From a virus, in the UHGV virus genome UHGV-1368192: a stretch of DNA of 64,000 nt; one strand, 5' to 3'. Positions 1-64,000 of this stretch are shown in pieces. The position numbers were made by a program, and so were the translations under genes. A model generated the notes under the pieces. The model made no database searches. It was not told the DNA's origin and was given only the letters and a program-made list of their open reading frames with translations. How positions within the stretch are numbered: position 1 is the first letter of the stretch; every line of letters starts with the position of its first letter.

Positions 1-549
1 GTAGAGCTCTGCGTTAAGCTCAAGCTGAAGAGTGTCGACAAGTGTAATTGCAAGGGCGTGTTTGAGTCTGTCAGTGTCGACAAGCTACCCTCTATGATCG
101 GTAACTACAGCATCGAGGCTGGTGAGCTTACTATCAGCTCAGCTAACACTGATAGGTATAGGCACGCACTGTCAGGTGAGTTCGCCTCTAAGACCATCTA
201 CGGCACTATTGGCGGTGACAGGCACCTCAAGCTCAAAGGTCTTGATCCCAGGATGAAGTACCTTGGTGAGGTCCGTATCACGTGTATGCCTGCATCCATT
301 CCTGATAGGAAGCTCCTCTGCGATCAGTCTGAGGAAGGACAGGGTGGAGAATGCGCTGATAACTATGACATTACCATTCCTCTTGAGGAAGGGCTAGTGA
401 TGCCTCTCATAGACGCTGTGAGGAAGGACATCCTTTCTACGATGTACAATGCTGATGACTACAAGAACAACGGCATGGACGACCTCCCAGATATCTACAC
501 ACTTGCTTCAGCTATCTCACGTCAGCTGAGGAATAGGAAAGCTAAGTGA
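1..549 (+). CDS. hypothetical protein, 5' partial (reading frame open to window start; track ORF 58..549)
   Basis: Frame 1 has no stop codon from position 1. The first ATG/GTG is at 58. It lies at the head of the co-directional virion-protein block. Confidence 0.45.
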   Translation, partial: VELCVKLKLKSVDKCNCKGVFESVSVDKLPSMIGNYSIEAGELTISSANTDRYRHALSGEFASKTIYGTIGGDRHLKLKGLDPRMKYLGEVRITCMPASIPDRKLLCDQSEEGQGGECADNYDITIPLEEGLVMPLIDAVRKDILSTMYNADDYKNNGMDDLPDIYTLASAISRQLRNRKAK

Positions 550-992
550 TGAAGAGTATCGGAAGTAAGGAGATCTATCCCTTCCTCAGGAAGGACCTCA
601 AGAAGAAGGTGAAAAGAAGTATCTTCATAGACATAGTGAAGGACCTCAACGCCGCTCTCTTTGATGTCTTGCTTGAGGAAGGGATGGTTCGTCTACCTTT
701 GGATCTCGCAGTCCTCTACCTTGAGCTCAGGGAGTACGAGCCTAAACTTGTCAATGGCAAGCTCACAGGGCTACCACCTATCAACTGGGCGAAGACCAAC
801 GAGATCAGGAAGAGCGGCCATAAAGGCTTAGTGAGGCAGGACTGGAAGCACAAGCTGATCCTGCGTAGCAAGAAGTCCATGAGGAGGCGCACAGTGATGC
901 GTCATTACCTCTTTGAGTATTACAGGAGCGCTAAGACGCGTCTCCGCGAACATGAACAAAGACTAATATATGAACAGGTACATAGGTATTGA
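546..992 (+). CDS. hypothetical basic protein (148 aa)
   Basis: ORF overlaps the neighbouring genes by 4 and 23 nt (ATGA-type coupling). K/R-rich. Confidence 0.5.
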   Translation: MMKSIGSKEIYPFLRKDLKKKVKRSIFIDIVKDLNAALFDVLLEEGMVRLPLDLAVLYLELREYEPKLVNGKLTGLPPINWAKTNEIRKSGHKGLVRQDWKHKLILRSKKSMRRRTVMRHYLFEYYRSAKTRLREHEQRLIYEQVHRY

Positions 993-1575
993 TAGCCTCC
1001 TTTCTAGGTTGACCAGGAATCCAAACTTGGCTACCCTGGATAAGGAGGCTGTTGCTGAGTACGTAGCTAGCTTCACGAGGAAGTATGCAGAGCCCGATAG
1101 TCTGGATATCTACGAAGACGAGGTAGAGATCAAGTCTTTCCGTGGCAGGCTACCTAAGGACTGCCTAAGGCTTGAGTCGGTCCACTTCGGTCGCATGCCC
1201 ATGAATGAGGTGAGGAGAAGCGGTAGGATCGGCAAGTACGAGTATTCCCTACGCAACGGCGTTATGCAGTGCGGCTTTGAGAAAGGCAAGATCGACATCA
1301 AGTATCTCGCTATGCCTGTCGACGAGGATGGCTTCCCCATGGTATATGAGGATGAGCTACTCATCGATGCTATCATAGCGTACATCAAGATGGATCAGTA
1401 CAAGCTCCTCTTCGACAACAATAAGATCAGCAGGGAGTCCTCTCATCAGGCACAGCAGGACTACTCATGGGCTGTTGGGCAGTACCTCGCATCACAGAGG
1501 ATACCATCAGCACAGGAGATCATTGAGATCGGCATGAGAGCAAGATTTTCTGACGTTGGTACGAGAAGGCGATGA
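970..1575 (+). CDS. hypothetical protein (201 aa)
   Basis: ORF overlaps the flanking genes, consistent with one operon. Confidence 0.5.
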   Translation: MNRYIGIDSLLSRLTRNPNLATLDKEAVAEYVASFTRKYAEPDSLDIYEDEVEIKSFRGRLPKDCLRLESVHFGRMPMNEVRRSGRIGKYEYSLRNGVMQCGFEKGKIDIKYLAMPVDEDGFPMVYEDELLIDAIIAYIKMDQYKLLFDNNKISRESSHQAQQDYSWAVGQYLASQRIPSAQEIIEIGMRARFSDVGTRRR

Positions 1576-4500
1576 AAGAGAAGGTTATCCGCCTAATGGC
1601 ACGAGGCATGGCGCAAGACCACGCTGAGGCCAGGGCATCAAACGATTTGGCTTATGAGCTGAGGAATATCCGCATTTCCTCAGACGGCAGCAACACGCTC
1701 TTCTCTATAAGCAGCATCAAGGGGACGGAGGCTAAGAGCTCTGTCCCCGGACGCGTTGTAGCTACCACTGTCATCGGTGACAAGGCTGTCATCCTCAGTA
1801 AGTACAAGAAGGACGGTATGGTCTTCGTCTTCGATGGTGAGAATATCAAGAAGATCTACGAGACGGAAATGAACCTGAGCGACAACGTAGATATGATCGG
1901 TGTCGTTGAGCGCGATGATATCGAGAAGGTCTACTGGGTTGATGGTGTCAATCCGCTGAGGTCACTGAACATCCACGACAAGCGTCTGGCTACCAATCCT
2001 AACGTCGACTACATTAACAACACCTGGTCACTATCTTTTGAGGAAAAGGTAAATGTGACACAGAGCTGGGGACGTGGATCAAAGCTGCATAGTGGTAACG
2101 TCACTTACGTCTTCACCTATTCCCTTATGCACGGCAAGGAGTCGAAGATCTTTGCTGAGTCTGATGTCTACTACATCACTCACTCTGATGGTCGTGGCGG
2201 CTCAGGTGAGGACATCATCAACTGCTCCTTTGATATTGAGATCACCGGTCTGGATCAGAAAGCTGACTTCGTCAATGTGTATAGGATCCTCAGGACTAGT
2301 GAGGGAGGTACGCCTGATGTACAGCGCGTACAGTCCGTTCCTGTCAAGGGCAACGGCGTAGAGTTCCATGACTATGGCCAGCCAGGCATCAGCATCGAGC
2401 CACAGGCTATCCTGTATCTCGGTAGCAACACCATCATCGCTTCTACTCTTGCTGCTAAGGACAACACTCTCTTCCTCGGCAACCTTTCTATCCCCGGCTT
2501 TAAGTTGTCTGAGGAAGAACAGAAGACGATCAAGGACCACTATGCTGCAGGCGGCATAACCTTCAACCCTGTCGATGTGGAGCCTTTCAGGGCTCGACAG
2601 GCAGGTAAGGGTCACAAGGATATCTCTGTGTTGATGCCGTATGAGCATTACCCTGTAGCTATTCAGCTTATCAGTAAGACAGGTCAGGAGTCTAACCCTG
2701 TGCCTGTCGGTGTGTTCATAGCACCTGACTCTCCCTCAAGGCTTGTAGTATCTCCTCCTCCTGTGGTAGGGGACTACGTGGGCTACAGGGTCCTCATCCA
2801 TTATCCATCGACGAAGGAGCGTAGGACAATCGCTAATGGCGTTCTCTCTCCTACCCTCTATACGGTAGCTGATAGGGAGGACGGTGTACCATACGCCTTC
2901 TCCTCATACTGCTTCAGGCCTATCACGCGCGATGAGCTGCTCCCAGAGAGTCTTGGTGATCTCACCGTGAATAAGTCTCTCTTCAGGAAGGAGGTGGACC
3001 AGCCGTTCTTCAAGTCAAGCTCCTCTACCGCTGGTCTTGCATCAGCTCAGGTAAGGGTGTGTGCTGAGATACAGACCTTCAATACCCCTGACATCCAGGA
3101 CTGCTACGATGAGGATATCCAGCTTCACGTGAAGACCCTTGGTGCTCCCATCGAGTCATACGTCTACAGAGATACAAGGGTTGAGGAAGGGAAGTGGAGT
3201 GACATCTCTACTACATACGACCATGAGTCTCTCCTCAGGCCCTCATTGTCTACCACCATAGGATCAACGACGAGGCTTGAGCCAGGCTCTAAGATCCTGA
3301 AGGTGTCAAGCCTTGAGACCGACATGGTGGGTGTGGCTATTCCCCTCTTCTCTACCAAGGACACATCTGGCGGTAAGGTTGTCGAGAATACCACAGCACG
3401 ACTCTCTGTGTATGGTAGGGCAACGACAGACGAGAGGATACTCAATGGCAAGACCTCTACATGGAGGAATGGTGGAGCATCACTGCAGAAGGTTGATGGT
3501 GACACGTACCTTGGCGAGGTGGACAAGATCCTCCCGGCTATCAAGGGTGGCGTGTCGCGTTTCCTCGGTGTTGATGGTAAGGGACAGGCTAGGTCAGTAT
3601 CTAGTATCAGCGGTCCCACGAGGATGAAGTACGGCACGTCAGACCACTTCGTCGTCAAGCTCAGCAAGGATGACCTTGTCACAAACGAGGTCAAGCGTGA
3701 TGGTCTTCCTACTAGCGCTGTGAGTGACTTCATGAATACCATGGAGGGCAGATGGTTCACACATGACTTCGATCCTCAAGGTGGTGCTAACCTCGGTGGT
3801 GCTAAGAACTGTTGGGGACCTGTCTCTATCGAGTTCCACGATGGTGACTTCCCTGATACGTCCTACGCTGATATAGCTACCACCTTCTTCTCGAGTGTTG
3901 AGGAAGTGAGAGAGAAGCTGTTCCCAAGCTGGCTTACCCTTGACGCTGATAACGGCAAGGAGACGTTCTACTATGCTACACCTCCCGGTGGTGTCTACTG
4001 GAACAAGCATGAGGCCATGGACGACAAGAAGGGGAAGATGCGCATCATCAGTCCATATACCAAGGACTCTGGTGATGTCATTGACTCTAACGGCGTACCA
4101 TTCAGGCATTCGCTCTACAAGACTGACGCTACCTCTGTAGGTCTATGGCTTGCTTTCGTGTCAAGAGGACAGATAGCTAAGGGTGTGGGATCATCAAGCA
4201 ACGACAGGGATAATCTGAGGAGGCTGATGAGAGAGATCCTCAAGGTAACAGCTGAGAAGCTCATGAGTAGGTACAACCAAGTTCCTGTCTCCTCAAAGAG
4301 TGTTGTCAAGGCTCCTCTTACCGGCTCAGTCCTTCCCATCGCTCTCATGACGAGAGAGGCTCCTGGGTATGACATCGACAGTCTCAGGTGGGAGTCCTAC
4401 TCTTACGTAACGCCCATTGCTAAGAGTGCTACCGGAGGAGGTGACACCTACTACCAGACGACAACGCTCTTCAAGACTATCCCTTCCTCAGAAGCTAATA

Positions 4501-5702
4501 AGGTGACTGATATCATTGATATTCCTCTCCTCACCAGGGTAAACCAGCTTGGTAGGTATGACAGGAACATCGGCATCAAGACACCGCAGGCTATGAGTAT
4601 GGACAACGTCAATAGGATGAACGATGTCTACAACGATAGGATGACCCTCAAGACGTACGACATCATCCCTGATTACATGCTTACGTCACATCACCCAGCG
4701 TCGTTCACCTGGAGTAAGACTAAGCAGAACGGAGAGTTCATTGACAACTACACGCACTTCAGTGGTGCATCTACAGCATCCCTTGATGGTATCTGTGGTA
4801 GTATCACTAGGATCCTCTCCTCATCAGACAGACTGTTCTTTGTACAGAGACAGGGCATAGGGCTCATCAACTACAACAGCAGAGTCCAGGTCCAAGCGTC
4901 TGATGGTGTGCCTATCGAGATCAGTAATAGTCGCAAGGTCGATGGCCACAGGTACATGTCTAAGGAGATCGGCACAGGTTCTCTGAGGAGGGTATGCCAT
5001 TCCGCATCGGCCCTCTATCTCCTTGACGACCGCACCAGCACGCTTTACAGCCTCTCTGACGGCTTATCTCCCATCTCTAAGCAGAAGTCTATGCAAGACT
5101 ATTTATCGGCCACCACAGGGGCTGTATTGCTCTCAGAGGGAGTTATGAATAGGATTCACGTCTGTACCAAGGATGAGGCGCTGTGCTACAATGAGGAGCT
5201 GCAGGCTTTTGAGTCCTTCTACGACTACAAGAAGATTGAGGAGATGTTCGTCCTTGGTCAGTCGGTCTACAGCTTGGCTTATGGGTATCTCTGGCATAAC
5301 GAGTCGAAGTATGGTGCAGGTCTGTACAACCAAGCTCTTGACTGGTACATCCACTACAGGGTCAATCCTGAAGGTGCAGGCGAGGATAAGATCTTCACCA
5401 ACCTCGACGTCCGTGGTGACACTTGGGATGGTGATAAGCTGATCACCCTTGACCTCACAGAGATGGACGTGTGGACGGAGTATCAGCGCACTATGGGCTA
5501 TGGGATTACCTTTGTAAAGAACTATCCATCAGTGATGAAGGAGAAGTTTAGGATTTACAGAATACAGATCCCAAGGGACGCGCAGAGCAAGTTCAAGATG
5601 GATCGTATCAGGAATCCATGGATGCACCTCAGGCTCCACTCTAATGGTGGCTTGCTCTACAGGAGCATCATTCACGATATAACTGTTCACTATTACGAGT
5701 GA
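1572..5702 (+). CDS. large virion protein, putative tail fibre or tailspike-like (1376 aa)
   Basis: Uninterrupted 4.1 kb ORF. Composition is rich in S/T/G/V/D/N as in beta-rich fibre proteins. ATGA overlap with the next gene. No catalytic motif recognised. Confidence 0.45.
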   Translation: MKEKVIRLMARGMAQDHAEARASNDLAYELRNIRISSDGSNTLFSISSIKGTEAKSSVPGRVVATTVIGDKAVILSKYKKDGMVFVFDGENIKKIYETEMNLSDNVDMIGVVERDDIEKVYWVDGVNPLRSLNIHDKRLATNPNVDYINNTWSLSFEEKVNVTQSWGRGSKLHSGNVTYVFTYSLMHGKESKIFAESDVYYITHSDGRGGSGEDIINCSFDIEITGLDQKADFVNVYRILRTSEGGTPDVQRVQSVPVKGNGVEFHDYGQPGISIEPQAILYLGSNTIIASTLAAKDNTLFLGNLSIPGFKLSEEEQKTIKDHYAAGGITFNPVDVEPFRARQAGKGHKDISVLMPYEHYPVAIQLISKTGQESNPVPVGVFIAPDSPSRLVVSPPPVVGDYVGYRVLIHYPSTKERRTIANGVLSPTLYTVADREDGVPYAFSSYCFRPITRDELLPESLGDLTVNKSLFRKEVDQPFFKSSSSTAGLASAQVRVCAEIQTFNTPDIQDCYDEDIQLHVKTLGAPIESYVYRDTRVEEGKWSDISTTYDHESLLRPSLSTTIGSTTRLEPGSKILKVSSLETDMVGVAIPLFSTKDTSGGKVVENTTARLSVYGRATTDERILNGKTSTWRNGGASLQKVDGDTYLGEVDKILPAIKGGVSRFLGVDGKGQARSVSSISGPTRMKYGTSDHFVVKLSKDDLVTNEVKRDGLPTSAVSDFMNTMEGRWFTHDFDPQGGANLGGAKNCWGPVSIEFHDGDFPDTSYADIATTFFSSVEEVREKLFPSWLTLDADNGKETFYYATPPGGVYWNKHEAMDDKKGKMRIISPYTKDSGDVIDSNGVPFRHSLYKTDATSVGLWLAFVSRGQIAKGVGSSSNDRDNLRRLMREILKVTAEKLMSRYNQVPVSSKSVVKAPLTGSVLPIALMTREAPGYDIDSLRWESYSYVTPIAKSATGGGDTYYQTTTLFKTIPSSEANKVTDIIDIPLLTRVNQLGRYDRNIGIKTPQAMSMDNVNRMNDVYNDRMTLKTYDIIPDYMLTSHHPASFTWSKTKQNGEFIDNYTHFSGASTASLDGICGSITRILSSSDRLFFVQRQGIGLINYNSRVQVQASDGVPIEISNSRKVDGHRYMSKEIGTGSLRRVCHSASALYLLDDRTSTLYSLSDGLSPISKQKSMQDYLSATTGAVLLSEGVMNRIHVCTKDEALCYNEELQAFESFYDYKKIEEMFVLGQSVYSLAYGYLWHNESKYGAGLYNQALDWYIHYRVNPEGAGEDKIFTNLDVRGDTWDGDKLITLDLTEMDVWTEYQRTMGYGITFVKNYPSVMKEKFRIYRIQIPRDAQSKFKMDRIRNPWMHLRLHSNGGLLYRSIIHDITVHYYE

Positions 5703-7414
5703 TTGATATGACAGAATCAGAAATAAGGGCGGCAAGGGCGAGCCGTATCGCAGGTAAGATCTCGGGGGCTATCTCCGGGATCTCTGCCGTGCGTGACGCT
5801 TTCCTCACGTCCAGCAAGCTAAAAGATACTAGCGGTCTTGAGAAGGAAGCGCAGTACTATACAGGTCCTGTAGGCGCAGACAATAATGATGCCCTCATGG
5901 CTCAGTGGGAGGCTATCAAGCCACTTGAGTCCGTCTCCTACTCTCAGGTGAGAGATGACGGCAACGCTATTGGTGGTATCGCATCAGGTGTCCTTGGTGG
6001 TGCCGGTGCTGGTACCGCCTTCGGTCCTATAGGCTCTATCATCGGTGGTGGTCTAGGTCTCATCAGTGGTATTGCTGGTGCTTTCAAGGGTAGCGCTGAT
6101 GCCAGAGAGCGACAGCGTCAGCTCAATGAGCAGAGGGCTATCGCCAACAATGAAGTAAATAGATCCTTCCTCACTGCAGCTCAGGCTGTGGATAGGAGTA
6201 ACGACACCAGACTACAACAGCAGTTCTTCGCTGATGGTGGTGTCACTGAGTTTAACGCTGGTGGCACCCACGAGACTAACCCCAATGGCGGTGTCCAGTT
6301 CGGCATCAATGGTGAAGGCCAACCTATGTTGGCTGAGGAAGGAGAGATTAAGGTAGGTAACTATATGTTCTCAGATCGACTAGAAGAAAGCAAGGGTAAG
6401 AGCTTTGCCAAGGCGGCAAGGAAACTAGCTAAGTCCCTTGAGCAGCGTCCTAACGACCCTATCGAGAAGCGTAGGTTTGAAGTTGAGACGGCAAGGCTTG
6501 CGCAGAGACAGGAACAGATCAAGGCTATGAGCCAACCATCTCTTCCTCAGGGACAGTTGTTTGCCAAGGGAGGTGCTATCTCTCCTCTCCTCAGGTACGC
6601 TCCTGCAGCCCTCTCAGGTCTCAATGTCCTTCGTGATGCCTTCGGTGCGACTAACAGGGATGACTTCTCTAGGGCTGATAGGATCGAGCGTGAGTATGTA
6701 AAGACGTTTAAGGAAGCTCCTGTGAGGACACCTGAGATCGTCAAGGATACGTACAAGCCCTTCGACACTGACTACACAGCTAGCAAGATCATCGCACAGG
6801 GTAATGCCATCAGACAGGCTATCCTCAATGGCTCTGGCGGTAATGGCCTTGGTGCTACTGCAGGTCTCCTCGCAGCTGGTTACAACACACAGCAGGCTAT
6901 CGCTGATGCTAAGATCAAGGCTGATGAGTTCAACGACCAGAGAAGGAGGGCAGCCATCGGCTTCAACCGACAGCAGGAAGCTCAGAATCTCCAGTTCATC
7001 CTACAGCAGGAAGCAGCTAACAGGCAGATCGCAGCACAGAGGTTGCAGGGTATTGAAAGGTCTGAGGCGATGAGAATGGCTGAGGAAGCAGCAAATGCGC
7101 AGGCTAGGTCTGCTAACCTCAACAACTTCGCTATGAACCTTAGCGCTATTGGTGAGACAGCCCTCAACAGGAGGCTGGTAGCTGCAGTCCATGGGTACAC
7201 CTTCGATGATCTTGGTAACATCATAAGGACACCTGGGTACTCTCCAGACTATGCTTCTCCTCAGACCACGACACAGCCGGCTAATACTGGCACTGTCGAT
7301 CTGACTAAGCTGTTCGACTGGACTAAGAAGTATGACCTATCTCTAGGAGCGAACCCTAGCGGTGTTGTATCACCGCCACTACAAGGGTTAGCCCTCCTCA
7401 AGAGACCTAAGTAA
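5699..7414 (+). CDS. virion or ejection protein with a Gly-rich hydrophobic N-terminal region and an Ala/Gln-rich helical C-terminal half (571 aa)
   Basis: Contains GGIASGVLGGAGAGTAFGPIGSIIGGGLGLISGIAGAF segments. These are followed by a long A/Q/R/E-rich region with coiled-coil character. Confidence 0.45.
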   Translation: MIDMTESEIRAARASRIAGKISGAISGISAVRDAFLTSSKLKDTSGLEKEAQYYTGPVGADNNDALMAQWEAIKPLESVSYSQVRDDGNAIGGIASGVLGGAGAGTAFGPIGSIIGGGLGLISGIAGAFKGSADARERQRQLNEQRAIANNEVNRSFLTAAQAVDRSNDTRLQQQFFADGGVTEFNAGGTHETNPNGGVQFGINGEGQPMLAEEGEIKVGNYMFSDRLEESKGKSFAKAARKLAKSLEQRPNDPIEKRRFEVETARLAQRQEQIKAMSQPSLPQGQLFAKGGAISPLLRYAPAALSGLNVLRDAFGATNRDDFSRADRIEREYVKTFKEAPVRTPEIVKDTYKPFDTDYTASKIIAQGNAIRQAILNGSGGNGLGATAGLLAAGYNTQQAIADAKIKADEFNDQRRRAAIGFNRQQEAQNLQFILQQEAANRQIAAQRLQGIERSEAMRMAEEAANAQARSANLNNFAMNLSAIGETALNRRLVAAVHGYTFDDLGNIIRTPGYSPDYASPQTTTQPANTGTVDLTKLFDWTKKYDLSLGANPSGVVSPPLQGLALLKRPK

Positions 7415-7456
7415 TAGATATGGAAGAGTGGTGGCGAGAGTGCCATCATTCTTCCG

Positions 7457-7464
7457 TACCTTTG
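7457..7464 (+). promoter_or_regulatory. Bacteroidetes-type -7 box TACCTTTG
   Basis: Exact TACCTTTG 25 nt upstream of the ATG at 7489, in the 74 nt spacer between virion genes. Confidence 0.45.
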
Positions 7465-7488
7465 AAGAGATACTAATAATAATAGATA

Positions 7489-9348
7489 ATGGCTAAAACG
7501 ACAGTTACCACAGCGGTAATGCAGCCTACCTCCTTCGACCAGATGGCACGTATCATCGAGCCACTGGCCAGACGTGAGGAAGAGTACTATACTACCGCCA
7601 TACAGTCCCATACAGACCTTATGTCGCTTTCCTCAGCCCTGTCTGCCGAGGATAAGAATAGTGACTTCTACAAGGGCACTATCGCGCCTATACTCTCTAA
7701 GCTCAGCGGTTACGCTGATAGGATAGCTAAGGAAGGTGTCGTCTCTGATGGTGCCTACAACAGAGTGATGATGCAGGACCTTGTTAAGCTCAAGGGCCAG
7801 TATGCACAAGGCGCTACCCAGCTCAAGGACGCCCTCACAAGGCGTGCTCAGTACAACGATATGGCTTCTAAGGCCAGGCTACAGGATCCCTCTGCAGTCG
7901 TCCTTGGTAAGGACCTATCCATCCAATCATTCATTGATGATCCCAACAAGGTATCACCTCTCCTCTTCTCAGGTGAGGATGCGAAGAGGCGTGCCTTCGA
8001 CTACCTTGCAGCTTGGAGGAACAGTACACAAGACCTCAAGCTCATCGGGAACATCGATAGGCTTACTAGGATTTTGCGAACAGTAAAGGGGTCTAAGGCT
8101 GAAGATGTGTACAAGGCTATTGGCCAGCACTTCTCAGATCCCAAGAATCCTCTCACCGAGCTTTACAACCAAGTCCTTCACCAGGTCAAGTCCTCCTATG
8201 GTGAGGACATCAGGAAGCACCTTGATGATCCAGAAGCAAACTTCGCCCTTGTCCATGGCGTACAGCGTGGTATGATCGGTGCTGCAGGTGGTGATACAAT
8301 GACTCCATTTGAGGATAAGGAGGCCATCATGAGGCTTCAGGCTAGCCTCTCAGCTGCTCGTTCTGGCGGTGGACGCAGGAACGGTGGTGGAGGAGGCGGT
8401 GGTGGATCTACCGATGAAAAGGGTGGGTCCATCGATGTCATTGCTCGAGGTGGTGGTGTAGCTGTCGGCTCTGCAGGTGTTAAGGGTAAGACGCTCCTTA
8501 ACTCTATCTACAAGTCCGCAAAGGACAGGTTTTATAGGCTCCCATCTCCAGCAAGAACGCCATCGAACTTCGACACTATCCTCACCGAGTCATACATGAA
8601 GGCCTTCGGTAGCCAGAACCTCCCAGAGGTGGCTAAGCTCCTCAAGCCTGCAGGGTTTGCCTGGAACGGTAATAAGCTGGTTGCGCCATCCACTAGGTCA
8701 GCAGATGGTAAGGGTGTTCAGTTTAATCCCGACTTCGATAAGCTGGGCAGTACAGCTGCACTCAATAATAGGCTATATGCCATGACAGCAAGGAACAACG
8801 TCGCAGGTGAGTTCAACGTGTCAGCTCAGACGGCCAACGATATCCTCAAGAACGCAATCACCGGCGTTCATGGTGCTGTGTATGGCGACAAGAATGCTTA
8901 CGCCCAGCTCGGTCTTAATGACATTGAAGGTCAAAAGGTCGATGAGTTTATCACCCTTGTAAGAAGTGGCTATACGCCTAAGGATGCGAAGATTGGTATA
9001 ACCTCTGACGGTAGGCCTTATTATGAAGCCTCGTTCTTTGACAACCAGAGTCAGACTAACAAGCGTTATAGAGTACCCCTTGCCGACTCTAAGAACTTCC
9101 AACAGCAAGCCGGCGTGGGTTCAGCATTAGACTTTAACCCCTCTGAAGAATCACTGATGAGGCTCAAGCTGTACCTTGCTAAGATAGAATCAGTACAGAA
9201 CCTCAAGCGAGAGTCTGGTAATATCGATGAAGAACAGGTCTTACAGGGCCAGCAAGTTTATGATATGGTCACCCAGCCAGTTGGTGCACCTGACCCCGGA
9301 CTTTTATTAGAACAACATTATGGGAAGAGCAAAACGAAAGGTTTTTAG
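7489..9348 (+). CDS. hypothetical virion protein with a poly-Gly tract (619 aa)
   Basis: ORF contains GGGRRNGGGGGGGGS. It is preceded by an exact TACCTTTG box 25 nt upstream. Confidence 0.5.
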   Translation: MAKTTVTTAVMQPTSFDQMARIIEPLARREEEYYTTAIQSHTDLMSLSSALSAEDKNSDFYKGTIAPILSKLSGYADRIAKEGVVSDGAYNRVMMQDLVKLKGQYAQGATQLKDALTRRAQYNDMASKARLQDPSAVVLGKDLSIQSFIDDPNKVSPLLFSGEDAKRRAFDYLAAWRNSTQDLKLIGNIDRLTRILRTVKGSKAEDVYKAIGQHFSDPKNPLTELYNQVLHQVKSSYGEDIRKHLDDPEANFALVHGVQRGMIGAAGGDTMTPFEDKEAIMRLQASLSAARSGGGRRNGGGGGGGGSTDEKGGSIDVIARGGGVAVGSAGVKGKTLLNSIYKSAKDRFYRLPSPARTPSNFDTILTESYMKAFGSQNLPEVAKLLKPAGFAWNGNKLVAPSTRSADGKGVQFNPDFDKLGSTAALNNRLYAMTARNNVAGEFNVSAQTANDILKNAITGVHGAVYGDKNAYAQLGLNDIEGQKVDEFITLVRSGYTPKDAKIGITSDGRPYYEASFFDNQSQTNKRYRVPLADSKNFQQQAGVGSALDFNPSEESLMRLKLYLAKIESVQNLKRESGNIDEEQVLQGQQVYDMVTQPVGAPDPGLLLEQHYGKSKTKGF

Positions 9349-12300
9349 ACCCATCTTCGGTAAGGACCTATCCTCCAGCGCAGGTCGTAGGTCTCAGGAA
9401 CAAGTAGACAATTCGTTCCGCGCAGCGCAGCTACAGTACGAGATAAACGCTGAGAAGTACCGCGCTTCAGCTATCAGGAATCTCGGTGAGAGCCTTGAGG
9501 GTCTCAATGAAGCTGAGAAGCAGATTCTGATCGACAAGGCGATCGCCGACATCATGCCTAAGGAGGAGAACCCCTTTGCAGATATCAGCTCCAACCCTGA
9601 TGCCGTAGGCGCTATTCAGGCAGACGAGGAGAGGTTCAAGGCTGGTAGTCAAGTTGACTATGGTCTTCTTGACAAGGCTGAGGTGTGGATGAATGCATCT
9701 ATGAATAAGCTCCTTGCTAACGCTACCCAGTCTATCAAGGCTGGGTCAGACGTTATCAGGGGAGCCTCTGACTACTTCTTCAGTGGGAATGATGTATCAC
9801 CTAATTACATGCTCAGTGAAGCCGTAGAGCGTGAAGGGAAGGGTGCGCTCTACAATATCTTCGGTGCAGGTAACAAGTACCTAGCTGAGACTGCTGAGTC
9901 TGCAGATAGAGCTATTCATGGTGCAGAAGCATCACTGGCTAGCCGAGGTATGGACTCTGGCTTCTGGCATGCTGCATCAGACATGGTGGGGCAATGGGGT
10001 TTCACCTATGGTGGTATGGGCACTGCTGCTCTTGGTCGTCTGGCAGGTGGTACCTTCTCAGTCTTCGGTAAGATTGCTAAGTCGGCCTCTACAGCAACTA
10101 GGTGGGCTAAGGCATCTGAATACACGAGGAAGCTGTTCTCTGCAGGGTCACATCTCTATGGCGCACTCAGTGAAGCCGCCGTAGAGTCGTACGGCGTGAG
10201 CAAGGCTCTTGAGGAAGCCAAGGGTAGTCAGCTCGCTCAACTGAGGAGCATGATGCAGAAGGACTTCGATCAAGACTTCTACTCCTATGAGCGTAAGTAC
10301 GGTGCCATCAAGTTCAGTGACTTTGCTGATAACATTCTTACTTCCTCAGGCATGGATCCTAGGCTCAAACGAGAAGTGGCCAACGTCCTATCTGGGAAGT
10401 CAGAGAATGCCTCTCCTAATGCCATAGCTGCAGCCAACGCTATCGTATCACAGTACAAGGATCAGGCTGAGAAGGCTATCCTGCAGAACGCCAGTGATGA
10501 GATTGACCAGCGCAATGGTCTTGCCTCAGGATGGACCGCAGGTCTCAACACCTTCATCCTCACCTTCATGAATAAGTACTCCTACGAGCTGGCCACTGAC
10601 AAGCTCGCTGGTGCTAACCGTCTGAAGAAGGCTGGTAGGTTTGGTGTTCTCGGTAGTACACTCATCAACGCTACATCAGAAGGTATTGAGGAAGTAGTAC
10701 AGGGTGGTATCAGCAAGGGCGCAGAGAGTCTCGGTAAGAGAGCTGTTGATGAAATGCTCCGCGCCTCTACCATCTCAGAACGTAACAGCACTTCTATCGG
10801 CGTCCTTGGCTCTCTTGGTGAGATTGGTAAGGGCGTGTGGGACACTACATTCTCTGCGTCTCCATGGGTTGACGAGGCTCTCCCTGCTATCGTCAGCACT
10901 CTCCTCATACCCATGTATAAGGGTAGTAAGATGGTTGGGTCAAGGGATATGGTCAATGAGAGGACCGATGCCTTTGGTGACCCTCGTGGTGAGAAGAAGA
11001 GCTGGTTAAGCAAGCTCTATGATAGTAGCCCCATTGGCTTCGCCGGCGTTGAGCGTTACCGAGACTACAAGTACAGCGGTGGCAAGCAGCGTACCTCTGA
11101 TGAAGCTATTGAGGCTATGTCCAAGATCATCAAGGGTAAGCACGACGATCTCACCAAGGAAGAGAAGAGGGTAATGACTGAGGTCTTCGGTCAGAACTAT
11201 GCTGAGACGGTCCATGAGACTTACCAGAGTGTGGTTGATGCTATGGCTTCAGCTGACCGTATGAACACTCTTCTTGAGAAGGTAGCTCAGTCCACCTCAG
11301 ACTCTACCGATGTCGCCGTAGCAGAGGAGCTGGCTAAGGCTCACAATGTAGCTACTATGCTTAGTGTCATCGGCAACAGCTCTATCGGCTTGGCTAACTT
11401 CAATAAGCGAAACTTCGGTCAGTGGACCTCTGACCTTATGAGGTCTACTCGCGAGTTCGGCGCTGACATGGGTCACGCTATCTCTTCCCTCTTTGGTGCT
11501 AACACTGAGGAGAAGGAAGCCAGGTATCAGGCTGCCGTTGCTAAGCGTGAAGCTGATAAGGCTGCACGTGAGGAAGCAAGAAGGTCTGAGTCAGATCCAT
11601 TCTCCGAAGTTCCTGACAATCTCAGACCCTTCCTCAACTTCCTTGATGTCAAGGAGACTGATGAGGCTACACTGGTCAGCATCGCTAGACAACGTATCGA
11701 GAACACACTCGATTCTGAGGAGAGGCAGAAGATGCAGGAGGCCTACTTCCAGGGCGAGGGATCTGACAAGCTCACTGAGAAGGCCATCAAGGATATTGCT
11801 GGTGAGATCAACAAGCAGAAGCATACTCTCGCTGACATCGCTGTCGACTACACCAACACTATGAGGTACCTCGATCTTGGCACTAAGGCCGGAGAACTCA
11901 GTGGCAGAGAGAAGAGTCGTATCGCCGCAGCTGCAGCTAGCTTCAATCACCTCAGGAGGCTCTCCTTAGAACACATGGATGCGTTTGAGGAAGAGGTAGC
12001 TGGTCTATACAAGGAAGCCTCACAGAGTCTCGAGAAGCGTATTACCGAGCTTATCAAGGATCGTGAGGATATGCGCAGCAACCTCAATACTGATGATGAG
12101 AAAAGGAAGAGTCGTCTTGAGGACTACATCGATCAGACTAACAAGGCGATCGAAGAGCTTGAGAAGCAGATGCGCGCTCTTGAGGAAGCCCAGAAGAAGT
12201 ATGAGGAATCTAAGAAGGGAGACTTCTCTCACGCCCTTGGTGGCTGGGATGAGTTCACCCAGAGATTCGACAGCTTCTCCAAGCTCAATGAAGCTCACAT

Positions 12301-15300
12301 CGATGCAGCCTTCATGGCAGGTAATGATGAGCTTGGTACTAAGCTCGCTGAGATGACCCTTGTTGATGAGAAGAAGTCTGAGAATGGCAAGCTGGCTCTC
12401 AGCTTTGCTAGGCAAGCTATGCAAGGTGTAGAAGCCCTTGACAAGATGCTCGAGGGGAAGAATAACACCGATATACTTGTAGCAAGGGCAGCTGAGGAAG
12501 AGAAGAGGCAGGCTGAGCAGGATGCGGCTGACGCTGTGAGGAATGGTGAGCCCAAGGAGGATGTTGACAGAGCCTTAGATAGTGCTGAGTCGAACGGCTT
12601 AGAAGGCGACGAGGTTGATGTCGCAAAGGCTGCAGCAGCTAAGGCCGCTGAAGGTGAAGGATCAGAACTGTCGAGGTACAGGTCCTCTGTCCGCAATGCT
12701 ATCAAGAATACCCTCAAGGGTAATGAGGACTTCATGGGGATACTTCGTAGCTTCGAGCTTGATAGTGATGCCATCGATAAGTTTATCGATGACCTCATCT
12801 CCATGGTAAACGATGTAGTCGATGTAGACCCCAATGGCGGGTACACCGATTACAAGGAGGCTATGACTGATGCCCTCAATCTTCTTACGGATCGCCAAAA
12901 CAATCCTGATCTAGCTAACCAGATCTTCGGGCTTAATAATGACGACCTCATCTCCGCTGTAGCTGAATGGATAAAGGGTAATATCGATGAGTTCCCTCAG
13001 GATCCTACCACTCCAGCGCAGACTCTACAAGGTAAGCCATCAAAGCCTAATGGTGAGCGCATCGTGGACTCTATAGAGTTTGACCAGGCTACACAGCATG
13101 ATATAGAGTCTGCATCTATTGGTGGCGTGACAGTCCTCAACTACAGCATGTCACAGCGCCTCCAGGAACTCTTCCATGGCAAGAATGCCATAGTCAACCT
13201 CCTGAGCAAAGGCAGTGCTACTATCAACACGTCTATCACCTTTGCTGATGGCAAGGCTACGATAAACGTGTCGATCAGTGCAGGGTCCGAAACATATGAG
13301 TTTAGCTTCAGCCTTGGGTATGATGATCTAAGGAATCGCCTGCAGATGGGTGTTAGCCTTAGCACTCTTATCGGCGACATCGTCAATACGATGGTTAAGG
13401 TCAATGAGAGGAATATCAGGAAGGCGTTTGAGGCAGCAGGCAAGGACTATGCAAAGAAGAAGAATGAGGCTAAGAAGAGCGCTGTAGGCAATCAGAATAG
13501 CGGTGAGAAGAACAACGAGGGTCGACCTTCAGATACTAAACCTAAAGTACATGAAGGCCCAGTTCCAGGATCTACAGAGCCTACATCTCCAGCTACCGAT
13601 CCTACAGATGATGATGGGAGCAAACCATCTCTTCCTCATACCGGACGACTCACGCTGTGGGATCAGTATAACCCTGGACTCAATGAGGCAAATCTCACCT
13701 CTCTGTCTGAAGAGTGGCAAGAGAAGATAAGGAAGTGGTATGAGGAAAAGAACGTAGGTCTCAACCTCAAGAACGCTAAGGGTAAGGAGGTCTTCTATGG
13801 CTTTGCTGAAGAGCTATCTGAGAATGGCGATGTCAGTAACTCCCCTATCGTTGTCTATGTAAAGGACGAGCAAGACCAGTTCGTGCCCATCGGTCTTCTC
13901 CCTGATCACACGACAGGCAACACCCAGGTCCTTATCGACAACATTCGTGCTGTAGCTACTGAGGACAAGAAGTTCGACATCTTCTCTTCCTCAGACCTCA
14001 ATGCTCCGAAGGCAGCTATCAGCAAGGTTAAGTACTCTCCATTCAAAGCCAAGCGTGTTCGTGGTGATAAGACTATCGACGCTGAGACTATCGAGAATGG
14101 TATTGAGGAAGAGCTGAAGAGAGGTCAGGTAGCTATCTCTGTCACGGCGTTCCCCAATGGGGACAATCCTCCAACGATCAAAAGTACCACTCACGACAAG
14201 GACCTTGATAGTGAGACCGCCGAGGTGATCGATGCGTTTATAAAAGAGAAGGAATCATTCCTAGCTCAAAATTACGGACAGACTTACCTGGTCGTTCTTG
14301 TCAATGGCAAGGATGGTCCTAAGCCTACACTGGTTGGTATTAAGGGCCGAGACTTGATCGTTGACCTCGTGCAAGGTACAGCAGAAGATAGTGAGGTTTC
14401 AGATCTGGCTGATGAGTACATGGATAAGCTCACAGAAGAGTTTAAGAAGGCCATGGAGACACCAGATGGCGAGGCTTCAGGGGTTTATGGAGAAAAGTAC
14501 TCTAGTGTATTCGGCAGCTCCTTTGTCTATTCGGTTAAGCCTCTTCGCGATGCTGATGGTAATGTAACTCAAGTTGAGATCACATTCCCCAAGCGACTAA
14601 ACGAGGGTAATATCCAGAGCTCAGCGCCTGTAGTCGTAGATATCGACCTCTCCTCAGGGGATACCATACAGGCTCTTGCTAACGCTATCGTCGATGCGAT
14701 GAAGAGTTCTGGCAAGGAGAAGCGTAGGACGGCTATCGCTGAGTCTATCATGGGGAATAAGGAGAAAGTTGAGGACGTTATGACCAGTGGCATGCGAATG
14801 ACTGAGGTGCGTGACGAGGCCGGCTTTGAAGCTCTCTCTGAGGAGAAGGGTGGTGAGGAAGGCAACAAGACAACTCCTGAACCTACTACTCCTCCTCAGG
14901 GACCTGAAGGCACGAAGACAATGCCTAGGGTGTCTACAGCTGCAGCGAGCAATGAAGGTAATGGTGACGGTTCATTCGGTTCCGCCGGCCAGGATTCACT
15001 TGAGAAGATCAAGGATGACTTTGCGAAGAACCTTGTTGACAAGGGGTACAGCGTCGTTGTCAAGAGCTCTACGTCTCCTCATATAGCAGCTGTCGATAAT
15101 GGTAGGATCTACATGTTTGAGATCAACCCTGTCGACGGCACGTACAATAAGGTCGAGTGGAGCGCGATGCATCCTACCCTCAAGGCTGATGCTTTCGCCC
15201 TTATCAATAGCGCGCTGTCATCAGATTTCAAGAGTAGCAAGAATGGTAGGCTCCTCGAGTACGGTGAGGAGATGGGTGGTTCCACTCATACTATAACTGT

Positions 15301-17128
15301 ACGTAGGTCTACCAAGGGTATGTCTACTGGTGGCAAGAAGAAGAGTAGTGGTAGCAATGCTGATAGGATTGTCAGGCTAGCTAAGGAAGAGAAGCACGTT
15401 GCGGCTCATGCTATCAAGACAGAGCCAACGCTTAGAGGTCTTGTCCTTGAGCTTGCAGCTAAGGGTGTCTCATCTGGCACGCCAATCTACTTCTCTGAGC
15501 ACACCATCAATGGCAAGACCTATGGCGGTGGTCATAAGGTTATCCTACAGGCTGAGGATGAACATGGCAATGTCCACAGTGTAGAGGTTGAGATCGACAA
15601 TGAGCTCGGTGCCAAGATGGACAAGATCGCAGAGGATGTGCGAGAGCTATCTGTCAAGAAGGTCTCCGAGGGGTTTGCTATGATCTCTGACGTGAAGATG
15701 AAGGATCTCAACAGGGATGTAATCACTGGCGAAGCAGATATCATCTTCCTCAGGAACGATGGAGAGAAGGGTGAGGGCATAGTCGCCGACATCAAGAGCA
15801 CTCTTATTGCGTCTGAGGACTCATCTCCAGCTGAGGCGATCCGAAGGAGCCAGCACGATGGTGTCTATGCTACAACTAAGTATAAGGCCCAGATTGATGG
15901 CTATGAGACGCATATCAAATCTCTCGGCTTCAAGATAGCTGAGCAAGGGTATGTTATTGCTGTCGGCTATGCTACAAGTAACGGCGCAACCGTTGTCGAG
16001 GCTATGTCTCTAGACGAAAAGGATCTTAACAGGCACAGGAAGACACTCAATCGCGGTACAAAAACTGGTCGTAATGGTCTTAACCCTAACGATGAGGTTG
16101 AGGCTGATCCTTACGAAGAGAGGGAAGCTCTTTTGCCATTTGAGCGTGGAGACGTATACAAGGAAGCTCACGATGTAGCTAAGCTCCTACCTCAGGGTCT
16201 GCTATACCAGGCTATCAGGATCCATCAAGGTATCGCTGAAGTGACTCCTGGTGTCTGGGGTAGGTACCGTAATGGCATTATCGAAGTTGCTAGTGGTGCG
16301 TCAGCTGGTACACTCTACCATGAGGCTATGCACTTCATCTATGAGAAGCTCCTAACGGACGCTGATAGGGGTATGCTAGTCTCAGGCTTGTCAGAGGTGA
16401 CTGAGGAACAGATCAGAGAGATCTTTGGCAACCAGATACCTATCGCCTACGCTCGTGATGTCAGAGAGCTCTCTGCCGAACTCTTCCGTCTGTGGATGCA
16501 GACTAAGGGCGACAAGAAGGCTCGTAAGGCTCTTGAGGAGAAGATTACTAAGCTAGCGCCTAAGAAGAAAGGCTTCTGGGGTCGATTGCAGGCCCTCTGG
16601 GAGCGTATCAAGGCAGCTCTGGGGTATACTCCCACATCGAGCGTCGTAAGCGTCCTGACGGGCATTGAGGGCGGTAACTACTCTCATGTGTCTGTAGCCT
16701 CAAGAGTGAACGCTACTAACCTCTCCTCACCTATGGAGGGCGTGGTAGAGTCAATGCTCAGGTACGGTCTTATGAGTGAGGAAGAGTTTAACTCTTCTTA
16801 TGATCCTTCCTCAATCATGGCCTCAAGGAATCTAGCTCAACTTATCCATAAGAAGCTCATGGAGCTTGCGTATGAAGCCCTGAGTGACCTCGAAGGCGAC
16901 AAGATCGAGACGAGCCACGCTGGTAGTATCAGGCGTAGAGAGGGCGATATTGACGATGCCATTGCTGTCCTTCGTGATGCAGCATCTACATCTGAGAAGG
17001 CTAAGCACACTGTTGAGATCATCGATGAGCTTGGTATCGATAGCCAGACCAAGACGGTCCAGGAGATGGATGCTCTTGAGGAAAGGACAGATAATCTCCT
17101 TGGTCAAACGCTTGCAGGCTGTAGGTAG
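9320..17128 (+). CDS. giant virion protein (2602 aa) with a C-terminal HExxH zincin-like motif
   Basis: 7.8 kb ORF with long E/K/A-rich coiled-coil stretches and PT-rich linkers. HEAMH lies within AGTLYHEAMHFIYEKLL near the C-terminus. The size is typical of crAss-like ejected giant proteins. Confidence 0.5.
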   Translation: MGRAKRKVFRPIFGKDLSSSAGRRSQEQVDNSFRAAQLQYEINAEKYRASAIRNLGESLEGLNEAEKQILIDKAIADIMPKEENPFADISSNPDAVGAIQADEERFKAGSQVDYGLLDKAEVWMNASMNKLLANATQSIKAGSDVIRGASDYFFSGNDVSPNYMLSEAVEREGKGALYNIFGAGNKYLAETAESADRAIHGAEASLASRGMDSGFWHAASDMVGQWGFTYGGMGTAALGRLAGGTFSVFGKIAKSASTATRWAKASEYTRKLFSAGSHLYGALSEAAVESYGVSKALEEAKGSQLAQLRSMMQKDFDQDFYSYERKYGAIKFSDFADNILTSSGMDPRLKREVANVLSGKSENASPNAIAAANAIVSQYKDQAEKAILQNASDEIDQRNGLASGWTAGLNTFILTFMNKYSYELATDKLAGANRLKKAGRFGVLGSTLINATSEGIEEVVQGGISKGAESLGKRAVDEMLRASTISERNSTSIGVLGSLGEIGKGVWDTTFSASPWVDEALPAIVSTLLIPMYKGSKMVGSRDMVNERTDAFGDPRGEKKSWLSKLYDSSPIGFAGVERYRDYKYSGGKQRTSDEAIEAMSKIIKGKHDDLTKEEKRVMTEVFGQNYAETVHETYQSVVDAMASADRMNTLLEKVAQSTSDSTDVAVAEELAKAHNVATMLSVIGNSSIGLANFNKRNFGQWTSDLMRSTREFGADMGHAISSLFGANTEEKEARYQAAVAKREADKAAREEARRSESDPFSEVPDNLRPFLNFLDVKETDEATLVSIARQRIENTLDSEERQKMQEAYFQGEGSDKLTEKAIKDIAGEINKQKHTLADIAVDYTNTMRYLDLGTKAGELSGREKSRIAAAAASFNHLRRLSLEHMDAFEEEVAGLYKEASQSLEKRITELIKDREDMRSNLNTDDEKRKSRLEDYIDQTNKAIEELEKQMRALEEAQKKYEESKKGDFSHALGGWDEFTQRFDSFSKLNEAHIDAAFMAGNDELGTKLAEMTLVDEKKSENGKLALSFARQAMQGVEALDKMLEGKNNTDILVARAAEEEKRQAEQDAADAVRNGEPKEDVDRALDSAESNGLEGDEVDVAKAAAAKAAEGEGSELSRYRSSVRNAIKNTLKGNEDFMGILRSFELDSDAIDKFIDDLISMVNDVVDVDPNGGYTDYKEAMTDALNLLTDRQNNPDLANQIFGLNNDDLISAVAEWIKGNIDEFPQDPTTPAQTLQGKPSKPNGERIVDSIEFDQATQHDIESASIGGVTVLNYSMSQRLQELFHGKNAIVNLLSKGSATINTSITFADGKATINVSISAGSETYEFSFSLGYDDLRNRLQMGVSLSTLIGDIVNTMVKVNERNIRKAFEAAGKDYAKKKNEAKKSAVGNQNSGEKNNEGRPSDTKPKVHEGPVPGSTEPTSPATDPTDDDGSKPSLPHTGRLTLWDQYNPGLNEANLTSLSEEWQEKIRKWYEEKNVGLNLKNAKGKEVFYGFAEELSENGDVSNSPIVVYVKDEQDQFVPIGLLPDHTTGNTQVLIDNIRAVATEDKKFDIFSSSDLNAPKAAISKVKYSPFKAKRVRGDKTIDAETIENGIEEELKRGQVAISVTAFPNGDNPPTIKSTTHDKDLDSETAEVIDAFIKEKESFLAQNYGQTYLVVLVNGKDGPKPTLVGIKGRDLIVDLVQGTAEDSEVSDLADEYMDKLTEEFKKAMETPDGEASGVYGEKYSSVFGSSFVYSVKPLRDADGNVTQVEITFPKRLNEGNIQSSAPVVVDIDLSSGDTIQALANAIVDAMKSSGKEKRRTAIAESIMGNKEKVEDVMTSGMRMTEVRDEAGFEALSEEKGGEEGNKTTPEPTTPPQGPEGTKTMPRVSTAAASNEGNGDGSFGSAGQDSLEKIKDDFAKNLVDKGYSVVVKSSTSPHIAAVDNGRIYMFEINPVDGTYNKVEWSAMHPTLKADAFALINSALSSDFKSSKNGRLLEYGEEMGGSTHTITVRRSTKGMSTGGKKKSSGSNADRIVRLAKEEKHVAAHAIKTEPTLRGLVLELAAKGVSSGTPIYFSEHTINGKTYGGGHKVILQAEDEHGNVHSVEVEIDNELGAKMDKIAEDVRELSVKKVSEGFAMISDVKMKDLNRDVITGEADIIFLRNDGEKGEGIVADIKSTLIASEDSSPAEAIRRSQHDGVYATTKYKAQIDGYETHIKSLGFKIAEQGYVIAVGYATSNGATVVEAMSLDEKDLNRHRKTLNRGTKTGRNGLNPNDEVEADPYEEREALLPFERGDVYKEAHDVAKLLPQGLLYQAIRIHQGIAEVTPGVWGRYRNGIIEVASGASAGTLYHEAMHFIYEKLLTDADRGMLVSGLSEVTEEQIREIFGNQIPIAYARDVRELSAELFRLWMQTKGDKKARKALEEKITKLAPKKKGFWGRLQALWERIKAALGYTPTSSVVSVLTGIEGGNYSHVSVASRVNATNLSSPMEGVVESMLRYGLMSEEEFNSSYDPSSIMASRNLAQLIHKKLMELAYEALSDLEGDKIETSHAGSIRRREGDIDDAIAVLRDAASTSEKAKHTVEIIDELGIDSQTKTVQEMDALEERTDNLLGQTLAGCR

Positions 17129-17147
17129 TCATCACCTGTAGCTTATA

Positions 17148-17192
17148 CAAAAAGAATCCCCCATCCTTCTTCAGGGTGGGGGATCTTTCTTC
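17148..17192. terminator. bidirectional rho-independent terminator between convergent giant genes
   Basis: Stem ATCCCCCA...TGGGGGAT (17155-17184). It is flanked by ACAAAAAG on one side and CTTTCTTCTC on the other. Confidence 0.7.
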
Positions 17193-17207
17193 TCTTACAG
17201 TTCGTGA

Positions 17208-20200
17208 TTATTCATCATCATCAGAGTCTCGGTGGAAGACTCCGTAATCGAGGACTGCATCACCGGCTAGGTTGTTGTACTTCATGAAGAAGTTATCAGG
17301 TAGCGGCGTGAGGTATGTAGGCTGGTACTTCTTGATATCCTTCATCTGCTTCTCGCGGAATGAGTCGCCCACGAATGGTATGTTGAACATGTTCCTACCG
17401 ATGATACCGACAACGAAGACATTCCAGAAGGTCCTGTCTGCAGGAGATCCATTCTCCATGTCATTCTTGTACCTTCTCCAGGCCTTGACAATGAAGCTAT
17501 CATCAGACTCCTCGATGTACCTGTTCTCGTTCTCCCACTCAGTAGGGTTAGCCTTCTTCTTCCCCTCCTGACTGTTATTCACGATCCTGTTGTACGTGTC
17601 ACCTATACCGCTAAACAGGCTCATCATGGTCTTGTACCCTGCTACACCACTAGTTGCCATAGACTCGATACTCTGACCGAAGTCCATCTTCTTCACGCCT
17701 GCACCAGCACCAAACATATTGTTCTGCACCATAGCCATAGCGAAGGCGATAGGATCGCCAGGATGAAGCTCGTTAGAACCAGCGCTGGCTAGACCGTAGA
17801 GGTCAGCGATGATGCCAAGGCTTATATCCTTCATCTGCTTATTCAGGAACCTCTTCGCCGTCTCCAACTGCTGAGATGTTGATTTATCTGCAGCCTCATT
17901 GTACCTTGCGTAGTTCCTCCTCATGCGATCATAGAGGTCTGTATGGATCAATCCGAGTTTAACAGCGTAGGGACCGAGAAGCGGGGTAAGGGACGTGAGG
18001 AAGTGCAAGGCTAGCTGAGCCAGCGTTTCATACCAAGGCTCATCATCATCGTCATCAGCAAAGCCCATGGTGAGCATAGCTACGTATAGAGTGTCAGTAA
18101 GAGCCCTCATGGCGTGCACGATCAATGCTGACCTACCGAGACGATGCAGGTTGTTAGCCTGCATATCTGACAGGTGGAACTTCTTCTGCACTGCACCTCT
18201 AAGCGTCTTGCTGATCATGAAAGGAACAAACATTGCCACTGCAGCTGTACCCAGCGCGTGCATAGCACTGATGCTATCCTTTCCATCTTCACCCTTGACG
18301 TGCATCATCTTCCACAAGGTAGTATATGCTCCTTCCTCAAACTCCTGGTTCTGCGCGTTGTACCTAGTACCCCTGAACATATCAGAGATAATCACAGGCA
18401 TCCAGTTGCGGAAGGTGAGGACTGCCCTACCAATAGCGTACGAGTTTGCAGCCGCCCTGTCATTGTCGTTATAGGCACCGAGAGTTCTCTGTGTACCAAG
18501 GAGCAACCTCTGAGAGTGACCGCCAAGCCAGTTGTACATCTCTTCTCTGTTCTTAGCACCAGAGAACGCTATAAGAGAATCCTCGACGAACTTGGTCATC
18601 CTTACCCCCTCGGGAGCTTTGAGGTCCTTCATATAGTCGTAGAGAGACTTCCCCTTGAACTTCTCCTTAGCCTCTGGGTTCAGCTCACCAGCCTCTACAT
18701 TGAGAAGATAGGCAATAGCGAAGCTCGTCTTCATCCACTCATCACCCATGGTTAGAGGAGCCATAAGCGTCTCAGTGGAGAACAAGCTCATCAGTGACCT
18801 GACCTGCGAGACATTGCCTTGCATGAAGGCTTCTCGTCCATCGTGGCTAGAGTCCATGAGGAAGAGAAGAGATGTGAGAGGATCCTCAACGATACCCCTC
18901 TTATTGAACTTCCACCTACTGGGGATCTCTCTATGAGCGAGAAGGATGGCCTTTACCAGTGATGTGGCGTTATATCCTGTACGACTATCACCTAAGGCTG
19001 TAGCCCTGAGGAAGCCGTTGATGAGGTTCTTAATACCTGACACAGCATTCAGACCAAGGCCTGTCACATAGACAAGGTCGTTGAAGGGATCCATCGCTGC
19101 ATCCAACCTCTTATCCCAGTCAGGTCTCTCATCATTGATGACGTTCTTCTCGTAGATAGTACGATTAATGTACGCATCATAGTCAGCCATCTTGTCTCGT
19201 CCGACTCCATTCTTTCTGCTGTGGTAGCCTCGATTCTCTACGTCAAGGATACGCGTCAGCTCTACGATATGCCTGATAGCTGCCATCCTAGTATAGTAGG
19301 CCGAGGAAGCAGCATAATTCTTCATCGCACCGATAGGGTCAGTGAGATAGTCTACATCTGGATTCTTCGACAGCTCAAGGCCAAACTGGGTGTAGCCCTT
19401 AGGCTTATGCACGAAGAGTAGCGTTCCAAGTGGGTCACGTGTATGCACGCCCTCATACTCCTCAATACCAATAACACCACCAAGGATTTTCTGCTTCCAG
19501 TTGATAGCTGCAACCCTCTTGATAGGATTGAGCTCCTTTGAGGATCCACGCCTGGCAAAGAGTGGTAGCTTCCATGGCTCGGGCTTTAACCCAGACCATA
19601 CATCCAGATCCTTCTTTATGTCATACAGCGCGTCGACAAATTCCTTCTGTCCATCACTGAGGTTATAGTACTCCTCATTCCTAAAGAAGTCCCCAGGTAA
19701 CGTCTCTACTATATCAGAGCCGTCTTCTCTCTGTCCAACGATGTACTCCTCTGTGAGCTTTGAGCCATGCTCTCGTTCCCACTCTTCCTTATAGTATTCT
19801 TCTAAGCCTCTCCTTTCTTGATGGACAGACTCATAGTCCATGTTGGCTTTGTGTATCCTTCGATACTCCGCCAATTTCTCATTGAGTCCTTTCTCTACCT
19901 TCTCTGCGATCTTCTCCTTCTCGGCTTCGAACTCCAGCCACTTGAATGGTGATACGATCTCACCGGTGATACGGCCATTCTTGTCACGTCTCAAAGACCA
20001 CTGATCCTCGTTCTGCAGATTGTGCTTCTCCTTGATCTCAGTGAGCTTGCTCTCTGTTGCCTGAGACCTGGCCATAATAGCCATGTTCCCTCTGTTCTCC
20101 GTAGCCTTGATGAATCGAGCAATGAGAACGTGGATGAGGTCTCCGTTGGTAGCTACTGGCGTGAGGAAGGCCGAGAACTTGTTGTTCTTCGATGAGTACT

Positions 20201-21959
20201 TCCCCATGTCTCGGATAATCTCATCCTTCAGAGCTGCTCTTGCAGCGCCTTCGGTTTCAAATAGCTTGTTGCCATAGCCATCCTTTGCATCCTTAAAGTA
20301 CTTGATGACCAGGTCTATTATGATCTCAGCCATCTTATCCTTGAGGTCGTACTTCTTTATAGATGCATCAATACTCGTCTTGTTATCCGAGATGTTCTTC
20401 CTGATTTTCTCTGTAAACGCTATCAGCCTAGCTCTCTCGCTATCAGACATCTGTATAGCCTCTGACCCCTCCGTCTTATTAAGCATCAATATGATGTCAT
20501 TGGCAAGTTCTTCGTTTTCCTCAAGATTCTTTGCCACCATATAGATGTTCCTGAGGAGAGAGGCAGAGACGTTATACGCAACAAGACTCTTATCACCATT
20601 CGTTAGGATGTTATCCACGTCCTTCATCTGGTCTACAACGGCAGACGCATAGTCGTTCATGATAGTCAGGCCCTCAATGAGGCTATCTATAGCGTCCACA
20701 GCGATAGCCGTGCCAAGGGCTGAGTTCACTCGACCTGATGCAACACCAAGCAGGTTTCGGGCTCCATCGATGTAATCGATCCTATCCTCGTCAAGGTTAG
20801 TCCTAAAGAGCTCGCCCTTCTTGACTGACTGACTGTAGAAGGCGTTGATCCTACTCTTTAGCTCCTCTGCGATCCTATTGATCCCAGCGATCTCATTCTT
20901 GATTCCTGTGCTGTTAGCGATGGCAGCATACAAGCTCCTACCCTTCACGATCTCAGAGAGGTGCTCATTAGAAAGCAGCGCCTTCTTGGCTACAATCTTA
21001 CTGGCATAATCCCTGAAGAGTCTGTCGGTGTGCTCTACCTCATTGAGGAAGACTCCGTCAGTGATGCCATGGAAGAGATCCTTGATAGCCTGCCAGATGC
21101 GGCTGAGGAAGGAATAGTGTTTTCCTTCGTACTGTCCGAGGATATGCTGAGTGAGGAGCTTGGCCATTGCCTCTCTCCTCAGAAGGTCCTGTGAGCCATC
21201 ATAGAGCTCGCTGTACGTCTCAAACTCCTTGCCTAGTATCTCCTTCACCTGGGCACTAGATATCGCGTTAGAGAGCCTCTCACGCAATGCTGGTGGTGCA
21301 AACTCCAACGCGATGTGTGCAAGCTCCTCGGTGAGGACCTCATTAGATGAGCCATTAGCCACGCGGATGAGTGCAGCCAGCTTATTGGTGGCTTGTGCGG
21401 TCTCGAGGAAGACGGTCTCGCCTGCCTGTCTCAGTCCTTCCTCAATGGCCTCGAAGTGCTCTACAGGAATGCCGTAGTGTTCAAGGAGCGCCATGATCCT
21501 ACCACGTAGGACAGCCTGCCTCTCAGCATCAGCCTTGGCTTCCCTATCCTCGGTATAGGACAACTTGTATCCTTCCTCAGTCACCTCAGGCACCAAGGGC
21601 GTACGCTCGGAGATAGGATCCTTGTTACCTTTCCTCACAGCCGCAAAGGCAGAATCGTAGGTCTCAAAGTGATTATCCTCGCCAGCATACGTACGGACCA
21701 TATAGGATCCGTACGAGCTAGCAGGGAACATATCCCCGACCGGGGTCAGGGCCAGGACATCTCGTCCTGACCACTGGCCTTGATCGTTTTTCTTTAGGTC
21801 ATGCCCATAGTCTTCAAACCACTTGCTGATGGATGCGTAGTAGGCATCTACTGTCGCGTTCCTATCTTGCAAGATGTCTCCAAGCTCCATGAACATCTTA
21901 CTTCTCTCTTTCCCACGCGGTGTCTCAACCGTTGGGTACATTACACATGACTTACTCAT
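17208..21959 (-). CDS. giant protein (1583 aa), putative virion or ejected protein
   Basis: 4.75 kb ORF on the minus strand. It overlaps the upstream giant gene by 4 nt. No recognisable catalytic motif. Confidence 0.5.
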   Translation of the reverse strand: MSKSCVMYPTVETPRGKERSKMFMELGDILQDRNATVDAYYASISKWFEDYGHDLKKNDQGQWSGRDVLALTPVGDMFPASSYGSYMVRTYAGEDNHFETYDSAFAAVRKGNKDPISERTPLVPEVTEEGYKLSYTEDREAKADAERQAVLRGRIMALLEHYGIPVEHFEAIEEGLRQAGETVFLETAQATNKLAALIRVANGSSNEVLTEELAHIALEFAPPALRERLSNAISSAQVKEILGKEFETYSELYDGSQDLLRREAMAKLLTQHILGQYEGKHYSFLSRIWQAIKDLFHGITDGVFLNEVEHTDRLFRDYASKIVAKKALLSNEHLSEIVKGRSLYAAIANSTGIKNEIAGINRIAEELKSRINAFYSQSVKKGELFRTNLDEDRIDYIDGARNLLGVASGRVNSALGTAIAVDAIDSLIEGLTIMNDYASAVVDQMKDVDNILTNGDKSLVAYNVSASLLRNIYMVAKNLEENEELANDIILMLNKTEGSEAIQMSDSERARLIAFTEKIRKNISDNKTSIDASIKKYDLKDKMAEIIIDLVIKYFKDAKDGYGNKLFETEGAARAALKDEIIRDMGKYSSKNNKFSAFLTPVATNGDLIHVLIARFIKATENRGNMAIMARSQATESKLTEIKEKHNLQNEDQWSLRRDKNGRITGEIVSPFKWLEFEAEKEKIAEKVEKGLNEKLAEYRRIHKANMDYESVHQERRGLEEYYKEEWEREHGSKLTEEYIVGQREDGSDIVETLPGDFFRNEEYYNLSDGQKEFVDALYDIKKDLDVWSGLKPEPWKLPLFARRGSSKELNPIKRVAAINWKQKILGGVIGIEEYEGVHTRDPLGTLLFVHKPKGYTQFGLELSKNPDVDYLTDPIGAMKNYAASSAYYTRMAAIRHIVELTRILDVENRGYHSRKNGVGRDKMADYDAYINRTIYEKNVINDERPDWDKRLDAAMDPFNDLVYVTGLGLNAVSGIKNLINGFLRATALGDSRTGYNATSLVKAILLAHREIPSRWKFNKRGIVEDPLTSLLFLMDSSHDGREAFMQGNVSQVRSLMSLFSTETLMAPLTMGDEWMKTSFAIAYLLNVEAGELNPEAKEKFKGKSLYDYMKDLKAPEGVRMTKFVEDSLIAFSGAKNREEMYNWLGGHSQRLLLGTQRTLGAYNDNDRAAANSYAIGRAVLTFRNWMPVIISDMFRGTRYNAQNQEFEEGAYTTLWKMMHVKGEDGKDSISAMHALGTAAVAMFVPFMISKTLRGAVQKKFHLSDMQANNLHRLGRSALIVHAMRALTDTLYVAMLTMGFADDDDDEPWYETLAQLALHFLTSLTPLLGPYAVKLGLIHTDLYDRMRRNYARYNEAADKSTSQQLETAKRFLNKQMKDISLGIIADLYGLASAGSNELHPGDPIAFAMAMVQNNMFGAGAGVKKMDFGQSIESMATSGVAGYKTMMSLFSGIGDTYNRIVNNSQEGKKKANPTEWENENRYIEESDDSFIVKAWRRYKNDMENGSPADRTFWNVFVVGIIGRNMFNIPFVGDSFREKQMKDIKKYQPTYLTPLPDNFFMKYNNLAGDAVLDYGVFHRDSDDDE

Positions 21960-24900
21960 TGTCTACATGCATTATTATTCTCTTCTGTTTGAGTCTTCTC
22001 AACCTCTGCTATCACGCCAAAGAGCGGAGAGTATGATACGGCTTCTGAATGAGCCTTGGCCTTGAGTGGTCCGGACTGCTCTATCAACCCATTCTCAGCC
22101 AGGCGAACGAGATTCAGCTTCTCAGGCTGCGCTCTCTGGAGCGAAGGTAATAGATAGTCTCCGTCCATCCTATAGTCGTTGTACAGCGTTCCATCCTCGG
22201 TCACGATACCCCTTGGGTCGATCCTGGTGTAGACCGTGTCCCCTGCGTAGGCTCTACTGTCTATGCCCTGGACGTAGATGATGCCACGGTTGGGCTGATC
22301 CTTATCTGCGATGACATAGACAGGATCCCTCTTCTCACTTGTCACCATGATATAGTCAGGAGCGATACCGCCTGTGGTCTCCAGTAGTGCGACAGCGTCT
22401 TGCTGTGGCACAACACGGCCAATCTTCCTGATGTTCTCCCTGACGTAGTTCTGCATGAACTGATGAGTGAACTCAGTATCTAGCTCCTGTCCAGCCCTCA
22501 GCTCAAGGGCATCGAACTTGATCCTCTCAAGCATCGCGTTGCGCCCCATCATAAGAGCCTTCACTGACTGAGGTATAGCCTGTAGCATAGCCTTCATGTT
22601 CGGATTACCACTCATGTAGGTTGCGTACAGAGCTAAGCCCTTGAGGAGCTCATAGTCCCTAAGAGCCTTTGCACGCTCTACACCGGTCAGTCGAGTGTTG
22701 TGCGCCTGCTCGATGATATCCTCAAAGGCAGCTGTAGCCTTCGCCATGGCCTTCTCCTCACTCGGAGTACCAAGACTCTTGAAGACCAACGACTGGAACG
22801 TCCTCTTCTTCCATTGCTTGTCGATGAGGACAGGTACGATGTTCTCCTTGCCGAGACCTACTATCTTCTTCAGGGACTCTGGTGCAGTCCTATTGAAAAT
22901 GTCTGGGAACTTGGTGATAATCTCCTGCGCCAGGACATTCTTCTTTTCCTCATCCTCAGAGTAGGTAGTGATAGCTGAGCTTACGTACTGATCGTATGCA
23001 GAGAGGAACTTCTTAGTAAAGTCCATCGTAGGCTTTACACCGAGTCTCCTAGCCGTCTCTACGATAGAGAGGGCAAACATAGGTGATACCTTAGGGTTGT
23101 AGACAGACTCTGCATACATCGTTCCGAAAAGACCAAGGCCCAGATACATCCTGTAGAAGTGCCCATCCTTGTTCTGCTCGATGAAGGTCTTAGTGGTAGC
23201 ATTAGGACTGAGCCCTGGCAGAGTCCTCAGTGGTACGATGATACCCTCATGCCTGATATACCTGTGATTCTGCGCGCGCTCGATCTGGTCGATAGACTTG
23301 ACCATAGCGAAGACAGACTCATTGACACCACCCTTAGGTCCGCTTGAGGAGACATCAGACTTGCTCTGGAAGACAAGGTCCTTGATCTCTGATGCAGCAT
23401 TCACCACGTCTATGAGGAGGTCAGCAACACGCTTGACGGACTCCTTCGTTCTTAGATCCAACTTATTGAATGCCTCTACTACCTTGTCGTCAGTAGCATT
23501 GAGAGCCTCCTTGATGAGATCCTGGGTCTCGAACTTAGAACATTCTATAAGGTCCTCCATAGACACGTCTACAGATCTATTGCTTTTAACCTCACCGCCC
23601 TGAGCTAGCGCCTTGAAGAGAGCCTGTGATCGTCCCTCATCACCCTCGAGGTTGGCAATGTGCTTCCACAGAGGTGTGGCAGTGATAAGACCAATGATGC
23701 TCCCTGGCACACCCATCCTCACCATAGTGGCGATGATAGACGCATTATCCATAGTGATGTCAGCAAGACCGATCACAGGGTCCTTAGCGTTATCCACAGA
23801 TGCAGCGCTGTACTCCTCAAGGATACGAGAGACATACGTCTTGTCGTCGCCTATCATTCCATTGAGTGACTGATATGTTGCGCCAGCGATCTTAATGGGT
23901 TTCTCCAGCTCGAGGAGCTGTGCCTGCTGGAAGACGCTCGTAGCGGTGTTCTCATTAGCGAATACACCTACGAGACCGAGACCAGCCTTGTTCTGTCTCT
24001 GCATCTCCATCTCCACCTCAGACAGGGCGATGTTCTTGCCTGACCTAAAGATATCTACGATCTCATTGATCTTGTCGAGGTCGAGGTTATGCAGGTATTC
24101 AAAGATGACCTTGTCACCGATCTTCTTGTCAGCCTTGTCGTCAAGGACCTGCTCAAGGATCTCCTCAAGCCTCTCCTTGCTTATCTTACTGATGATGTAG
24201 CCAATCTTCAGGTCCTTCTTCACACCATCATAACCGCCAGGCTGTGCCATCTCTAAGGCCGCCTGTGGGCTCCTCAGAACGCCTCTGATGATGTCAAAGA
24301 GTACGTTGGTTCTCTGCCTTTGGTTGAGATCCCTGGTGTTGACACCGCCATTCTTGAAGACTTCTGCAGCTGAGTAGTTGATGTCAAGAACTGCGGGCCT
24401 CTTAGGCATCTTCTTGTCACCTCTGATCTGAGCCTGACGCACCTTCTCATCATAGTCCTTCTTGATTTCAGCGATCTTCTTTTTGCCAGGACCAACATCC
24501 TTCTTCATAAAGAAGAGCTTGTCGACGTCGAAGTCAAAGCCCGCCTGAGCAATACACTCATGAGGAACCTGGATAACACCACCGGCAACACGAGGCAGGA
24601 AGCCCACGATACGGAGAGGGAAGGCTGAGTACTTAGACTCGGTAGGAATACGATAAGCTACAAGCTCAAGGAGATCCTCTCTACCATCCTTCTCAATCTT
24701 CTTGACATCGATCTCTCCCTTCTCATTAGCGTACTCAAGGATCTCGCTAGAGTGTGGCGTGACACGTACAGGTACGTAGTCGATGGACCCATCCTCCTTG
24801 TACTGAACCTTCAGGTCGTTAGACGCTTCAGCTGAGCTCATCTGGATGAGTGATCCCCCAGGGACCATCATCTTATAGATCTTCTTCGCTGCCATCGCGT

Positions 24901-27900
24901 AGAAGGCAGAGTGCAGAGCATCCTGGAACGAAGGATCGTAGATGTCGTTCGTGAAGTGCTTACGTCCGTACTCGTCTACGTGAACCTCAAGGTAGTCCTC
25001 GCTAGATGGATCGTAATAGTCACTATCCATAAGTGCATCAAGTATCTTTCTCCTCAGACGATCGAAGCGCTTGTTGTAGCTCTTGACACTCTTCTTGCTG
25101 ATACCCTCGCTGTCAGGGTTCATCTCGATACCTGACTTGATGAACTCATCGATAGCGTGCTGACCTACGATCTCATTGATGGCTGCCTTGATCTGATAGC
25201 CAGACACCTCTACTCCGGCGATCTCAAAGGTATCCAGGTTATTGAGGTTGGTCGTGATGATCTTCCTCAGCTGTGTACCAAGCCTCTGCCACGTGTTGAA
25301 AGAGTGAAGGGGCGTTGAGGTCTGGATACCATAGTACTTATACGGCATGTCCTTGACCTTCTTTTCGTCAAGTTTGATACGACCATTCTCATCTCTATCC
25401 ACTATGTGTCTCTTCCTACCATCGATCTCCACCTCTGTGCTAGACTCTACTAGCTGCGCGGTGATAAAGTCAGAGATATCATCAGTCATGATCTTTGAGA
25501 ACTCAGCCCTGTACTTCTCTACCTCTTCCTCAGACAGCTCCTTCTTCTTTACGTAGTCTGCCATATTCTCATCGAACTCCTCAAGACTAGCAGCTGTGAT
25601 GGTCCTCTTCTTGCCGTTGTTGACCTCGAACGTGTACTTGATAGGAGCGATATTATCCAGGCTGAGGTCTACGGTAGCATAGTTACCTACCTTAGATGCA
25701 CTATTATACTCAATAGCGTCGATCTGGTTATCCTCCATGAACTTCACAAGCGCATTGAGGAAAGGAGAAGATACCCCTTCCTCATTAAGTCCAGTGAGGA
25801 GAGCCTCAGAGTGCTTGTACTGCTGAATGACCTTGGTATCCCTATCACCGTCCTTGACATGGATGTCGCCGTAGTACAGGCTCTTGATGACATTAAAGCG
25901 GTGGTCCTTGATCTTGGCGTAGTCAGGCTCACGACCTTCCTTGATAGCATTAGCCATCTCCTCAAGAGCTTCGATAGCTCCATCAGTATAACCCTGCCCT
26001 GAACCCTCAAGGATACGCTTGTAGCCTGAAGGTGACAGCCAAGCCTGTCCGTCGGTAGCTGTGATCTCGCTATAGGCCTTGAGTGAAGCGTCATAGCCAG
26101 CCTTGGTGATAAGCCCAAGCTCTTTCTTCTTATCGAGGATAGCCTTGATCTCCTTGGTTAGCCTATCAGCCATACGGTCATTGATGACGACAGTACGCCT
26201 TACAGCGTTCTTCTCCATGTCAAGCCTCTGGGTATTACTCTGCGCCTGCTTAGCACGCTTGACCTCATTGACCATACTACCAAGTACAGCCTTATCACCA
26301 TAGAGCAGATGTCCGATCTGGATCCTCCAGAACACACCATTGAAGGCAAGTGCATATTGCTCCATTGCTTCACCCTTATGGTCAAGGGCAAACTCATCCC
26401 ATGACTGTACCTCATTCTGAACCTCCTGATTGAACTGTATCTCTACCTCATTCCTCAGGACCTCCTCTAGTTTAGTGAGGTCCGTGTTACGAGCTCTGTT
26501 ATACGCGTGGATGAATTTCACCCTGTCGAGATCCGAGAGGTTCTTGTCAATCATGGCACTCATGATGTTGTACTCGATACCCTCGACCTTCGCTGTGAAG
26601 TCATTGAGCCCAGGTAGCGATACGAACCTATGAGCCATGCTATCCCTCTTACCGATCTTCATAGCCTTCTCCTTGCCAAAGAGCACGTGCTGAGCTCTCC
26701 TGGCTTCATTGTAGGCAAGCATGGTGAGGTGGTTTATAGCGAACTCTCTGTCGACCTTCCTCTTGTTTTCATCCTCCTTCATAGGATCGAGTCTCCTCAC
26801 CTTGACGAACTCAAGGGTGGATGCTTCTGCGGCTACAGGTAGGTGAGCCCAGTAGTAGGCGTTGTCCTTATCCCTCTGAGAGTCGTAGTAGAGGTTAGCA
26901 AGCTCATTGCTATTCCACTTGTTCATCTTGCGACCATTGTGCACAACGACTCTCTTCCTTGAGAATAACCCTGACACAAAGCTCTTCGCAACGTAAGCGT
27001 CATTGAGGAAGGCGTTAGCTGTATGATACTTGCCCTGTATTCCCTCTAACGCAACCTGATTCCTGTAGATCTCATCCTTGTCAAGATACTCGCGCCGTAT
27101 TGTATCTACGATCTTAGGATGCCTGTTGTTGCCCCTAAACTGTAGCTCCTGGAACGCCATATCACGATATGACGGTGCGAGGCTTGATGCAAAGAGGAGA
27201 CCCTCTACGCTTGTTCCAGTAGTGTCATAGCTCAATACTCCTGTGTAGAATACTGCGCTAATCTTTGATAGGCTACTATAGACGTATGAGAAGTCTGAAC
27301 CCCTCGTGAAGTCTATTGGCGACTTCAGCGTGAACTTCTTGCCGTCACCCATCTGAGCGGCAAGCTTTCTCAGGTTCTTTGCGTAGTCAGCTATTGAGAA
27401 TCTCAGCATGGTGAGGATGTCGTGACGTGATCCCGAAAGATTCCTATCCCCTGTTGGAGGCACAGTGCTTGCTGAATTGTTGTACCCTCTCGTTGTCTGT
27501 GCTGCCTTAGTCCATTCGATAGACAGCATCCTTGGCTCAACAAATATCCCAAACTTCTGCAGCAACTTAGACACGCGCTCCTGTAGCTGAATGAGTCTTT
27601 CGGCTTCAGTCAGCTTCATTTCAAGTCCACTGTCCATGCTGAAGTCCAGACCGACCAGGTCTATCATAGATTGGTCTATCTCTGTGGCGATCTTGTCTAT
27701 CTCCTCAACCGACAGTGTTAGACCATCTACACCAAAGGCTTCTGTGAACTTGCTTGCCCACTTACTGATGACATCAAGATTTGATGACCTATCCGCCATG
27801 AACACAAATCCCTGGCTATCTCTGACAGCGTACTTTATCCTGATCTTGTTTATCGCAGAGAACAGCTGTGATGCCATAGCCCTCATCCTCTTGCGCTTCT

Positions 27901-29827
27901 GGATGGACTCTTCGTTCCTGTAGTCAATGTAAGGGCGCAGCTGCTTTATCCATGGCTCTACGGTCTCCATAACTTCAAGACGCTCAAGCATGTCCTCGCT
28001 GTTCTCAATGCCCTCCATAAGAGAGGCAAGGGTATTGTAGGTCTCACCAAGTGACTTGAACTTAGTGTACCCGAACGAGTCGGTGATAGGCTTGCCGTCA
28101 AGATCCACATCCTCGATGACTGAGAATAGAGCCCTTACCGCTGGGGTGATAGTCGACATTACTGACTTCTCCTCAGCCTCAAGGAACCTGACATCCTCTC
28201 CAGCATCTCCTTCCTCAGAACTCCCTGTCTCCTCAGAGTCTTCTGCCTGGTCTCCTTCCTCATCGAAGAGGTCGTCAAAGAGATTACCCTCATATAGGTC
28301 GTCATCTCCGTCTTCTTCCTCATCAGCATCTTTGAGCTCCTCAGCCTCGCTGATCTTCTCAAGAGCTATGGTAGAGCCAAGTATCGATCTTGCGACCTTG
28401 TTGGTGGCAAGGTGGAACATCCTCTCATCCTTATCGATATTCGTCTCGATATTCTTTAGGGTGTCCCTCTCACTCATCACGAAGCCATAGGATGCCGCTA
28501 CGGCCTCTATAATAGCATCACGCTGCTTTGATATCTCTGGGTCGTTCTGAAGCCGTACAGCCTTGATGATAGCCTCGTCAAGGGCTGTCCTGTCGAGGAG
28601 CCCATTAGGATCCTCACTAAATACCAAGTACGTCTTGAGTGCCTCAGCAAAGATTTCCTTGTCCTCAAGCCCTACGTTCCTCAGTGCCCTATCAATGATG
28701 ACATCCTTAGCCATCTTATCAGCCTTGTCTATGCGATTGCTGATAGCGGCCTTGGTTAGAGCGTATAGAGTCTCCTTAGATTCCTTGCTCTTGAAGTCAT
28801 GTAGGAACCCACCATCTTCCTTGAGGAGAGAAGAGACAACGCCCTTGACAACATCTGTAAGGACTCTCTGTTCCCTTCTGTTCTTCCTGCTCTCTATAGC
28901 TCGTGCGGAAGCGTCTGCGTTCTGTCGGTAGCCAAGGACCGATGCGTCATGAAGAACCCTGACACCCTTATCCACCATATTCTTAGCTTCTGTCGCTATA
29001 AGGCTATAGATCGTTGAGTCTACTACACCCATGGCGTTTCGCTCGGCTACAGATAGCATCCTGATCTCTCCGTTACCAGCCAAGCTATGAAGCACATCGA
29101 TGACCGACATCTTAGCCTTCATGGCTTCGTTGACCATATTAGTAGAGACATCGACAAACTCTTCCTTGATCCTTGCTACAGCGTCATCGCTAAGCCTCGT
29201 CTTGCCGTCTCCGTTCTTGATAAGCTCATTGAGCACAGCGCCGGTATCGACGCTCCCATCTGACTTACGGTAGTCCTTGAAGCCCGACTGAATGATCTTG
29301 GCAACTCGCTCGATGTTCTTCTCAAGGTCACTCCTATCCAGGGCGTATCTCGCGCGCTTCTTGTAAACATTGTCAAGGATACGAACGAGGATAGCCGAGT
29401 TGAGATCGTTGATCTTACCTATAGCGTCCTGCGTCAGGAACTCATAGGCGTTGTTCTCCAATGCGTTCTGGATATAGAGTGGCACGTAAGACATGACAGC
29501 CTTGTACCCATCAGTCTCCTGGATGGGTCGACCATCAGGCTTCATCTTTCCGATCTTATCCAGTACTGCATCAACCTCCTCATTATTCTTGATAAGCTCC
29601 TGGAACTTGCGCTCAAGGATACGGATCGTGCTCTTCTTAGTAAGCTGATCGTTAGTAAACTCGTACCCTTGCGTCATCTCGGTATAAGCAATAAGCGCCT
29701 GGACCTTTTCTACTTTGTCGGCCAGGTGCTTGATTGGACTCATACCTTCTTGCCCTTCATACTCGGACTCGTTGATCAACTTCTTGATCTCCTCGTATGT
29801 CTCGGGGCTCAGTATTCTACAATGCAT
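21956..29827 (-). CDS. giant protein (2623 aa), candidate virion-packaged RNA polymerase
   Basis: 7.9 kb ORF. It contains AQAGFDFDVDKLFF, reminiscent of the DFDGD metal-binding loop of two-barrel RNA polymerases. Its size and context match crAss-like giant RNAP genes. Confidence 0.4.
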   Translation of the reverse strand: MHCRILSPETYEEIKKLINESEYEGQEGMSPIKHLADKVEKVQALIAYTEMTQGYEFTNDQLTKKSTIRILERKFQELIKNNEEVDAVLDKIGKMKPDGRPIQETDGYKAVMSYVPLYIQNALENNAYEFLTQDAIGKINDLNSAILVRILDNVYKKRARYALDRSDLEKNIERVAKIIQSGFKDYRKSDGSVDTGAVLNELIKNGDGKTRLSDDAVARIKEEFVDVSTNMVNEAMKAKMSVIDVLHSLAGNGEIRMLSVAERNAMGVVDSTIYSLIATEAKNMVDKGVRVLHDASVLGYRQNADASARAIESRKNRREQRVLTDVVKGVVSSLLKEDGGFLHDFKSKESKETLYALTKAAISNRIDKADKMAKDVIIDRALRNVGLEDKEIFAEALKTYLVFSEDPNGLLDRTALDEAIIKAVRLQNDPEISKQRDAIIEAVAASYGFVMSERDTLKNIETNIDKDERMFHLATNKVARSILGSTIALEKISEAEELKDADEEEDGDDDLYEGNLFDDLFDEEGDQAEDSEETGSSEEGDAGEDVRFLEAEEKSVMSTITPAVRALFSVIEDVDLDGKPITDSFGYTKFKSLGETYNTLASLMEGIENSEDMLERLEVMETVEPWIKQLRPYIDYRNEESIQKRKRMRAMASQLFSAINKIRIKYAVRDSQGFVFMADRSSNLDVISKWASKFTEAFGVDGLTLSVEEIDKIATEIDQSMIDLVGLDFSMDSGLEMKLTEAERLIQLQERVSKLLQKFGIFVEPRMLSIEWTKAAQTTRGYNNSASTVPPTGDRNLSGSRHDILTMLRFSIADYAKNLRKLAAQMGDGKKFTLKSPIDFTRGSDFSYVYSSLSKISAVFYTGVLSYDTTGTSVEGLLFASSLAPSYRDMAFQELQFRGNNRHPKIVDTIRREYLDKDEIYRNQVALEGIQGKYHTANAFLNDAYVAKSFVSGLFSRKRVVVHNGRKMNKWNSNELANLYYDSQRDKDNAYYWAHLPVAAEASTLEFVKVRRLDPMKEDENKRKVDREFAINHLTMLAYNEARRAQHVLFGKEKAMKIGKRDSMAHRFVSLPGLNDFTAKVEGIEYNIMSAMIDKNLSDLDRVKFIHAYNRARNTDLTKLEEVLRNEVEIQFNQEVQNEVQSWDEFALDHKGEAMEQYALAFNGVFWRIQIGHLLYGDKAVLGSMVNEVKRAKQAQSNTQRLDMEKNAVRRTVVINDRMADRLTKEIKAILDKKKELGLITKAGYDASLKAYSEITATDGQAWLSPSGYKRILEGSGQGYTDGAIEALEEMANAIKEGREPDYAKIKDHRFNVIKSLYYGDIHVKDGDRDTKVIQQYKHSEALLTGLNEEGVSSPFLNALVKFMEDNQIDAIEYNSASKVGNYATVDLSLDNIAPIKYTFEVNNGKKRTITAASLEEFDENMADYVKKKELSEEEVEKYRAEFSKIMTDDISDFITAQLVESSTEVEIDGRKRHIVDRDENGRIKLDEKKVKDMPYKYYGIQTSTPLHSFNTWQRLGTQLRKIITTNLNNLDTFEIAGVEVSGYQIKAAINEIVGQHAIDEFIKSGIEMNPDSEGISKKSVKSYNKRFDRLRRKILDALMDSDYYDPSSEDYLEVHVDEYGRKHFTNDIYDPSFQDALHSAFYAMAAKKIYKMMVPGGSLIQMSSAEASNDLKVQYKEDGSIDYVPVRVTPHSSEILEYANEKGEIDVKKIEKDGREDLLELVAYRIPTESKYSAFPLRIVGFLPRVAGGVIQVPHECIAQAGFDFDVDKLFFMKKDVGPGKKKIAEIKKDYDEKVRQAQIRGDKKMPKRPAVLDINYSAAEVFKNGGVNTRDLNQRQRTNVLFDIIRGVLRSPQAALEMAQPGGYDGVKKDLKIGYIISKISKERLEEILEQVLDDKADKKIGDKVIFEYLHNLDLDKINEIVDIFRSGKNIALSEVEMEMQRQNKAGLGLVGVFANENTATSVFQQAQLLELEKPIKIAGATYQSLNGMIGDDKTYVSRILEEYSAASVDNAKDPVIGLADITMDNASIIATMVRMGVPGSIIGLITATPLWKHIANLEGDEGRSQALFKALAQGGEVKSNRSVDVSMEDLIECSKFETQDLIKEALNATDDKVVEAFNKLDLRTKESVKRVADLLIDVVNAASEIKDLVFQSKSDVSSSGPKGGVNESVFAMVKSIDQIERAQNHRYIRHEGIIVPLRTLPGLSPNATTKTFIEQNKDGHFYRMYLGLGLFGTMYAESVYNPKVSPMFALSIVETARRLGVKPTMDFTKKFLSAYDQYVSSAITTYSEDEEKKNVLAQEIITKFPDIFNRTAPESLKKIVGLGKENIVPVLIDKQWKKRTFQSLVFKSLGTPSEEKAMAKATAAFEDIIEQAHNTRLTGVERAKALRDYELLKGLALYATYMSGNPNMKAMLQAIPQSVKALMMGRNAMLERIKFDALELRAGQELDTEFTHQFMQNYVRENIRKIGRVVPQQDAVALLETTGGIAPDYIMVTSEKRDPVYVIADKDQPNRGIIYVQGIDSRAYAGDTVYTRIDPRGIVTEDGTLYNDYRMDGDYLLPSLQRAQPEKLNLVRLAENGLIEQSGPLKAKAHSEAVSYSPLFGVIAEVEKTQTEENNNACRQ

Positions 29828-29894
29828 AGTCTATATTATATGTGATTCTATCCCAAAAAGAAGGGGTACGCACCCGAAAGTACGCACCCCTAAG

Positions 29895-30710
29895 TTACTG
29901 CTTATCCAGGAGATCCCTTGCCTTGGTCATCACATCCTTGGCATCTGCGTGTGGCTTCCCGGTCTCTCCATCAACACGCTTTCGGAAGATCTCGTCCCAC
30001 TCTCGCCTGGTGTAAGTGTAGACAACCTTTGTTGCCGTGCCTAAGGGGAGGTGCTTCCTTGCGTAATCCGTTGGGACTCCCTTCCTGAGGAGAGAGAAGT
30101 AGTACTCCTCATCTATCTTGAACTTCCTCAGGCTATCCTCCCATCTCTCAGTATCCTCATCGGCAAACACTGTCTTGAGGATAGGCAGGTCAGGTCTCTT
30201 CTTAGTGCCGTAGGCTATGAACCTCGTACTGCTCTCTGCTATGGCGTTAGGGGATACCCTATTCAGCTCTCGCGAGATATCGATAGATGTAACGCACTCT
30301 ATGGTGTACCTGCGGATGGACTCCGGTACTTTCTCTGCAGGGATCCTCCATTCCTCACGTAGGTACTCCTTGTCGTTCTCCTCATAAGCCTGACCGTTGC
30401 TGGCCACATAGGCTATAACGCCAGGATCGCCAAAGACGTATCCAGGTTGCTCGCTCATATTGACATGCTCAAATACCACATGGGTAAACTTGCTAAGGCG
30501 TGACGCTATATGGGCATGCTCTGGTGGTATCATGTAGTACCTCGTGGTATGCCTGAACATAGACCTATGCCCAGAGCGCCACAAATGCTCGCAGAGACGC
30601 TTATTATCCTTCGGTGAGGAATCGTAGCACACGCTCGCACATCGTGAGATATGGGCCTCTAAATCGCTCCCACACTCGTAAAGAGCGACTGATGGTTCTA
30701 AAATGATCAT
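29895..30710 (-). CDS. ThyX-like (flavin-dependent thymidylate synthase fold) protein
   Basis: N-terminal SxCYDS, GHRSMFRH and C-terminal ARKHLPLGTATKVVYTYTRREW align by eye to ThyX blocks. The canonical RHR(x7)S motif is not evident. Confidence 0.45.
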   Translation of the reverse strand: MIILEPSVALYECGSDLEAHISRCASVCYDSSPKDNKRLCEHLWRSGHRSMFRHTTRYYMIPPEHAHIASRLSKFTHVVFEHVNMSEQPGYVFGDPGVIAYVASNGQAYEENDKEYLREEWRIPAEKVPESIRRYTIECVTSIDISRELNRVSPNAIAESSTRFIAYGTKKRPDLPILKTVFADEDTERWEDSLRKFKIDEEYYFSLLRKGVPTDYARKHLPLGTATKVVYTYTRREWDEIFRKRVDGETGKPHADAKDVMTKARDLLDKQ

Positions 30711-31492
30711 GATTCTACTATATGGGGTTTAACTGATGATGCCGGTTGAGGAAGAGATGAAGGCATAAGGTCGTAACGTTTCCTATCTAAACGGTAAGGG
30801 TGTATAGAAGCGCTAAGGGTCGGGGAACCTTTCAATGCTTGCTCTGTGGTGGCTACATACGTATAGCCGTTCTCGTTAGTATTGATAACCTGCACGTCAA
30901 TACTCTGCGGTACAAGCTCCTGAGGAATAAGGGCAACAACAATAGCATCCTTTGGCTCCTCCTCAAGCACAGGTACAATGCCTACTTCCTCCTCAAGAGA
31001 GATAGTATTAGCTTCCTCAATGGGATCCACCACGTCACGCATGTAAGCCTGATAAAGCCGTACTCGGTTAACTCTGGACATAAAAATAGGATTAACCCAG
31101 TAACGGCGTATCTGCCGGCGAGCAATTACAGACTTCTCGATCAGCTCACGCAAGCCACGATACACAGAGTTGAGAGCAATACCCTCTTCCTCAGAAATAA
31201 CCTTTGCGTCGAGCACTACACAGTTTTCCTCATCAAGACCCTGTGAGAGCCTCGCAAAGATGATCAGCGCTGATGGGGATAGTCTAGACATTACCTGGAA
31301 TCCCTTAGGGTAGACACGCACGTGCTGTGATGTGTCTACCATCTCTTTCTGTCGGAGAGCTATATCCACATCAGTTATCTCCCCTTCGCCTGTGACGACG
31401 TGGAGATCCTTCTGTGTGGTGTACCTATACCTGTTCTGAAAGTCTGCCTCAAGGGCTAAGTCCATGGCGAATGGACATCTTGGAGTTGCCAT
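30707..31492 (-). CDS. putative winged-helix DNA-binding protein (regulator or replication initiator-like)
   Basis: LSPSALIIFARLSQGL...VYRGLRELIEKSVIARR resembles a winged-helix recognition helix plus wing. Palindromic operators and a TACCTTTG box lie upstream. Confidence 0.4.
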   Translation of the reverse strand: MATPRCPFAMDLALEADFQNRYRYTTQKDLHVVTGEGEITDVDIALRQKEMVDTSQHVRVYPKGFQVMSRLSPSALIIFARLSQGLDEENCVVLDAKVISEEEGIALNSVYRGLRELIEKSVIARRQIRRYWVNPIFMSRVNRVRLYQAYMRDVVDPIEEANTISLEEEVGIVPVLEEEPKDAIVVALIPQELVPQSIDVQVINTNENGYTYVATTEQALKGSPTLSASIHPYRLDRKRYDLMPSSLPQPASSVKPHIVES

Positions 31493-31520
31493 ATCTATCT
31501 GTTGTTATCGTTCTGTACTG

Positions 31521-31528
31521 CAAAGGTA
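31521..31528 (-). promoter_or_regulatory. Bacteroidetes-type -7 box TACCTTTG (TAnnTTTG)
   Basis: The plus strand reads CAAAGGTA. It lies 29 nt upstream of the ATG at 31492. Confidence 0.5.
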
Positions 31529-31546
31529 ATGAAACTATTTGGATTT

Positions 31547-31594
31547 TATACAATGCTGTATACTAAATTCAGATTCTTTATACAGCGCTGTATA
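31547..31594. promoter_or_regulatory. pair of 16 bp palindromic operator-like sites
   Basis: TATACAATGCTGTATA (31547-31562) and the perfect palindrome TATACAGCGCTGTATA (31579-31594). The centres are 32 bp apart. They sit upstream of the winged-helix gene. Confidence 0.5.
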
Positions 31595-31596
31595 AT

Positions 31597-31635
31597 AAAA
31601 AAAGGGGAAAGCACTGATAATCAGCACCTTCCCCC
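31597..31635 (-). terminator. rho-independent terminator (minus strand)
   Basis: Read on the minus strand: GGGGGAAGGTGCTGAT..ATCAGTGCTTTCCCC followed by TTTTTTT. Confidence 0.65.
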
Positions 31636-31675
31636 TTTCGTCTATATATATTTATAGTTAGTATAGTAGCGAGCG

Positions 31676-32263
31676 TTATAGCGGATCGATTATGTCCAGG
31701 TATTCCTGCGTGTGGAATACGTAGTAGACATTCTTCCATCCCTGTACGCTCTTGCCTTTCATAACCCAGAGTAGACTCATGAAGGCTGCGTCCTGCAGTA
31801 GTCGCTCTGGACTCATCTTACCTGACAGCTTCATGGGTAGCTGGTAGTGGCTATCGATGAACTCAATCTCCTCTACCGCATATTCTTCCATAGATTCAAA
31901 TCTACCAAAGTACTCGGTCTCAAAAGCGTCTGGCGAGGCTAGCGCTTCGTATTCGAATACTTCGTCCTGTCTCTGTAGCCACATCTCGTATGGCTCTCTT
32001 AGCGAAGCCTTCAGCTTTCTGTTTGCTTCAAAGAACTCGCAGTCGATACCTCCTTTATTAAGTAGTACCTCTGGAACTCCATATAAAGCTATGATTTGCT
32101 GATTGACCTCTCTTAGGTTTTTCCATACGTATCTATCGAAGTCGTCTTTGTCCGTCATGTTTGACAGATCTACCTTGATTGCATCCTTAGGTGAGACCAT
32201 GCCGTCTATCACTGGTGCTACAGCTACCCATGCCCCATCAAAGATTCTCTTTTCTTGTTCCAT
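31676..32263 (-). CDS. ArdA-like anti-restriction protein (diverged)
   Basis: Acidic. YFGRFESMEEYAVEEIE matches the ArdA Y.G.wdSeEDfA block. The C-terminus ends ..YYVF, like ArdA GHVF. Confidence 0.4.
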   Translation of the reverse strand: MEQEKRIFDGAWVAVAPVIDGMVSPKDAIKVDLSNMTDKDDFDRYVWKNLREVNQQIIALYGVPEVLLNKGGIDCEFFEANRKLKASLREPYEMWLQRQDEVFEYEALASPDAFETEYFGRFESMEEYAVEEIEFIDSHYQLPMKLSGKMSPERLLQDAAFMSLLWVMKGKSVQGWKNVYYVFHTQEYLDIIDPL

Positions 32264-32275
32264 GTCTTTTGCTTA

Positions 32276-32860
32276 TTACCAGTTAGGTATCTTGAAGAAG
32301 TAGTTGTACTCTCCTCCATGTACGAAGCAATTCATAAACTCTTCTGAAGAGAGCATCTCCTCCTTGGTCATCCCGGTTACATCCACGTCAAGCTCGTACC
32401 TGATGGGATCTGACTTTACTGAGTCTGCGAAGTCCTCTACGTCATCGTATGATCCCAGGTGGTTGTCCCAGAAAGAATCGATATCCAGTCTCACCTTCTC
32501 CTCGTTTCCCTTGAAGTGCTCGAGCTGAGCCTCTACCCAGAACTCGTATGCCTTGGTGTCACACTTATTCAGGTTCTGGTTGATCTCGAAGAACTCTGGC
32601 CGTAGCTCGAAGTTCTTCATGAAGAATGCTGGCATATCGCTAGTACCGATAATCTTTGGTGGCATCCTCTCGTATCCGTAGTTCAACTCCCTGCAGTAGG
32701 CGTTAAACATGTGGGCGCTTGAGAATGGGTATAGTAGTACCCAGTCACCGCACGTATGCTTTGTCTCAGTGTCGTTGAGGTCCATCTTCTGGAACTCTTC
32801 ATATGGCACTACATACACCTTGGCGGTGGGGTAGGCCACAAATAATGGGCTCTTATTCAT
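32276..32860 (-). CDS. ArdA-like anti-restriction protein (diverged)
   Basis: KVYVVPYEE...GDWVLLYPF resembles the ArdA N-terminus. LGSYDDVEDFADSV matches the central ArdA block. Confidence 0.4.
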   Translation of the reverse strand: MNKSPLFVAYPTAKVYVVPYEEFQKMDLNDTETKHTCGDWVLLYPFSSAHMFNAYCRELNYGYERMPPKIIGTSDMPAFFMKNFELRPEFFEINQNLNKCDTKAYEFWVEAQLEHFKGNEEKVRLDIDSFWDNHLGSYDDVEDFADSVKSDPIRYELDVDVTGMTKEEMLSSEEFMNCFVHGGEYNYFFKIPNW

Positions 32861-32879
32861 AGTTGTCTTGTTGTTTAGC

Positions 32880-33266
32880 TTATTCCTCTGGCATCAGTAC
32901 TTCTGCATCCCAGTATAGTTGATCGTTGTTGAGTAGCTCGTATAGGCTCTCACCTGTACTCTCAAGTACCCAGCATCCTCTAGAGAATACTACGACATCA
33001 TCGATCTCTCTTGACATCGCTGTGCCGTCTCTATCCATCCACTGATAGCCACCTACGATTCTGCATCCTTCAAAGACTAGCTTACCGTTTAAGTCTATTC
33101 CTGTGTATTGATAGACATAGGCTACGCGCGCTACGTCTGTTTCCTCACTCATGTATGGACCTAGGATCAGCCAATCTATGCCGTTATCATCATGGCAAGC
33201 TGATCCAGTGACCCACTCATTCCTGGCGTTGTACCCGCCAAATAGTATATCTCTTTCTTCTTTCAT
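32880..33266 (-). CDS. YopX-like protein
   Basis: YTGIDLNGKLVFEGCRIV resembles the YopX core YTGLKDKNGKEIYEGDIV. Confidence 0.35.
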   Translation of the reverse strand: MKEERDILFGGYNARNEWVTGSACHDDNGIDWLILGPYMSEETDVARVAYVYQYTGIDLNGKLVFEGCRIVGGYQWMDRDGTAMSREIDDVVVFSRGCWVLESTGESLYELLNNDQLYWDAEVLMPEE

Positions 33267-33329
33267 CTTGGTTATAGTGGTTGAGGAAGAGAGAAAGATG
33301 TTTCCACCTACTCTCCCTTCCTCAGGTGA

Positions 33330-33977
33330 TTATTCTCCGGTAAGACTCTCAGCTACCTGATACAGCCTGTATCGCTTAGCAAAGTCCTTAACCATATTTA
33401 GGTCGTTGTCAGTGTAGATAACCTCCTTGACGGTATCTTCTGAGTCTAGACAGCTCTTTATCTCTAGGTAATACCTTCCGGTAGCACCTTGTGAAATGAG
33501 GAAGTACAGCTCACCATCCTTGCTCAGGCTGAGAATCTTTGCGTACATGCATGACTTCAAGCCTGACGTAGTCGGTAGCTCTACATCCTTCCAGTTCAGT
33601 GGTGGCATCATACTCTCTAGGACTTCCGACTGAGTGACTCTTCGATATATCAAGCTGTTAATGTTATTAGCTCGATCATTCTCCGCTAGCTCCATTAACT
33701 CACCAATATCACCTCTCGTTTCTGCGAATGGTTCAAGTTCATACTCTTCCCCATTGTCCTTCACGATTACGATATTGAGCTTTGATGGTGTACTCATGTC
33801 TCCTCTTACTATTTGATAGTATGAAGTCTCATTCTTGGAGAGCCGGATGTTGAGTGCCCTAATAAACCTGATCATCTCGATCTTCCCGGTTGCCTCAGGA
33901 TTGATGGGGTTCGCTATCTTATCGACTATCTTCCAGTCTAGTGGTTGTTTTGTCTTGTATAATCCTATCTTGTTCAT
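33330..33977 (-). CDS. hypothetical protein (215 aa)
   Basis: ORF with 11 nt spacing to the next gene. Confidence 0.5.
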   Translation of the reverse strand: MNKIGLYKTKQPLDWKIVDKIANPINPEATGKIEMIRFIRALNIRLSKNETSYYQIVRGDMSTPSKLNIVIVKDNGEEYELEPFAETRGDIGELMELAENDRANNINSLIYRRVTQSEVLESMMPPLNWKDVELPTTSGLKSCMYAKILSLSKDGELYFLISQGATGRYYLEIKSCLDSEDTVKEVIYTDNDLNMVKDFAKRYRLYQVAESLTGE

Positions 33978-33988
33978 ATCCTTGTTGT

Positions 33989-34540
33989 TTAGATGTACCC
34001 CTCTAAGTGAAACACGTAGATTACCTCTTCGCCTTTCTTCTCAGGGTGGGGGCCATTTATCATTACTACACTGCTCATATAGCACCTATCCTCAAGCACG
34101 TCCTCTGGCTTTAACTTTTCAGACAGCATGATGGGGATGGTATTTAGATCATCCCAGGTCTTTATGATATGCCGTGCGTAGTCCTCCTTATTATCGAAGA
34201 AGCCGTAGTACATCTCCATTACATCCTGTGGATCTACATCTCCCTTCAGATCATCAATGTACAGCTCATAGGCAATTAGCTCCTCATCGTTTAGAGTCCC
34301 TACAGCCTTAAAGAAGTTATCCTTGATGATCTCCTTGCTCTCCCAGTCCACAAGGGCTGCAGGCATATCAAATCCGATAGAGTGCTTTTCCCAGCCATTA
34401 GACAGATATTCCTGTAGCTCATTGGCAAACTGGTCCTTTGTCATCTTGCCTACGGAGAACCTCTTGTCTTTGTAGACTAGCTCTCCAGCCTTCATCTTCT
34501 TTGCGATCAGGACGATGGCTTCGTCTTTTAATGTATTCAT
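33989..34540 (-). CDS. ArdA-like anti-restriction protein (diverged)
   Basis: YYGFFDNKEDYARHII matches the ArdA central block. The C-terminus ..IYVFHLE resembles ArdA GHVFE. Confidence 0.4.
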   Translation of the reverse strand: MNTLKDEAIVLIAKKMKAGELVYKDKRFSVGKMTKDQFANELQEYLSNGWEKHSIGFDMPAALVDWESKEIIKDNFFKAVGTLNDEELIAYELYIDDLKGDVDPQDVMEMYYGFFDNKEDYARHIIKTWDDLNTIPIMLSEKLKPEDVLEDRCYMSSVVMINGPHPEKKGEEVIYVFHLEGYI

Positions 34541-35046
34541 TGTTGTTCTTTCTTGAATGATTCTTTTGTGATGATGGTGTGATGCTTGGCGATGTCGTAG
34601 TCTATCATTCCATCCGTTATCTCGTCTGTGGCAACGAAGATATCCACCTCGTCCTTTTCCTTGTCGTATGAGGCGTGGTACAAGATAGAGCTTTCATCTG
34701 GGTACTCCTCATTGATTATCGAGGTAAGCTCTCTGGCGGTACCAGCATTAAGACCATCAGCTTCCTCATAGAAGTTGACAAGATTTTCCTGTACCATCTT
34801 GATGAGTCGGATCTGGCCGTCTTCCCATCCCTGGATACCCTCTACAGGGCTCCAGCTTACGTCTCCTTGATCAGCCAAGGCCTTGAGTTCCTCGGCAGTC
34901 TTGTCGTACTTGATGCTGATGTATAGATCTGCTGATTCATAGTTGCCTTCTGAACAGACCGTTTCTAAGCCTGTGGTCATTGTTATGACAAACTCAGCCC
35001 CATTGATCTTGACTGGGTTGCCCTGCATTCTTATGATTTCTCTCAT
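34537..35046 (-). CDS. hypothetical acidic protein (169 aa)
   Basis: ORF with 4 nt overlap to the upstream gene. Confidence 0.5.
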   Translation of the reverse strand: MREIIRMQGNPVKINGAEFVITMTTGLETVCSEGNYESADLYISIKYDKTAEELKALADQGDVSWSPVEGIQGWEDGQIRLIKMVQENLVNFYEEADGLNAGTARELTSIINEEYPDESSILYHASYDKEKDEVDIFVATDEITDGMIDYDIAKHHTIITKESFKKEQQ

Positions 35047-35052
35047 TGTTTC

Positions 35053-35676
35053 TTACTTAATATCGATTGGTACATCTAGCTGCTTGAGGAAGATCCTACC
35101 CTTGTAGGCCTCATAGCAAGCCTTCACTGCCTCTTCCTCAGCCATATCGAATGAGGAGAGGAATTGGAATTGAGGAAAGCGATGATCCATCCAGCGCTTA
35201 TTTCCGTGAATGAAGTCCTCAAGATTAGCATAGCCCTTACCTACCAGCTGCATCCTGAAGAGTGCAGGCTCGCAGACATACATAGGCCAGTCGTAAGGCT
35301 GTCCTGGCTTTCCCTTGCAGCCTCTGTTGGCCCATTCCTCCCAGACAAGGTAATCCTCCAGCTCTTCCTCAAGAAGGTCTCTGTGGACCTTGTAGAAGGC
35401 CTGAGAGAGTCTTCCCTCGCAGATAAGCCCTTGAGGAAAGTTAGAGGTGTTGAGGAAGAGGATATCTGGATTCCTCTCCTTAGGGAAGAGGGCTTTGCAA
35501 GCCGCCATATACTCCTCTACAGAGCTATAGTTGCCTGGCGTGGTCCACTTCCCGATGCTTAACTTCTTAGTGTCGTCATTGCGCATAGCAATGAGCTGTG
35601 TCGTGACGTATAGTCGCGCGCGTCTTAGTCCTCCGTCCATATTAGTAGTCTGAAAATACGAAGCCTGGCTTGCCAA
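35053..35676 (-). CDS. ArdA N-terminal-domain-like protein
   Basis: RLYVTTQLIAMRNDDTKKLSIGKWTTPGNYSSVEEYMAACKAL matches the ArdA N-terminus VYIANLGKYNEGELVGAWFTFPIDFEE. Confidence 0.5.
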   Translation of the reverse strand: MASQASYFQTTNMDGGLRRARLYVTTQLIAMRNDDTKKLSIGKWTTPGNYSSVEEYMAACKALFPKERNPDILFLNTSNFPQGLICEGRLSQAFYKVHRDLLEEELEDYLVWEEWANRGCKGKPGQPYDWPMYVCEPALFRMQLVGKGYANLEDFIHGNKRWMDHRFPQFQFLSSFDMAEEEAVKACYEAYKGRIFLKQLDVPIDIK

Positions 35677-36235
35677 TCACTTCGTTGTCAACGTATGTGT
35701 AGTCACTGATGAAGAGGTCTCTCTTGAAGGCATCAAGGTCGAAGTAGAAGTATGGTGATATATTCTCTACCTTCTCGATCTCTTCTCCGTAGCACTCATT
35801 CATTAGCTCCTCTGCGAAGTCCTCTTCGCTGTAGTACTGACCTTTGTATCGGTCCTCAAACTTCGATGCGTCCACTGAGCTTACACTCCAAGGGTTGTTG
35901 TGGTAGTTGTGGATGTAAGCCTCAAAGGCCTCATGTAGATCCTCATCCAGCTCGTCAAACGCATCCTTGGTGGTGAAGAAGGACCAATCGATCTCGTTAC
36001 TGCCTTCCTGATAGATGCGGTCATCATCGATGCCCTCTACCTCAAGGATCTTAACCTCGAGTTCTCCTTCCTCATCGTCCCCATAGTATTCCTCTAGGAG
36101 ATCTTCTACATCTTCCCAGTAGTCTAGATCCTTGAGTTCGATCTCAAGACCTCTCTCATTGGGATCTTCAAGGTATCGCTTGCTTGTGGTCACTCGTACC
36201 TTGGATTCATAGATCTGTTCTCTGATAGTTGCCAT
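35642..36235 (-). CDS. ardA: ArdA anti-restriction protein (C-terminal domain clear)
   Basis: FEDRYKGQYYSEEDFAEELMNECYGE followed by YFYFDLDAFKRDLFISDYTYVDNE...GFVF matches the ArdA ..YIDYQAYGRDLDLSGTFISTNHGIFEIV. Confidence 0.6.
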   Translation of the reverse strand: MATIREQIYESKVRVTTSKRYLEDPNERGLEIELKDLDYWEDVEDLLEEYYGDDEEGELEVKILEVEGIDDDRIYQEGSNEIDWSFFTTKDAFDELDEDLHEAFEAYIHNYHNNPWSVSSVDASKFEDRYKGQYYSEEDFAEELMNECYGEEIEKVENISPYFYFDLDAFKRDLFISDYTYVDNEVIGKPGFVFSDY

Positions 36236-36258
36236 AGCTGTTGCTTATTAGTTTGTTG

Positions 36259-36633
36259 TTAGAGCTCTACTATTTCGGAGCCGTCGTGTTCCTTAGCCTC
36301 AGGTTTTTCGTATGGTTCTCGCACGGAGCCCTTCTTCAGGTACTTGAAGGCCTCCTGATCCAGCTCGTTCTCAATATCCCTGATGAGCATCTCGTAACTC
36401 ATACGCTCCATACCCAGAGCCACCGATGCTGGCAGGTTACTCATGATCTCCTTACGGAAGCGGCGTGAGGAGAAGAGGCCACCGAACCATACTGTCTCTT
36501 CCTCATAAAGGAATCCTGTGACCTTGATATTTGATACCTTGAGATCAAGGATAGTACGCTGCTCGTACTTGCGTGTGATGCTTGTGATAGCTTTAGTCTC
36601 TCGAGTGAAGACAAAGTTCTTGATCGTTTTCAT
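36259..36633 (-). CDS. hypothetical protein (124 aa)
   Basis: ORF only. Confidence 0.45.
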   Translation of the reverse strand: MKTIKNFVFTRETKAITSITRKYEQRTILDLKVSNIKVTGFLYEEETVWFGGLFSSRRFRKEIMSNLPASVALGMERMSYEMLIRDIENELDQEAFKYLKKGSVREPYEKPEAKEHDGSEIVEL

Positions 36634-36703
36634 TGCGCTTATATTTGTTTTGTTCTTAGTATTTCTATTCTTTCTTTGATTGTACTACATATAGGGGTAA
36701 TAA

Positions 36704-36733
36704 GGGGGATCAGCTGCAACTGATCCCCCTTTT
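36704..36733. terminator. GC hairpin, terminator-like
   Basis: GGGGGATCAG ctgcaa CTGATCCCCC followed by TTTT on the plus strand. It lies 1-2 nt downstream of the stop of the minus-strand gene 36735..37601, where the minus-side U-tract is weak. Confidence 0.4.
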
Positions 36734-36734
36734 C

Positions 36735-37601
36735 CTATTCTCTTAGTGCGTCTTCTTTTGACATAGACCTTAAAGCAATACCGTTGCGTGCGGCAAATCG
36801 TATGGGCTCATCTGTACCCGGGAAGTACACGTTACACACATTGTCCCACTCCCTATCCTCCAGGATCCTCTTGACCGCAAGGTCATTCTCCTGTAGCCTC
36901 GGGATGAACTTAGGCCCGAAGGGTCCGTGTCCTATATACCACATGCCAGAAACACAGGACATCTTGATCTCCTCATCGGACATATCTGCCATCCTGTATA
37001 TGACTGCGTGATCGTTGTAGGCGTTAGTAATCTCCTTAGTCAGTCCGGACATCAGGCCTCGCAAGTACGCAACCTTATGCTTAACTGATACCTGACTGCT
37101 GGAAATCACGTCACCCCTATTAGATACCGCTATGGTATTAAGGACACGGAAACCTCTCTGACCTTCCTTGATGTATAGTAGTGCGCTCTTCTGTAGCTTG
37201 GTGAAGGCGTGCTCATCAAAGACAGTTAGTGTGTCCGTCATCATCCTTTCCTCACGCCTGTGTACCCCAACCAAAACACCATAGGCAAACCACTCCCTCT
37301 CAGATTCTCTCTCGATCATCAGATAAGAAAGAGGAAGAGTAACAGAAAAAGAAGGAAGGAAAAGACCATCACGCCTTTCCTCAATCTCTTCTGGCATGAC
37401 TGCCACTGGTGTCTGTATTGATCCCAACATAGGGATAGGTACATAGGAACAGGTCTTGAGCCTCGTGGGTTCTCCATACATGATACGTCCCCTACGGAGC
37501 CCCTCCTCAGTGAGGAAGGTGCAACCGTTAGCGTCCCTCAATGGTATAGGACCTTTCTCTGCCGTCATCACAACGGTGGATGCTTTATATCCTCTTCGCA
37601 T
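36735..37601 (-). CDS. hypothetical protein (288 aa)
   Basis: ORF only. No clear motif. Confidence 0.5.
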   Translation of the reverse strand: MRRGYKASTVVMTAEKGPIPLRDANGCTFLTEEGLRRGRIMYGEPTRLKTCSYVPIPMLGSIQTPVAVMPEEIEERRDGLFLPSFSVTLPLSYLMIERESEREWFAYGVLVGVHRREERMMTDTLTVFDEHAFTKLQKSALLYIKEGQRGFRVLNTIAVSNRGDVISSSQVSVKHKVAYLRGLMSGLTKEITNAYNDHAVIYRMADMSDEEIKMSCVSGMWYIGHGPFGPKFIPRLQENDLAVKRILEDREWDNVCNVYFPGTDEPIRFAARNGIALRSMSKEDALRE

Positions 37602-38622
37602 ATATGTCCTCGATAGAGTTCACTTCTTCAGCGTTGATCTCTTTGTAGTGTCTAACGCCTGAGGAGAGATAGTATTCAAGCTCTGCAGCGACCTTACGCC
37701 ACGATGGTACGCTGTGATCACCGATAGAGTAACCTGTGCTACCATCCTTCGTCTGGCTGAACTTAAATGCTAGAGGTCGTGGCGTTCCGTTGTTACGCAC
37801 CACGATAAAGTGGAAGTCGTCAAGCTCATAGTCCTTGAACTGCTCATGCTGATTCATCCTAGCCCTGATGATATCATAGTACATCTGAGCTTGAATGCCG
37901 TAGTTCCATTCGATGACTGACTCTGGGAAGTCATCTTCTACCTTGCTGGTGGTCTTGAGGTCAATGATCCTCACAAGCTTCTTAGCGTGGTCCACAGTGA
38001 TGATGTCAGCCATACAGCGCAATCCTACACGGCCCATCTTAGCTGTGAACTTCAGCTGGTAGAAGATCTCACCGTCGAAGGGTGGTACCTCCAGGACCTT
38101 TGATACACCTGTGTTAGCTCGTAGGGCATTCACACACGCCATAGCCTTATCCAGCTGGTCCTGGGTGATGATGTTCTTACCTTGCGTCTTCCTCACAGCG
38201 TCAAAGTACTCAGCACAGCCGTGTACGTTCTTCAGTCGTGAGGACTTGTACCGATCATCGATGTAGTACTTACACTCAATGCATGCCTTGTGTATCTCTT
38301 CCTCAGGAACTTCTACCACCTTACTATAAGTGGTTGAGGAGAGAAGAAGGTCTACAACGTCCTTTAATTTCCCTGATGGCACATTGTCTTCCTTTCCTAC
38401 TACATAGCGCTCAGGGAACTCCTCTGGCGCTGTGAAGAGGCAATCGACTAACGAACCGAAGGTTAGTGATGCAGATGTGACCTTGTCGTCTAGGTTGTCG
38501 ATCCTCCCTATACCTTCCCTGAGGAAGCGAGAGATCTTACTATAAGACAAAGCCGGATCCGCACGGTAGGTATCCTCGCTTACGTCCCAAGCAAGGTCCT
38601 TGAAGTTCGGATGGTTACTCAT
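37585..38622 (-). CDS. PD-(D/E)XK exonuclease (YqaJ or RecB-family-like)
   Basis: N-terminal ALSYSKISRF...SLTFGSLVD. ADIITVDHAKKLVRIIDLKTTSK provides the D..D/ExK motif. IQAQMYY provides the QxxxY motif. Confidence 0.55.
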   Translation of the reverse strand: MSNHPNFKDLAWDVSEDTYRADPALSYSKISRFLREGIGRIDNLDDKVTSASLTFGSLVDCLFTAPEEFPERYVVGKEDNVPSGKLKDVVDLLLSSTTYSKVVEVPEEEIHKACIECKYYIDDRYKSSRLKNVHGCAEYFDAVRKTQGKNIITQDQLDKAMACVNALRANTGVSKVLEVPPFDGEIFYQLKFTAKMGRVGLRCMADIITVDHAKKLVRIIDLKTTSKVEDDFPESVIEWNYGIQAQMYYDIIRARMNQHEQFKDYELDDFHFIVVRNNGTPRPLAFKFSQTKDGSTGYSIGDHSVPSWRKVAAELEYYLSSGVRHYKEINAEEVNSIEDIYAKRI

Positions 38623-39043
38623 TGTTCTTAGTATGTTCTATAAATTCTTTGATGTCCTTGACTGTCTTGATCTCCCAGAAGTGGATCTCGAGATCTGTCT
38701 TGAGCTGTTCTAGGTATTGTAGTATGAGCTTCCTCTTTACAGGGTAAACATCATTGGCGAAGCCCTTGCACTCTATGATATGCAGCTGGGTCTTCGTCAT
38801 ATAGACGAAGTCAGGCATGTATGTGATGGCTCTTACCACATTCACGATCTTGTACATCGATGAGTGGAAGTTCACCTGCTTAGGCTCGAACTTCTCCATG
38901 AGCGTCATCTTCTTAGGCTCATGTAGGATGTCTAGCCCATGATTCTCACATACCTTGTAGAATCTTTCTTCCAGCTTAGAACGGAACTTGATCCCCTTGT
39001 ACTCCGTCCAGGAGGCTCCCCTGATCTTCTTGTTTCCCGTCAT
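38615..39043 (-). CDS. small PD-(D/E)XK-like endonuclease (resolvase or Vsr-like fold?)
   Basis: FRSKLEERFYK...YMPDFVY...IIECKG gives an E...PD...ExK arrangement. Confidence 0.35.
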   Translation of the reverse strand: MTGNKKIRGASWTEYKGIKFRSKLEERFYKVCENHGLDILHEPKKMTLMEKFEPKQVNFHSSMYKIVNVVRAITYMPDFVYMTKTQLHIIECKGFANDVYPVKRKLILQYLEQLKTDLEIHFWEIKTVKDIKEFIEHTKNNE

Positions 39044-40007
39044 GATACATTAGTGTGAGAACGACCTCGGCCATAACATCCACCCCATAGGTCTCAGCGA
39101 GATCTGATGGGTCCTTACATCCATAGTCCTTGGGTAGGACTAGGTTGATAAGTCTTGGGTACTTCTCTCGCAACACGGCGGCGTAGTGCTGCCCATTGTT
39201 GACGCTAGAGTCGAAGTCGTTATCGTATAGTAGGTAGACCTCCTCAAAGCGCTTAAAGAGATCCATCATCACCTTATGGTTAGGTTTAGTCCCTTCGGAC
39301 TGCATCGCCGTGGCAGGAATACCTATAGCCTTCCACAGGCACATGGCGTCCTTCCTAGACGATGTGATGATGAGTCTCTTGCCCTGAGGAGGTAGGAGAG
39401 TCCACAGGTTCCACACTGAAGCATCAGTGTTAGATAGCCACTTCATCTTCTGACTCTTTGGCTGGTAGACCTTGATATGCATACGACCATCTTTATTCTC
39501 TACATAGGCGTAGGATAGTGCTTCCGCTGGGAAGGTGTTATACCCACTACCTCTGTTGATACTGATCGTCTTGACAGCATACACACCGAACTCTGTAAGG
39601 TCCTTAGTAGAGATACCATAGGCAGACCAATACTTCTCATCCACCGCACTGAACTCACGCGTTGTCACTGAAATGTCTATGATCTGATCTACTACCTCCA
39701 TCTGTAACCTGTTGTGATTCTTGATAGTCTTGTTCCCGAAGTCCTCGATGAGCTTGGCTCTTGTCTCGCCTGTGAGCAAAGATATCAATTTTAACACAGA
39801 CCCTGATTCGCCGGTCCCATGATCCTTATAAAGAATGCCTCCCTTTCGACCTTTGAAGATCGAGAAGGAGGCACCTCTATCTAGTCTCATTGGGGAGCGG
39901 ATGAGGCAAGGGACTCTCTCCACGCCAAGGTATTCCTTGAGCATGTTGAGGTCCCGAGCTTCATCTATGAACCGGTCACTATCTGTTATGCCCAGTCCAA
40001 ACGCCAT
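38976..40007 (-). CDS. DnaG-like primase (TOPRIM) with a degenerate Zn-ribbon
   Basis: VPCLIRSPMRLDRGASFSIF resembles the CPFHxExTPSFxV ribbon. YLLYDNDFDSSVNNGQ is a DxD TOPRIM motif. The real start is probably downstream of the 38615 gene overlap. Confidence 0.5.
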   Translation of the reverse strand: MAFGLGITDSDRFIDEARDLNMLKEYLGVERVPCLIRSPMRLDRGASFSIFKGRKGGILYKDHGTGESGSVLKLISLLTGETRAKLIEDFGNKTIKNHNRLQMEVVDQIIDISVTTREFSAVDEKYWSAYGISTKDLTEFGVYAVKTISINRGSGYNTFPAEALSYAYVENKDGRMHIKVYQPKSQKMKWLSNTDASVWNLWTLLPPQGKRLIITSSRKDAMCLWKAIGIPATAMQSEGTKPNHKVMMDLFKRFEEVYLLYDNDFDSSVNNGQHYAAVLREKYPRLINLVLPKDYGCKDPSDLAETYGVDVMAEVVLTLMYHDGKQEDQGSLLDGVQGDQVPF

Positions 40008-41068
40008 TAGAACGTAGCTGGCTCATTAGCGAAGGGATCGTCATCACCAGTTACATCAGCTCCACCTGCGAGAGGATCAGCGTTGCCAGCGCCACCGAAG
40101 GGATCATCATCCCCTGAGAGCTCAGCGCTGCTTGCCGTAGCTGAACCTACGTTGTTAGGAGCCTTGGCAAACGTAGAGATCGTGTTAGCTGCGAAGGGTG
40201 CGATAGCGTCCGTAGAGAACTGATCCTTGATAGATCCACCGAAGGCAGCGAGCTCATCGACGTGCTTAGCGACCTGCTTGTTGATGTAGGTAGCCTTAGC
40301 ATACGATGTGAAGAAGAGACGATTGTAGATCGACTGATAGAACACTGATGGATTATCCTTGTCCTGACGAGCCGTGAACATCAGCTTGACAGCACGGAGC
40401 TCACCGATCTTGACGATACCCTTCAGCTCCTTCATCTTGCCAGCGAGGAGACTCTTGATATCGTCGATGCAGCACTCAGCCTCCTGAAGGTTAGCGATAG
40501 GGAGCCACTGTTTCGTGTTGTTGTCATACTGATGTGTCTCAGGGATCTGCAGGAACGTGCGGATGAACTTCACGAGATCTTCCTCACCACGTACGGCACG
40601 ACGGAAGCCAGGGAAGATACGAGCCTTGAAGCCGCTGTCATAGACTACCTCCTTCTTCTCTTCTACCTGCTCAGCCGTAGCCCATGCAGTGTTACCATAC
40701 TTGTCGATTACCTGATAGCGGATAGGCTTGCCGTTCTCGCCCTTAGACTGGAAGAACTCCTTGTAGAGACGGAAGCGGATGGAAGAGTTGAGCTTACGTC
40801 CATCGACCATTTCCTCGAGGGTCTCTACGTGGAATACGATGTCCACGTAGTCTACGGTGCGCTGTACGTTGCCCTGCTCATCCTTGTACTCTGCAGTACC
40901 GGAATACTTAGGCTCTTCTCGGTCGATCTTTCGACCAAGGAGATCGCTGAGCTCAGCGTTGGTTGGGTTGACTGCGATTACACGCACAGGTGCGATACCT
41001 ACATATACGTCGCGTGCTTCTGATGTGAGAGAGAGAGACTGATTGTTCTCGCCTTTTGCAAATGCCAT
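40007..41068 (-). CDS. putative single-stranded DNA-binding protein with duplicated acidic DDDPF tails
   Basis: C-terminus ..GDDDPFGG...GDDDPFANEPATF resembles the bacterial SSB DDDIPF tail. Confidence 0.4.
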   Translation of the reverse strand: MAFAKGENNQSLSLTSEARDVYVGIAPVRVIAVNPTNAELSDLLGRKIDREEPKYSGTAEYKDEQGNVQRTVDYVDIVFHVETLEEMVDGRKLNSSIRFRLYKEFFQSKGENGKPIRYQVIDKYGNTAWATAEQVEEKKEVVYDSGFKARIFPGFRRAVRGEEDLVKFIRTFLQIPETHQYDNNTKQWLPIANLQEAECCIDDIKSLLAGKMKELKGIVKIGELRAVKLMFTARQDKDNPSVFYQSIYNRLFFTSYAKATYINKQVAKHVDELAAFGGSIKDQFSTDAIAPFAANTISTFAKAPNNVGSATASSAELSGDDDPFGGAGNADPLAGGADVTGDDDPFANEPATF

Positions 41069-41103
41069 AATACTTGTCTTGTTATGTTAGTTATGATTCT
41101 TGA

Positions 41104-41655
41104 TTAGTTGAAAGGTAGATCATCGATGGATGAGGAGAAGGGATCTTTGTCCTCTTCCTCATGATCGTAGCTTGAAGGATGGACGAACTCCGTAGTCTCA
41201 GCATCCTCTACTGGGATGATGTCGTGATCGCCCTCTTCCTCAGGATCGAGATCTGGTGTCTCGTCTTCCTCAGGTTCTTCGATGTCTGGCTGTTCGTCCT
41301 CAGCCTCGTCCTGGTCCTCATTGCTGGGGATGACGACTACGATCTTCATCTGTTCGTCGTGACTGAGGTCAGCGAACTCCTTGGGGCTGAGACCACCGGT
41401 GAGCTTCTTGAGGTGCTCAGCGTTGAGGTCGATGAGTGTCTTGTAGGATTCCTCCTCTACACCCATAGCCTCTAGTTTCTTAGCGTATCGAGCTCGTACA
41501 GCCTCTGCTGCACGCTGTGCTGCACGCTGAGCTTCTTCCTCGCACTTAGATGCTACTACTGTTTTCTTCTCCTCAATACCGGCTACCTTAGACTTGTAGT
41601 CTTCGATGACCTTGAGGATCCAGCGCATTGCTGTTACTTCTGTTCTTGATGCCAT
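41104..41655 (-). CDS. acidic protein with an SSB-tail-like C-terminus (..SIDDLPFN)
   Basis: N-terminal coiled-coil, highly acidic C-terminal half ending IDDLPFN. Confidence 0.4.
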   Translation of the reverse strand: MASRTEVTAMRWILKVIEDYKSKVAGIEEKKTVVASKCEEEAQRAAQRAAEAVRARYAKKLEAMGVEEESYKTLIDLNAEHLKKLTGGLSPKEFADLSHDEQMKIVVVIPSNEDQDEAEDEQPDIEEPEEDETPDLDPEEEGDHDIIPVEDAETTEFVHPSSYDHEEEDKDPFSSSIDDLPFN

Positions 41656-41677
41656 GCTTATAAGTTGTTAATGGTTA

Positions 41678-42457
41678 TTACTTGATCTCTGCGGCTGGCT
41701 TAACTGCAGAGGGTTTCTTTTCTTCTTTCTTAGGAGGTTCCTCCATGGTCCCTTCCTCCTCATAGTAGGCACGTGAGATATCGAGGACTGCCTGAAGGTC
41801 GTTGTCGATGTATCTCTCCTCAAACATACCTACAGGTGACTTAGCTGGGATGGTGAAGCCATGACGCTTAGTCCTGCGAGTGATGAAGCGATAGACAGGT
41901 TCGTCTTCCTCATCATCAAACTCTACGTCCGTGAAGAGGGTGACGGTGACAAGCTCCAGCGGGTTAGACTGCTTGTCTACCAGCTTACCTACTGAGGAGA
42001 GCTTGTACTCTGGAAATTCCAGGGTGGTGTCGTCATCCTTCTCGACGTGCATCATCAGGACTACCTGTAGATCCGCGCGCTGCTTAGAGAGGAAGTAGAG
42101 TAACTCCTGGAAGTTAGCCGCCATACGGTTGAACTTGTCGTAGCCCTTCTCCCCTGCGCGGATAGTGTTGAAGCTCTCGTTACGCATCAGATAGATCGTA
42201 TCGTCAATGACGATGGTCTTGATATGCTTGAGAGGACCATCAGCCTTGGTAGAGGCGATGAACTTCATGATCTGGTGGTAGTCGTCGGTCTCTACGAAGT
42301 TGCGGTTCTGAGTGTTGAACTTCTTCTTGTAGCCACGGAAGGGGATGTCCTTCAATGGTACGACGTTGATGATTAGTGTCTCCTCAGGCCTGAGGTTGCG
42401 CATTGAGTAAGACTTGCCTGTACCAGTCTTACCAGCGACGATGATTGCTTTTGCCAT
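41678..42457 (-). CDS. P-loop ATPase (Sak4 or AAA_24-like recombination ATPase?)
   Basis: Walker A IIVAGKTGTGKSY. Walker B KTIVIDDTIY. Confidence 0.5.
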   Translation of the reverse strand: MAKAIIVAGKTGTGKSYSMRNLRPEETLIINVVPLKDIPFRGYKKKFNTQNRNFVETDDYHQIMKFIASTKADGPLKHIKTIVIDDTIYLMRNESFNTIRAGEKGYDKFNRMAANFQELLYFLSKQRADLQVVLMMHVEKDDDTTLEFPEYKLSSVGKLVDKQSNPLELVTVTLFTDVEFDDEEDEPVYRFITRRTKRHGFTIPAKSPVGMFEERYIDNDLQAVLDISRAYYEEEGTMEEPPKKEEKKPSAVKPAAEIK

Positions 42458-42462
42458 GCTTA

Positions 42463-43587
42463 TTACTTTCTGAAAGTTTCTATTAGTTTGAGGTCGTCAG
42501 CCACATACCCTGCCTCATCCTCTGGCTTCTTAGCCTCCTTGAAGTAGGCCATTGCACCACAGAAGATAAGACCGATAGTGCTACCGACTTCCCCATCTCT
42601 GTTCTTCTCTATGGATAAGAAGCGGATATTATCCTTGTACTTCTTGATATCATACCCTGCGTACTGAGGGATGTCGTGTACAGCTGGTGAGTATATCCCC
42701 ATCATAACATCAGCATCCCTATACGTGTACTTAGTGTCTGCCAGACCTGAGCGTGTTGGTCGTGTGCGCTTAGCCTTGACAGCTTCCTGAGTCTCATTCT
42801 CGCCAGACTGCTGTTGTACCACTACAGGTATGAACTTGTAGAAGTTAGCTGCCTTCTTCTTGAGGTACTTGCTCAGTCGGTCCATAGAAGCCTTGAGAGA
42901 CTCGCCCTTACTTGGCATGAGGAGAGATATGTGGTCAAGCCATATGATCACATACTTGTTGTCGTCTGCGATCTTATAGGACTCTGGCACCTTGGTCGTG
43001 GTGATAACACCGGTGACTTCATCTACCTCTTCCTTCTCCTCATATCCTATAGTGCCGTGCATCTCAGCGTACCTCTCAATCTCATGTTCAATACCCTCCA
43101 TCGTATCGGCGGACTTGAAGAGCATACAAGACTCAAAGTATCTGAGGAAGGACTGAAAGTCCTTTGTCTCCATATACTTCTTCGTCTCCTCATCGATCTT
43201 CTGCTCAGGGTGAGTACCCTTGAGGACCGACTTAGGTACGACCTTCTTGAGGTTGCGATAGAGTAGGTAGCTGATAAACCTCAGCATGATATCCTCCTGG
43301 GTTTCCTCAAGAGGAAATGCTATGACATTGACCTTTATACGCCCATTAGAGTAGAACGCCTTGAGGATAGGCTCAAATAGGAAGTAGGCACAGGTGAACT
43401 GTGATTTACCTCCATTTGAGTAAGCCGTGATCAGGTGATACGTGGCTCGCTGTATCCCAGGAAAGCTCCGCTTGAACCTCTGGAAAGACAAAGGTATGAT
43501 ATTCTTTTGGACATCATCCACAGCCTGAGCTGTGCTTATGAGGTCCAGGACTTTATCCGTTAGTGACTTCCTTTTCGTCGTACTCAT
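42463..43587 (-). CDS. DnaB-like replicative helicase (RecA-fold C-terminal domain)
   Basis: LITAYSNGGKSQFTCAYFL is Walker A. VIIWLDHISLL is Walker B. Domain order is as in the DnaB C-terminal domain. Confidence 0.55.
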   Translation of the reverse strand: MSTTKRKSLTDKVLDLISTAQAVDDVQKNIIPLSFQRFKRSFPGIQRATYHLITAYSNGGKSQFTCAYFLFEPILKAFYSNGRIKVNVIAFPLEETQEDIMLRFISYLLYRNLKKVVPKSVLKGTHPEQKIDEETKKYMETKDFQSFLRYFESCMLFKSADTMEGIEHEIERYAEMHGTIGYEEKEEVDEVTGVITTTKVPESYKIADDNKYVIIWLDHISLLMPSKGESLKASMDRLSKYLKKKAANFYKFIPVVVQQQSGENETQEAVKAKRTRPTRSGLADTKYTYRDADVMMGIYSPAVHDIPQYAGYDIKKYKDNIRFLSIEKNRDGEVGSTIGLIFCGAMAYFKEAKKPEDEAGYVADDLKLIETFRK

Positions 43588-43822
43588 TGGGGTCTAGGTT
43601 GAGGAGAAGAGCACCTACCTCAATACGGTTATTGATGGCTCGGCTCTGCGCCTTCTCATATAATGCGAGCATCTTGAGGCGTGCGCCTACCAATGCTGAC
43701 TTAGCTGTATCTGCTACGAAGTGGGTGTAGACAGGCTGTTCTAGTTGATCGATCTCGTTGTAGAGGCAGATGGTAGCCTGATAGCCATCGCCATTCTTGA
43801 TCATGCTGTGCGTAATCTTCAT
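43553..43822 (-). CDS. hypothetical protein (89 aa)
   Basis: ORF overlapping the helicase start region. Confidence 0.4.
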   Translation of the reverse strand: MKITHSMIKNGDGYQATICLYNEIDQLEQPVYTHFVADTAKSALVGARLKMLALYEKAQSRAINNRIEVGALLLNLDPNEYDEKEVTNG

Positions 43823-43837
43823 TTGCTTGTTTGTTTG

Positions 43838-44215
43838 TTATACTAGGGTTTGTGTCCAGTCCTCTTCTTCCACGATCATCTCGTCTCCGAGCTCGATCCA
43901 GTTGAGGAGGTAGGACTCGTGTTTAGGGGTTTGTGGTGTGCCTCCGTAGCTGAAGATGAAGTCCTCAAGGCCTCTCAGATAAGTCCAGTCGCCTCTCAGT
44001 GAGTCGATGTACTTCTTAGTGGCCTCGATGATGACCTCTTCCTCAATCTCCCTATTGGGGTCAAAGACAGTACGGAAGTTTGTTAGTGATATTGCTATGT
44101 TCGCTGGTGCCCCAGCAAACGGCACTGAGTAGCCTGGCCTCTTCCCCTTCGGGTAGAGTGCCCTTAGCTGTCTAGCTAGTGGCAACTCCTCAGCGCTAGA
44201 TCGTATCTTACTCAT
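43838..44215 (-). CDS. hypothetical protein (start trimmed to MSKIRSS..; track ORF 43838..44368)
   Basis: The longer ORF overlaps the upstream gene by about 150 nt. The internal Met at 44215 abuts the stop of 44212..44736. Confidence 0.4.
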   Translation of the reverse strand: MSKIRSSAEELPLARQLRALYPKGKRPGYSVPFAGAPANIAISLTNFRTVFDPNREIEEEVIIEATKKYIDSLRGDWTYLRGLEDFIFSYGGTPQTPKHESYLLNWIELGDEMIVEEEDWTQTLV

Positions 44216-44736
44216 CTTAGTCGGTGTCTGATGTTCTTTACGTAGTGATATATGATACTCTTGAACTGTAGGTCTGCATCTACATGGGCTATCACCTTGT
44301 GCATTTGCAGTGGCTCTATGATCGTTCTGGTACTCCTGTACTTCGATATAGCCTCTCTGAGGGACCATATCGAGAACTGTGGGTACTTCTGCCTGAACGC
44401 TCGGATTGAGGAAGACAGAGAGACTATATTGTCCTGCTTGCCGGGCTTGTAGTGGAAGAGTAGCTCTCTTGCGAGCTCTACCTCATCCATCTCCCTCACC
44501 CCATGCTTCATAGCCTTCCAGATGATAGCGTCAGTTTCAGCTGTTGCAAAATATGCACCATCTTCCTTGACGATATTCACGATGTGTCCTATCTCATTGT
44601 AGAGATGCTCCCCGGTCCCTTCTTGGGCGGTGAGTATCCTGCTACTGATGAGTAGTGCCATCTCCTGATAGGTCAGACCTATGCTCTCAAGGTAAGCATC
44701 ATTGAATATGATTTGTCCGAATGAAATGTCTGTCAT
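44212..44736 (-). CDS. hypothetical protein (174 aa)
   Basis: ORF with 4 nt overlap to the helicase gene. Confidence 0.5.
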   Translation of the reverse strand: MTDISFGQIIFNDAYLESIGLTYQEMALLISSRILTAQEGTGEHLYNEIGHIVNIVKEDGAYFATAETDAIIWKAMKHGVREMDEVELARELLFHYKPGKQDNIVSLSSSIRAFRQKYPQFSIWSLREAISKYRSTRTIIEPLQMHKVIAHVDADLQFKSIIYHYVKNIRHRLR

Positions 44737-45983
44737 CTTGAGTGGTACACTTTCTGTCCATTTCCAACAACCTCAAGGGCGGACTTGAGGAACTCCTCGT
44801 CTCGGGTATTGTCGATACAGAGGATGACTACAAGGGGCTTATCATGGCGCAGGACACGTCCTACCTTCTGAATAACACCTCGTTCTCCTGCATCGAGTTG
44901 GGAGATAATGCCTACCTCACAGTCGAAGAGGTTGTAGCCTTCCTGCAACATACCCACAGCGAAGATCTCGTCAATCTTACCATCGTTGAAGTTGTCTAGT
45001 ATTGCTTGATTGTTCTTCTTCTTAGAGTGAATACTACATTCATAGTTCAGAGCATCAGCCTGGTCTATTGAGGAGACGAAGCATACGAACCTTTTACCCT
45101 TAGCGCGGATGCGGTCAGTGATACTCTTGATTCGTGATGTCTTAATCTCCCCAAGGATCCTCTTACGCTCTATGCAGGCGTTAAAGTATACCTGCTTGCT
45201 GTACTCTGTGCCTTGCTTGTCGTACATATCCTTAGCCCAGGTTACTCGGCTCTCAATGTAGTCGTAGTACTGCCTTTCCGTACAGCTGATCAGCACATTG
45301 GCTGATGGGTTATGCTCCTTAGAGATCCAGTAGAACCTTTTGTCGTAGCCTGTCTTGACAGTAAAGGGCTTGTTGGGGTCACGTACGACCTTGATGACCT
45401 GATTAGCCACCTTGTTGTCCAGTTTAGAGTGCATCACCCAGATCTCAGGCTCCGGTAAGACACCAGACTTAACAGCGTTCCTCAGAGTGACCTTCAGCGT
45501 CTGTAACTCCGGCCGTGCCTGCTTGAGGAAGGCTACTTCGCTTTCCTTCAATGTGGCACTGAGGAAGACAGTATATGTAGACTTGATGTCTAGGAATGCC
45601 TCCTTACGCTTGTCTGTGACCAGGTGGTGCGATTCATCAGCGATGATGAGATCGTACTCCTTACCTGCCAGCTTGTGCATAGAGTGGTAGCAATAAGTCT
45701 CGCATTCTACTCCCTCCTTCCTCAGGAACTTCTCAAACTCCGTCTCCCAGTTCTTGCCGTGGCCAACCTCATTGACGAGCAAGAGCACGCTCTTGATGTC
45801 TGGTATGCTGTTGATCACTTCAATGGCTAAGGCTGACTTGCCAAAGCCAGTAGGTAGGTTGAGGAGGATATGCTTAGCCTTATCCACGAGTAGTAGCTTG
45901 GCTAGCAAGCCTCGCATCTTCTCTCTATCCATAGGCGGACTCTTGTCTTTCTTTGTTGTTCGTTTCTTATACTTTCTACTCAT
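44733..45983 (-). CDS. SF2 DExH-box helicase
   Basis: Motif I LPTGFGKS, motif II DESHH, motif III SAT, motif VI QKVGRVLR. Confidence 0.75.
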   Translation of the reverse strand: MSRKYKKRTTKKDKSPPMDREKMRGLLAKLLLVDKAKHILLNLPTGFGKSALAIEVINSIPDIKSVLLLVNEVGHGKNWETEFEKFLRKEGVECETYCYHSMHKLAGKEYDLIIADESHHLVTDKRKEAFLDIKSTYTVFLSATLKESEVAFLKQARPELQTLKVTLRNAVKSGVLPEPEIWVMHSKLDNKVANQVIKVVRDPNKPFTVKTGYDKRFYWISKEHNPSANVLISCTERQYYDYIESRVTWAKDMYDKQGTEYSKQVYFNACIERKRILGEIKTSRIKSITDRIRAKGKRFVCFVSSIDQADALNYECSIHSKKKNNQAILDNFNDGKIDEIFAVGMLQEGYNLFDCEVGIISQLDAGERGVIQKVGRVLRHDKPLVVILCIDNTRDEEFLKSALEVVGNGQKVYHSR

Positions 45984-46112
45984 GTTACTGATTTTCTTAG
46001 ATAAGGGGGGTGACCTCCTTAGAAGCCACCCCCAATACCACCAACTATAATAAGCATAGCTATGTCGCCTTGGCGAAACAGCTTGTCAGTAACGACAGGT
46101 CAAAGGTAAGAA

Positions 46113-46544
46113 TTATTCCTCATCCTCTTCCCCATCGTCGTCCTCCTCAGGATCATCTTCTCCTGGGAAGGGGAACTCTACCTCGATAGCTTCCTCATCT
46201 CCTTCTTCAGCCAGCTCGTACATCTTGACACCGCTATACATCATACCGAAGGATTGAATAACCAGGCCCCACAGCCCAAGCTCCTCGATCCAGATGAAGA
46301 TGGTCTCTGGGTATCGCTTGGTGATTCTTAGGACCTCGTATAGATCCTTGTTGGTGAGGAGACAGGTATAGCAATCATCCTCAGTATCTGTAACGCGCAG
46401 GACCTCTGATGTGAAGCACTCCTCTCCCATGTAGGCGCATTCGTTCGTCTCATTCATCTGCAGAGCCTTACAGCACGCTACGGTGTTGTGGAGCTCATCG
46501 ATGATCTTCATTAGGTTAGTTTCCTTGACTCTTAGCTTTCTCAT
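46113..46544 (-). CDS. hypothetical protein with an acidic C-terminal tail (143 aa)
   Basis: ORF. C-terminus EDDPEEDDDGEEDEE. Confidence 0.5.
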   Translation of the reverse strand: MRKLRVKETNLMKIIDELHNTVACCKALQMNETNECAYMGEECFTSEVLRVTDTEDDCYTCLLTNKDLYEVLRITKRYPETIFIWIEELGLWGLVIQSFGMMYSGVKMYELAEEGDEEAIEVEFPFPGEDDPEEDDDGEEDEE

Positions 46545-46655
46545 ATCTCTTATGTATTGTTGTTAAATGATATAAGGGCCTAACCTCCCGGCCAGACCCT
46601 TACGATAGTGCTTGAAATGATTCTTGTGTTGTAGTGTTACAAAATTAGTGAATAC

Positions 46656-46740
46656 TTTTTGATCGCCCAAGATGCTGAGTGAAACTCCTCGGATGTCCCA
46701 AATCTGCGAGTGCATCTGGGCGATCATTTGTTTATTTTTC
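46656..46740 (+). terminator. long imperfect hairpin with T-rich tail (plus-strand terminator-like) inside a minus-strand gene block
   Basis: GATCGCCCAAGATGC (46661-46675) pairs with GCATCTGGGCGATC (46712-46725). The downstream sequence is ATTTGTTTATTTTT. It is covered only by a dubious 73 aa ORF. Confidence 0.4.
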
Positions 46741-47052
46741 TTCGTGGTGATAGTGGATGATTCCACGTACCACGCTCTCTGCATCGATGCTCTTCCTTAT
46801 GGCTTTCTCGAGCCCTTCGATCAAGTCTAGGATACCCTGAATGTCTGAGAGATGCTCAAGTGCATACTCTTTGACCTCATCAATCCTATCCTGAACCTCA
46901 AGGTTAGCCTTTAGGGTTCTTGTCGTTGCGATGTAAAGGTAGTCAATTTCTTTCTTATCAATCATGATTGCTGTTGTTAAATAGTTAGGGGCAGGCCTAA
47001 GCCTACCCCTATACTTGTTAGTTGAAGATGCTGCGTAACCACCATGCACCAC
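46732..47052 (-). CDS. hypothetical protein (106 aa)
   Basis: ORF only. Confidence 0.45.
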   Translation of the reverse strand: MVHGGYAASSTNKYRGRLRPAPNYLTTAIMIDKKEIDYLYIATTRTLKANLEVQDRIDEVKEYALEHLSDIQGILDLIEGLEKAIRKSIDAESVVRGIIHYHHEEK

Positions 47053-47512
47053 CGCCAGCGACGATTACCATGGGGAGCACGATGAGAATGAAGAACATGA
47101 TAGCGTGGATCACGTGGATCTTATTGCTCTTCTCTACCCACATCTTGTCGGTGATACAGAAGAAGCGGTCGAGCTTACGCTTCCAGTCTTCTACATAGAA
47201 CTCGCCGTTGTAGTACTTCTTGAAGCGACGTACTTCACCGTCTTGTCCTGCGATCCAGTACTTCTCTGTGCCATCTTCCATCTTGGCCACAAGACCAAGG
47301 CGACCATCTGGCCACTGCTTAGGCTCGACACCAGTCTGGTTGACCCAGCTGAAGTATACCTCCTGGTTGAGCTTAGCGCCATTAGGATCGATCTGCTCTA
47401 CCTTGATATCCTCAGCCTTCAGAGGGATGAACCCTTCACGCTTGACAGTTGTACCGTCAGGACCTGCAGCACTGATAGGGTCCTCGATGACCCTTACATA
47501 TTTCTTTGCCAT
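47018..47512 (-). CDS. hypothetical protein with a C-terminal transmembrane helix (164 aa)
   Basis: C-terminus IHAIMFFILIVLPMVIVAGGGAWWL. Confidence 0.5.
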   Translation of the reverse strand: MAKKYVRVIEDPISAAGPDGTTVKREGFIPLKAEDIKVEQIDPNGAKLNQEVYFSWVNQTGVEPKQWPDGRLGLVAKMEDGTEKYWIAGQDGEVRRFKKYYNGEFYVEDWKRKLDRFFCITDKMWVEKSNKIHVIHAIMFFILIVLPMVIVAGGGAWWLRSIFN

Positions 47513-47578
47513 ACTCTATATAATGAAGTGATACCCTTTGGCTCTTCCTCAGGGACTATGGCCACAAAGTTAACACTT

Positions 47579-47839
47579 CTATAGGGACATGAGGAGAGCA
47601 AAGAGAATACCTAAGGCATCACATGCAAGATCCTTCTTGTCAAAGTAGCCTCCACGCTTAGCATCCCAGACCTCCTTAGCTACTGATACTACTGCCGAGA
47701 TGGCGATAGCCACCCAGAGGCCCGCTACAAGGCTCACAATCTTCGTCAGTGAGGCGATCGCTACAAAGTGGAGGCATCCATCCACCCCGATGTTTTTAAC
47801 GCACCACAGGGCGATTCTGTCGGTTAGTGACTGTTTCAT
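47579..47839 (-). CDS. small membrane protein (holin-like?)
   Basis: 86 aa with two predicted transmembrane segments. Confidence 0.4.
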   Translation of the reverse strand: MKQSLTDRIALWCVKNIGVDGCLHFVAIASLTKIVSLVAGLWVAIAISAVVSVAKEVWDAKRGGYFDKKDLACDALGILFALLMSL

Positions 47840-47842
47840 TGT

Positions 47843-48307
47843 TTATAATCCTTGCTTAATCTTTCCGATATGAATGATGTCGTACACGTCTTCTATTAGA
47901 ATGGCCTTCTCTATTGTCCAGTCTTTGTGGTCCTTTCTCAGCCACATGCTTTTTGAGGATGCTTGTTTAGCCTGTAGACCTGTCTCAGCCTTTACAAGCT
48001 GGTATCTGTAGAGATCCTTGTAATCGCCATTTAGACACTGAGTGTATATTGACATCTTTACAAGGTAGAGTCTTTCGCCTCCAGCTTCTAGGATTTTATC
48101 GTCTATAAGCTTAAAGCCATCCATTTTGTACTTAAAGCTCATACCCGAGCTACTGTATATCTGGTGCTGATCTCTAATCTCGGACTCGATAGTAATTCTC
48201 TGAGTTTCCCATTGGCATACCACTGCGTAGGTTCTTGCTTTCTCACTGTCCCCTATTTTTACCTCTACAATTTGTAGTGCGTATGGGACCTTTCTTCCTT
48301 CTTCCAT
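47843..48307 (-). CDS. hypothetical protein (154 aa)
   Basis: ORF with 3 nt spacing. Confidence 0.5.
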   Translation of the reverse strand: MEEGRKVPYALQIVEVKIGDSEKARTYAVVCQWETQRITIESEIRDQHQIYSSSGMSFKYKMDGFKLIDDKILEAGGERLYLVKMSIYTQCLNGDYKDLYRYQLVKAETGLQAKQASSKSMWLRKDHKDWTIEKAILIEDVYDIIHIGKIKQGL

Positions 48308-48316
48308 ATCTTAGCT

Positions 48317-48637
48317 CTATTCCTCGTTATCTTCTTGTAGGATCTGCTTTAGCAGCATCTCCCGGTCCTTGTTGATTAGGTCGGTGAGTTCAGGGTCGGT
48401 GCGACTTGCTCCTCGTCCTACCCAGCTACCGATAACCTCTCCAATGTAGTTCTCGCCTTTTGCCTTGATGGTTCGCATTAAGAAGGCTACCCATACTCCC
48501 TCTTCCTCAGGTCCAGGTATTACCTGAAGAACATGCCGGTATTCCACGATAACGTTTCCAAGCTTGAACTGAGCCATCTTAAAGAATGACTGTATATGCT
48601 GGTTTCCTGCTTTTAGCTCTAAATCTTTCATTTCCAT
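48317..48637 (-). CDS. hypothetical protein (106 aa)
   Basis: ORF only. Confidence 0.5.
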   Translation of the reverse strand: MEMKDLELKAGNQHIQSFFKMAQFKLGNVIVEYRHVLQVIPGPEEEGVWVAFLMRTIKAKGENYIGEVIGSWVGRGASRTDPELTDLINKDREMLLKQILQEDNEE

Positions 48638-48737
48638 CTTGGTTTACGTCTTATACTAAATTAACCTCACCCTCCTCATTGGGTATTAGTCTTTGAGGAA
48701 GATGAGGTTGGTTATACTTCTGTTGTTAGTCTCTGTC

Positions 48738-49139
48738 TTATATGTTTATACTAGTCAGCATCACATCGTTATATGTGAGTCCGATGATAGCGTTATCGTA
48801 GCCCTCGTCATAGCTATAGAGGTCTAATGGGATAAAGATAGATGGTCCATTATCAGGTGCTATTCTAACACCTATGCCTCCCTGTGGCACAATAGAGTCC
48901 TTGATGTTCTTTAGGTTGAGGTAGAACTTCAAGCCCTTGAGGAAGCGGATATCTTCCTTGATTCCACTAAAGTCAAAGTAGCCATCTTCTCTATCCTCCT
49001 TGATCCCATACAGCTCACCATTCTCGTGTCGCATGTTCAAACCGCGCCCATCTACTGACTCTATGTAGAGGGGGCCAAAGGCTACTTGCTGAGACTTAGG
49101 CAGCTTCTTGAGGAGGCTGTCGTAGTGATCTATTAACAT
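48738..49139 (-). CDS. hypothetical protein (133 aa)
   Basis: ORF only. Confidence 0.5.
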   Translation of the reverse strand: MLIDHYDSLLKKLPKSQQVAFGPLYIESVDGRGLNMRHENGELYGIKEDREDGYFDFSGIKEDIRFLKGLKFYLNLKNIKDSIVPQGGIGVRIAPDNGPSIFIPLDLYSYDEGYDNAIIGLTYNDVMLTSINI

Positions 49140-49188
49140 ATTTCCTGTGGTTTATAAATGAGAATAGCCGACCTCATGGCCGGCTGTG

Positions 49189-49260
49189 TACCCCGAGATG
49201 GAATCGAACCATCATCGTAAGTTTAGGAAACTTATGTTCTATCCGTTGAACTATCGGGGC
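49189..49260 (-). tRNA. tRNA-Arg (anticodon CCT)
   Basis: The minus strand reads GCCCCGA-TA-GTTC-AACGGATA-GAAC-A-TAAGT-TTCCTAA-ACTTA-CGAT-GATGG-TTCGATT-CCATC-TCGGGGT-A. This gives a complete cloverleaf of 72 nt. The GGTTCGATTCC T-arm is present. No CCA is encoded. Confidence 0.8.
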
Positions 49261-49394
49261 TTGTGCGGGCCACCTCCATTATGGCTAAGAGGTAAGCCCG
49301 CGTCGTGTAATCACTCAAATGGAACCAATGCAAAGATAGCGCGTTTAGCGATATGAGCAACACAGGTGCGCCCATCTTTGCTTTTTGAGTGATC

Positions 49395-49787
49395 TTAGTC
49401 TACAAGGATTCTCTGCCCCACGTCTGTGCTGACGTAGGTAGCTGAGTCGACTCGCTCCTCAACGATGCGACCATCATCCTTGCGGACTATGAAGTAGTAT
49501 CGCGTCTCTCTGCGCTCTATACGTTGTTCTAGTTGTTTTGCATCCCAGTTGTACATATACCCTGAGGGCACGAAGGTCTTGTCCATGACCTCAGCGTTTG
49601 ACTCAGGTGTTGTGATGGCTACTATGGTGAACGGTGCGAACAAGGCGATTAGCGCTGATGTAATCATTATTGCTGTGTATTTCTTGTCCTGCTTCACTGT
49701 CGTCAATGTACCCCCGATCATCACAGCACAGGTTATGCAGACGGCTAAGGGCACAAAAATTGATAGGAAAATCAGTAAGTCTCGCAT
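49395..49787 (-). CDS. membrane-anchored protein, paralog of 50993..51292
   Basis: Two N-terminal transmembrane helices. The C-terminus YYFIVRKDDGRIVEERVDSATYVSTDVGQRILVD is shared with the paralog. Confidence 0.5.
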   Translation of the reverse strand: MRDLLIFLSIFVPLAVCITCAVMIGGTLTTVKQDKKYTAIMITSALIALFAPFTIVAITTPESNAEVMDKTFVPSGYMYNWDAKQLEQRIERRETRYYFIVRKDDGRIVEERVDSATYVSTDVGQRILVD

Positions 49788-50350
49788 TGGTCTATATTAT
49801 TAGAACTTGATACTATTTCTAGTCTCAAGTAAAACTTATGGATACATCATCCCCTAGGCAATTTAATAGGTATTGAGGAAAGACATATAAGTAGAAGAAC
49901 ATATTATTCCTTTCCTCATTAAACGCGCGCGCGAGGCGCATTTTCGGGCGAACCCGAACCTAATTAAATTGCGCATAGGGGGATGGCTTCTTAGCCCCAA
50001 GGGTGAGGTACCACTATGGTATCCAATCCTCAACCTCTCGGCTGTCTCTCTTCCTCAGGCAACACGTACCCAATGTCGATTGACACTCTACTCTTTATCT
50101 AATCAGGCCTGAGTAGTAGTATTAGCTCTCTTTAGGTCTGGCCAAACCTAGACGGCGGATCACTTTACCAGCCGGCCACCTATCCGTCAATTTTATATCC
50201 CCTGGGTTACTACCCAAAGCTCCTGGTGGCGTTCATTCTCCCACAGGACGTTCGATGTACACCGTTGAATGGGAGGGGAATCTCCAACTATCCACCGCCC
50301 TTGGGATGCCGTACACTTCTGTACCTCCTAGGCGGCCTCATTGCTGGGCC
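49788..50350 (-). ncRNA. candidate large structured non-coding RNA or long structured leader (ORF-free, GC-elevated)
   Basis: About 560 nt carries no ORF above 60 aa on either strand. It contains many local hairpins, for example TTGAGGAAAG..CCTTTCCTCA at 49873-49918. An exact TACCTTTG box at 50355-50362 points leftward into it. A tRNA lies about 530 nt downstream on the same strand. Confidence 0.3.
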
Positions 50351-50354
50351 ACCA

Positions 50355-50362
50355 CAAAGGTA
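50355..50362 (-). promoter_or_regulatory. Bacteroidetes-type -7 box TACCTTTG directing leftward transcription into the ORF-free region
   Basis: The plus strand reads CAAAGGTA. No coding sequence follows for about 560 nt. Confidence 0.4.
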
Positions 50363-50416
50363 TGAAGAATATCTGGGACTTGAGGAAGAGAGAGTAGGTG
50401 AATCTGGCTGTTAGTC

Positions 50417-50692
50417 TTAAAACATACTCATTACGTCATCTACATACTCCTCCCAGGCGAGTTTATATCCTTCCTCAAGAGTCTTGATGCCGCCCTCCAC
50501 TAGAATGGTCTCTCCGGTGATATCCATCTTGAGGAGGCTATAGATACCCATAGAGCGTTCCATGAGGAAGTCATACCACAGGTTTGTCTCTGCGATCTTA
50601 TCGGCATCATTCGCGCTCATCCACTCTAGTGGCTTGAGGATTTGTGATAGTTGTTCTTTCTTCATAGTTGTTACTTGTTTCAATTCACGCAC
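50417..50692 (-). CDS. small protein, KEQL..PLEW..YVDDV family member 1
   Basis: Shares KEQL-x-PLEW and AW-x-YVDDV blocks with 50739..50996 and more loosely with 55199..55483. Confidence 0.45.
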   Translation of the reverse strand: MRELKQVTTMKKEQLSQILKPLEWMSANDADKIAETNLWYDFLMERSMGIYSLLKMDITGETILVEGGIKTLEEGYKLAWEEYVDDVMSMF

Positions 50693-50738
50693 CCTGGGAA
50701 TGGTGCGACCTGCTTTAGTTGTTCTCTCTTCGTGATTC

Positions 50739-50996
50739 TTACTTGAATAGGTCTAACACGTCATCGACGTAGTCATTCCAGGCTATGGCCTTAGCTTCCT
50801 TCAGCGTTGGAACGTTCCTCTTTATTAGTACTCTTGGCCCATCGCCTGTATCATCGACCATTACTGTATATGCCCCATCAACTTTAGATATTCTATACCA
50901 CCCATTGTGGAAGTCAGTGTATGCCGCTATGTCGCCGAAGCCGGCTCCATTCCACTCCAGCGGCACTAGTTCTTGTTCTAATTGTTCTTTTGTCAT
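50739..50996 (-). CDS. small protein, KEQL..PLEW..YVDDV family member 2
   Basis: Tandem paralog of 50417..50692. Confidence 0.45.
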   Translation of the reverse strand: MTKEQLEQELVPLEWNGAGFGDIAAYTDFHNGWYRISKVDGAYTVMVDDTGDGPRVLIKRNVPTLKEAKAIAWNDYVDDVLDLFK

Positions 50997-51292
50997 TTTA
51001 GTTTATTGATGTTTACTCTGTCTCCTACGTTGGTATCCATGTAGACTATCTTCGCTACTCGCTCTTCTATGACGTGCTTGTCGTCACGTTTGATTGTCAG
51101 GTAGTAGTTGTCTTCTGAGGATATCCATGCGGGCTTGACTGTCTTTTCTATTACAACACCGTTATTTCTCAGGTGCCGATCTTGCTTGTCTAGCCATCCA
51201 GCAAAGAGTAATAATATACCAAAGAATAGTATAAATATGAATCCTGGATTTTCCACCCAGAATGGGGTTTCTGTTTTATTATGTCGTCCCAT
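50993..51292 (-). CDS. membrane-anchored protein, paralog of 49395..49787
   Basis: N-terminal transmembrane helix. Conserved YYLTIKRDDKHVIEERVAKIVYMDTNVGDRV block. Confidence 0.5.
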   Translation of the reverse strand: MGRHNKTETPFWVENPGFIFILFFGILLLFAGWLDKQDRHLRNNGVVIEKTVKPAWISSEDNYYLTIKRDDKHVIEERVAKIVYMDTNVGDRVNINKLK

Positions 51293-51382
51293 ATCTCTTA
51301 TTATTAGCGTTCCACTGACTACCCCATATGAGATAGCCGGTGGTCTGCTTATTACACATATACTACTTAGTCGTAGAGAAGA

Positions 51383-51727
51383 CTAGTTAGCGATAGTATT
51401 CTTATCCTCACTCTGCTCTTCTACGCCTAGGCGCTTGAGCTGAGCGTCGATGATACTAAGCTGTAAGCCTTCCAGCTTTACAGCCATTGAGGAAGAGAGC
51501 TTAGTGGACATAGCCAGCGCTGTGATGCCGGTCATTCCTTCTGAGAAGACTCTTGCCGTAGCTGCTGGATCCTCCTTGTTGATGACTGCCTGGTGCATCT
51601 TCATGAAGAAGTCCATAGTTGCGTCAGCGAGCTCCTCTGCCTGCTTAGCTACATCGATGAAGTTCTCTGTCTTTGTTTTGCTTGCTTCCAGCTCCTTGAT
51701 ACGGAGCTCCTTTTCTTCTTGCGTCAT
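51383..51727 (-). CDS. hypothetical helical protein (114 aa)
   Basis: ORF only. Confidence 0.45.
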   Translation of the reverse strand: MTQEEKELRIKELEASKTKTENFIDVAKQAEELADATMDFFMKMHQAVINKEDPAATARVFSEGMTGITALAMSTKLSSSMAVKLEGLQLSIIDAQLKRLGVEEQSEDKNTIAN

Positions 51728-51733
51728 TGTTTG

Positions 51734-52234
51734 TTAGTTAGATTGAGTTTCGACTGTGATCTTGATCTCCTTACGACCAAGGATGAATCGGTCTACGATA
51801 GAGTCCTCTAGGAAAGCTACGATAGGTGTATCCTTGATAGAGATGACTCTTTCTTCGTGGTCCCCTTCCTCATAGTCCTTGATGAACTTCACCGCTAAGG
51901 CGTAGGCTGCGTGGAAGTCCTCTACGGAGAGGAAGAGCTTGCGTGTGGTGCTCTTAGTCACCACACCCATATCGTTGATCGCGTCCACCTGGTAGGTCGC
52001 TAAGTAGAACTCTGGTGTCTGGTGCTCCTGTAGTTTCTTCTGTTCAAGTTCAGCCTTGACGACCTTGAGAGAGTCGATCTTCAGGCTGTCGAGCTTGTAG
52101 TCTTGCTGATACGTGACCCATTTGATGACCAGCGCCTCAGCGAAGGCGTAGTTAGGTGCTTCGACGAGGTAAGACTCGGACATCTTCTCATCAAAGGTGG
52201 TCTCATACGAGACCTTAGCTTGGAATAGCTTCAT
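51734..52234 (-). CDS. hypothetical protein (166 aa)
   Basis: ORF only. Confidence 0.5.
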   Translation of the reverse strand: MKLFQAKVSYETTFDEKMSESYLVEAPNYAFAEALVIKWVTYQQDYKLDSLKIDSLKVVKAELEQKKLQEHQTPEFYLATYQVDAINDMGVVTKSTTRKLFLSVEDFHAAYALAVKFIKDYEEGDHEERVISIKDTPIVAFLEDSIVDRFILGRKEIKITVETQSN

Positions 52235-52322
52235 TTGATTTTGTGTTTAGAGTTATACTTTCCCATTGCTGGGGTTCATAAGTTCTAGAAGATTCTCTTT
52301 AATTTATGAGAATTGAAGAGGA

Positions 52323-52538
52323 TTACTCATCTCTCTCCTCCTCAGGATTGAGGGTCTCGGAGATCCATAACAGCTCATCTTCGATGTGAGGAGAGCGATG
52401 TACTCTCCTCTCCCTACCATCGGTGACATCGCCTTCTATGTTGATCATAGAGTGTACCACCTCGATGGTTGTCTCGAAGTAGTCCATTGTTGCACCGCGG
52501 ACCTTATCGATCGTTATCGTTGCGATTCTTTGCTTCAT
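52323..52538 (-). CDS. hypothetical small protein (71 aa)
   Basis: ORF. Overlaps the next gene by 35 nt. Confidence 0.35.
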   Translation of the reverse strand: MKQRIATITIDKVRGATMDYFETTIEVVHSMINIEGDVTDGRERRVHRSPHIEDELLWISETLNPEEERDE

Positions 52539-53301
52539 ACGATTTGAGTCTTCTTCTCAATTCAGATATGGTGCTATATAGACCACTAAAAGCTTCGTGT
52601 GCAGTATGGACATACATTGGGCCGATCTTCTCATCTTTGAACATAGTCTTTTCTGCTAGTCCCTTATCTATTGTTGTTGTTGCTATGTATAGATGTGGGT
52701 AGAGGCTTTTAGTCTTCAGCTCCAGGCTTACCGTTTTACCTTCGATCGAAGTGGAGACGTTGATAATCTCTGAATCTTCCAGTTCCTCTACCTCCATGGT
52801 GATCGGTTCCCGCATCTCCATCTTCATTAGGTAGTCTTTGGCCGTTTGTAGCTCCAGCCGTCTTAATTGACTAGCCGACAGCTTCTCTGGCTCGTAGACT
52901 CCTGGTATCTCCGGAATCTCGATAGGCTTGAGTCCTGGTATCTCCTTTCTTGAGATCTTGATGCACTTGCTCTTCTCATCCTGGTAGACGTTGTACAATT
53001 TCCTGAGGAAGGGTGTGATGATCAGGCTTATCTCAAGAGGAGAGAGCTTCTGCATATCTAGCGTATACATCGTATCTCTTCTATTCTTATAGGCCACCTC
53101 AGTCCATATAGGCTCCTCTGAGAGTGTCAAAACGTATGGGTGATTATACCGCCTTACGTGGTCTAAGATCTCGCCTTGTAGGGCCTCTACGAGCCACTCA
53201 CGGCAATCCCATACAGGTCTATTGCCTTCGTACTTCTTGATAGGCCATAGCTCCTCTATCATGGTGAATTCCCTACACTCAGGGATTATGTTCTCATTCA
53301 T
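52504..53301 (-). CDS. hypothetical protein (265 aa)
   Basis: ORF only. Confidence 0.5.
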   Translation of the reverse strand: MNENIIPECREFTMIEELWPIKKYEGNRPVWDCREWLVEALQGEILDHVRRYNHPYVLTLSEEPIWTEVAYKNRRDTMYTLDMQKLSPLEISLIITPFLRKLYNVYQDEKSKCIKISRKEIPGLKPIEIPEIPGVYEPEKLSASQLRRLELQTAKDYLMKMEMREPITMEVEELEDSEIINVSTSIEGKTVSLELKTKSLYPHLYIATTTIDKGLAEKTMFKDEKIGPMYVHTAHEAFSGLYSTISELRRRLKSYEAKNRNDNDR

Positions 53302-53511
53302 AGTTGTTTCTTTTGATTTGCCCCTGAGGAGAGGATAGTGTCCCTTCCTCAGGATCTATTACTTCTTCTTTGTTCTGCCCTCGCCACCGCACAGATGAAT
53401 GTGAGGATAACAAAAGCTCTTACTTCTGTGGGGTATCCACTCGCCAGGATCAAATAAATGCCCTGTATGAAGAGATAAAGCCTTATGAGGTCTATCATAC
53501 TACTCATACCG

Positions 53512-53673
53512 TTGGAGGCGCATACAGACGGCTGCAGATAGGCACATGGCTACCTGAGTAATGCCGGTGATCATGTCGGTCTCAAAGAACACCACAGCGC
53601 TAAGCCCTGCGATGAAGGAGATGAGCACCATGGCGATAGAGCGTAGTAGCTCGTTGCGATTCTTTCTTGTCAT
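53512..53673 (-). CDS. small hydrophobic protein (53 aa), not in the ORF track
   Basis: The minus strand reads ATG ACA AGA AAG.. MTRKNRNELLRSIAMVLISFIAGLSAVVFFETDMITGITQVAMCLSAAVCMRLQRYE. Its start lies 6 nt after the stop of the upstream gene. Confidence 0.3.
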
Positions 53674-53678
53674 ATCTT

Positions 53679-54260
53679 TTACTTTCTCTTATTTAGCTTC
53701 TCTGCTACCTCTTTGATGAAGAACTCCCTGAACTCAGGTAGACGCTCAAGGATGTAGGTCAGCATGCTCGCTACCCTGCTTGGTGGTACTCCATCTTCGA
53801 TCTCTTGCTTGATATTGGTATCCCCGATCCCGTTTATTCTGATTTCCCTTACCTCATTTTGATGGTCGTATTTTATCTCTATGTATCCTCGCGCTATCAT
53901 TCTTACCTCATTTGGCTTTTCCTTCGCAAGATCCTCGATATCCACATTGATGCTGATGTCTCTCATCCAGATTGACTCTCCAACACGTAATACTCCTGAG
54001 AGCTGTAGCATCTCCATGATTGCTGTCATTCGTAATAGCTCGGATTCCATGCGCTGTATTTTCCTAACGCATGATGCTATATACTCATAGGCTCGTCTCT
54101 GATGCCTATCGAGCATGTAGTAGTCTAAGCCAACACCACAGACTCTCGCGATCTCTTGCGCCTTTTTCTTCCGGTTCTTTCTCTTCCTTTGTTCGATTGG
54201 GCTCTTTTTTCTGTAAATCTCCTGTGCCTCGGAGACTAGGTGAATTAATTCCATATCCAT
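53679..54260 (-). CDS. hypothetical protein (193 aa), basic N-terminus
   Basis: ORF only. Confidence 0.5.
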   Translation of the reverse strand: MDMELIHLVSEAQEIYRKKSPIEQRKRKNRKKKAQEIARVCGVGLDYYMLDRHQRRAYEYIASCVRKIQRMESELLRMTAIMEMLQLSGVLRVGESIWMRDISINVDIEDLAKEKPNEVRMIARGYIEIKYDHQNEVREIRINGIGDTNIKQEIEDGVPPSRVASMLTYILERLPEFREFFIKEVAEKLNKRK

Positions 54261-54269
54261 ATTCTTGCC

Positions 54270-54863
54270 TTATTTACTTAACCACTTCTCTACGCGCTGG
54301 ATGAACTCTGCTTCAAACTTGTCGAACTCTTGTAGGGTGAAGTCAAGAATATCCTTAATCTCACCATACGATAGACCTCTTGGTCCATTCTTACTTATTG
54401 ATATCGGTTTATTCTGATATACACGGAAGGTGCAAACTCCGTAGTTAGGCACATGCTTCGATATCTCTATCCACGTGTGTGTTGGCCCTCCCACTTGATC
54501 GTTCTTTCTCTGTCTTATCGTCATTGGTGGTGCCTCCCATTCTATCCCTTTTCGCCCTAGCACACTATCCAGCGACATTATATTTTTGTCTACTAGATCT
54601 CTAGATATTTTGCAGATGACTGTCATTCTTCCTCTCAGCTTATGGACTTTGAGGAGAGATGATGCCATCTTTTGGACAGTAACTCTCATCTGCTTTGACG
54701 CTAAGGCATAGTAGACCTCGGTGTCCAGCATTTTCTTGATCTGGTTTTCCGTGTTGCGCCTGTGGTCTTCCTTGAGCTTTTCTGCAGCCTGTATGTTTAC
54801 GGCTTTCTCGGAGACGCTTATGGATAGATGTATTAGTCTATCCAGCTTCTTATCTTTCGCCAT
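54270..54863 (-). CDS. hypothetical protein (197 aa)
   Basis: ORF only. Confidence 0.5.
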   Translation of the reverse strand: MAKDKKLDRLIHLSISVSEKAVNIQAAEKLKEDHRRNTENQIKKMLDTEVYYALASKQMRVTVQKMASSLLKVHKLRGRMTVICKISRDLVDKNIMSLDSVLGRKGIEWEAPPMTIRQRKNDQVGGPTHTWIEISKHVPNYGVCTFRVYQNKPISISKNGPRGLSYGEIKDILDFTLQEFDKFEAEFIQRVEKWLSK

Positions 54864-54909
54864 AGCTTATACTATTAAAGGCCCCCTCGTGCTTGAGGAG
54901 GCCCAGATT

Positions 54910-55206
54910 CTACTTGACTTGTTCAAACTCTTCCTTGAGTTCAGTACTATTGAACACACCGAACAGCCCTGATTCTTGGCTATAGAGGAAGTGATCACCC
55001 TTCTTGAGCTCTAACTGTCGACCGTAGAAAATAAAGAAGAGGCTTTGTGCATCTTCTATCACTATTGTATTTGAGCCTAGACGCACGAAAATACCCATCT
55101 TATTGTCTGGGTCGTTCAAGATATCGTGAAACTCCTTTAGGTTCTTACCGGTGTACTGTAGCCCCTTGAAGGTGATACCATCCTTGTTCTTATATGTCTT
55201 AACCAT
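54910..55206 (-). CDS. hypothetical protein (98 aa)
   Basis: ORF only. Confidence 0.45.
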   Translation of the reverse strand: MVKTYKNKDGITFKGLQYTGKNLKEFHDILNDPDNKMGIFVRLGSNTIVIEDAQSLFFIFYGRQLELKKGDHFLYSQESGLFGVFNSTELKEEFEQVK

Positions 55207-55483
55207 TCTTTGATTGCTTTAGTGTATGATAGATTTCGTCTGCTACCCATTCCTTGACTTCCTTTTCCATCTCTGGGAAGGTCTTGCCTGTGCAGATCTC
55301 TGTTGAGTATCCTGGGTGAATGGCGTTTGCTATCCATCCCTCTGCAAATGGATCTCTAACTGCTAAGATCCGCATTCCCCATACTGGGTCCCATACGCAT
55401 CTCGTAGTTCCGGTCTCCTTACCAGCTGGGCTTACCCACTCTGGGTCTTTCAGCTGTTCCTTGATTTGTTCCTTGGTGATCAT
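55199..55483 (-). CDS. small protein, distant member of the KEQL..PEW family
   Basis: N-terminus MITKEQIKEQLKDPEW. C-terminus EVKEWVADEIY. Confidence 0.4.
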   Translation of the reverse strand: MITKEQIKEQLKDPEWVSPAGKETGTTRCVWDPVWGMRILAVRDPFAEGWIANAIHPGYSTEICTGKTFPEMEKEVKEWVADEIYHTLKQSKNG

Positions 55484-55527
55484 AGTCGTTGCTTATTAGT
55501 GGTTGAGGAGGAGATAGTATATCTCCC

Positions 55528-55818
55528 CTACTGATTTAGTATGAGGTTTTTATGATGCTCTCTGCAGATATCTAGGCCCTCTTCTACGGTTTTGCATTTC
55601 GTTCCAAAGAGCTCCAATGGTGATACGATCATAGCTTCATCATCTCGGACCATTACTTCATAGAGAACATCGAGGTCTGATTGTGCGTAGTAGTTGTAAC
55701 TTCTTATGTATGGGTACTCCTTGAATCGTAGTGGTTGGTGTCCCCTTAGTTCATCTTTATCCATAGGTCTCTGTATTAACAAAGCATCCCCAGCCTTCCT
55801 ATAGAGAGCCGGGGACAC
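55528..55818 (-). CDS. hypothetical protein (96 aa)
   Basis: ORF only. Confidence 0.45.
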   Translation of the reverse strand: MSPALYRKAGDALLIQRPMDKDELRGHQPLRFKEYPYIRSYNYYAQSDLDVLYEVMVRDDEAMIVSPLELFGTKCKTVEEGLDICREHHKNLILNQ

Positions 55819-55838
55819 CTTTATTGTTAGTTACTATC

Positions 55839-56459
55839 CTAGTAGTTCTTACCGTGCTTGTAGGGGCGCATCTCATTGTAGCGCATCTTGACCTGGATGT
55901 GTTTCATCAGGTCAATACCCATAAGCTCAGCGATGATGTGGATCTCTGCGATGATGTGGCAGAAGGATCCTACGTTACCGAACTCAATGTCGATATTGCC
56001 AGCGTTTCGTACGATATACCATACGTGTGATGGCATAGACATTTCCTCGTAGGATTCCGTACGCCCCTCTTCCTCAAGAGTGCGCTTGATCTTCTGCTCG
56101 ATCATGATGAGCGAGTCTACGAGGTGTGTGCGCATCTCACTCTCTCCGTTGTTGGCCAGAGCGTCAAGCGCGCGGATGACTACGTCTGCAGCCTCGTCCT
56201 CCCAGTTGTTCTTGACCTCTTCCTCAAAGCGCTTCTTGAACTTCTCGTCGTCGGTCTCGTTGATCAGCTCGTCGAGATTGACCTTGGTGATGAGTCCTGC
56301 ACGGTGAGCATTGATCATCTCACCAAGCTCGGAGACGATCATCCCCTGGTAGTGGGATGGTGGAAGCTCCTCATCCCAGAAACCCTTGTTGACTGCGTTC
56401 TTGTGGATCTCAATGCCGATGAGGGCGAGATTACCCCAGTTAAATTCTCCTTGATACAT
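55839..56459 (-). CDS. MazG-like nucleotide pyrophosphohydrolase
   Basis: IVSELGEMINAHR and EDEAADVVIRALDALA match the MazG EExxE/D and EELGDVLWY blocks. The C-terminus has K..RY. Confidence 0.5.
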   Translation of the reverse strand: MYQGEFNWGNLALIGIEIHKNAVNKGFWDEELPPSHYQGMIVSELGEMINAHRAGLITKVNLDELINETDDEKFKKRFEEEVKNNWEDEAADVVIRALDALANNGESEMRTHLVDSLIMIEQKIKRTLEEEGRTESYEEMSMPSHVWYIVRNAGNIDIEFGNVGSFCHIIAEIHIIAELMGIDLMKHIQVKMRYNEMRPYKHGKNY

Positions 56460-56470
56460 GTTCTTACTTG

Positions 56471-57091
56471 TTATATTACGGTGATTTTCTCAGACAGCTC
56501 TTTGCTGTACTTGATCCTGATTAGTTTACCCTTTGTGATATGACTGCTATTTATTCGTCTCATCCTTACGGCGTCATCGACGAAGTTCTGAAGAGTCCTC
56601 TTTGAGTACATGACGATGTTTGAGAGAATGAACTGCACAGTACTATCGTCTTCTGTTCCCTTGAGTTTGATAACTCGATCGGCGTATAGCTCTGGGAACA
56701 CTGATGGGACGTACTGTTCAACTCCAAACTTCTCCATGTACTGGTCTATATACCACTGGTTGAACTCATAGGGCTTACCTATTCCTAGAGAGCACAGCTC
56801 TAGCATGTGGAATTGGCTCTGATGGGTCCAGTCTAGGTCAGGTTTGATTGGGATGGGCATGTGGTGCTCTCTCATTGCAAGGATGGATAACCCTATGGAT
56901 ATGACTCCATCCTTTACAGCTATCTCTATAGTCTTGCCTTCCCTATCAAAGTAGGCGCTGGGCATAAAGACCTCGAGCTTGAGCATCTCTCTTAGTTCTT
57001 GACTCTCTTCTTTGTTCTCTTCCTCAAGGGCTGCTAGCTGTGTTGCTAAGTTCCCGAAGAGAGCTATCCTTTCTTTCAGATCGCTATCCAT
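56471..57091 (-). CDS. hypothetical protein (206 aa)
   Basis: ORF only. Confidence 0.5.
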   Translation of the reverse strand: MDSDLKERIALFGNLATQLAALEEENKEESQELREMLKLEVFMPSAYFDREGKTIEIAVKDGVISIGLSILAMREHHMPIPIKPDLDWTHQSQFHMLELCSLGIGKPYEFNQWYIDQYMEKFGVEQYVPSVFPELYADRVIKLKGTEDDSTVQFILSNIVMYSKRTLQNFVDDAVRMRRINSSHITKGKLIRIKYSKELSEKITVI

Positions 57092-57093
57092 TA

Positions 57094-57675
57094 TTAGTCT
57101 GATATTAAGAACTCGTTGATGTAGATGTAGTCGTCAGTGCCCTTGTCGTACTCTTGGTCGTTGTTCCAACAGTCTACCTCTAAGAGCTCGCTGAAGGCGA
57201 TGCCGGTGAGCTTGTAGGCGATATCAAGGGCTTCATCCTCGGTCTTGACGTACTCGGTACCGATCTTGTCTCCTACCTTGTAGTCTACTCGGTATTGCTT
57301 TGGGAAATACTTTCCTTCCTTATCGTTAGTCTTGAGGATTCCACATTCACGCATGACCTCTCGATAGTAGATCTTGATACCCTTGAACTCCTCGGCTAGA
57401 CAGTGCATGAATTCTGATTTGCCGTACATCTCTTCCGTCTCAAGTCGTAGAGTGACTGGCGATTCGGACAGGTCCACCTCGATAGAGTTGAGGTAGGAGC
57501 GTGGGCATACGACTTGAGGGTCGCCCTTAACTGCGCCTAAGTCGTACAGCATACCACCAAGCCACGTATTGCCGTTGTTCTGCATGTACTTGTTGATAAC
57601 GCCATTGATGTATCCTAGGATCATCTCAGGTCCCTCGATGACATATGAGACCGATGAGTATCTTGCTGTATCCAT
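57094..57675 (-). CDS. hypothetical protein (193 aa)
   Basis: ORF only. Confidence 0.5.
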   Translation of the reverse strand: MDTARYSSVSYVIEGPEMILGYINGVINKYMQNNGNTWLGGMLYDLGAVKGDPQVVCPRSYLNSIEVDLSESPVTLRLETEEMYGKSEFMHCLAEEFKGIKIYYREVMRECGILKTNDKEGKYFPKQYRVDYKVGDKIGTEYVKTEDEALDIAYKLTGIAFSELLEVDCWNNDQEYDKGTDDYIYINEFLISD

Positions 57676-57722
57676 TGTTATGTTAGTTTGTATTTTGCTC
57701 TGTTGGCTTATTTCCGGCCCTG

Positions 57723-58127
57723 TTACGGCTTCAAATCTCCTCCCTGGACACTTGTACTACCGAGAGATTCTGCGGCCTCCTGAAGCTGTTCTACGCTTCT
57801 GGCCATAAAGAGGAGCTTTGATGAGGTGGTACCTGCGCTGTCGGTGACGAGGTAAAGACCGAAATAACTCTCGGCTTCCTCATTAGCATCGATGGCGTAT
57901 AGGACCTTATGGATGGGCGTGTCCTTGAGGAAGGTGATAAGACCAGGCTCGAAGTCTGTGTACTTTTTACCTTCATCTACCTGCCACAAGAGTGATGTCT
58001 CCGTCTTCTTCTCTTCTTCAAGCGTTCTTATGGCGAGTGCAGCCGCCCATATCACTAGTCCTATGAGGAAGAAGATGATTATGAATCTGAGTACTTCTTT
58101 CATTGTGCTTATACTAATAAAGCCCAC
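57723..58127 (-). CDS. membrane-anchored protein (N-terminal transmembrane helix, 134 aa)
   Basis: N-terminus LRFIIIFFLIGLVIWAAALAI. Confidence 0.45.
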   Translation of the reverse strand: MGFISISTMKEVLRFIIIFFLIGLVIWAAALAIRTLEEEKKTETSLLWQVDEGKKYTDFEPGLITFLKDTPIHKVLYAIDANEEAESYFGLYLVTDSAGTTSSKLLFMARSVEQLQEAAESLGSTSVQGGDLKP

Positions 58128-58158
58128 ACCACCGTGTTAGGGCGATGTGGGCGTACTG

Positions 58159-58764
58159 TTAGAGTTTGATGGTGTCTCTGATGATCTCCAACATGAGCTT
58201 CATATCTATGTAGCTCTCGTGTTCTGCTCGGACCCGATCGACGAAGTGATCCTTTGTAGATTCTTCTCGCCCTTTGACCTCATTCAGGACGTGCTCTGCA
58301 GCTTCCCTGATCTGTCTGAGCTGCTTCTTGGGATCTTTAGGAATCACAGGATTGTCCTCTTCCTCCTTGTCGTAGATGCTTTTGATCTTAGTCATAATGG
58401 TGTCAGCTACCTTAACCATCAGTCCTGAGTGCAGGTAGTTGGCTACGTTAAGGACGAAGTCCTTATCCTCTCGAGGGATACGATCCTGCGCACAGAAGGA
58501 TAGTACCTCTGCTATGTTGCGAGTATCGACTTTCTTACCTCGGTCCTTTGGATCCTTCTTGAGATCCTTGAGCAACTCGCGTCGTGCGTAGTCAATGGCC
58601 TTGAGGAGATCCTCCTTACCACCCTTGTCACGGAAGCGGATTACGTACTTGAGGATACATCCCTCTGCGAAAGAGAGGTTGAGGTTCTCGATGAGATCCA
58701 GAGGTTGGTAGTCGTAACCTTTGTAGTGTTCTCCTCCTACCTGGATTGATTCTAGTTTATCCAT
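58159..58764 (-). CDS. DUF3310-like protein, paralog 1
   Basis: GEHYKGYDYQPLDLI...GCILKYVIRFRDKGGKEDLLKAIDYA fits the DUF3310 HYK...IKY..R...K.G..DL.KA pattern. Confidence 0.45.
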   Translation of the reverse strand: MDKLESIQVGGEHYKGYDYQPLDLIENLNLSFAEGCILKYVIRFRDKGGKEDLLKAIDYARRELLKDLKKDPKDRGKKVDTRNIAEVLSFCAQDRIPREDKDFVLNVANYLHSGLMVKVADTIMTKIKSIYDKEEEDNPVIPKDPKKQLRQIREAAEHVLNEVKGREESTKDHFVDRVRAEHESYIDMKLMLEIIRDTIKL

Positions 58765-58988
58765 GTCTTACTTGTTGTTGTTGGTTCGTTGATGATGCCT
58801 TCTTTAGTTCTCTTTACATAGATGCCTGCGTCATCTATGTATTCTTTCAGATCCCTTAGCTCCTGGATTGATGGGTACCTATTCTCAAACTCACATTGAT
58901 CTATGAGTTGATTTAGGTTACACCTCAGGACAGTGAGCATATTAGATGCGTCACTAAGGTTGGCCAGGATTACTTCTTTTGTACTCAT
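58752..58988 (-). CDS. hypothetical small protein (78 aa)
   Basis: ORF only. Confidence 0.4.
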   Translation of the reverse strand: MSTKEVILANLSDASNMLTVLRCNLNQLIDQCEFENRYPSIQELRDLKEYIDDAGIYVKRTKEGIINEPTTTSKTWIN

Positions 58989-59395
58989 TCCTGTTCGTGC
59001 GTTGGGTACTCTATCTTCATCTGCATATCGATAAGGTGAGCAAGCTCTCTCATCTGGTAGTTGCAGATAAGGGTGATTGCGATTATGAGGAAGGTTTGAG
59101 TTTCTCTGTCAAACTGCTCCTGTATGATAAAGGCGAATGTATTTGGCAGGTTAGGGTTTTCCGCTAGTACTTCCCCATAGTTACACTGGCTTGCTTTCTT
59201 GCTGTTTAACCCTATCTCAGCGTAGTGCTTAGCCTTCTTCAGGTCCTGAAGGCCATTCTTCTTCCGGTATCGTACGAGATATTTGAGGATGTTACCCTGG
59301 ATGAAGTCGAACTTCATATCCATGATGTACTTCACAGGCTCGTACTTGTACCCCTTGTAGTGGGACTCGCCTTGGTAGTTGTCGTTCTTTTCCAT
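58985..59395 (-). CDS. DUF3310-like protein, paralog 2
   Basis: GESHYKGYKYEPVKYI...GNILKYLVRYRKKNGLQDLKKAKHYA. Confidence 0.45.
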   Translation of the reverse strand: MEKNDNYQGESHYKGYKYEPVKYIMDMKFDFIQGNILKYLVRYRKKNGLQDLKKAKHYAEIGLNSKKASQCNYGEVLAENPNLPNTFAFIIQEQFDRETQTFLIIAITLICNYQMRELAHLIDMQMKIEYPTHEQE

Positions 59396-59397
59396 TG

Positions 59398-59961
59398 TTA
59401 CTCTTCTCCTTTGGTGAGTTGAATTAGTTCTTCGTCTAGGTCGATGTCAAATGTCCATCCGATATTGAATAGGAATTTCAGCGCCATCAGCGTATCCTTT
59501 GCGTTACACATGCTTCTATACACAGCGGCTACAAGCTCCGACTCAAACTCAAAGGACTGGAGGTGTTCCTTCATCTTAGGACTTTCTACAGACTCCTTGT
59601 TGTAAATCATAGGGAGAATCATAGAGTAGACCATAGATGACATTACGACCGATTCTGTTAGCTCTATATTGTGAACCACAGTCTCGGCAACCTTGATTAG
59701 GTTGAGCTTTAGGATCTTCTTTGCTTTATCTTGATCCTCTATTGTTTCGCTCTTACAAATGAACTTTATTAAGTTCAGGATGATTCCGATGCTCAGAGCT
59801 GCTGATCTCGTAGCGTCAGCTGTAGGTCTAATCATATCCTTGGCCTTGTAGATGCGTATTGCATCAGCCACCTCTACGAATCGACCTCGAAGCATAGCCT
59901 GTCCTTCTGAGGCTGGGATATCTGCGTTCTCAATGCAGATCTGTCTTGCTGTCTTGTTCAT
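59398..59961 (-). CDS. hypothetical protein (187 aa)
   Basis: ORF only. Confidence 0.5.
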   Translation of the reverse strand: MNKTARQICIENADIPASEGQAMLRGRFVEVADAIRIYKAKDMIRPTADATRSAALSIGIILNLIKFICKSETIEDQDKAKKILKLNLIKVAETVVHNIELTESVVMSSMVYSMILPMIYNKESVESPKMKEHLQSFEFESELVAAVYRSMCNAKDTLMALKFLFNIGWTFDIDLDEELIQLTKGEE

Positions 59962-59962
59962 A

Positions 59963-60694
59963 CTATTCTTGCTTTACTGATTTTCTATTCTTTCTTCGTT
60001 CTACCATCTTATCCTCTGTACGTAGGACCGAGAGGAGGAGCATCATCGTAGCTTCTTTCGTGAGCTGCTTAGGACTGGCATCCTTATCATCCCTATCCCA
60101 GAAGTGATGGTACATGAGGAGACCAGGACCTGATGATTCAATAGATAGCACTCTCTCCGTTCTGATGAAGTAGTCTACCTGCCTATCCGTCCCTGGATGG
60201 ATCTTAGCGTGTAGTACGCCATCGACCTCATAGTACTCAGGGATGACGACATTGAGCTCTACCTGTCTCTTCATCTCCTCAGGATCGTACTGGGTAGGCA
60301 TAACAGCATACTTCCATTCCCAGAAGCGATCTACAAGGATATTGAACGTTACCTCCCTGATCCTCTGTCGTACGTAGTTCTTATCTATAGAGCTCGTTCT
60401 GAAGCTGGCGTGGTCAAACTCTGCCATAAAGGAGTAGTTCACGTATGCAGCTGCTATGTGAGATGCGGCGTATGGCCCCCTGAAGAACGTCAGGTGTACT
60501 CTACGCTCGTTCTCACCACTCAGTCTTTCCTCAGTGTGCTGGATGTAGTAACAGTACTTCTTACTGTTGTTAGGTACTATGAGGTATATGGCCTTGAGTT
60601 CGTACGCATAATAGCGATACGGCCAGTTGAGCTTGCATCTTGAGGGTAGCTCCACTAGCTTGTTCATAAGCCCCTCAGCGGTCTTTCTGTCCAT
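59963..60694 (-). CDS. hypothetical protein (243 aa)
   Basis: ORF only. Confidence 0.5.
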   Translation of the reverse strand: MDRKTAEGLMNKLVELPSRCKLNWPYRYYAYELKAIYLIVPNNSKKYCYYIQHTEERLSGENERRVHLTFFRGPYAASHIAAAYVNYSFMAEFDHASFRTSSIDKNYVRQRIREVTFNILVDRFWEWKYAVMPTQYDPEEMKRQVELNVVIPEYYEVDGVLHAKIHPGTDRQVDYFIRTERVLSIESSGPGLLMYHHFWDRDDKDASPKQLTKEATMMLLLSVLRTEDKMVERRKNRKSVKQE

Positions 60695-60906
60695 TACTTG
60701 TGATTCTTAGTTAGTCGTTCTACTGTACCGAGCATGGCAGCTGCTACGGCGAAGAGTGTGGCGTAACCGATCACCTGACCGATAAACCACAGGAAGATGT
60801 TGATATCCTCTTCCTTCCAGCCGTAAGTGAGCGTGAGGAAGAGAATACCAAAGATTGATATCACTACTGATAGTGCGTACTGAGCGTTGTTGAGATATGG
60901 CTTCAT
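60694..60906 (-). CDS. small membrane protein (70 aa, two transmembrane helices)
   Basis: ORF. A TACCTTTG box lies 20 nt upstream. Confidence 0.45.
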   Translation of the reverse strand: MKPYLNNAQYALSVVISIFGILFLTLTYGWKEEDINIFLWFIGQVIGYATLFAVAAAMLGTVERLTKNHK

Positions 60907-60925
60907 AATCGTATTGTTGTTGTTG

Positions 60926-60933
60926 CAAAGGTA
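60926..60933 (-). promoter_or_regulatory. Bacteroidetes-type -7 box TACCTTTG
   Basis: The plus strand reads CAAAGGTA. It lies 20 nt upstream of the ATG at 60906, at the edge of a 430 nt non-coding stretch. Confidence 0.45.
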
Positions 60934-61340
60934 CCCCCATTCTTTTAGGCCGTAAAGGTCCTAAGGCGTAATGCGCTAAGAATACCTACTGGTTATACTA
61001 TCTTCTCCTCAGGAGCTTTTCCTCAAGCCCCTGTTAGCTTGCTAGCTCATGCTAGCTCTTATATGTGTGTGTTGGTCTTATGGTATAGCGTCCTATGGTA
61101 AAGCGCAGGGTCTGATGTTCATATAGTACGCCGCCTTCCCTATTTCTCTCTTCCTCAGACGACAATGCCACCACCTTACAAATGGCAGGCCGTACAAAGA
61201 GAACGGAAGGTAAGACGTACTATGTGAACACCCCTACTACAATCGGCAGGTGCGAAGCCGGAGTTTCCAACAGCTCCACACGCCGGTCGTATTAACCCTG
61301 TACTCGGCTATAGGCGCGTAGCACTTATAGACCGCTTATA

Positions 61341-61368
61341 CAAAAAAGACCTCCCTAAGGAGGTCTTT
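61341..61368 (-). terminator. rho-independent terminator (minus strand)
   Basis: Read on the minus strand: AGACCTCC ttag GGAGGTCT followed by TTTTTTG. It lies directly downstream of the stop of 61374..61676. Confidence 0.75.
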
Positions 61369-61373
61369 GCGCT

Positions 61374-61676
61374 TTACGCCTTGTAAAGGACGATGGTCTG
61401 GTGAGTCTGCTCGTGCGGTACAGGTCCGCAATAGACAGTGGCTCCCCAGCCAATGGTAGTCCCACGGAGTGGCTCTACAGGCTTCTCCGTGGTGAAGTCA
61501 AGACACATACGTGCTGTGTCCTGGTCGTAATAGACGAGCTGACGCTTGACCCCAGCCTTGCGTACAAGGTCTAAGAAGTCGCGTAGCATCTGATTCCCAG
61601 CGGAAACGATATCAATCGCCTCAATGACCGAAGTCACTGAGGGATTGAGTTCGTCCAAGATGACCATCTGACGCAT
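61374..61676 (-). CDS. hypothetical protein (100 aa)
   Basis: ORF followed by a strong terminator. Confidence 0.5.
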   Translation of the reverse strand: MRQMVILDELNPSVTSVIEAIDIVSAGNQMLRDFLDLVRKAGVKRQLVYYDQDTARMCLDFTTEKPVEPLRGTTIGWGATVYCGPVPHEQTHQTIVLYKA

Positions 61677-61686
61677 AGCTGTAAGG

Positions 61687-62184
61687 CTATAAGAAGTTCA
61701 TCTTGTAGCGTGGGTCAGCCTCGTAGTTGCCGATGAACAGGTTGTACCCGGCAGGCTGATTGTCTACGATGCGCATCTGGAGGTTCACGTGGAACACCTG
61801 ACCTGTCTGCTGCGTAAGGGCGATAGCATCCTCGAAGACCTGAGGGCCTTCCTTGGTGCCATTAACCCATACAGCGGTAGGCTTGCCATCTACGCTGATG
61901 AAGGCCTGCTGGCGGTCGCCATACTGAGTCTTCATCACAAACGTACTGAGCACGCCGAGCTTCTTGAGGTCAGCCATCTGCGTAAGCTCTACGGACTTAG
62001 CCGTAACCGTATATGCGCGTGGGCGCTCTACTACGGTCTCAACAGCCTCCTCAAAAGGATTGACTGGAGTAGCTTCAGTAGCTTCAACGCCGTCTACGTG
62101 CATACCCTGAACTTCGGCGTTGTTAAGTTCAGTTGCGATGTTGTTCTGTGCAGCTTCAGCTGCGATCTTCGTCTTGCGAGCCAT
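61687..62184 (-). CDS. hypothetical protein (165 aa; start revised to MARKTKIAAE..)
   Basis: The track ORF extends to 62412 through a 66 % GC region, giving an R/P-rich junk N-terminus. The ATG at 62184 starts the compositionally normal part. Confidence 0.5.
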   Translation of the reverse strand: MARKTKIAAEAAQNNIATELNNAEVQGMHVDGVEATEATPVNPFEEAVETVVERPRAYTVTAKSVELTQMADLKKLGVLSTFVMKTQYGDRQQAFISVDGKPTAVWVNGTKEGPQVFEDAIALTQQTGQVFHVNLQMRIVDNQPAGYNLFIGNYEADPRYKMNFL

Positions 62185-62205
62185 AATTCTTATTCGCGTT
62201 AGAAG

Positions 62206-62527
62206 TGATGCTCCCTTCCCACCGTGGGTCGGGTAGCGGCGGTCCTTAGAGCGGACCACACTTGGTGAACCGGAGTCAACCGGCGGTACCTGCAGTTCCG
62301 TGCAGGCGGTAGAGACGTGGCGATGCTTCGCACCGGCAATGTAGAGGCCGGGAGGATGGCGAAGGCGGAGCCACGGACGGCAGAAAGCCCCGACAAGGGA
62401 TATCCCCCGCAAGCGGCAGGGCTACCAGCCGGAGGTCGCCAGCCGGAGGAACACCCGCCAGGGTGCAGGCGTAAGCCCACAACCCTGACAAGGGATATCC
62501 CCCGACGTTCGGCCGAAGGCCGCAGGG
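62206..62527. repeat. GC-rich (about 66 %) non-coding island with internal direct repeats
   Basis: The 18 nt repeat GACAAGGGATATCCCCCG occurs at 62392-62409 and 62488-62505. The tandem CCAGCCGGAGG occurs at 62425-62435 and 62439-62449. Short hairpins are GGTCC..GGACC and CGGCC gaa GGCCG. The island is flanked by GTTAGAAG at 62198-62205 and 62528-62535. Confidence 0.5.
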
Positions 62528-62528
62528 G

Positions 62529-63110
62529 TTAGAAGATGCGGCTGGCCTGACGGTAGAGGTACAGGCGAGCACACAGGAGAGGGTCGGAGATGCCGACGTA
62601 GTAACAGACGGAGACAACAACACGTAGTGCCTTGGCTTCGGCTCTTGTGCTATAGTCGTCCGACTTCCTCAGCTCATCCAGGGCTATAGCACCATTGCGT
62701 AGGAGACTCTCCTTGCCGTGGTAGGGAGCCGTCACGAAGATGCTGTTCAGCCACAGAGCGCCGCTCTCTTTCTTGCTTATGCGTAAGATGAGGTGTGCGA
62801 TAGCACCACCCATCAGGACGTAGAAGGAGGGAAGAGAGCTTGCTACCTTCCTCAGGTACCCATACTTGCGTACGCGATTGTCGAGGATGTCACGCAAGAG
62901 CGTAGCTTTCTTCTGGCTGGGCTGTGCCCACTTAATGATTAGACATAGGACGAACTGTAGGATGCGTGCCTTGCTCATCAGCTTGACGATGGCTTCGTAA
63001 GCAAGGCGGTAGTTAGTTACTGCGCTATCCTTGGTGCCGGCATTGTGGATGGCCGTGTTAGCGAGGTTGATGATAGCGGTGATCTCGTTGTTGACGTTGA
63101 TAGTATTCAT
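62529..63110 (-). CDS. hypothetical protein (193 aa)
   Basis: ORF. Its stop codon lies within the right copy of the 8 bp repeat. Confidence 0.5.
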   Translation of the reverse strand: MNTINVNNEITAIINLANTAIHNAGTKDSAVTNYRLAYEAIVKLMSKARILQFVLCLIIKWAQPSQKKATLLRDILDNRVRKYGYLRKVASSLPSFYVLMGGAIAHLILRISKKESGALWLNSIFVTAPYHGKESLLRNGAIALDELRKSDDYSTRAEAKALRVVVSVCYYVGISDPLLCARLYLYRQASRIF

Positions 63111-63194
63111 ATCTGTAGGTGTTGTGCCGTTAGGCGGTTATTGTTAAGTATGATAAAGTCACCTCCCCCGGTGTGGGGAAGGTGACTGCTGTTA

Positions 63195-63611
63195 TTAGAA
63201 GGGGAGAACGTGAGGATCTTGAGGTCTTACAGGATTTGGATCAAGGCTAGCACAGAAGACTATATGATCATCTATCTCTTCCTCAGGAGAATACGCATAA
63301 GACATCTCAATCTCCTGATCAATCTCAAAGTTCTCGATATCCACACTTATTAGAGCGGCATAGATAGCTCGATAATCATCCTCTGTGGCATATTCGACAA
63401 TGGCATCATATAGAGCCTTGTCCCGAACTTTAGCACAACACAGGACAATAGCCTTCACTGTGCCCATATACCCACTCGGACAGCCAATCATATCATCAGC
63501 ATCAGCAACATAGCTGTAGGCGTATATCTTACACGCCAGCTGATAATAATTATCAAAGCTAAGGTTAGACAGAAGGACGGACGATTCACGGAGGGTCTTG
63601 ATTGCTTCCAT
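63195..63611 (-). CDS. hypothetical acidic protein (138 aa)
   Basis: ORF only. Confidence 0.5.
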   Translation of the reverse strand: MEAIKTLRESSVLLSNLSFDNYYQLACKIYAYSYVADADDMIGCPSGYMGTVKAIVLCCAKVRDKALYDAIVEYATEDDYRAIYAALISVDIENFEIDQEIEMSYAYSPEEEIDDHIVFCASLDPNPVRPQDPHVLPF

Positions 63612-64000
63612 TGTAGTAAGGTGTTAGGAAGTGAAACAATAATGAACACCACCCCAACCGGGATGGTGTACGACAGAACAATAAGGCAACAACAGCTAAG
63701 TATAGCCGTAGCATCAGCACAGATATACACCCGCAGAAAGGCAGAAAGGCGGAGAAAGAGTCCAGCCCCTACCCCACGTCTTCCCATTAGGGCCGTCATC
63801 ACAACAGCTATTCTGGGTGTTGTTGTCTTGATCACACGGATTGCCGTGCGCAGAGAGGGTGTATTATCTCCTGAGGAAAGGAGAGGTCGTACTACACCCT
63901 TGATATGGAGCTGGGCTATACCCCTTGCTGAGCTGCACTGTGGACTTGGTGTCCTTGATGCTTGTACCCTGGCCAGCGTCCTGCACTGGTGAAGTGTACA

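Follow-up and report, generated by a model that had tools for sequence, protein, structure and literature searches.

A GC-rich non-coding island in the early operon of a crAss-like phage carries 21-nt boxes whose type is statistically linked to the virion RNA polymerase

Introduction

To our knowledge, all crAss-like phages inject a giant RNA polymerase, and we know of no genome signal recognised by this enzyme. In the genome of one such phage (UHGV-1368192; 49% GC), of which a stretch of 64,000 nucleotides, here called the window, was analysed, a short GC-rich island between two genes raises the question of what it does there and why it contains repeats. A preliminary description of the locus had offered several explanations, ranging from an inserted element or captured host DNA to an origin or packaging site or the structured leader of the next gene. 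The locus belongs to a group of wide interest, since the most abundant human gut virus has been described as one of the crAss-like phages (10.1101/2020.03.07.982082). Our analysis points to a candidate system composed of a 21-nt box, a swappable specificity cassette and a matching hypervariable polymerase segment (residues about 696-830). In these boxes we may have the first signals that can be recognised for the RNA polymerase which the phage itself injects; they are probably promoters.

Results

Position, composition and coding status of the island

The island is conserved and non-coding, lies in the early operon of a crAss-like phage that is deeply divergent, and is best read as a control and leader region (Table 1). 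Its G+C fraction is 0.65-0.67 overall and 0.667 at 62221-62520, in agreement with the two-thirds counted earlier, against a mean of 0.486 for the window. Scored in 150-nt windows (mean 0.486, sd 0.041), it is the sole place in the 64 kb that reaches at least 0.60, with a maximum of 0.687. The immediately flanking coding DNA measures about 0.51-0.56, higher than the roughly 45% first reported.

Several stop-free frames span the island. These frames are not coding, because relatives carry indels (1, 14 and about 15-17 nt) that are not multiples of three, because the variable sites of the 3' domain fall on the codon positions as 11/9/7, without third-codon bias, and because L002 and L052 carry a 1-nt deletion by which the frame of the downstream gene is broken. 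The earlier view of the open reading frames as spurious is thus borne out; relatives have the same sequence at the same place, where it is likewise non-coding and does not show ordinary coding potential. Compared with shuffled sequences, excess folding stability was found on the minus strand only (z -3.66, vs -0.25 on the plus strand). A search of the island against Rfam 15, at the gathering score and at permissive E-values, returned no family (sole matches at E > 5), and ARAGORN detected neither a tRNA nor a tmRNA in it. The island divides into a 5' module that is hypervariable (62391-62528) and a conserved 3' domain of ~180 nt (62210-62390).

The neighbouring genes provide few hints. Comparison of the 165-aa and 193-aa proteins with Pfam and PHROG was uninformative, with no match for the 165-aa protein, for which six close clusters were found; distant matches were limited to two very large proteins, in which 8 and 11 stretches are matched, and its AlphaFold model is unusable (pLDDT 35). 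Among 14 nearby early genes, no protein tracking the box type described below was found.

Table 1 Features of the island, its neighbourhood and the virion RNA polymerase gene (window coordinates)
Feature	Position	Strand	Remarks
Virion RNA polymerase gene	21956-29827	minus	2,623 aa; GFDFDVD at residue 1765
Downstream 165-aa gene (MARKTK...)	61687-62184	minus	start codon about 25 nt from the 3' domain
Non-coding GC-rich island	62186-62528	minus	between the 193-aa gene stop and the 165-aa gene start
Border 8-mer GTTAGAAG	62198-62205 and 62528-62535		direct repeat at both island borders
Conserved 3' domain	62210-62390	minus	~180 nt; five predicted hairpins
Predicted hairpin P5	62210-62237	minus	3' domain
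Predicted hairpin P4	62240-62258	minus	3' domain
Predicted hairpin P3	62269-62284	minus	3' domain
Predicted hairpin P2	62288-62307	minus	3' domain
Predicted hairpin P1	62317-62374	minus	3' domain
Box 2	62388-62408	minus	cassette GGGGGAUAU + CCCUUGUCGGGG; directly upstream of the conserved 3' domain
Two 14-nt units CCUCCGGCUGGNNN	62422-62449	minus	plus-strand reading is CCAGCCGGAGG
Long hairpin	62454-62494	minus	conserved half of box 1 + downstream CCCUGGCGGG, enclosing UGUGGGC-UUAC-GCCUGCA
Box 1	62483-62503	minus	cassette GGGGGAUAU + conserved CCCUUGUCAGGG
Hairpin A (CGGCC-UUC-GGCCG)	62510-62522	minus	just after the stop codon, upstream of box 1; 5-bp stem, 3-nt loop
Upstream 193-aa gene	62529-63110	minus	stop codon carries the right-hand GTTAGAAG
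Terminator-like hairpin	63646-63669	minus	in the ~600-nt operon leader, from third box to first early gene; 10-bp stem, 6 G-C pairs, tail TCATTATTGT
Third box	beyond 64000	minus	early operon head, ~2.2 kb upstream; a little outside the window

Distribution among phages and host genomes

All related contigs covering the site (18 distinct sequences) have the island at the same place, and the search for an empty site among them found none. GenBank phages yielded no BLAST match to the island or to the 4 kb surrounding it. The exact island core was found in IMG/VR in the same 13 contigs of the phage group and in metagenomes in 10 further contigs of this group, besides chance matches; in 185,579 bacterial species genomes it met chance 19-mers only, with similarity not extending further. 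As judged from these collections, the island is apparently confined to this phage group, and single-copy.

These data bear on the idea that the island is a small mobile element or recently acquired foreign (host) DNA, with GTTAGAAG as a target-site duplication. Its GC content is indeed sharply unlike the surroundings, and the 8-mer is confirmed at both borders, the right copy overlapping the stop of the 193-aa gene; the nominal chance of a shared 8-mer in two 50-nt border windows is about 0.016, for borders that were picked after the fact. However, the left copy varies in relatives (CTTCTAAC, CTTCAAAA, CTTATAAT and TCTTTAAT in RNA sense), and the right copy consists of the last codons and the stop of the 193-aa gene. 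The 8-mer at the flanks is thus not conserved, and for this reason the island is not a mobile insertion. Besides that, terminal inverted repeats are absent at the island, so that of the marks of MITE- or IS-type insertions (inverted repeats, a conserved duplication, empty sites, several copies) none was found. Given also the fixed site in all relatives and the lack of matches in GenBank phages and, beyond chance 19-mers, in sequences outside the group, both the mobile-element and the host-capture reading are effectively refuted already and retain hardly any probability.

Three co-oriented boxes of one type per genome

The long repeat of the island had been described as an 18-mer occurring twice, 96 bp apart. 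The repeat itself stands, with a length of 22 nt (62388-62409 and 62483-62504, 95% identical) and a start-to-start spacing of 95 nt; with up to three mismatches allowed, it has two matches in the window vs none in 100 shuffles. Judged by its sequence in relatives, it represents a 21-nt box, composed of a variable cassette of ~8-10 nt and a conserved CCCUUGUCRGGG mini-hairpin (CCCUUGUC-RGGG element). Each genome has three co-oriented boxes, of which the island contains two and the early operon head the third, and no further copies were detected in the 64-kb window or in the 12-kb loci of relatives. The distance between box 1 and box 2 ranges from 95 to 110 nt in relatives.

Six cassette types were distinguished (type C, for instance, in contigs ODJA01000065.1 and QWCO01000026.1), and every copy within one genome is of the same type; the boxes within a genome evolve in concert. 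The cassette is an independent unit, since one contig carries a type-A cassette inside an E-like flank. A pair of the mini-hairpin varies between U-A, C-G and U.G among copies and types. In a natural deletion variant (L009), which has also lost the 193-aa gene, box 1 is missing while the 3' domain and box 2, the only box retained in its island, are kept.

The third box is located ~100 nt downstream of an A/T-rich tract and has conserved sequence on both flanks. It lies in a conserved ~600-nt leader, where an 8-bp stem closes the loop that displays it, and may be situated inside a transcript and not at a transcript start. This leader gave no match in Rfam. Downstream of the island, the next terminator-like site after that of the leader (Table 1) occurs only at 61345-61368. 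No complementary partner co-varying with the cassettes, as a riboswitch-like or antisense model would have it, was found within ~6 kb on either side. Scans for sigma-70 promoters revealed nothing relevant, with a consensus that does not cover Bacteroidota or phage polymerase promoters.

Covariation in the 5' module

Two hairpins of the 5' module show the covariation of a structured RNA. In hairpin A, the pair at columns 10-18 changes from G-C to A-U in three distinct sequences, with one A.C intermediate; all its pairs are Watson-Crick, so it could form on either strand. In the long hairpin, 96.9% of cells are paired vs 31-49% with slid partners, and since about 23% of cells are G.U, it is specific to the minus strand. 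The two hairpins together contain three compensatory pairs and 8 cells changed on both sides, a number reached in 0/500 shuffles. Box 1 is thus embedded in a minus-strand hairpin with covariation. The fold and covariance checks proposed for the island therefore yielded strand-specific folding and hairpin covariation, but neither an Rfam match nor support for the fold of the 3' domain.

The 11-mer CCAGCCGGAGG had been noted as occurring twice in tandem. Both copies are there (62425-62435 and 62439-62449), with a 14-nt period that leaves 3 nt between them, so they do not abut. The copy number of the 14-nt unit is 1 (L008), 2 (window, L010) or 3 (L004-6, L011-12, L054, L057), and no other part of the region is as poorly conserved as this segment (identity 0.58). 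A long hairpin between box 1 and box 2, predicted by the minimum-free-energy fold of the window, was rejected, since the palindrome GGGAUAUCCC that it requires is lacking in types B to F.

The conserved 3' domain

The 3' domain has a mean pairwise identity of 0.97 across 12 genomes. Folded alone, it reaches a z of -1.77 on the minus and +0.25 on the plus strand. A true compensatory change was found in P3 only (G-C to A-U), and the substitutions include about 4 that keep and about 9 that break predicted pairs; covariation as expected from a structured RNA is therefore not seen here, and the fold of the five hairpins, which are predicted, is not proven by the substitutions. A long-range pairing of box 2 with P5 (CCCGAC...AAGGG) was rejected, since types B, D, E and F alter box 2 and the invariant P5 shows no compensating change. 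The proposal of a structured 5' leader or ncRNA for the 165-aa gene comes closest among the earlier explanations: the strand-specific folding and a covarying hairpin agree with it, while the fold of the 3' domain stays unproven.

Box type and the virion RNA polymerase

The polymerase of this phage is of the crAss type, with two barrels in a single chain and no relation to the T7 and N4 enzymes; it has homologues of ~25% identity in many crAss-like contigs. We compared box types with protein distances in 12 related genomes comprising five types (A, B, D, E, F); these comparisons covered part of the genes in the genome. Box type correlates with polymerase distance at a Mantel r of 0.66 (type as category) or 0.88 (cassette edit distance), with p <= 1e-4, a value that overstates independence owing to the kinship of the genomes. 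For polymerase residues 696-830 the correlation is higher (r 0.76 and 0.95), and the five types are completely separated. The control genes (helicase, 514-aa, 193-aa, 165-aa and 100-aa) range from -0.24 to 0.00, and the gene ending 67 nt upstream of the polymerase has an r of about 0. For example, the DnaB-like helicase (r -0.12) is 91-93% identical across types A, D, E and F and 98-99% among the close relatives of the window. No gene for a replication initiator was found.

Within the polymerase, 3/130 windows separate all five types, including A from B in a close clade, with thin fine-scale margins (0.16 vs 0.18); all three fall within residues 696-830. In the other giant protein, 0/131 windows do so. 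Type-specific sequence is present at residues 723-731 and 797-812, with LVGLD[FV]S-MD in 5/5 type-A genomes and L[IV]NL[ND]SH-RD in 2/2 type-B genomes. A phmmer search of the polymerase against the PDB gave no match, and residues 696-830 could not be placed on the gp66 structure. The deep split of A/B vs D/E/F is common to the adjacent 2,602-aa gene and partly to the 1,583-aa gene; because neighbouring giant genes share it, the partner in the deep split could be any gene in a block of ~20 kb. By these sequence comparisons, box type is statistically linked to the virion RNA polymerase, most sharply to residues 696-830, and not to six other genes.

Discussion

A possible role as early promoters

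With a probability that we put at about 45%, the virion polymerase would recognise the boxes as its signals; they would most likely be early promoters, followed by a structured leader. Two properties of such promoters were found: co-oriented copies of a motif upstream of one temporal class (three per genome, on the early-gene strand, at the operon head and at the 165-aa gene) and co-variation of the motif with its putative cognate polymerase (12 related genomes, the deep split being common to adjacent giant genes). We infer polymerase binding of the boxes and action as promoters rather than at the RNA level, and along with these a transcription start site and a role of the 3' domain. The polymerase, packaged in the virion and injected with the DNA, would transcribe the early genes by recognising the boxes. 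The variable cassette would be the specificity element, read by polymerase residues around 696-830, and initiation would take place in the conserved half, which ends in RGGG. A transcript driven by box 2 would begin with the ~180-nt leader (62210-62390), invariant and GC-rich, and run on into the 165-aa gene, whereas box 1, the surrounding hairpins and the CCUCCGG repeats would make up a dispensable, fast-evolving upstream module.

Promoters of the T7, T3 and SP6 type have a variable 5' half and a conserved 3' half. In phage N4, three early promoters that contain hairpins serve the virion polymerase, which uses a template-strand hairpin with a stem of 5-7 bp and a 3-nt loop. The boxes resemble the former in their lineage-specific 5' half and a conserved 3' half that ends in a purine/G run and, more generally, phage-polymerase promoters in heading early transcription units in few co-oriented copies that co-vary with a polymerase segment. 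Similar to N4, three copies accompanied by small hairpins fall within ~2.5 kb close to where the early region starts; hairpin A (5-bp stem, 3-nt loop) could form on either strand. Unlike N4, the wobble pairs of the boxes favour the non-template strand or RNA: the G.U pairs of the mini-hairpin and the long hairpin become A.C mismatches on the template strand, so that the G.U-rich hairpin of box 1 and the U.G of the mini-hairpin speak rather against a template-strand hairpin as in N4. The two-barrel virion polymerase of P23-45 has a conserved motif at 14 start sites (10.1101/2022.12.01.518664), which is AT-rich in contrast to the GC-rich box. Leaders as implied here (about 215 and 480 nt) are long for phage promoters and also speak against this role, as does the position of the third box beyond the A/T-rich tract with conservation on both sides. 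A correlation across 12 related genomes and five box types as the basis weighs against a promoter as well. In phi14:2, a common motif upstream of early transcripts was not found (10.1101/2020.03.07.982082), which is a further point against.

If the promoter reading is true, the boxes would give a crAss-type virion polymerase its first promoter or recognition signal, and the specificity determinant of the enzyme would be located. It would also help to explain the mosaic early region. The natural allelic pairs (types A, B, D, E and F) would serve as ready-made swap experiments.

Alternative explanations

The boxes could also be double-stranded DNA sites for a phage protein, i.e. lineage-specific operators, origin iterons or a packaging or ejection signal, as the iteron-like repeats had suggested from the start. 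In concerted evolution, which is typical of the short direct repeats of operator-repressor and iteron-initiator pairs, the ~20-nt repeats do behave like recognition sites; CCCY...RGGG is a DNA dyad as well, the cumulative GC skew has its minimum near 61-62 kb, and many assemblies break in or beside the island. Nevertheless, iteron origins comprise at least three regular repeats, an AT-rich element and co-variation with the initiator or helicase, while the island has only two copies at an irregular 95-110 nt with a distant third, is GC-rich without an AT-rich unwinding element, pairs in a strand-specific manner and shows no link to the replicative helicase or adjacent early genes, the type tracking the polymerase instead. 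Moreover, the replacement of T-A or C-G by T.G within the dyad favours a single-stranded minus-strand form, as does the hairpin rich in G.U, the GC skew mainly follows gene orientation, and a better iteron-like array (4x CCTCAACCA plus an A/T tract) is located in the divergent non-coding region upstream. We therefore regard DNA sites as quite improbable. The 97% conservation of a non-coding 3' domain, the high GC in a 49% GC genome and several predicted hairpins bring up another option, namely that the island is a stable early ncRNA acting in trans, e.g. by sequestering or mimicking a host factor, with the boxes as sites of processing or protein binding. A precedent exists in phi14:2, where long ncRNAs from the g004-g005 and g005-g006 intergenic regions of the early genes are highly expressed and persistent (Drobysheva et al., 10.1101/2020.03.07.982082). 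Both are long non-coding stretches among co-oriented early genes in a region transcribed by the virion polymerase, but the phi14:2 intergenic region (L060 2905-4601) has no sequence homology, repeats or composition in common with the island (GC 0.18-0.35 on a background of roughly 0.28), and a repeated box was not reported there. With no Rfam homology, no terminator or 3' end signal before the nearby 165-aa start codon, more pair-breaking than pair-keeping substitutions and a z of only -1.77, a trans-acting ncRNA appears improbable.

Lambda nutL and nutR act together with the N protein, and HK022 putL and putR act directly on RNA polymerase. By analogy, the boxes might act in RNA, as antitermination, pausing or processing signals read in nascent RNA by the virion polymerase or a partner protein. 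One long early transcript would then start from the A/T-rich tract above the third box, and the island would reload the signal before the 165-aa gene. The strand-specific folding, the covariation and many G.U pairs of the box 1 hairpin, and the changes among U-A, C-G and U.G in the mini-hairpin would fit such a role, as would the third box with its position after the A/T tract, its conserved 600-nt leader and 8-bp closing stem, and the terminator-like hairpin that follows it. The polymerase link would be in line with a direct contact of put type. Like nut and put, the boxes occur in few copies in early operon leaders, pair a hairpin with an adjacent single-stranded element, and are lineage-specific in co-variation with a trans partner (N, or the polymerase itself). 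However, the three boxes have differing structural contexts with a common conserved fold limited to the 12-nt mini-hairpin, terminators are not evident downstream of the island until 61345-61368, and no promoter was identified in the A/T tract. Neither sequence nor structural similarity to nut or put, nor an Rfam family, nor a boxA/boxB or two-stem put architecture was found; relative to boxA/boxB the arrangement is reversed, the hairpin being conserved and the flanking element variable. Altogether, we consider signals in RNA a tentative possibility, and in this case they would constitute a new kind of polymerase-RNA control. A joint version, which would be a new class of such control systems in Crassvirales and in which boxes in nascent RNA would reprogram or recruit the two-barrel virion polymerase in a put-like, factor-free and lineage-specific way and the ~180-nt domain would be an abundant early ncRNA like the phi14:2 lncRNAs, seems unlikely. 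Two-barrel virion polymerases are relatives of RNAi polymerases.

A conserved non-coding island at a fixed position

The sequence derives from a deeply divergent crAss-like phage, judged from its proteins: the helicase is ~35% identical to those of the uncultured crAss-like phages cr111_1 and cr128_1, and the predicted virion RNA polymerase has homologues at roughly 25% identity in many crAss-like contigs. The island is embedded in an extended leftward run of small function-unassigned genes and is located upstream of the replication genes. As the preliminary description had reported, it is GC-rich, with a G+C content of 0.65-0.67 versus 0.486 for the window, and it is the only place within 64 kb where 150-nt windows reach at least 0.60. 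The open frames across it, already suspected to be spurious, are artefacts of this GC-richness, since indels among relatives measure 1, 14 and about 15-17 nt, variable positions lack codon periodicity (11/9/7 in our own tally) and a 1-nt deletion in two sequences puts the downstream gene out of frame.

Searches of IMG/VR and metagenomes recovered homologues of the invariant core and of the adjoining genes in a single group of ~90-kb phage contigs; 18 distinct sequences were long enough to contain box 2 and the 3' domain. Every contig covering the site has the island at the identical position, and no empty site was found among them. GenBank phages gave no match to the island, and 185,579 bacterial species genomes gave six exact 19-mer matches, none with extended similarity. 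A mobile element or a captured piece of host DNA, both raised at the outset, is thus essentially excluded, and the island is conserved and non-coding. The 8-mer GTTAGAAG is present at both island edges as described (a nominally unusual coincidence, p about 0.016, with borders picked after the fact). Its reading as a target-site duplication is ruled out, because the left copy differs in relatives (CTTCTAAC, CTTCAAAA, CTTATAAT or TCTTTAAT, RNA sense), the right copy is the 3' end of the 193-aa gene and there is no empty site. Several independent assemblies (contigs L003, L004, L014, L035, L044 and L058) end inside or beside the island, which could reflect strain hypervariability of the 5' module, poor GC-rich coverage or real genome ends.

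Features of the island and of related regions (positions in the window)
Feature	Position	Strand	Remark
Island	62186-62528	-	between two minus-strand ORFs
5' module	62391-62528	RNA sense	
3' domain	62210-62390	RNA sense	~180 nt
Hairpin A	62510-62522	RNA sense	5' module
Box 1	62483-62503	RNA sense	5' module
Long hairpin	62454-62494	RNA sense	5' module
14-nt CCUCCGG units	62422-62449	RNA sense	5' module; one to three units
Box 2	62388-62408	RNA sense	listed with 5' module
22-nt repeat	62388-62409, 62483-62504		spacing 95 nt
11-mer pair	62425-62449		14-nt period
Third box	about 64100-64250		by homology; ~100-250 nt beyond 64000
193-aa gene	62529-63110	-	upstream of island
165-aa gene	61687-62184	-	downstream of island
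First early gene	63195-63611	-	138 aa
ORF over operon leader	63621-63992	+	opposite strand
Polymerase ORF	21956-29827	-	2,623 aa; GFDFDVD = DFDxD signature of crAss-type virion RNA polymerases
2,602-aa ORF	9320-17128	+	DFDxD-like KDFDQDF at residue 315
tRNA-Arg (anticodon CCU)	49188-49260	-	67.6 bits vs Rfam tRNA model
Terminator-like hairpin	61345-61368	-	T-rich tail
Terminator-like hairpin	58122-58152	-	T-rich tail

Variable 5' module and conserved 3' domain

Mean pairwise identity across 12 genomes in 50-nt windows reaches 0.97 in the three best windows of the 3' domain, equal to the best-conserved coding DNA nearby, and amounts to 0.58-0.81 in the 5' module, the most variable segment of the region. 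A natural deletion variant (L009 / L019, IMGVR_UViG_3300006321_000014) lacks the 193-aa gene and all that follows as far as the CCUCCGG units, hairpin A and box 1 included; the 3' end of a 115-aa gene is joined to the CCUCCGG repeat, with box 2 and the 3' domain intact.

On the minus strand the island as a whole is much more stably folded than shuffled sequences (z = -3.66), which is not so on the plus strand (z = -0.25). The long hairpin arises from pairing of a downstream CCCUGGCRGGG with the conserved half of box 1. Over 15 distinct 5' modules, 96.9% of cells in hairpin A and the long hairpin are paired, versus 31-49% with partners slid; three pairs show compensatory change, and both sides changed in eight cells, a count reached by 0/500 shuffles. 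G.U makes up about 23% of hairpin cells (own tally); on the plus strand these would read as A.C mismatches. This part is thus structured as RNA or as single-stranded minus-strand DNA. For the 3' domain alone, z was -1.77 on the minus versus +0.25 on the plus strand. Among the few substitutions in its predicted stems, about four keep the pair, one of them a true G-C to A-U change in the predicted hairpin P3, and about nine break it. As pair-breaking changes prevail, the 3' domain is conserved at the sequence level, its fold being only a prediction.

Three boxes of one type per genome

The long repeat first seen as an 18-mer extends to 22 nt, and 0/100 shuffles yielded such a pair; the 11-mer pair was likewise recovered. 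The 18-mer is a portion of a 21-nt box, and its palindromic core, GGGAUAUCCC, is confined to one cassette type. Each box consists of a cassette of ~8-10 nt and, after it, CCCUUGUC-RGGG; the latter is able to fold into a 4-bp mini-hairpin whose closing pair is U-A, C-G or U.G across copies and types. There are six cassette types: A (GGGGGAUAUCCC), B (GGAAAUCAUCCC), C (GGGGAUCAYUCC), D (UCUAACCAASCCC), E (AUGUUAUUCCC) and F (UUAUAARCCC).

In every genome the two island boxes share one type with a third box, located 2.0-2.4 kb upstream, where a conserved, non-coding leader of ~600 nt opens the leftward early operon; this box falls ~100 nt past an A/T-rich tract and was seen at L036:4080-4300 and in L028, L031, L033, L035 and L059. 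The key finding is a set of three boxes per genome that evolve in concert. Sequence on either side of the third box is conserved, and the cassette alone changes. One contig, L170 (IMGVR_UViG_3300008406_000095), has a type-A cassette within an upstream flank otherwise typical of type E, which shows that the cassette can be swapped separately from the sequence directly around it. The third box differs from box 1 in its wider structural context, an 8-bp stem closing a loop in which its cassette stays unpaired, so the feature common to the copies is the box sequence itself. No further copy was found in the window beyond the island pair, nor a complementary partner for the cassettes within ~6 kb on either side.

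The ORF opposite the operon leader (L036:4399-4998 (-) in a relative) encodes a hydrophobic stretch, AVITTAILGVVVLITRIA, similar in a relative; it may be a real gene for a small membrane protein or may arise from conservation of the nucleotides.

Box type tracks the virion RNA polymerase

Among 14 early genes nearby, none follows box type; mosaicism is strong throughout this region. It is extreme in the first early gene when compared with L036:4645-5505, where that gene encodes 286 aa; its identity is 34-49% in most relatives and 95% in L005. The polymerase does track box type. Identity to the polymerase of the window is 88-97% in genomes of types A and B, and 71-73% in those of types D, E and F; in the latter clade every type corresponds to a separate lineage, identity being 98% for E-E, 100% for F-F, 88% for D-F and 79-80% for E-D and E-F. 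Mantel tests compared box type, as category or cassette edit distance, with pairwise protein distance in a scan covering part of the gene complement; the polymerase sample comprised 12 related genomes of five types, type C being without a linked polymerase sequence.

Mantel correlation of box type with protein distance
Protein	r, category	r, edit distance	Significance
Polymerase, full length	0.66	0.88	p <= 1e-4
Polymerase, residues 696-830	0.76	0.95	
Helicase, 514-aa, 193-aa, 165-aa and 100-aa genes	-0.12 to -0.02	-0.24 to 0.00	not significant
Gene ending 67 nt upstream of polymerase	about 0	about 0	not significant
N-terminus of overlapping 1,583-aa gene	0.50	0.72	partly associated

The giant 2,602-aa gene also shows the deep A/B versus D/E/F split, and at this level a ~20-kb block co-segregates with the boxes. 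The product of the 2,602-aa gene may be a further virion protein that is ejected, or a component of the polymerase module. At finer scale, 3/130 sliding 60-aa windows of the polymerase separate all five types, including A from B within the close clade; all lie within residues 696-830, with thin margins, versus 0/131 windows of the 2,602-aa protein, relative to which the fine-scale signal is unique to the polymerase. For residues 696-830, the largest same-type distance (0.104) is below the smallest different-type distance (0.127). Here all five type-A genomes, which span two subclades 88-97% identical overall, have LVGLD[FV]S-MD and DILTML, and both type-B genomes have L[IV]NL[ND]SH-RD and DILYML despite ~95% overall identity to the window. 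The prediction that 240_70 is of type F held, which is weak support, since another type-F genome has the identical polymerase. The segment could not be assigned a position in the solved gp66 structure. The polymerase is hypervariable at residues 399-498, 696-990, 1088-1180 and 1377-1475 (down to about 50% identity between clades), and its catalytic core (residues about 1476-2073) is 81-95% identical.

Possible roles of the boxes

We rank first, at a probability of about 0.45, that the boxes are signals recognised by the virion polymerase, most likely early promoters. The boxes form a short motif in a few co-oriented copies at the starts of early transcription units; the 5' half is specific to the lineage, and the conserved 3' half closes with a G run. 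This ranking follows from motif layout and co-variation with a polymerase segment, as few co-oriented copies, a variable 5' half and co-variation with the phage's own polymerase are the behaviour of promoters of phage-encoded polymerases. Those of T7, T3 and SP6 behave in this way, and in N4 three early promoters with hairpins serve the injected polymerase. For the two-barrel virion polymerase of P23-45, a conserved motif was found at 14 start sites (10.1101/2022.12.01.518664). In phi14:2, no common motif was found upstream of early transcripts, and two long intergenic RNAs of the early region are abundant and unexplained (10.1101/2020.03.07.982082).

The main rival, doubtful but deserving attention, places the action of the boxes in nascent RNA, where they would serve as nut/put-like or processing signals; in its favour are the richness in G.U of the hairpin that surrounds box 1, the U.G pairing within the mini-hairpin and the place of the third box within a conserved leader, downstream of the A/T tract and with a terminator-like hairpin after it. 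We regard a trans-acting early ncRNA as unlikely. The structured leader or ncRNA of the preliminary description is in keeping with the strand-specific fold and the covarying 5' hairpins; the 3'-domain fold is unsupported by substitutions, and the island matches no Rfam family, tRNA or tmRNA. A role in double-stranded DNA, as operator, iteron or packaging site, is slightly less probable still. A better candidate than the island for an iteron-type origin, promoter region or genome terminus is an array outside the window (L036:3800-4070), ~150-350 nt upstream of the third box, in which four CCTCAACCA(A/G)AATAC direct repeats precede an A/T-rich tract within a ~2-kb non-coding region between divergent gene blocks.

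A tRNA-Arg gene is also present in the window. Two intrinsic-terminator-like hairpins on the early-gene strand, one after the 100-aa gene and the other further downstream, may mark early transcription unit ends. In a library of 1.84 billion proteins, the 165-aa protein has just two distant matches, both of very large size, P0007 (1,152 aa) and P0008 (2,447 aa), in which it matches 8 and 11 stretches, respectively; these many matched stretches suggest a repeat-type domain common to all three.
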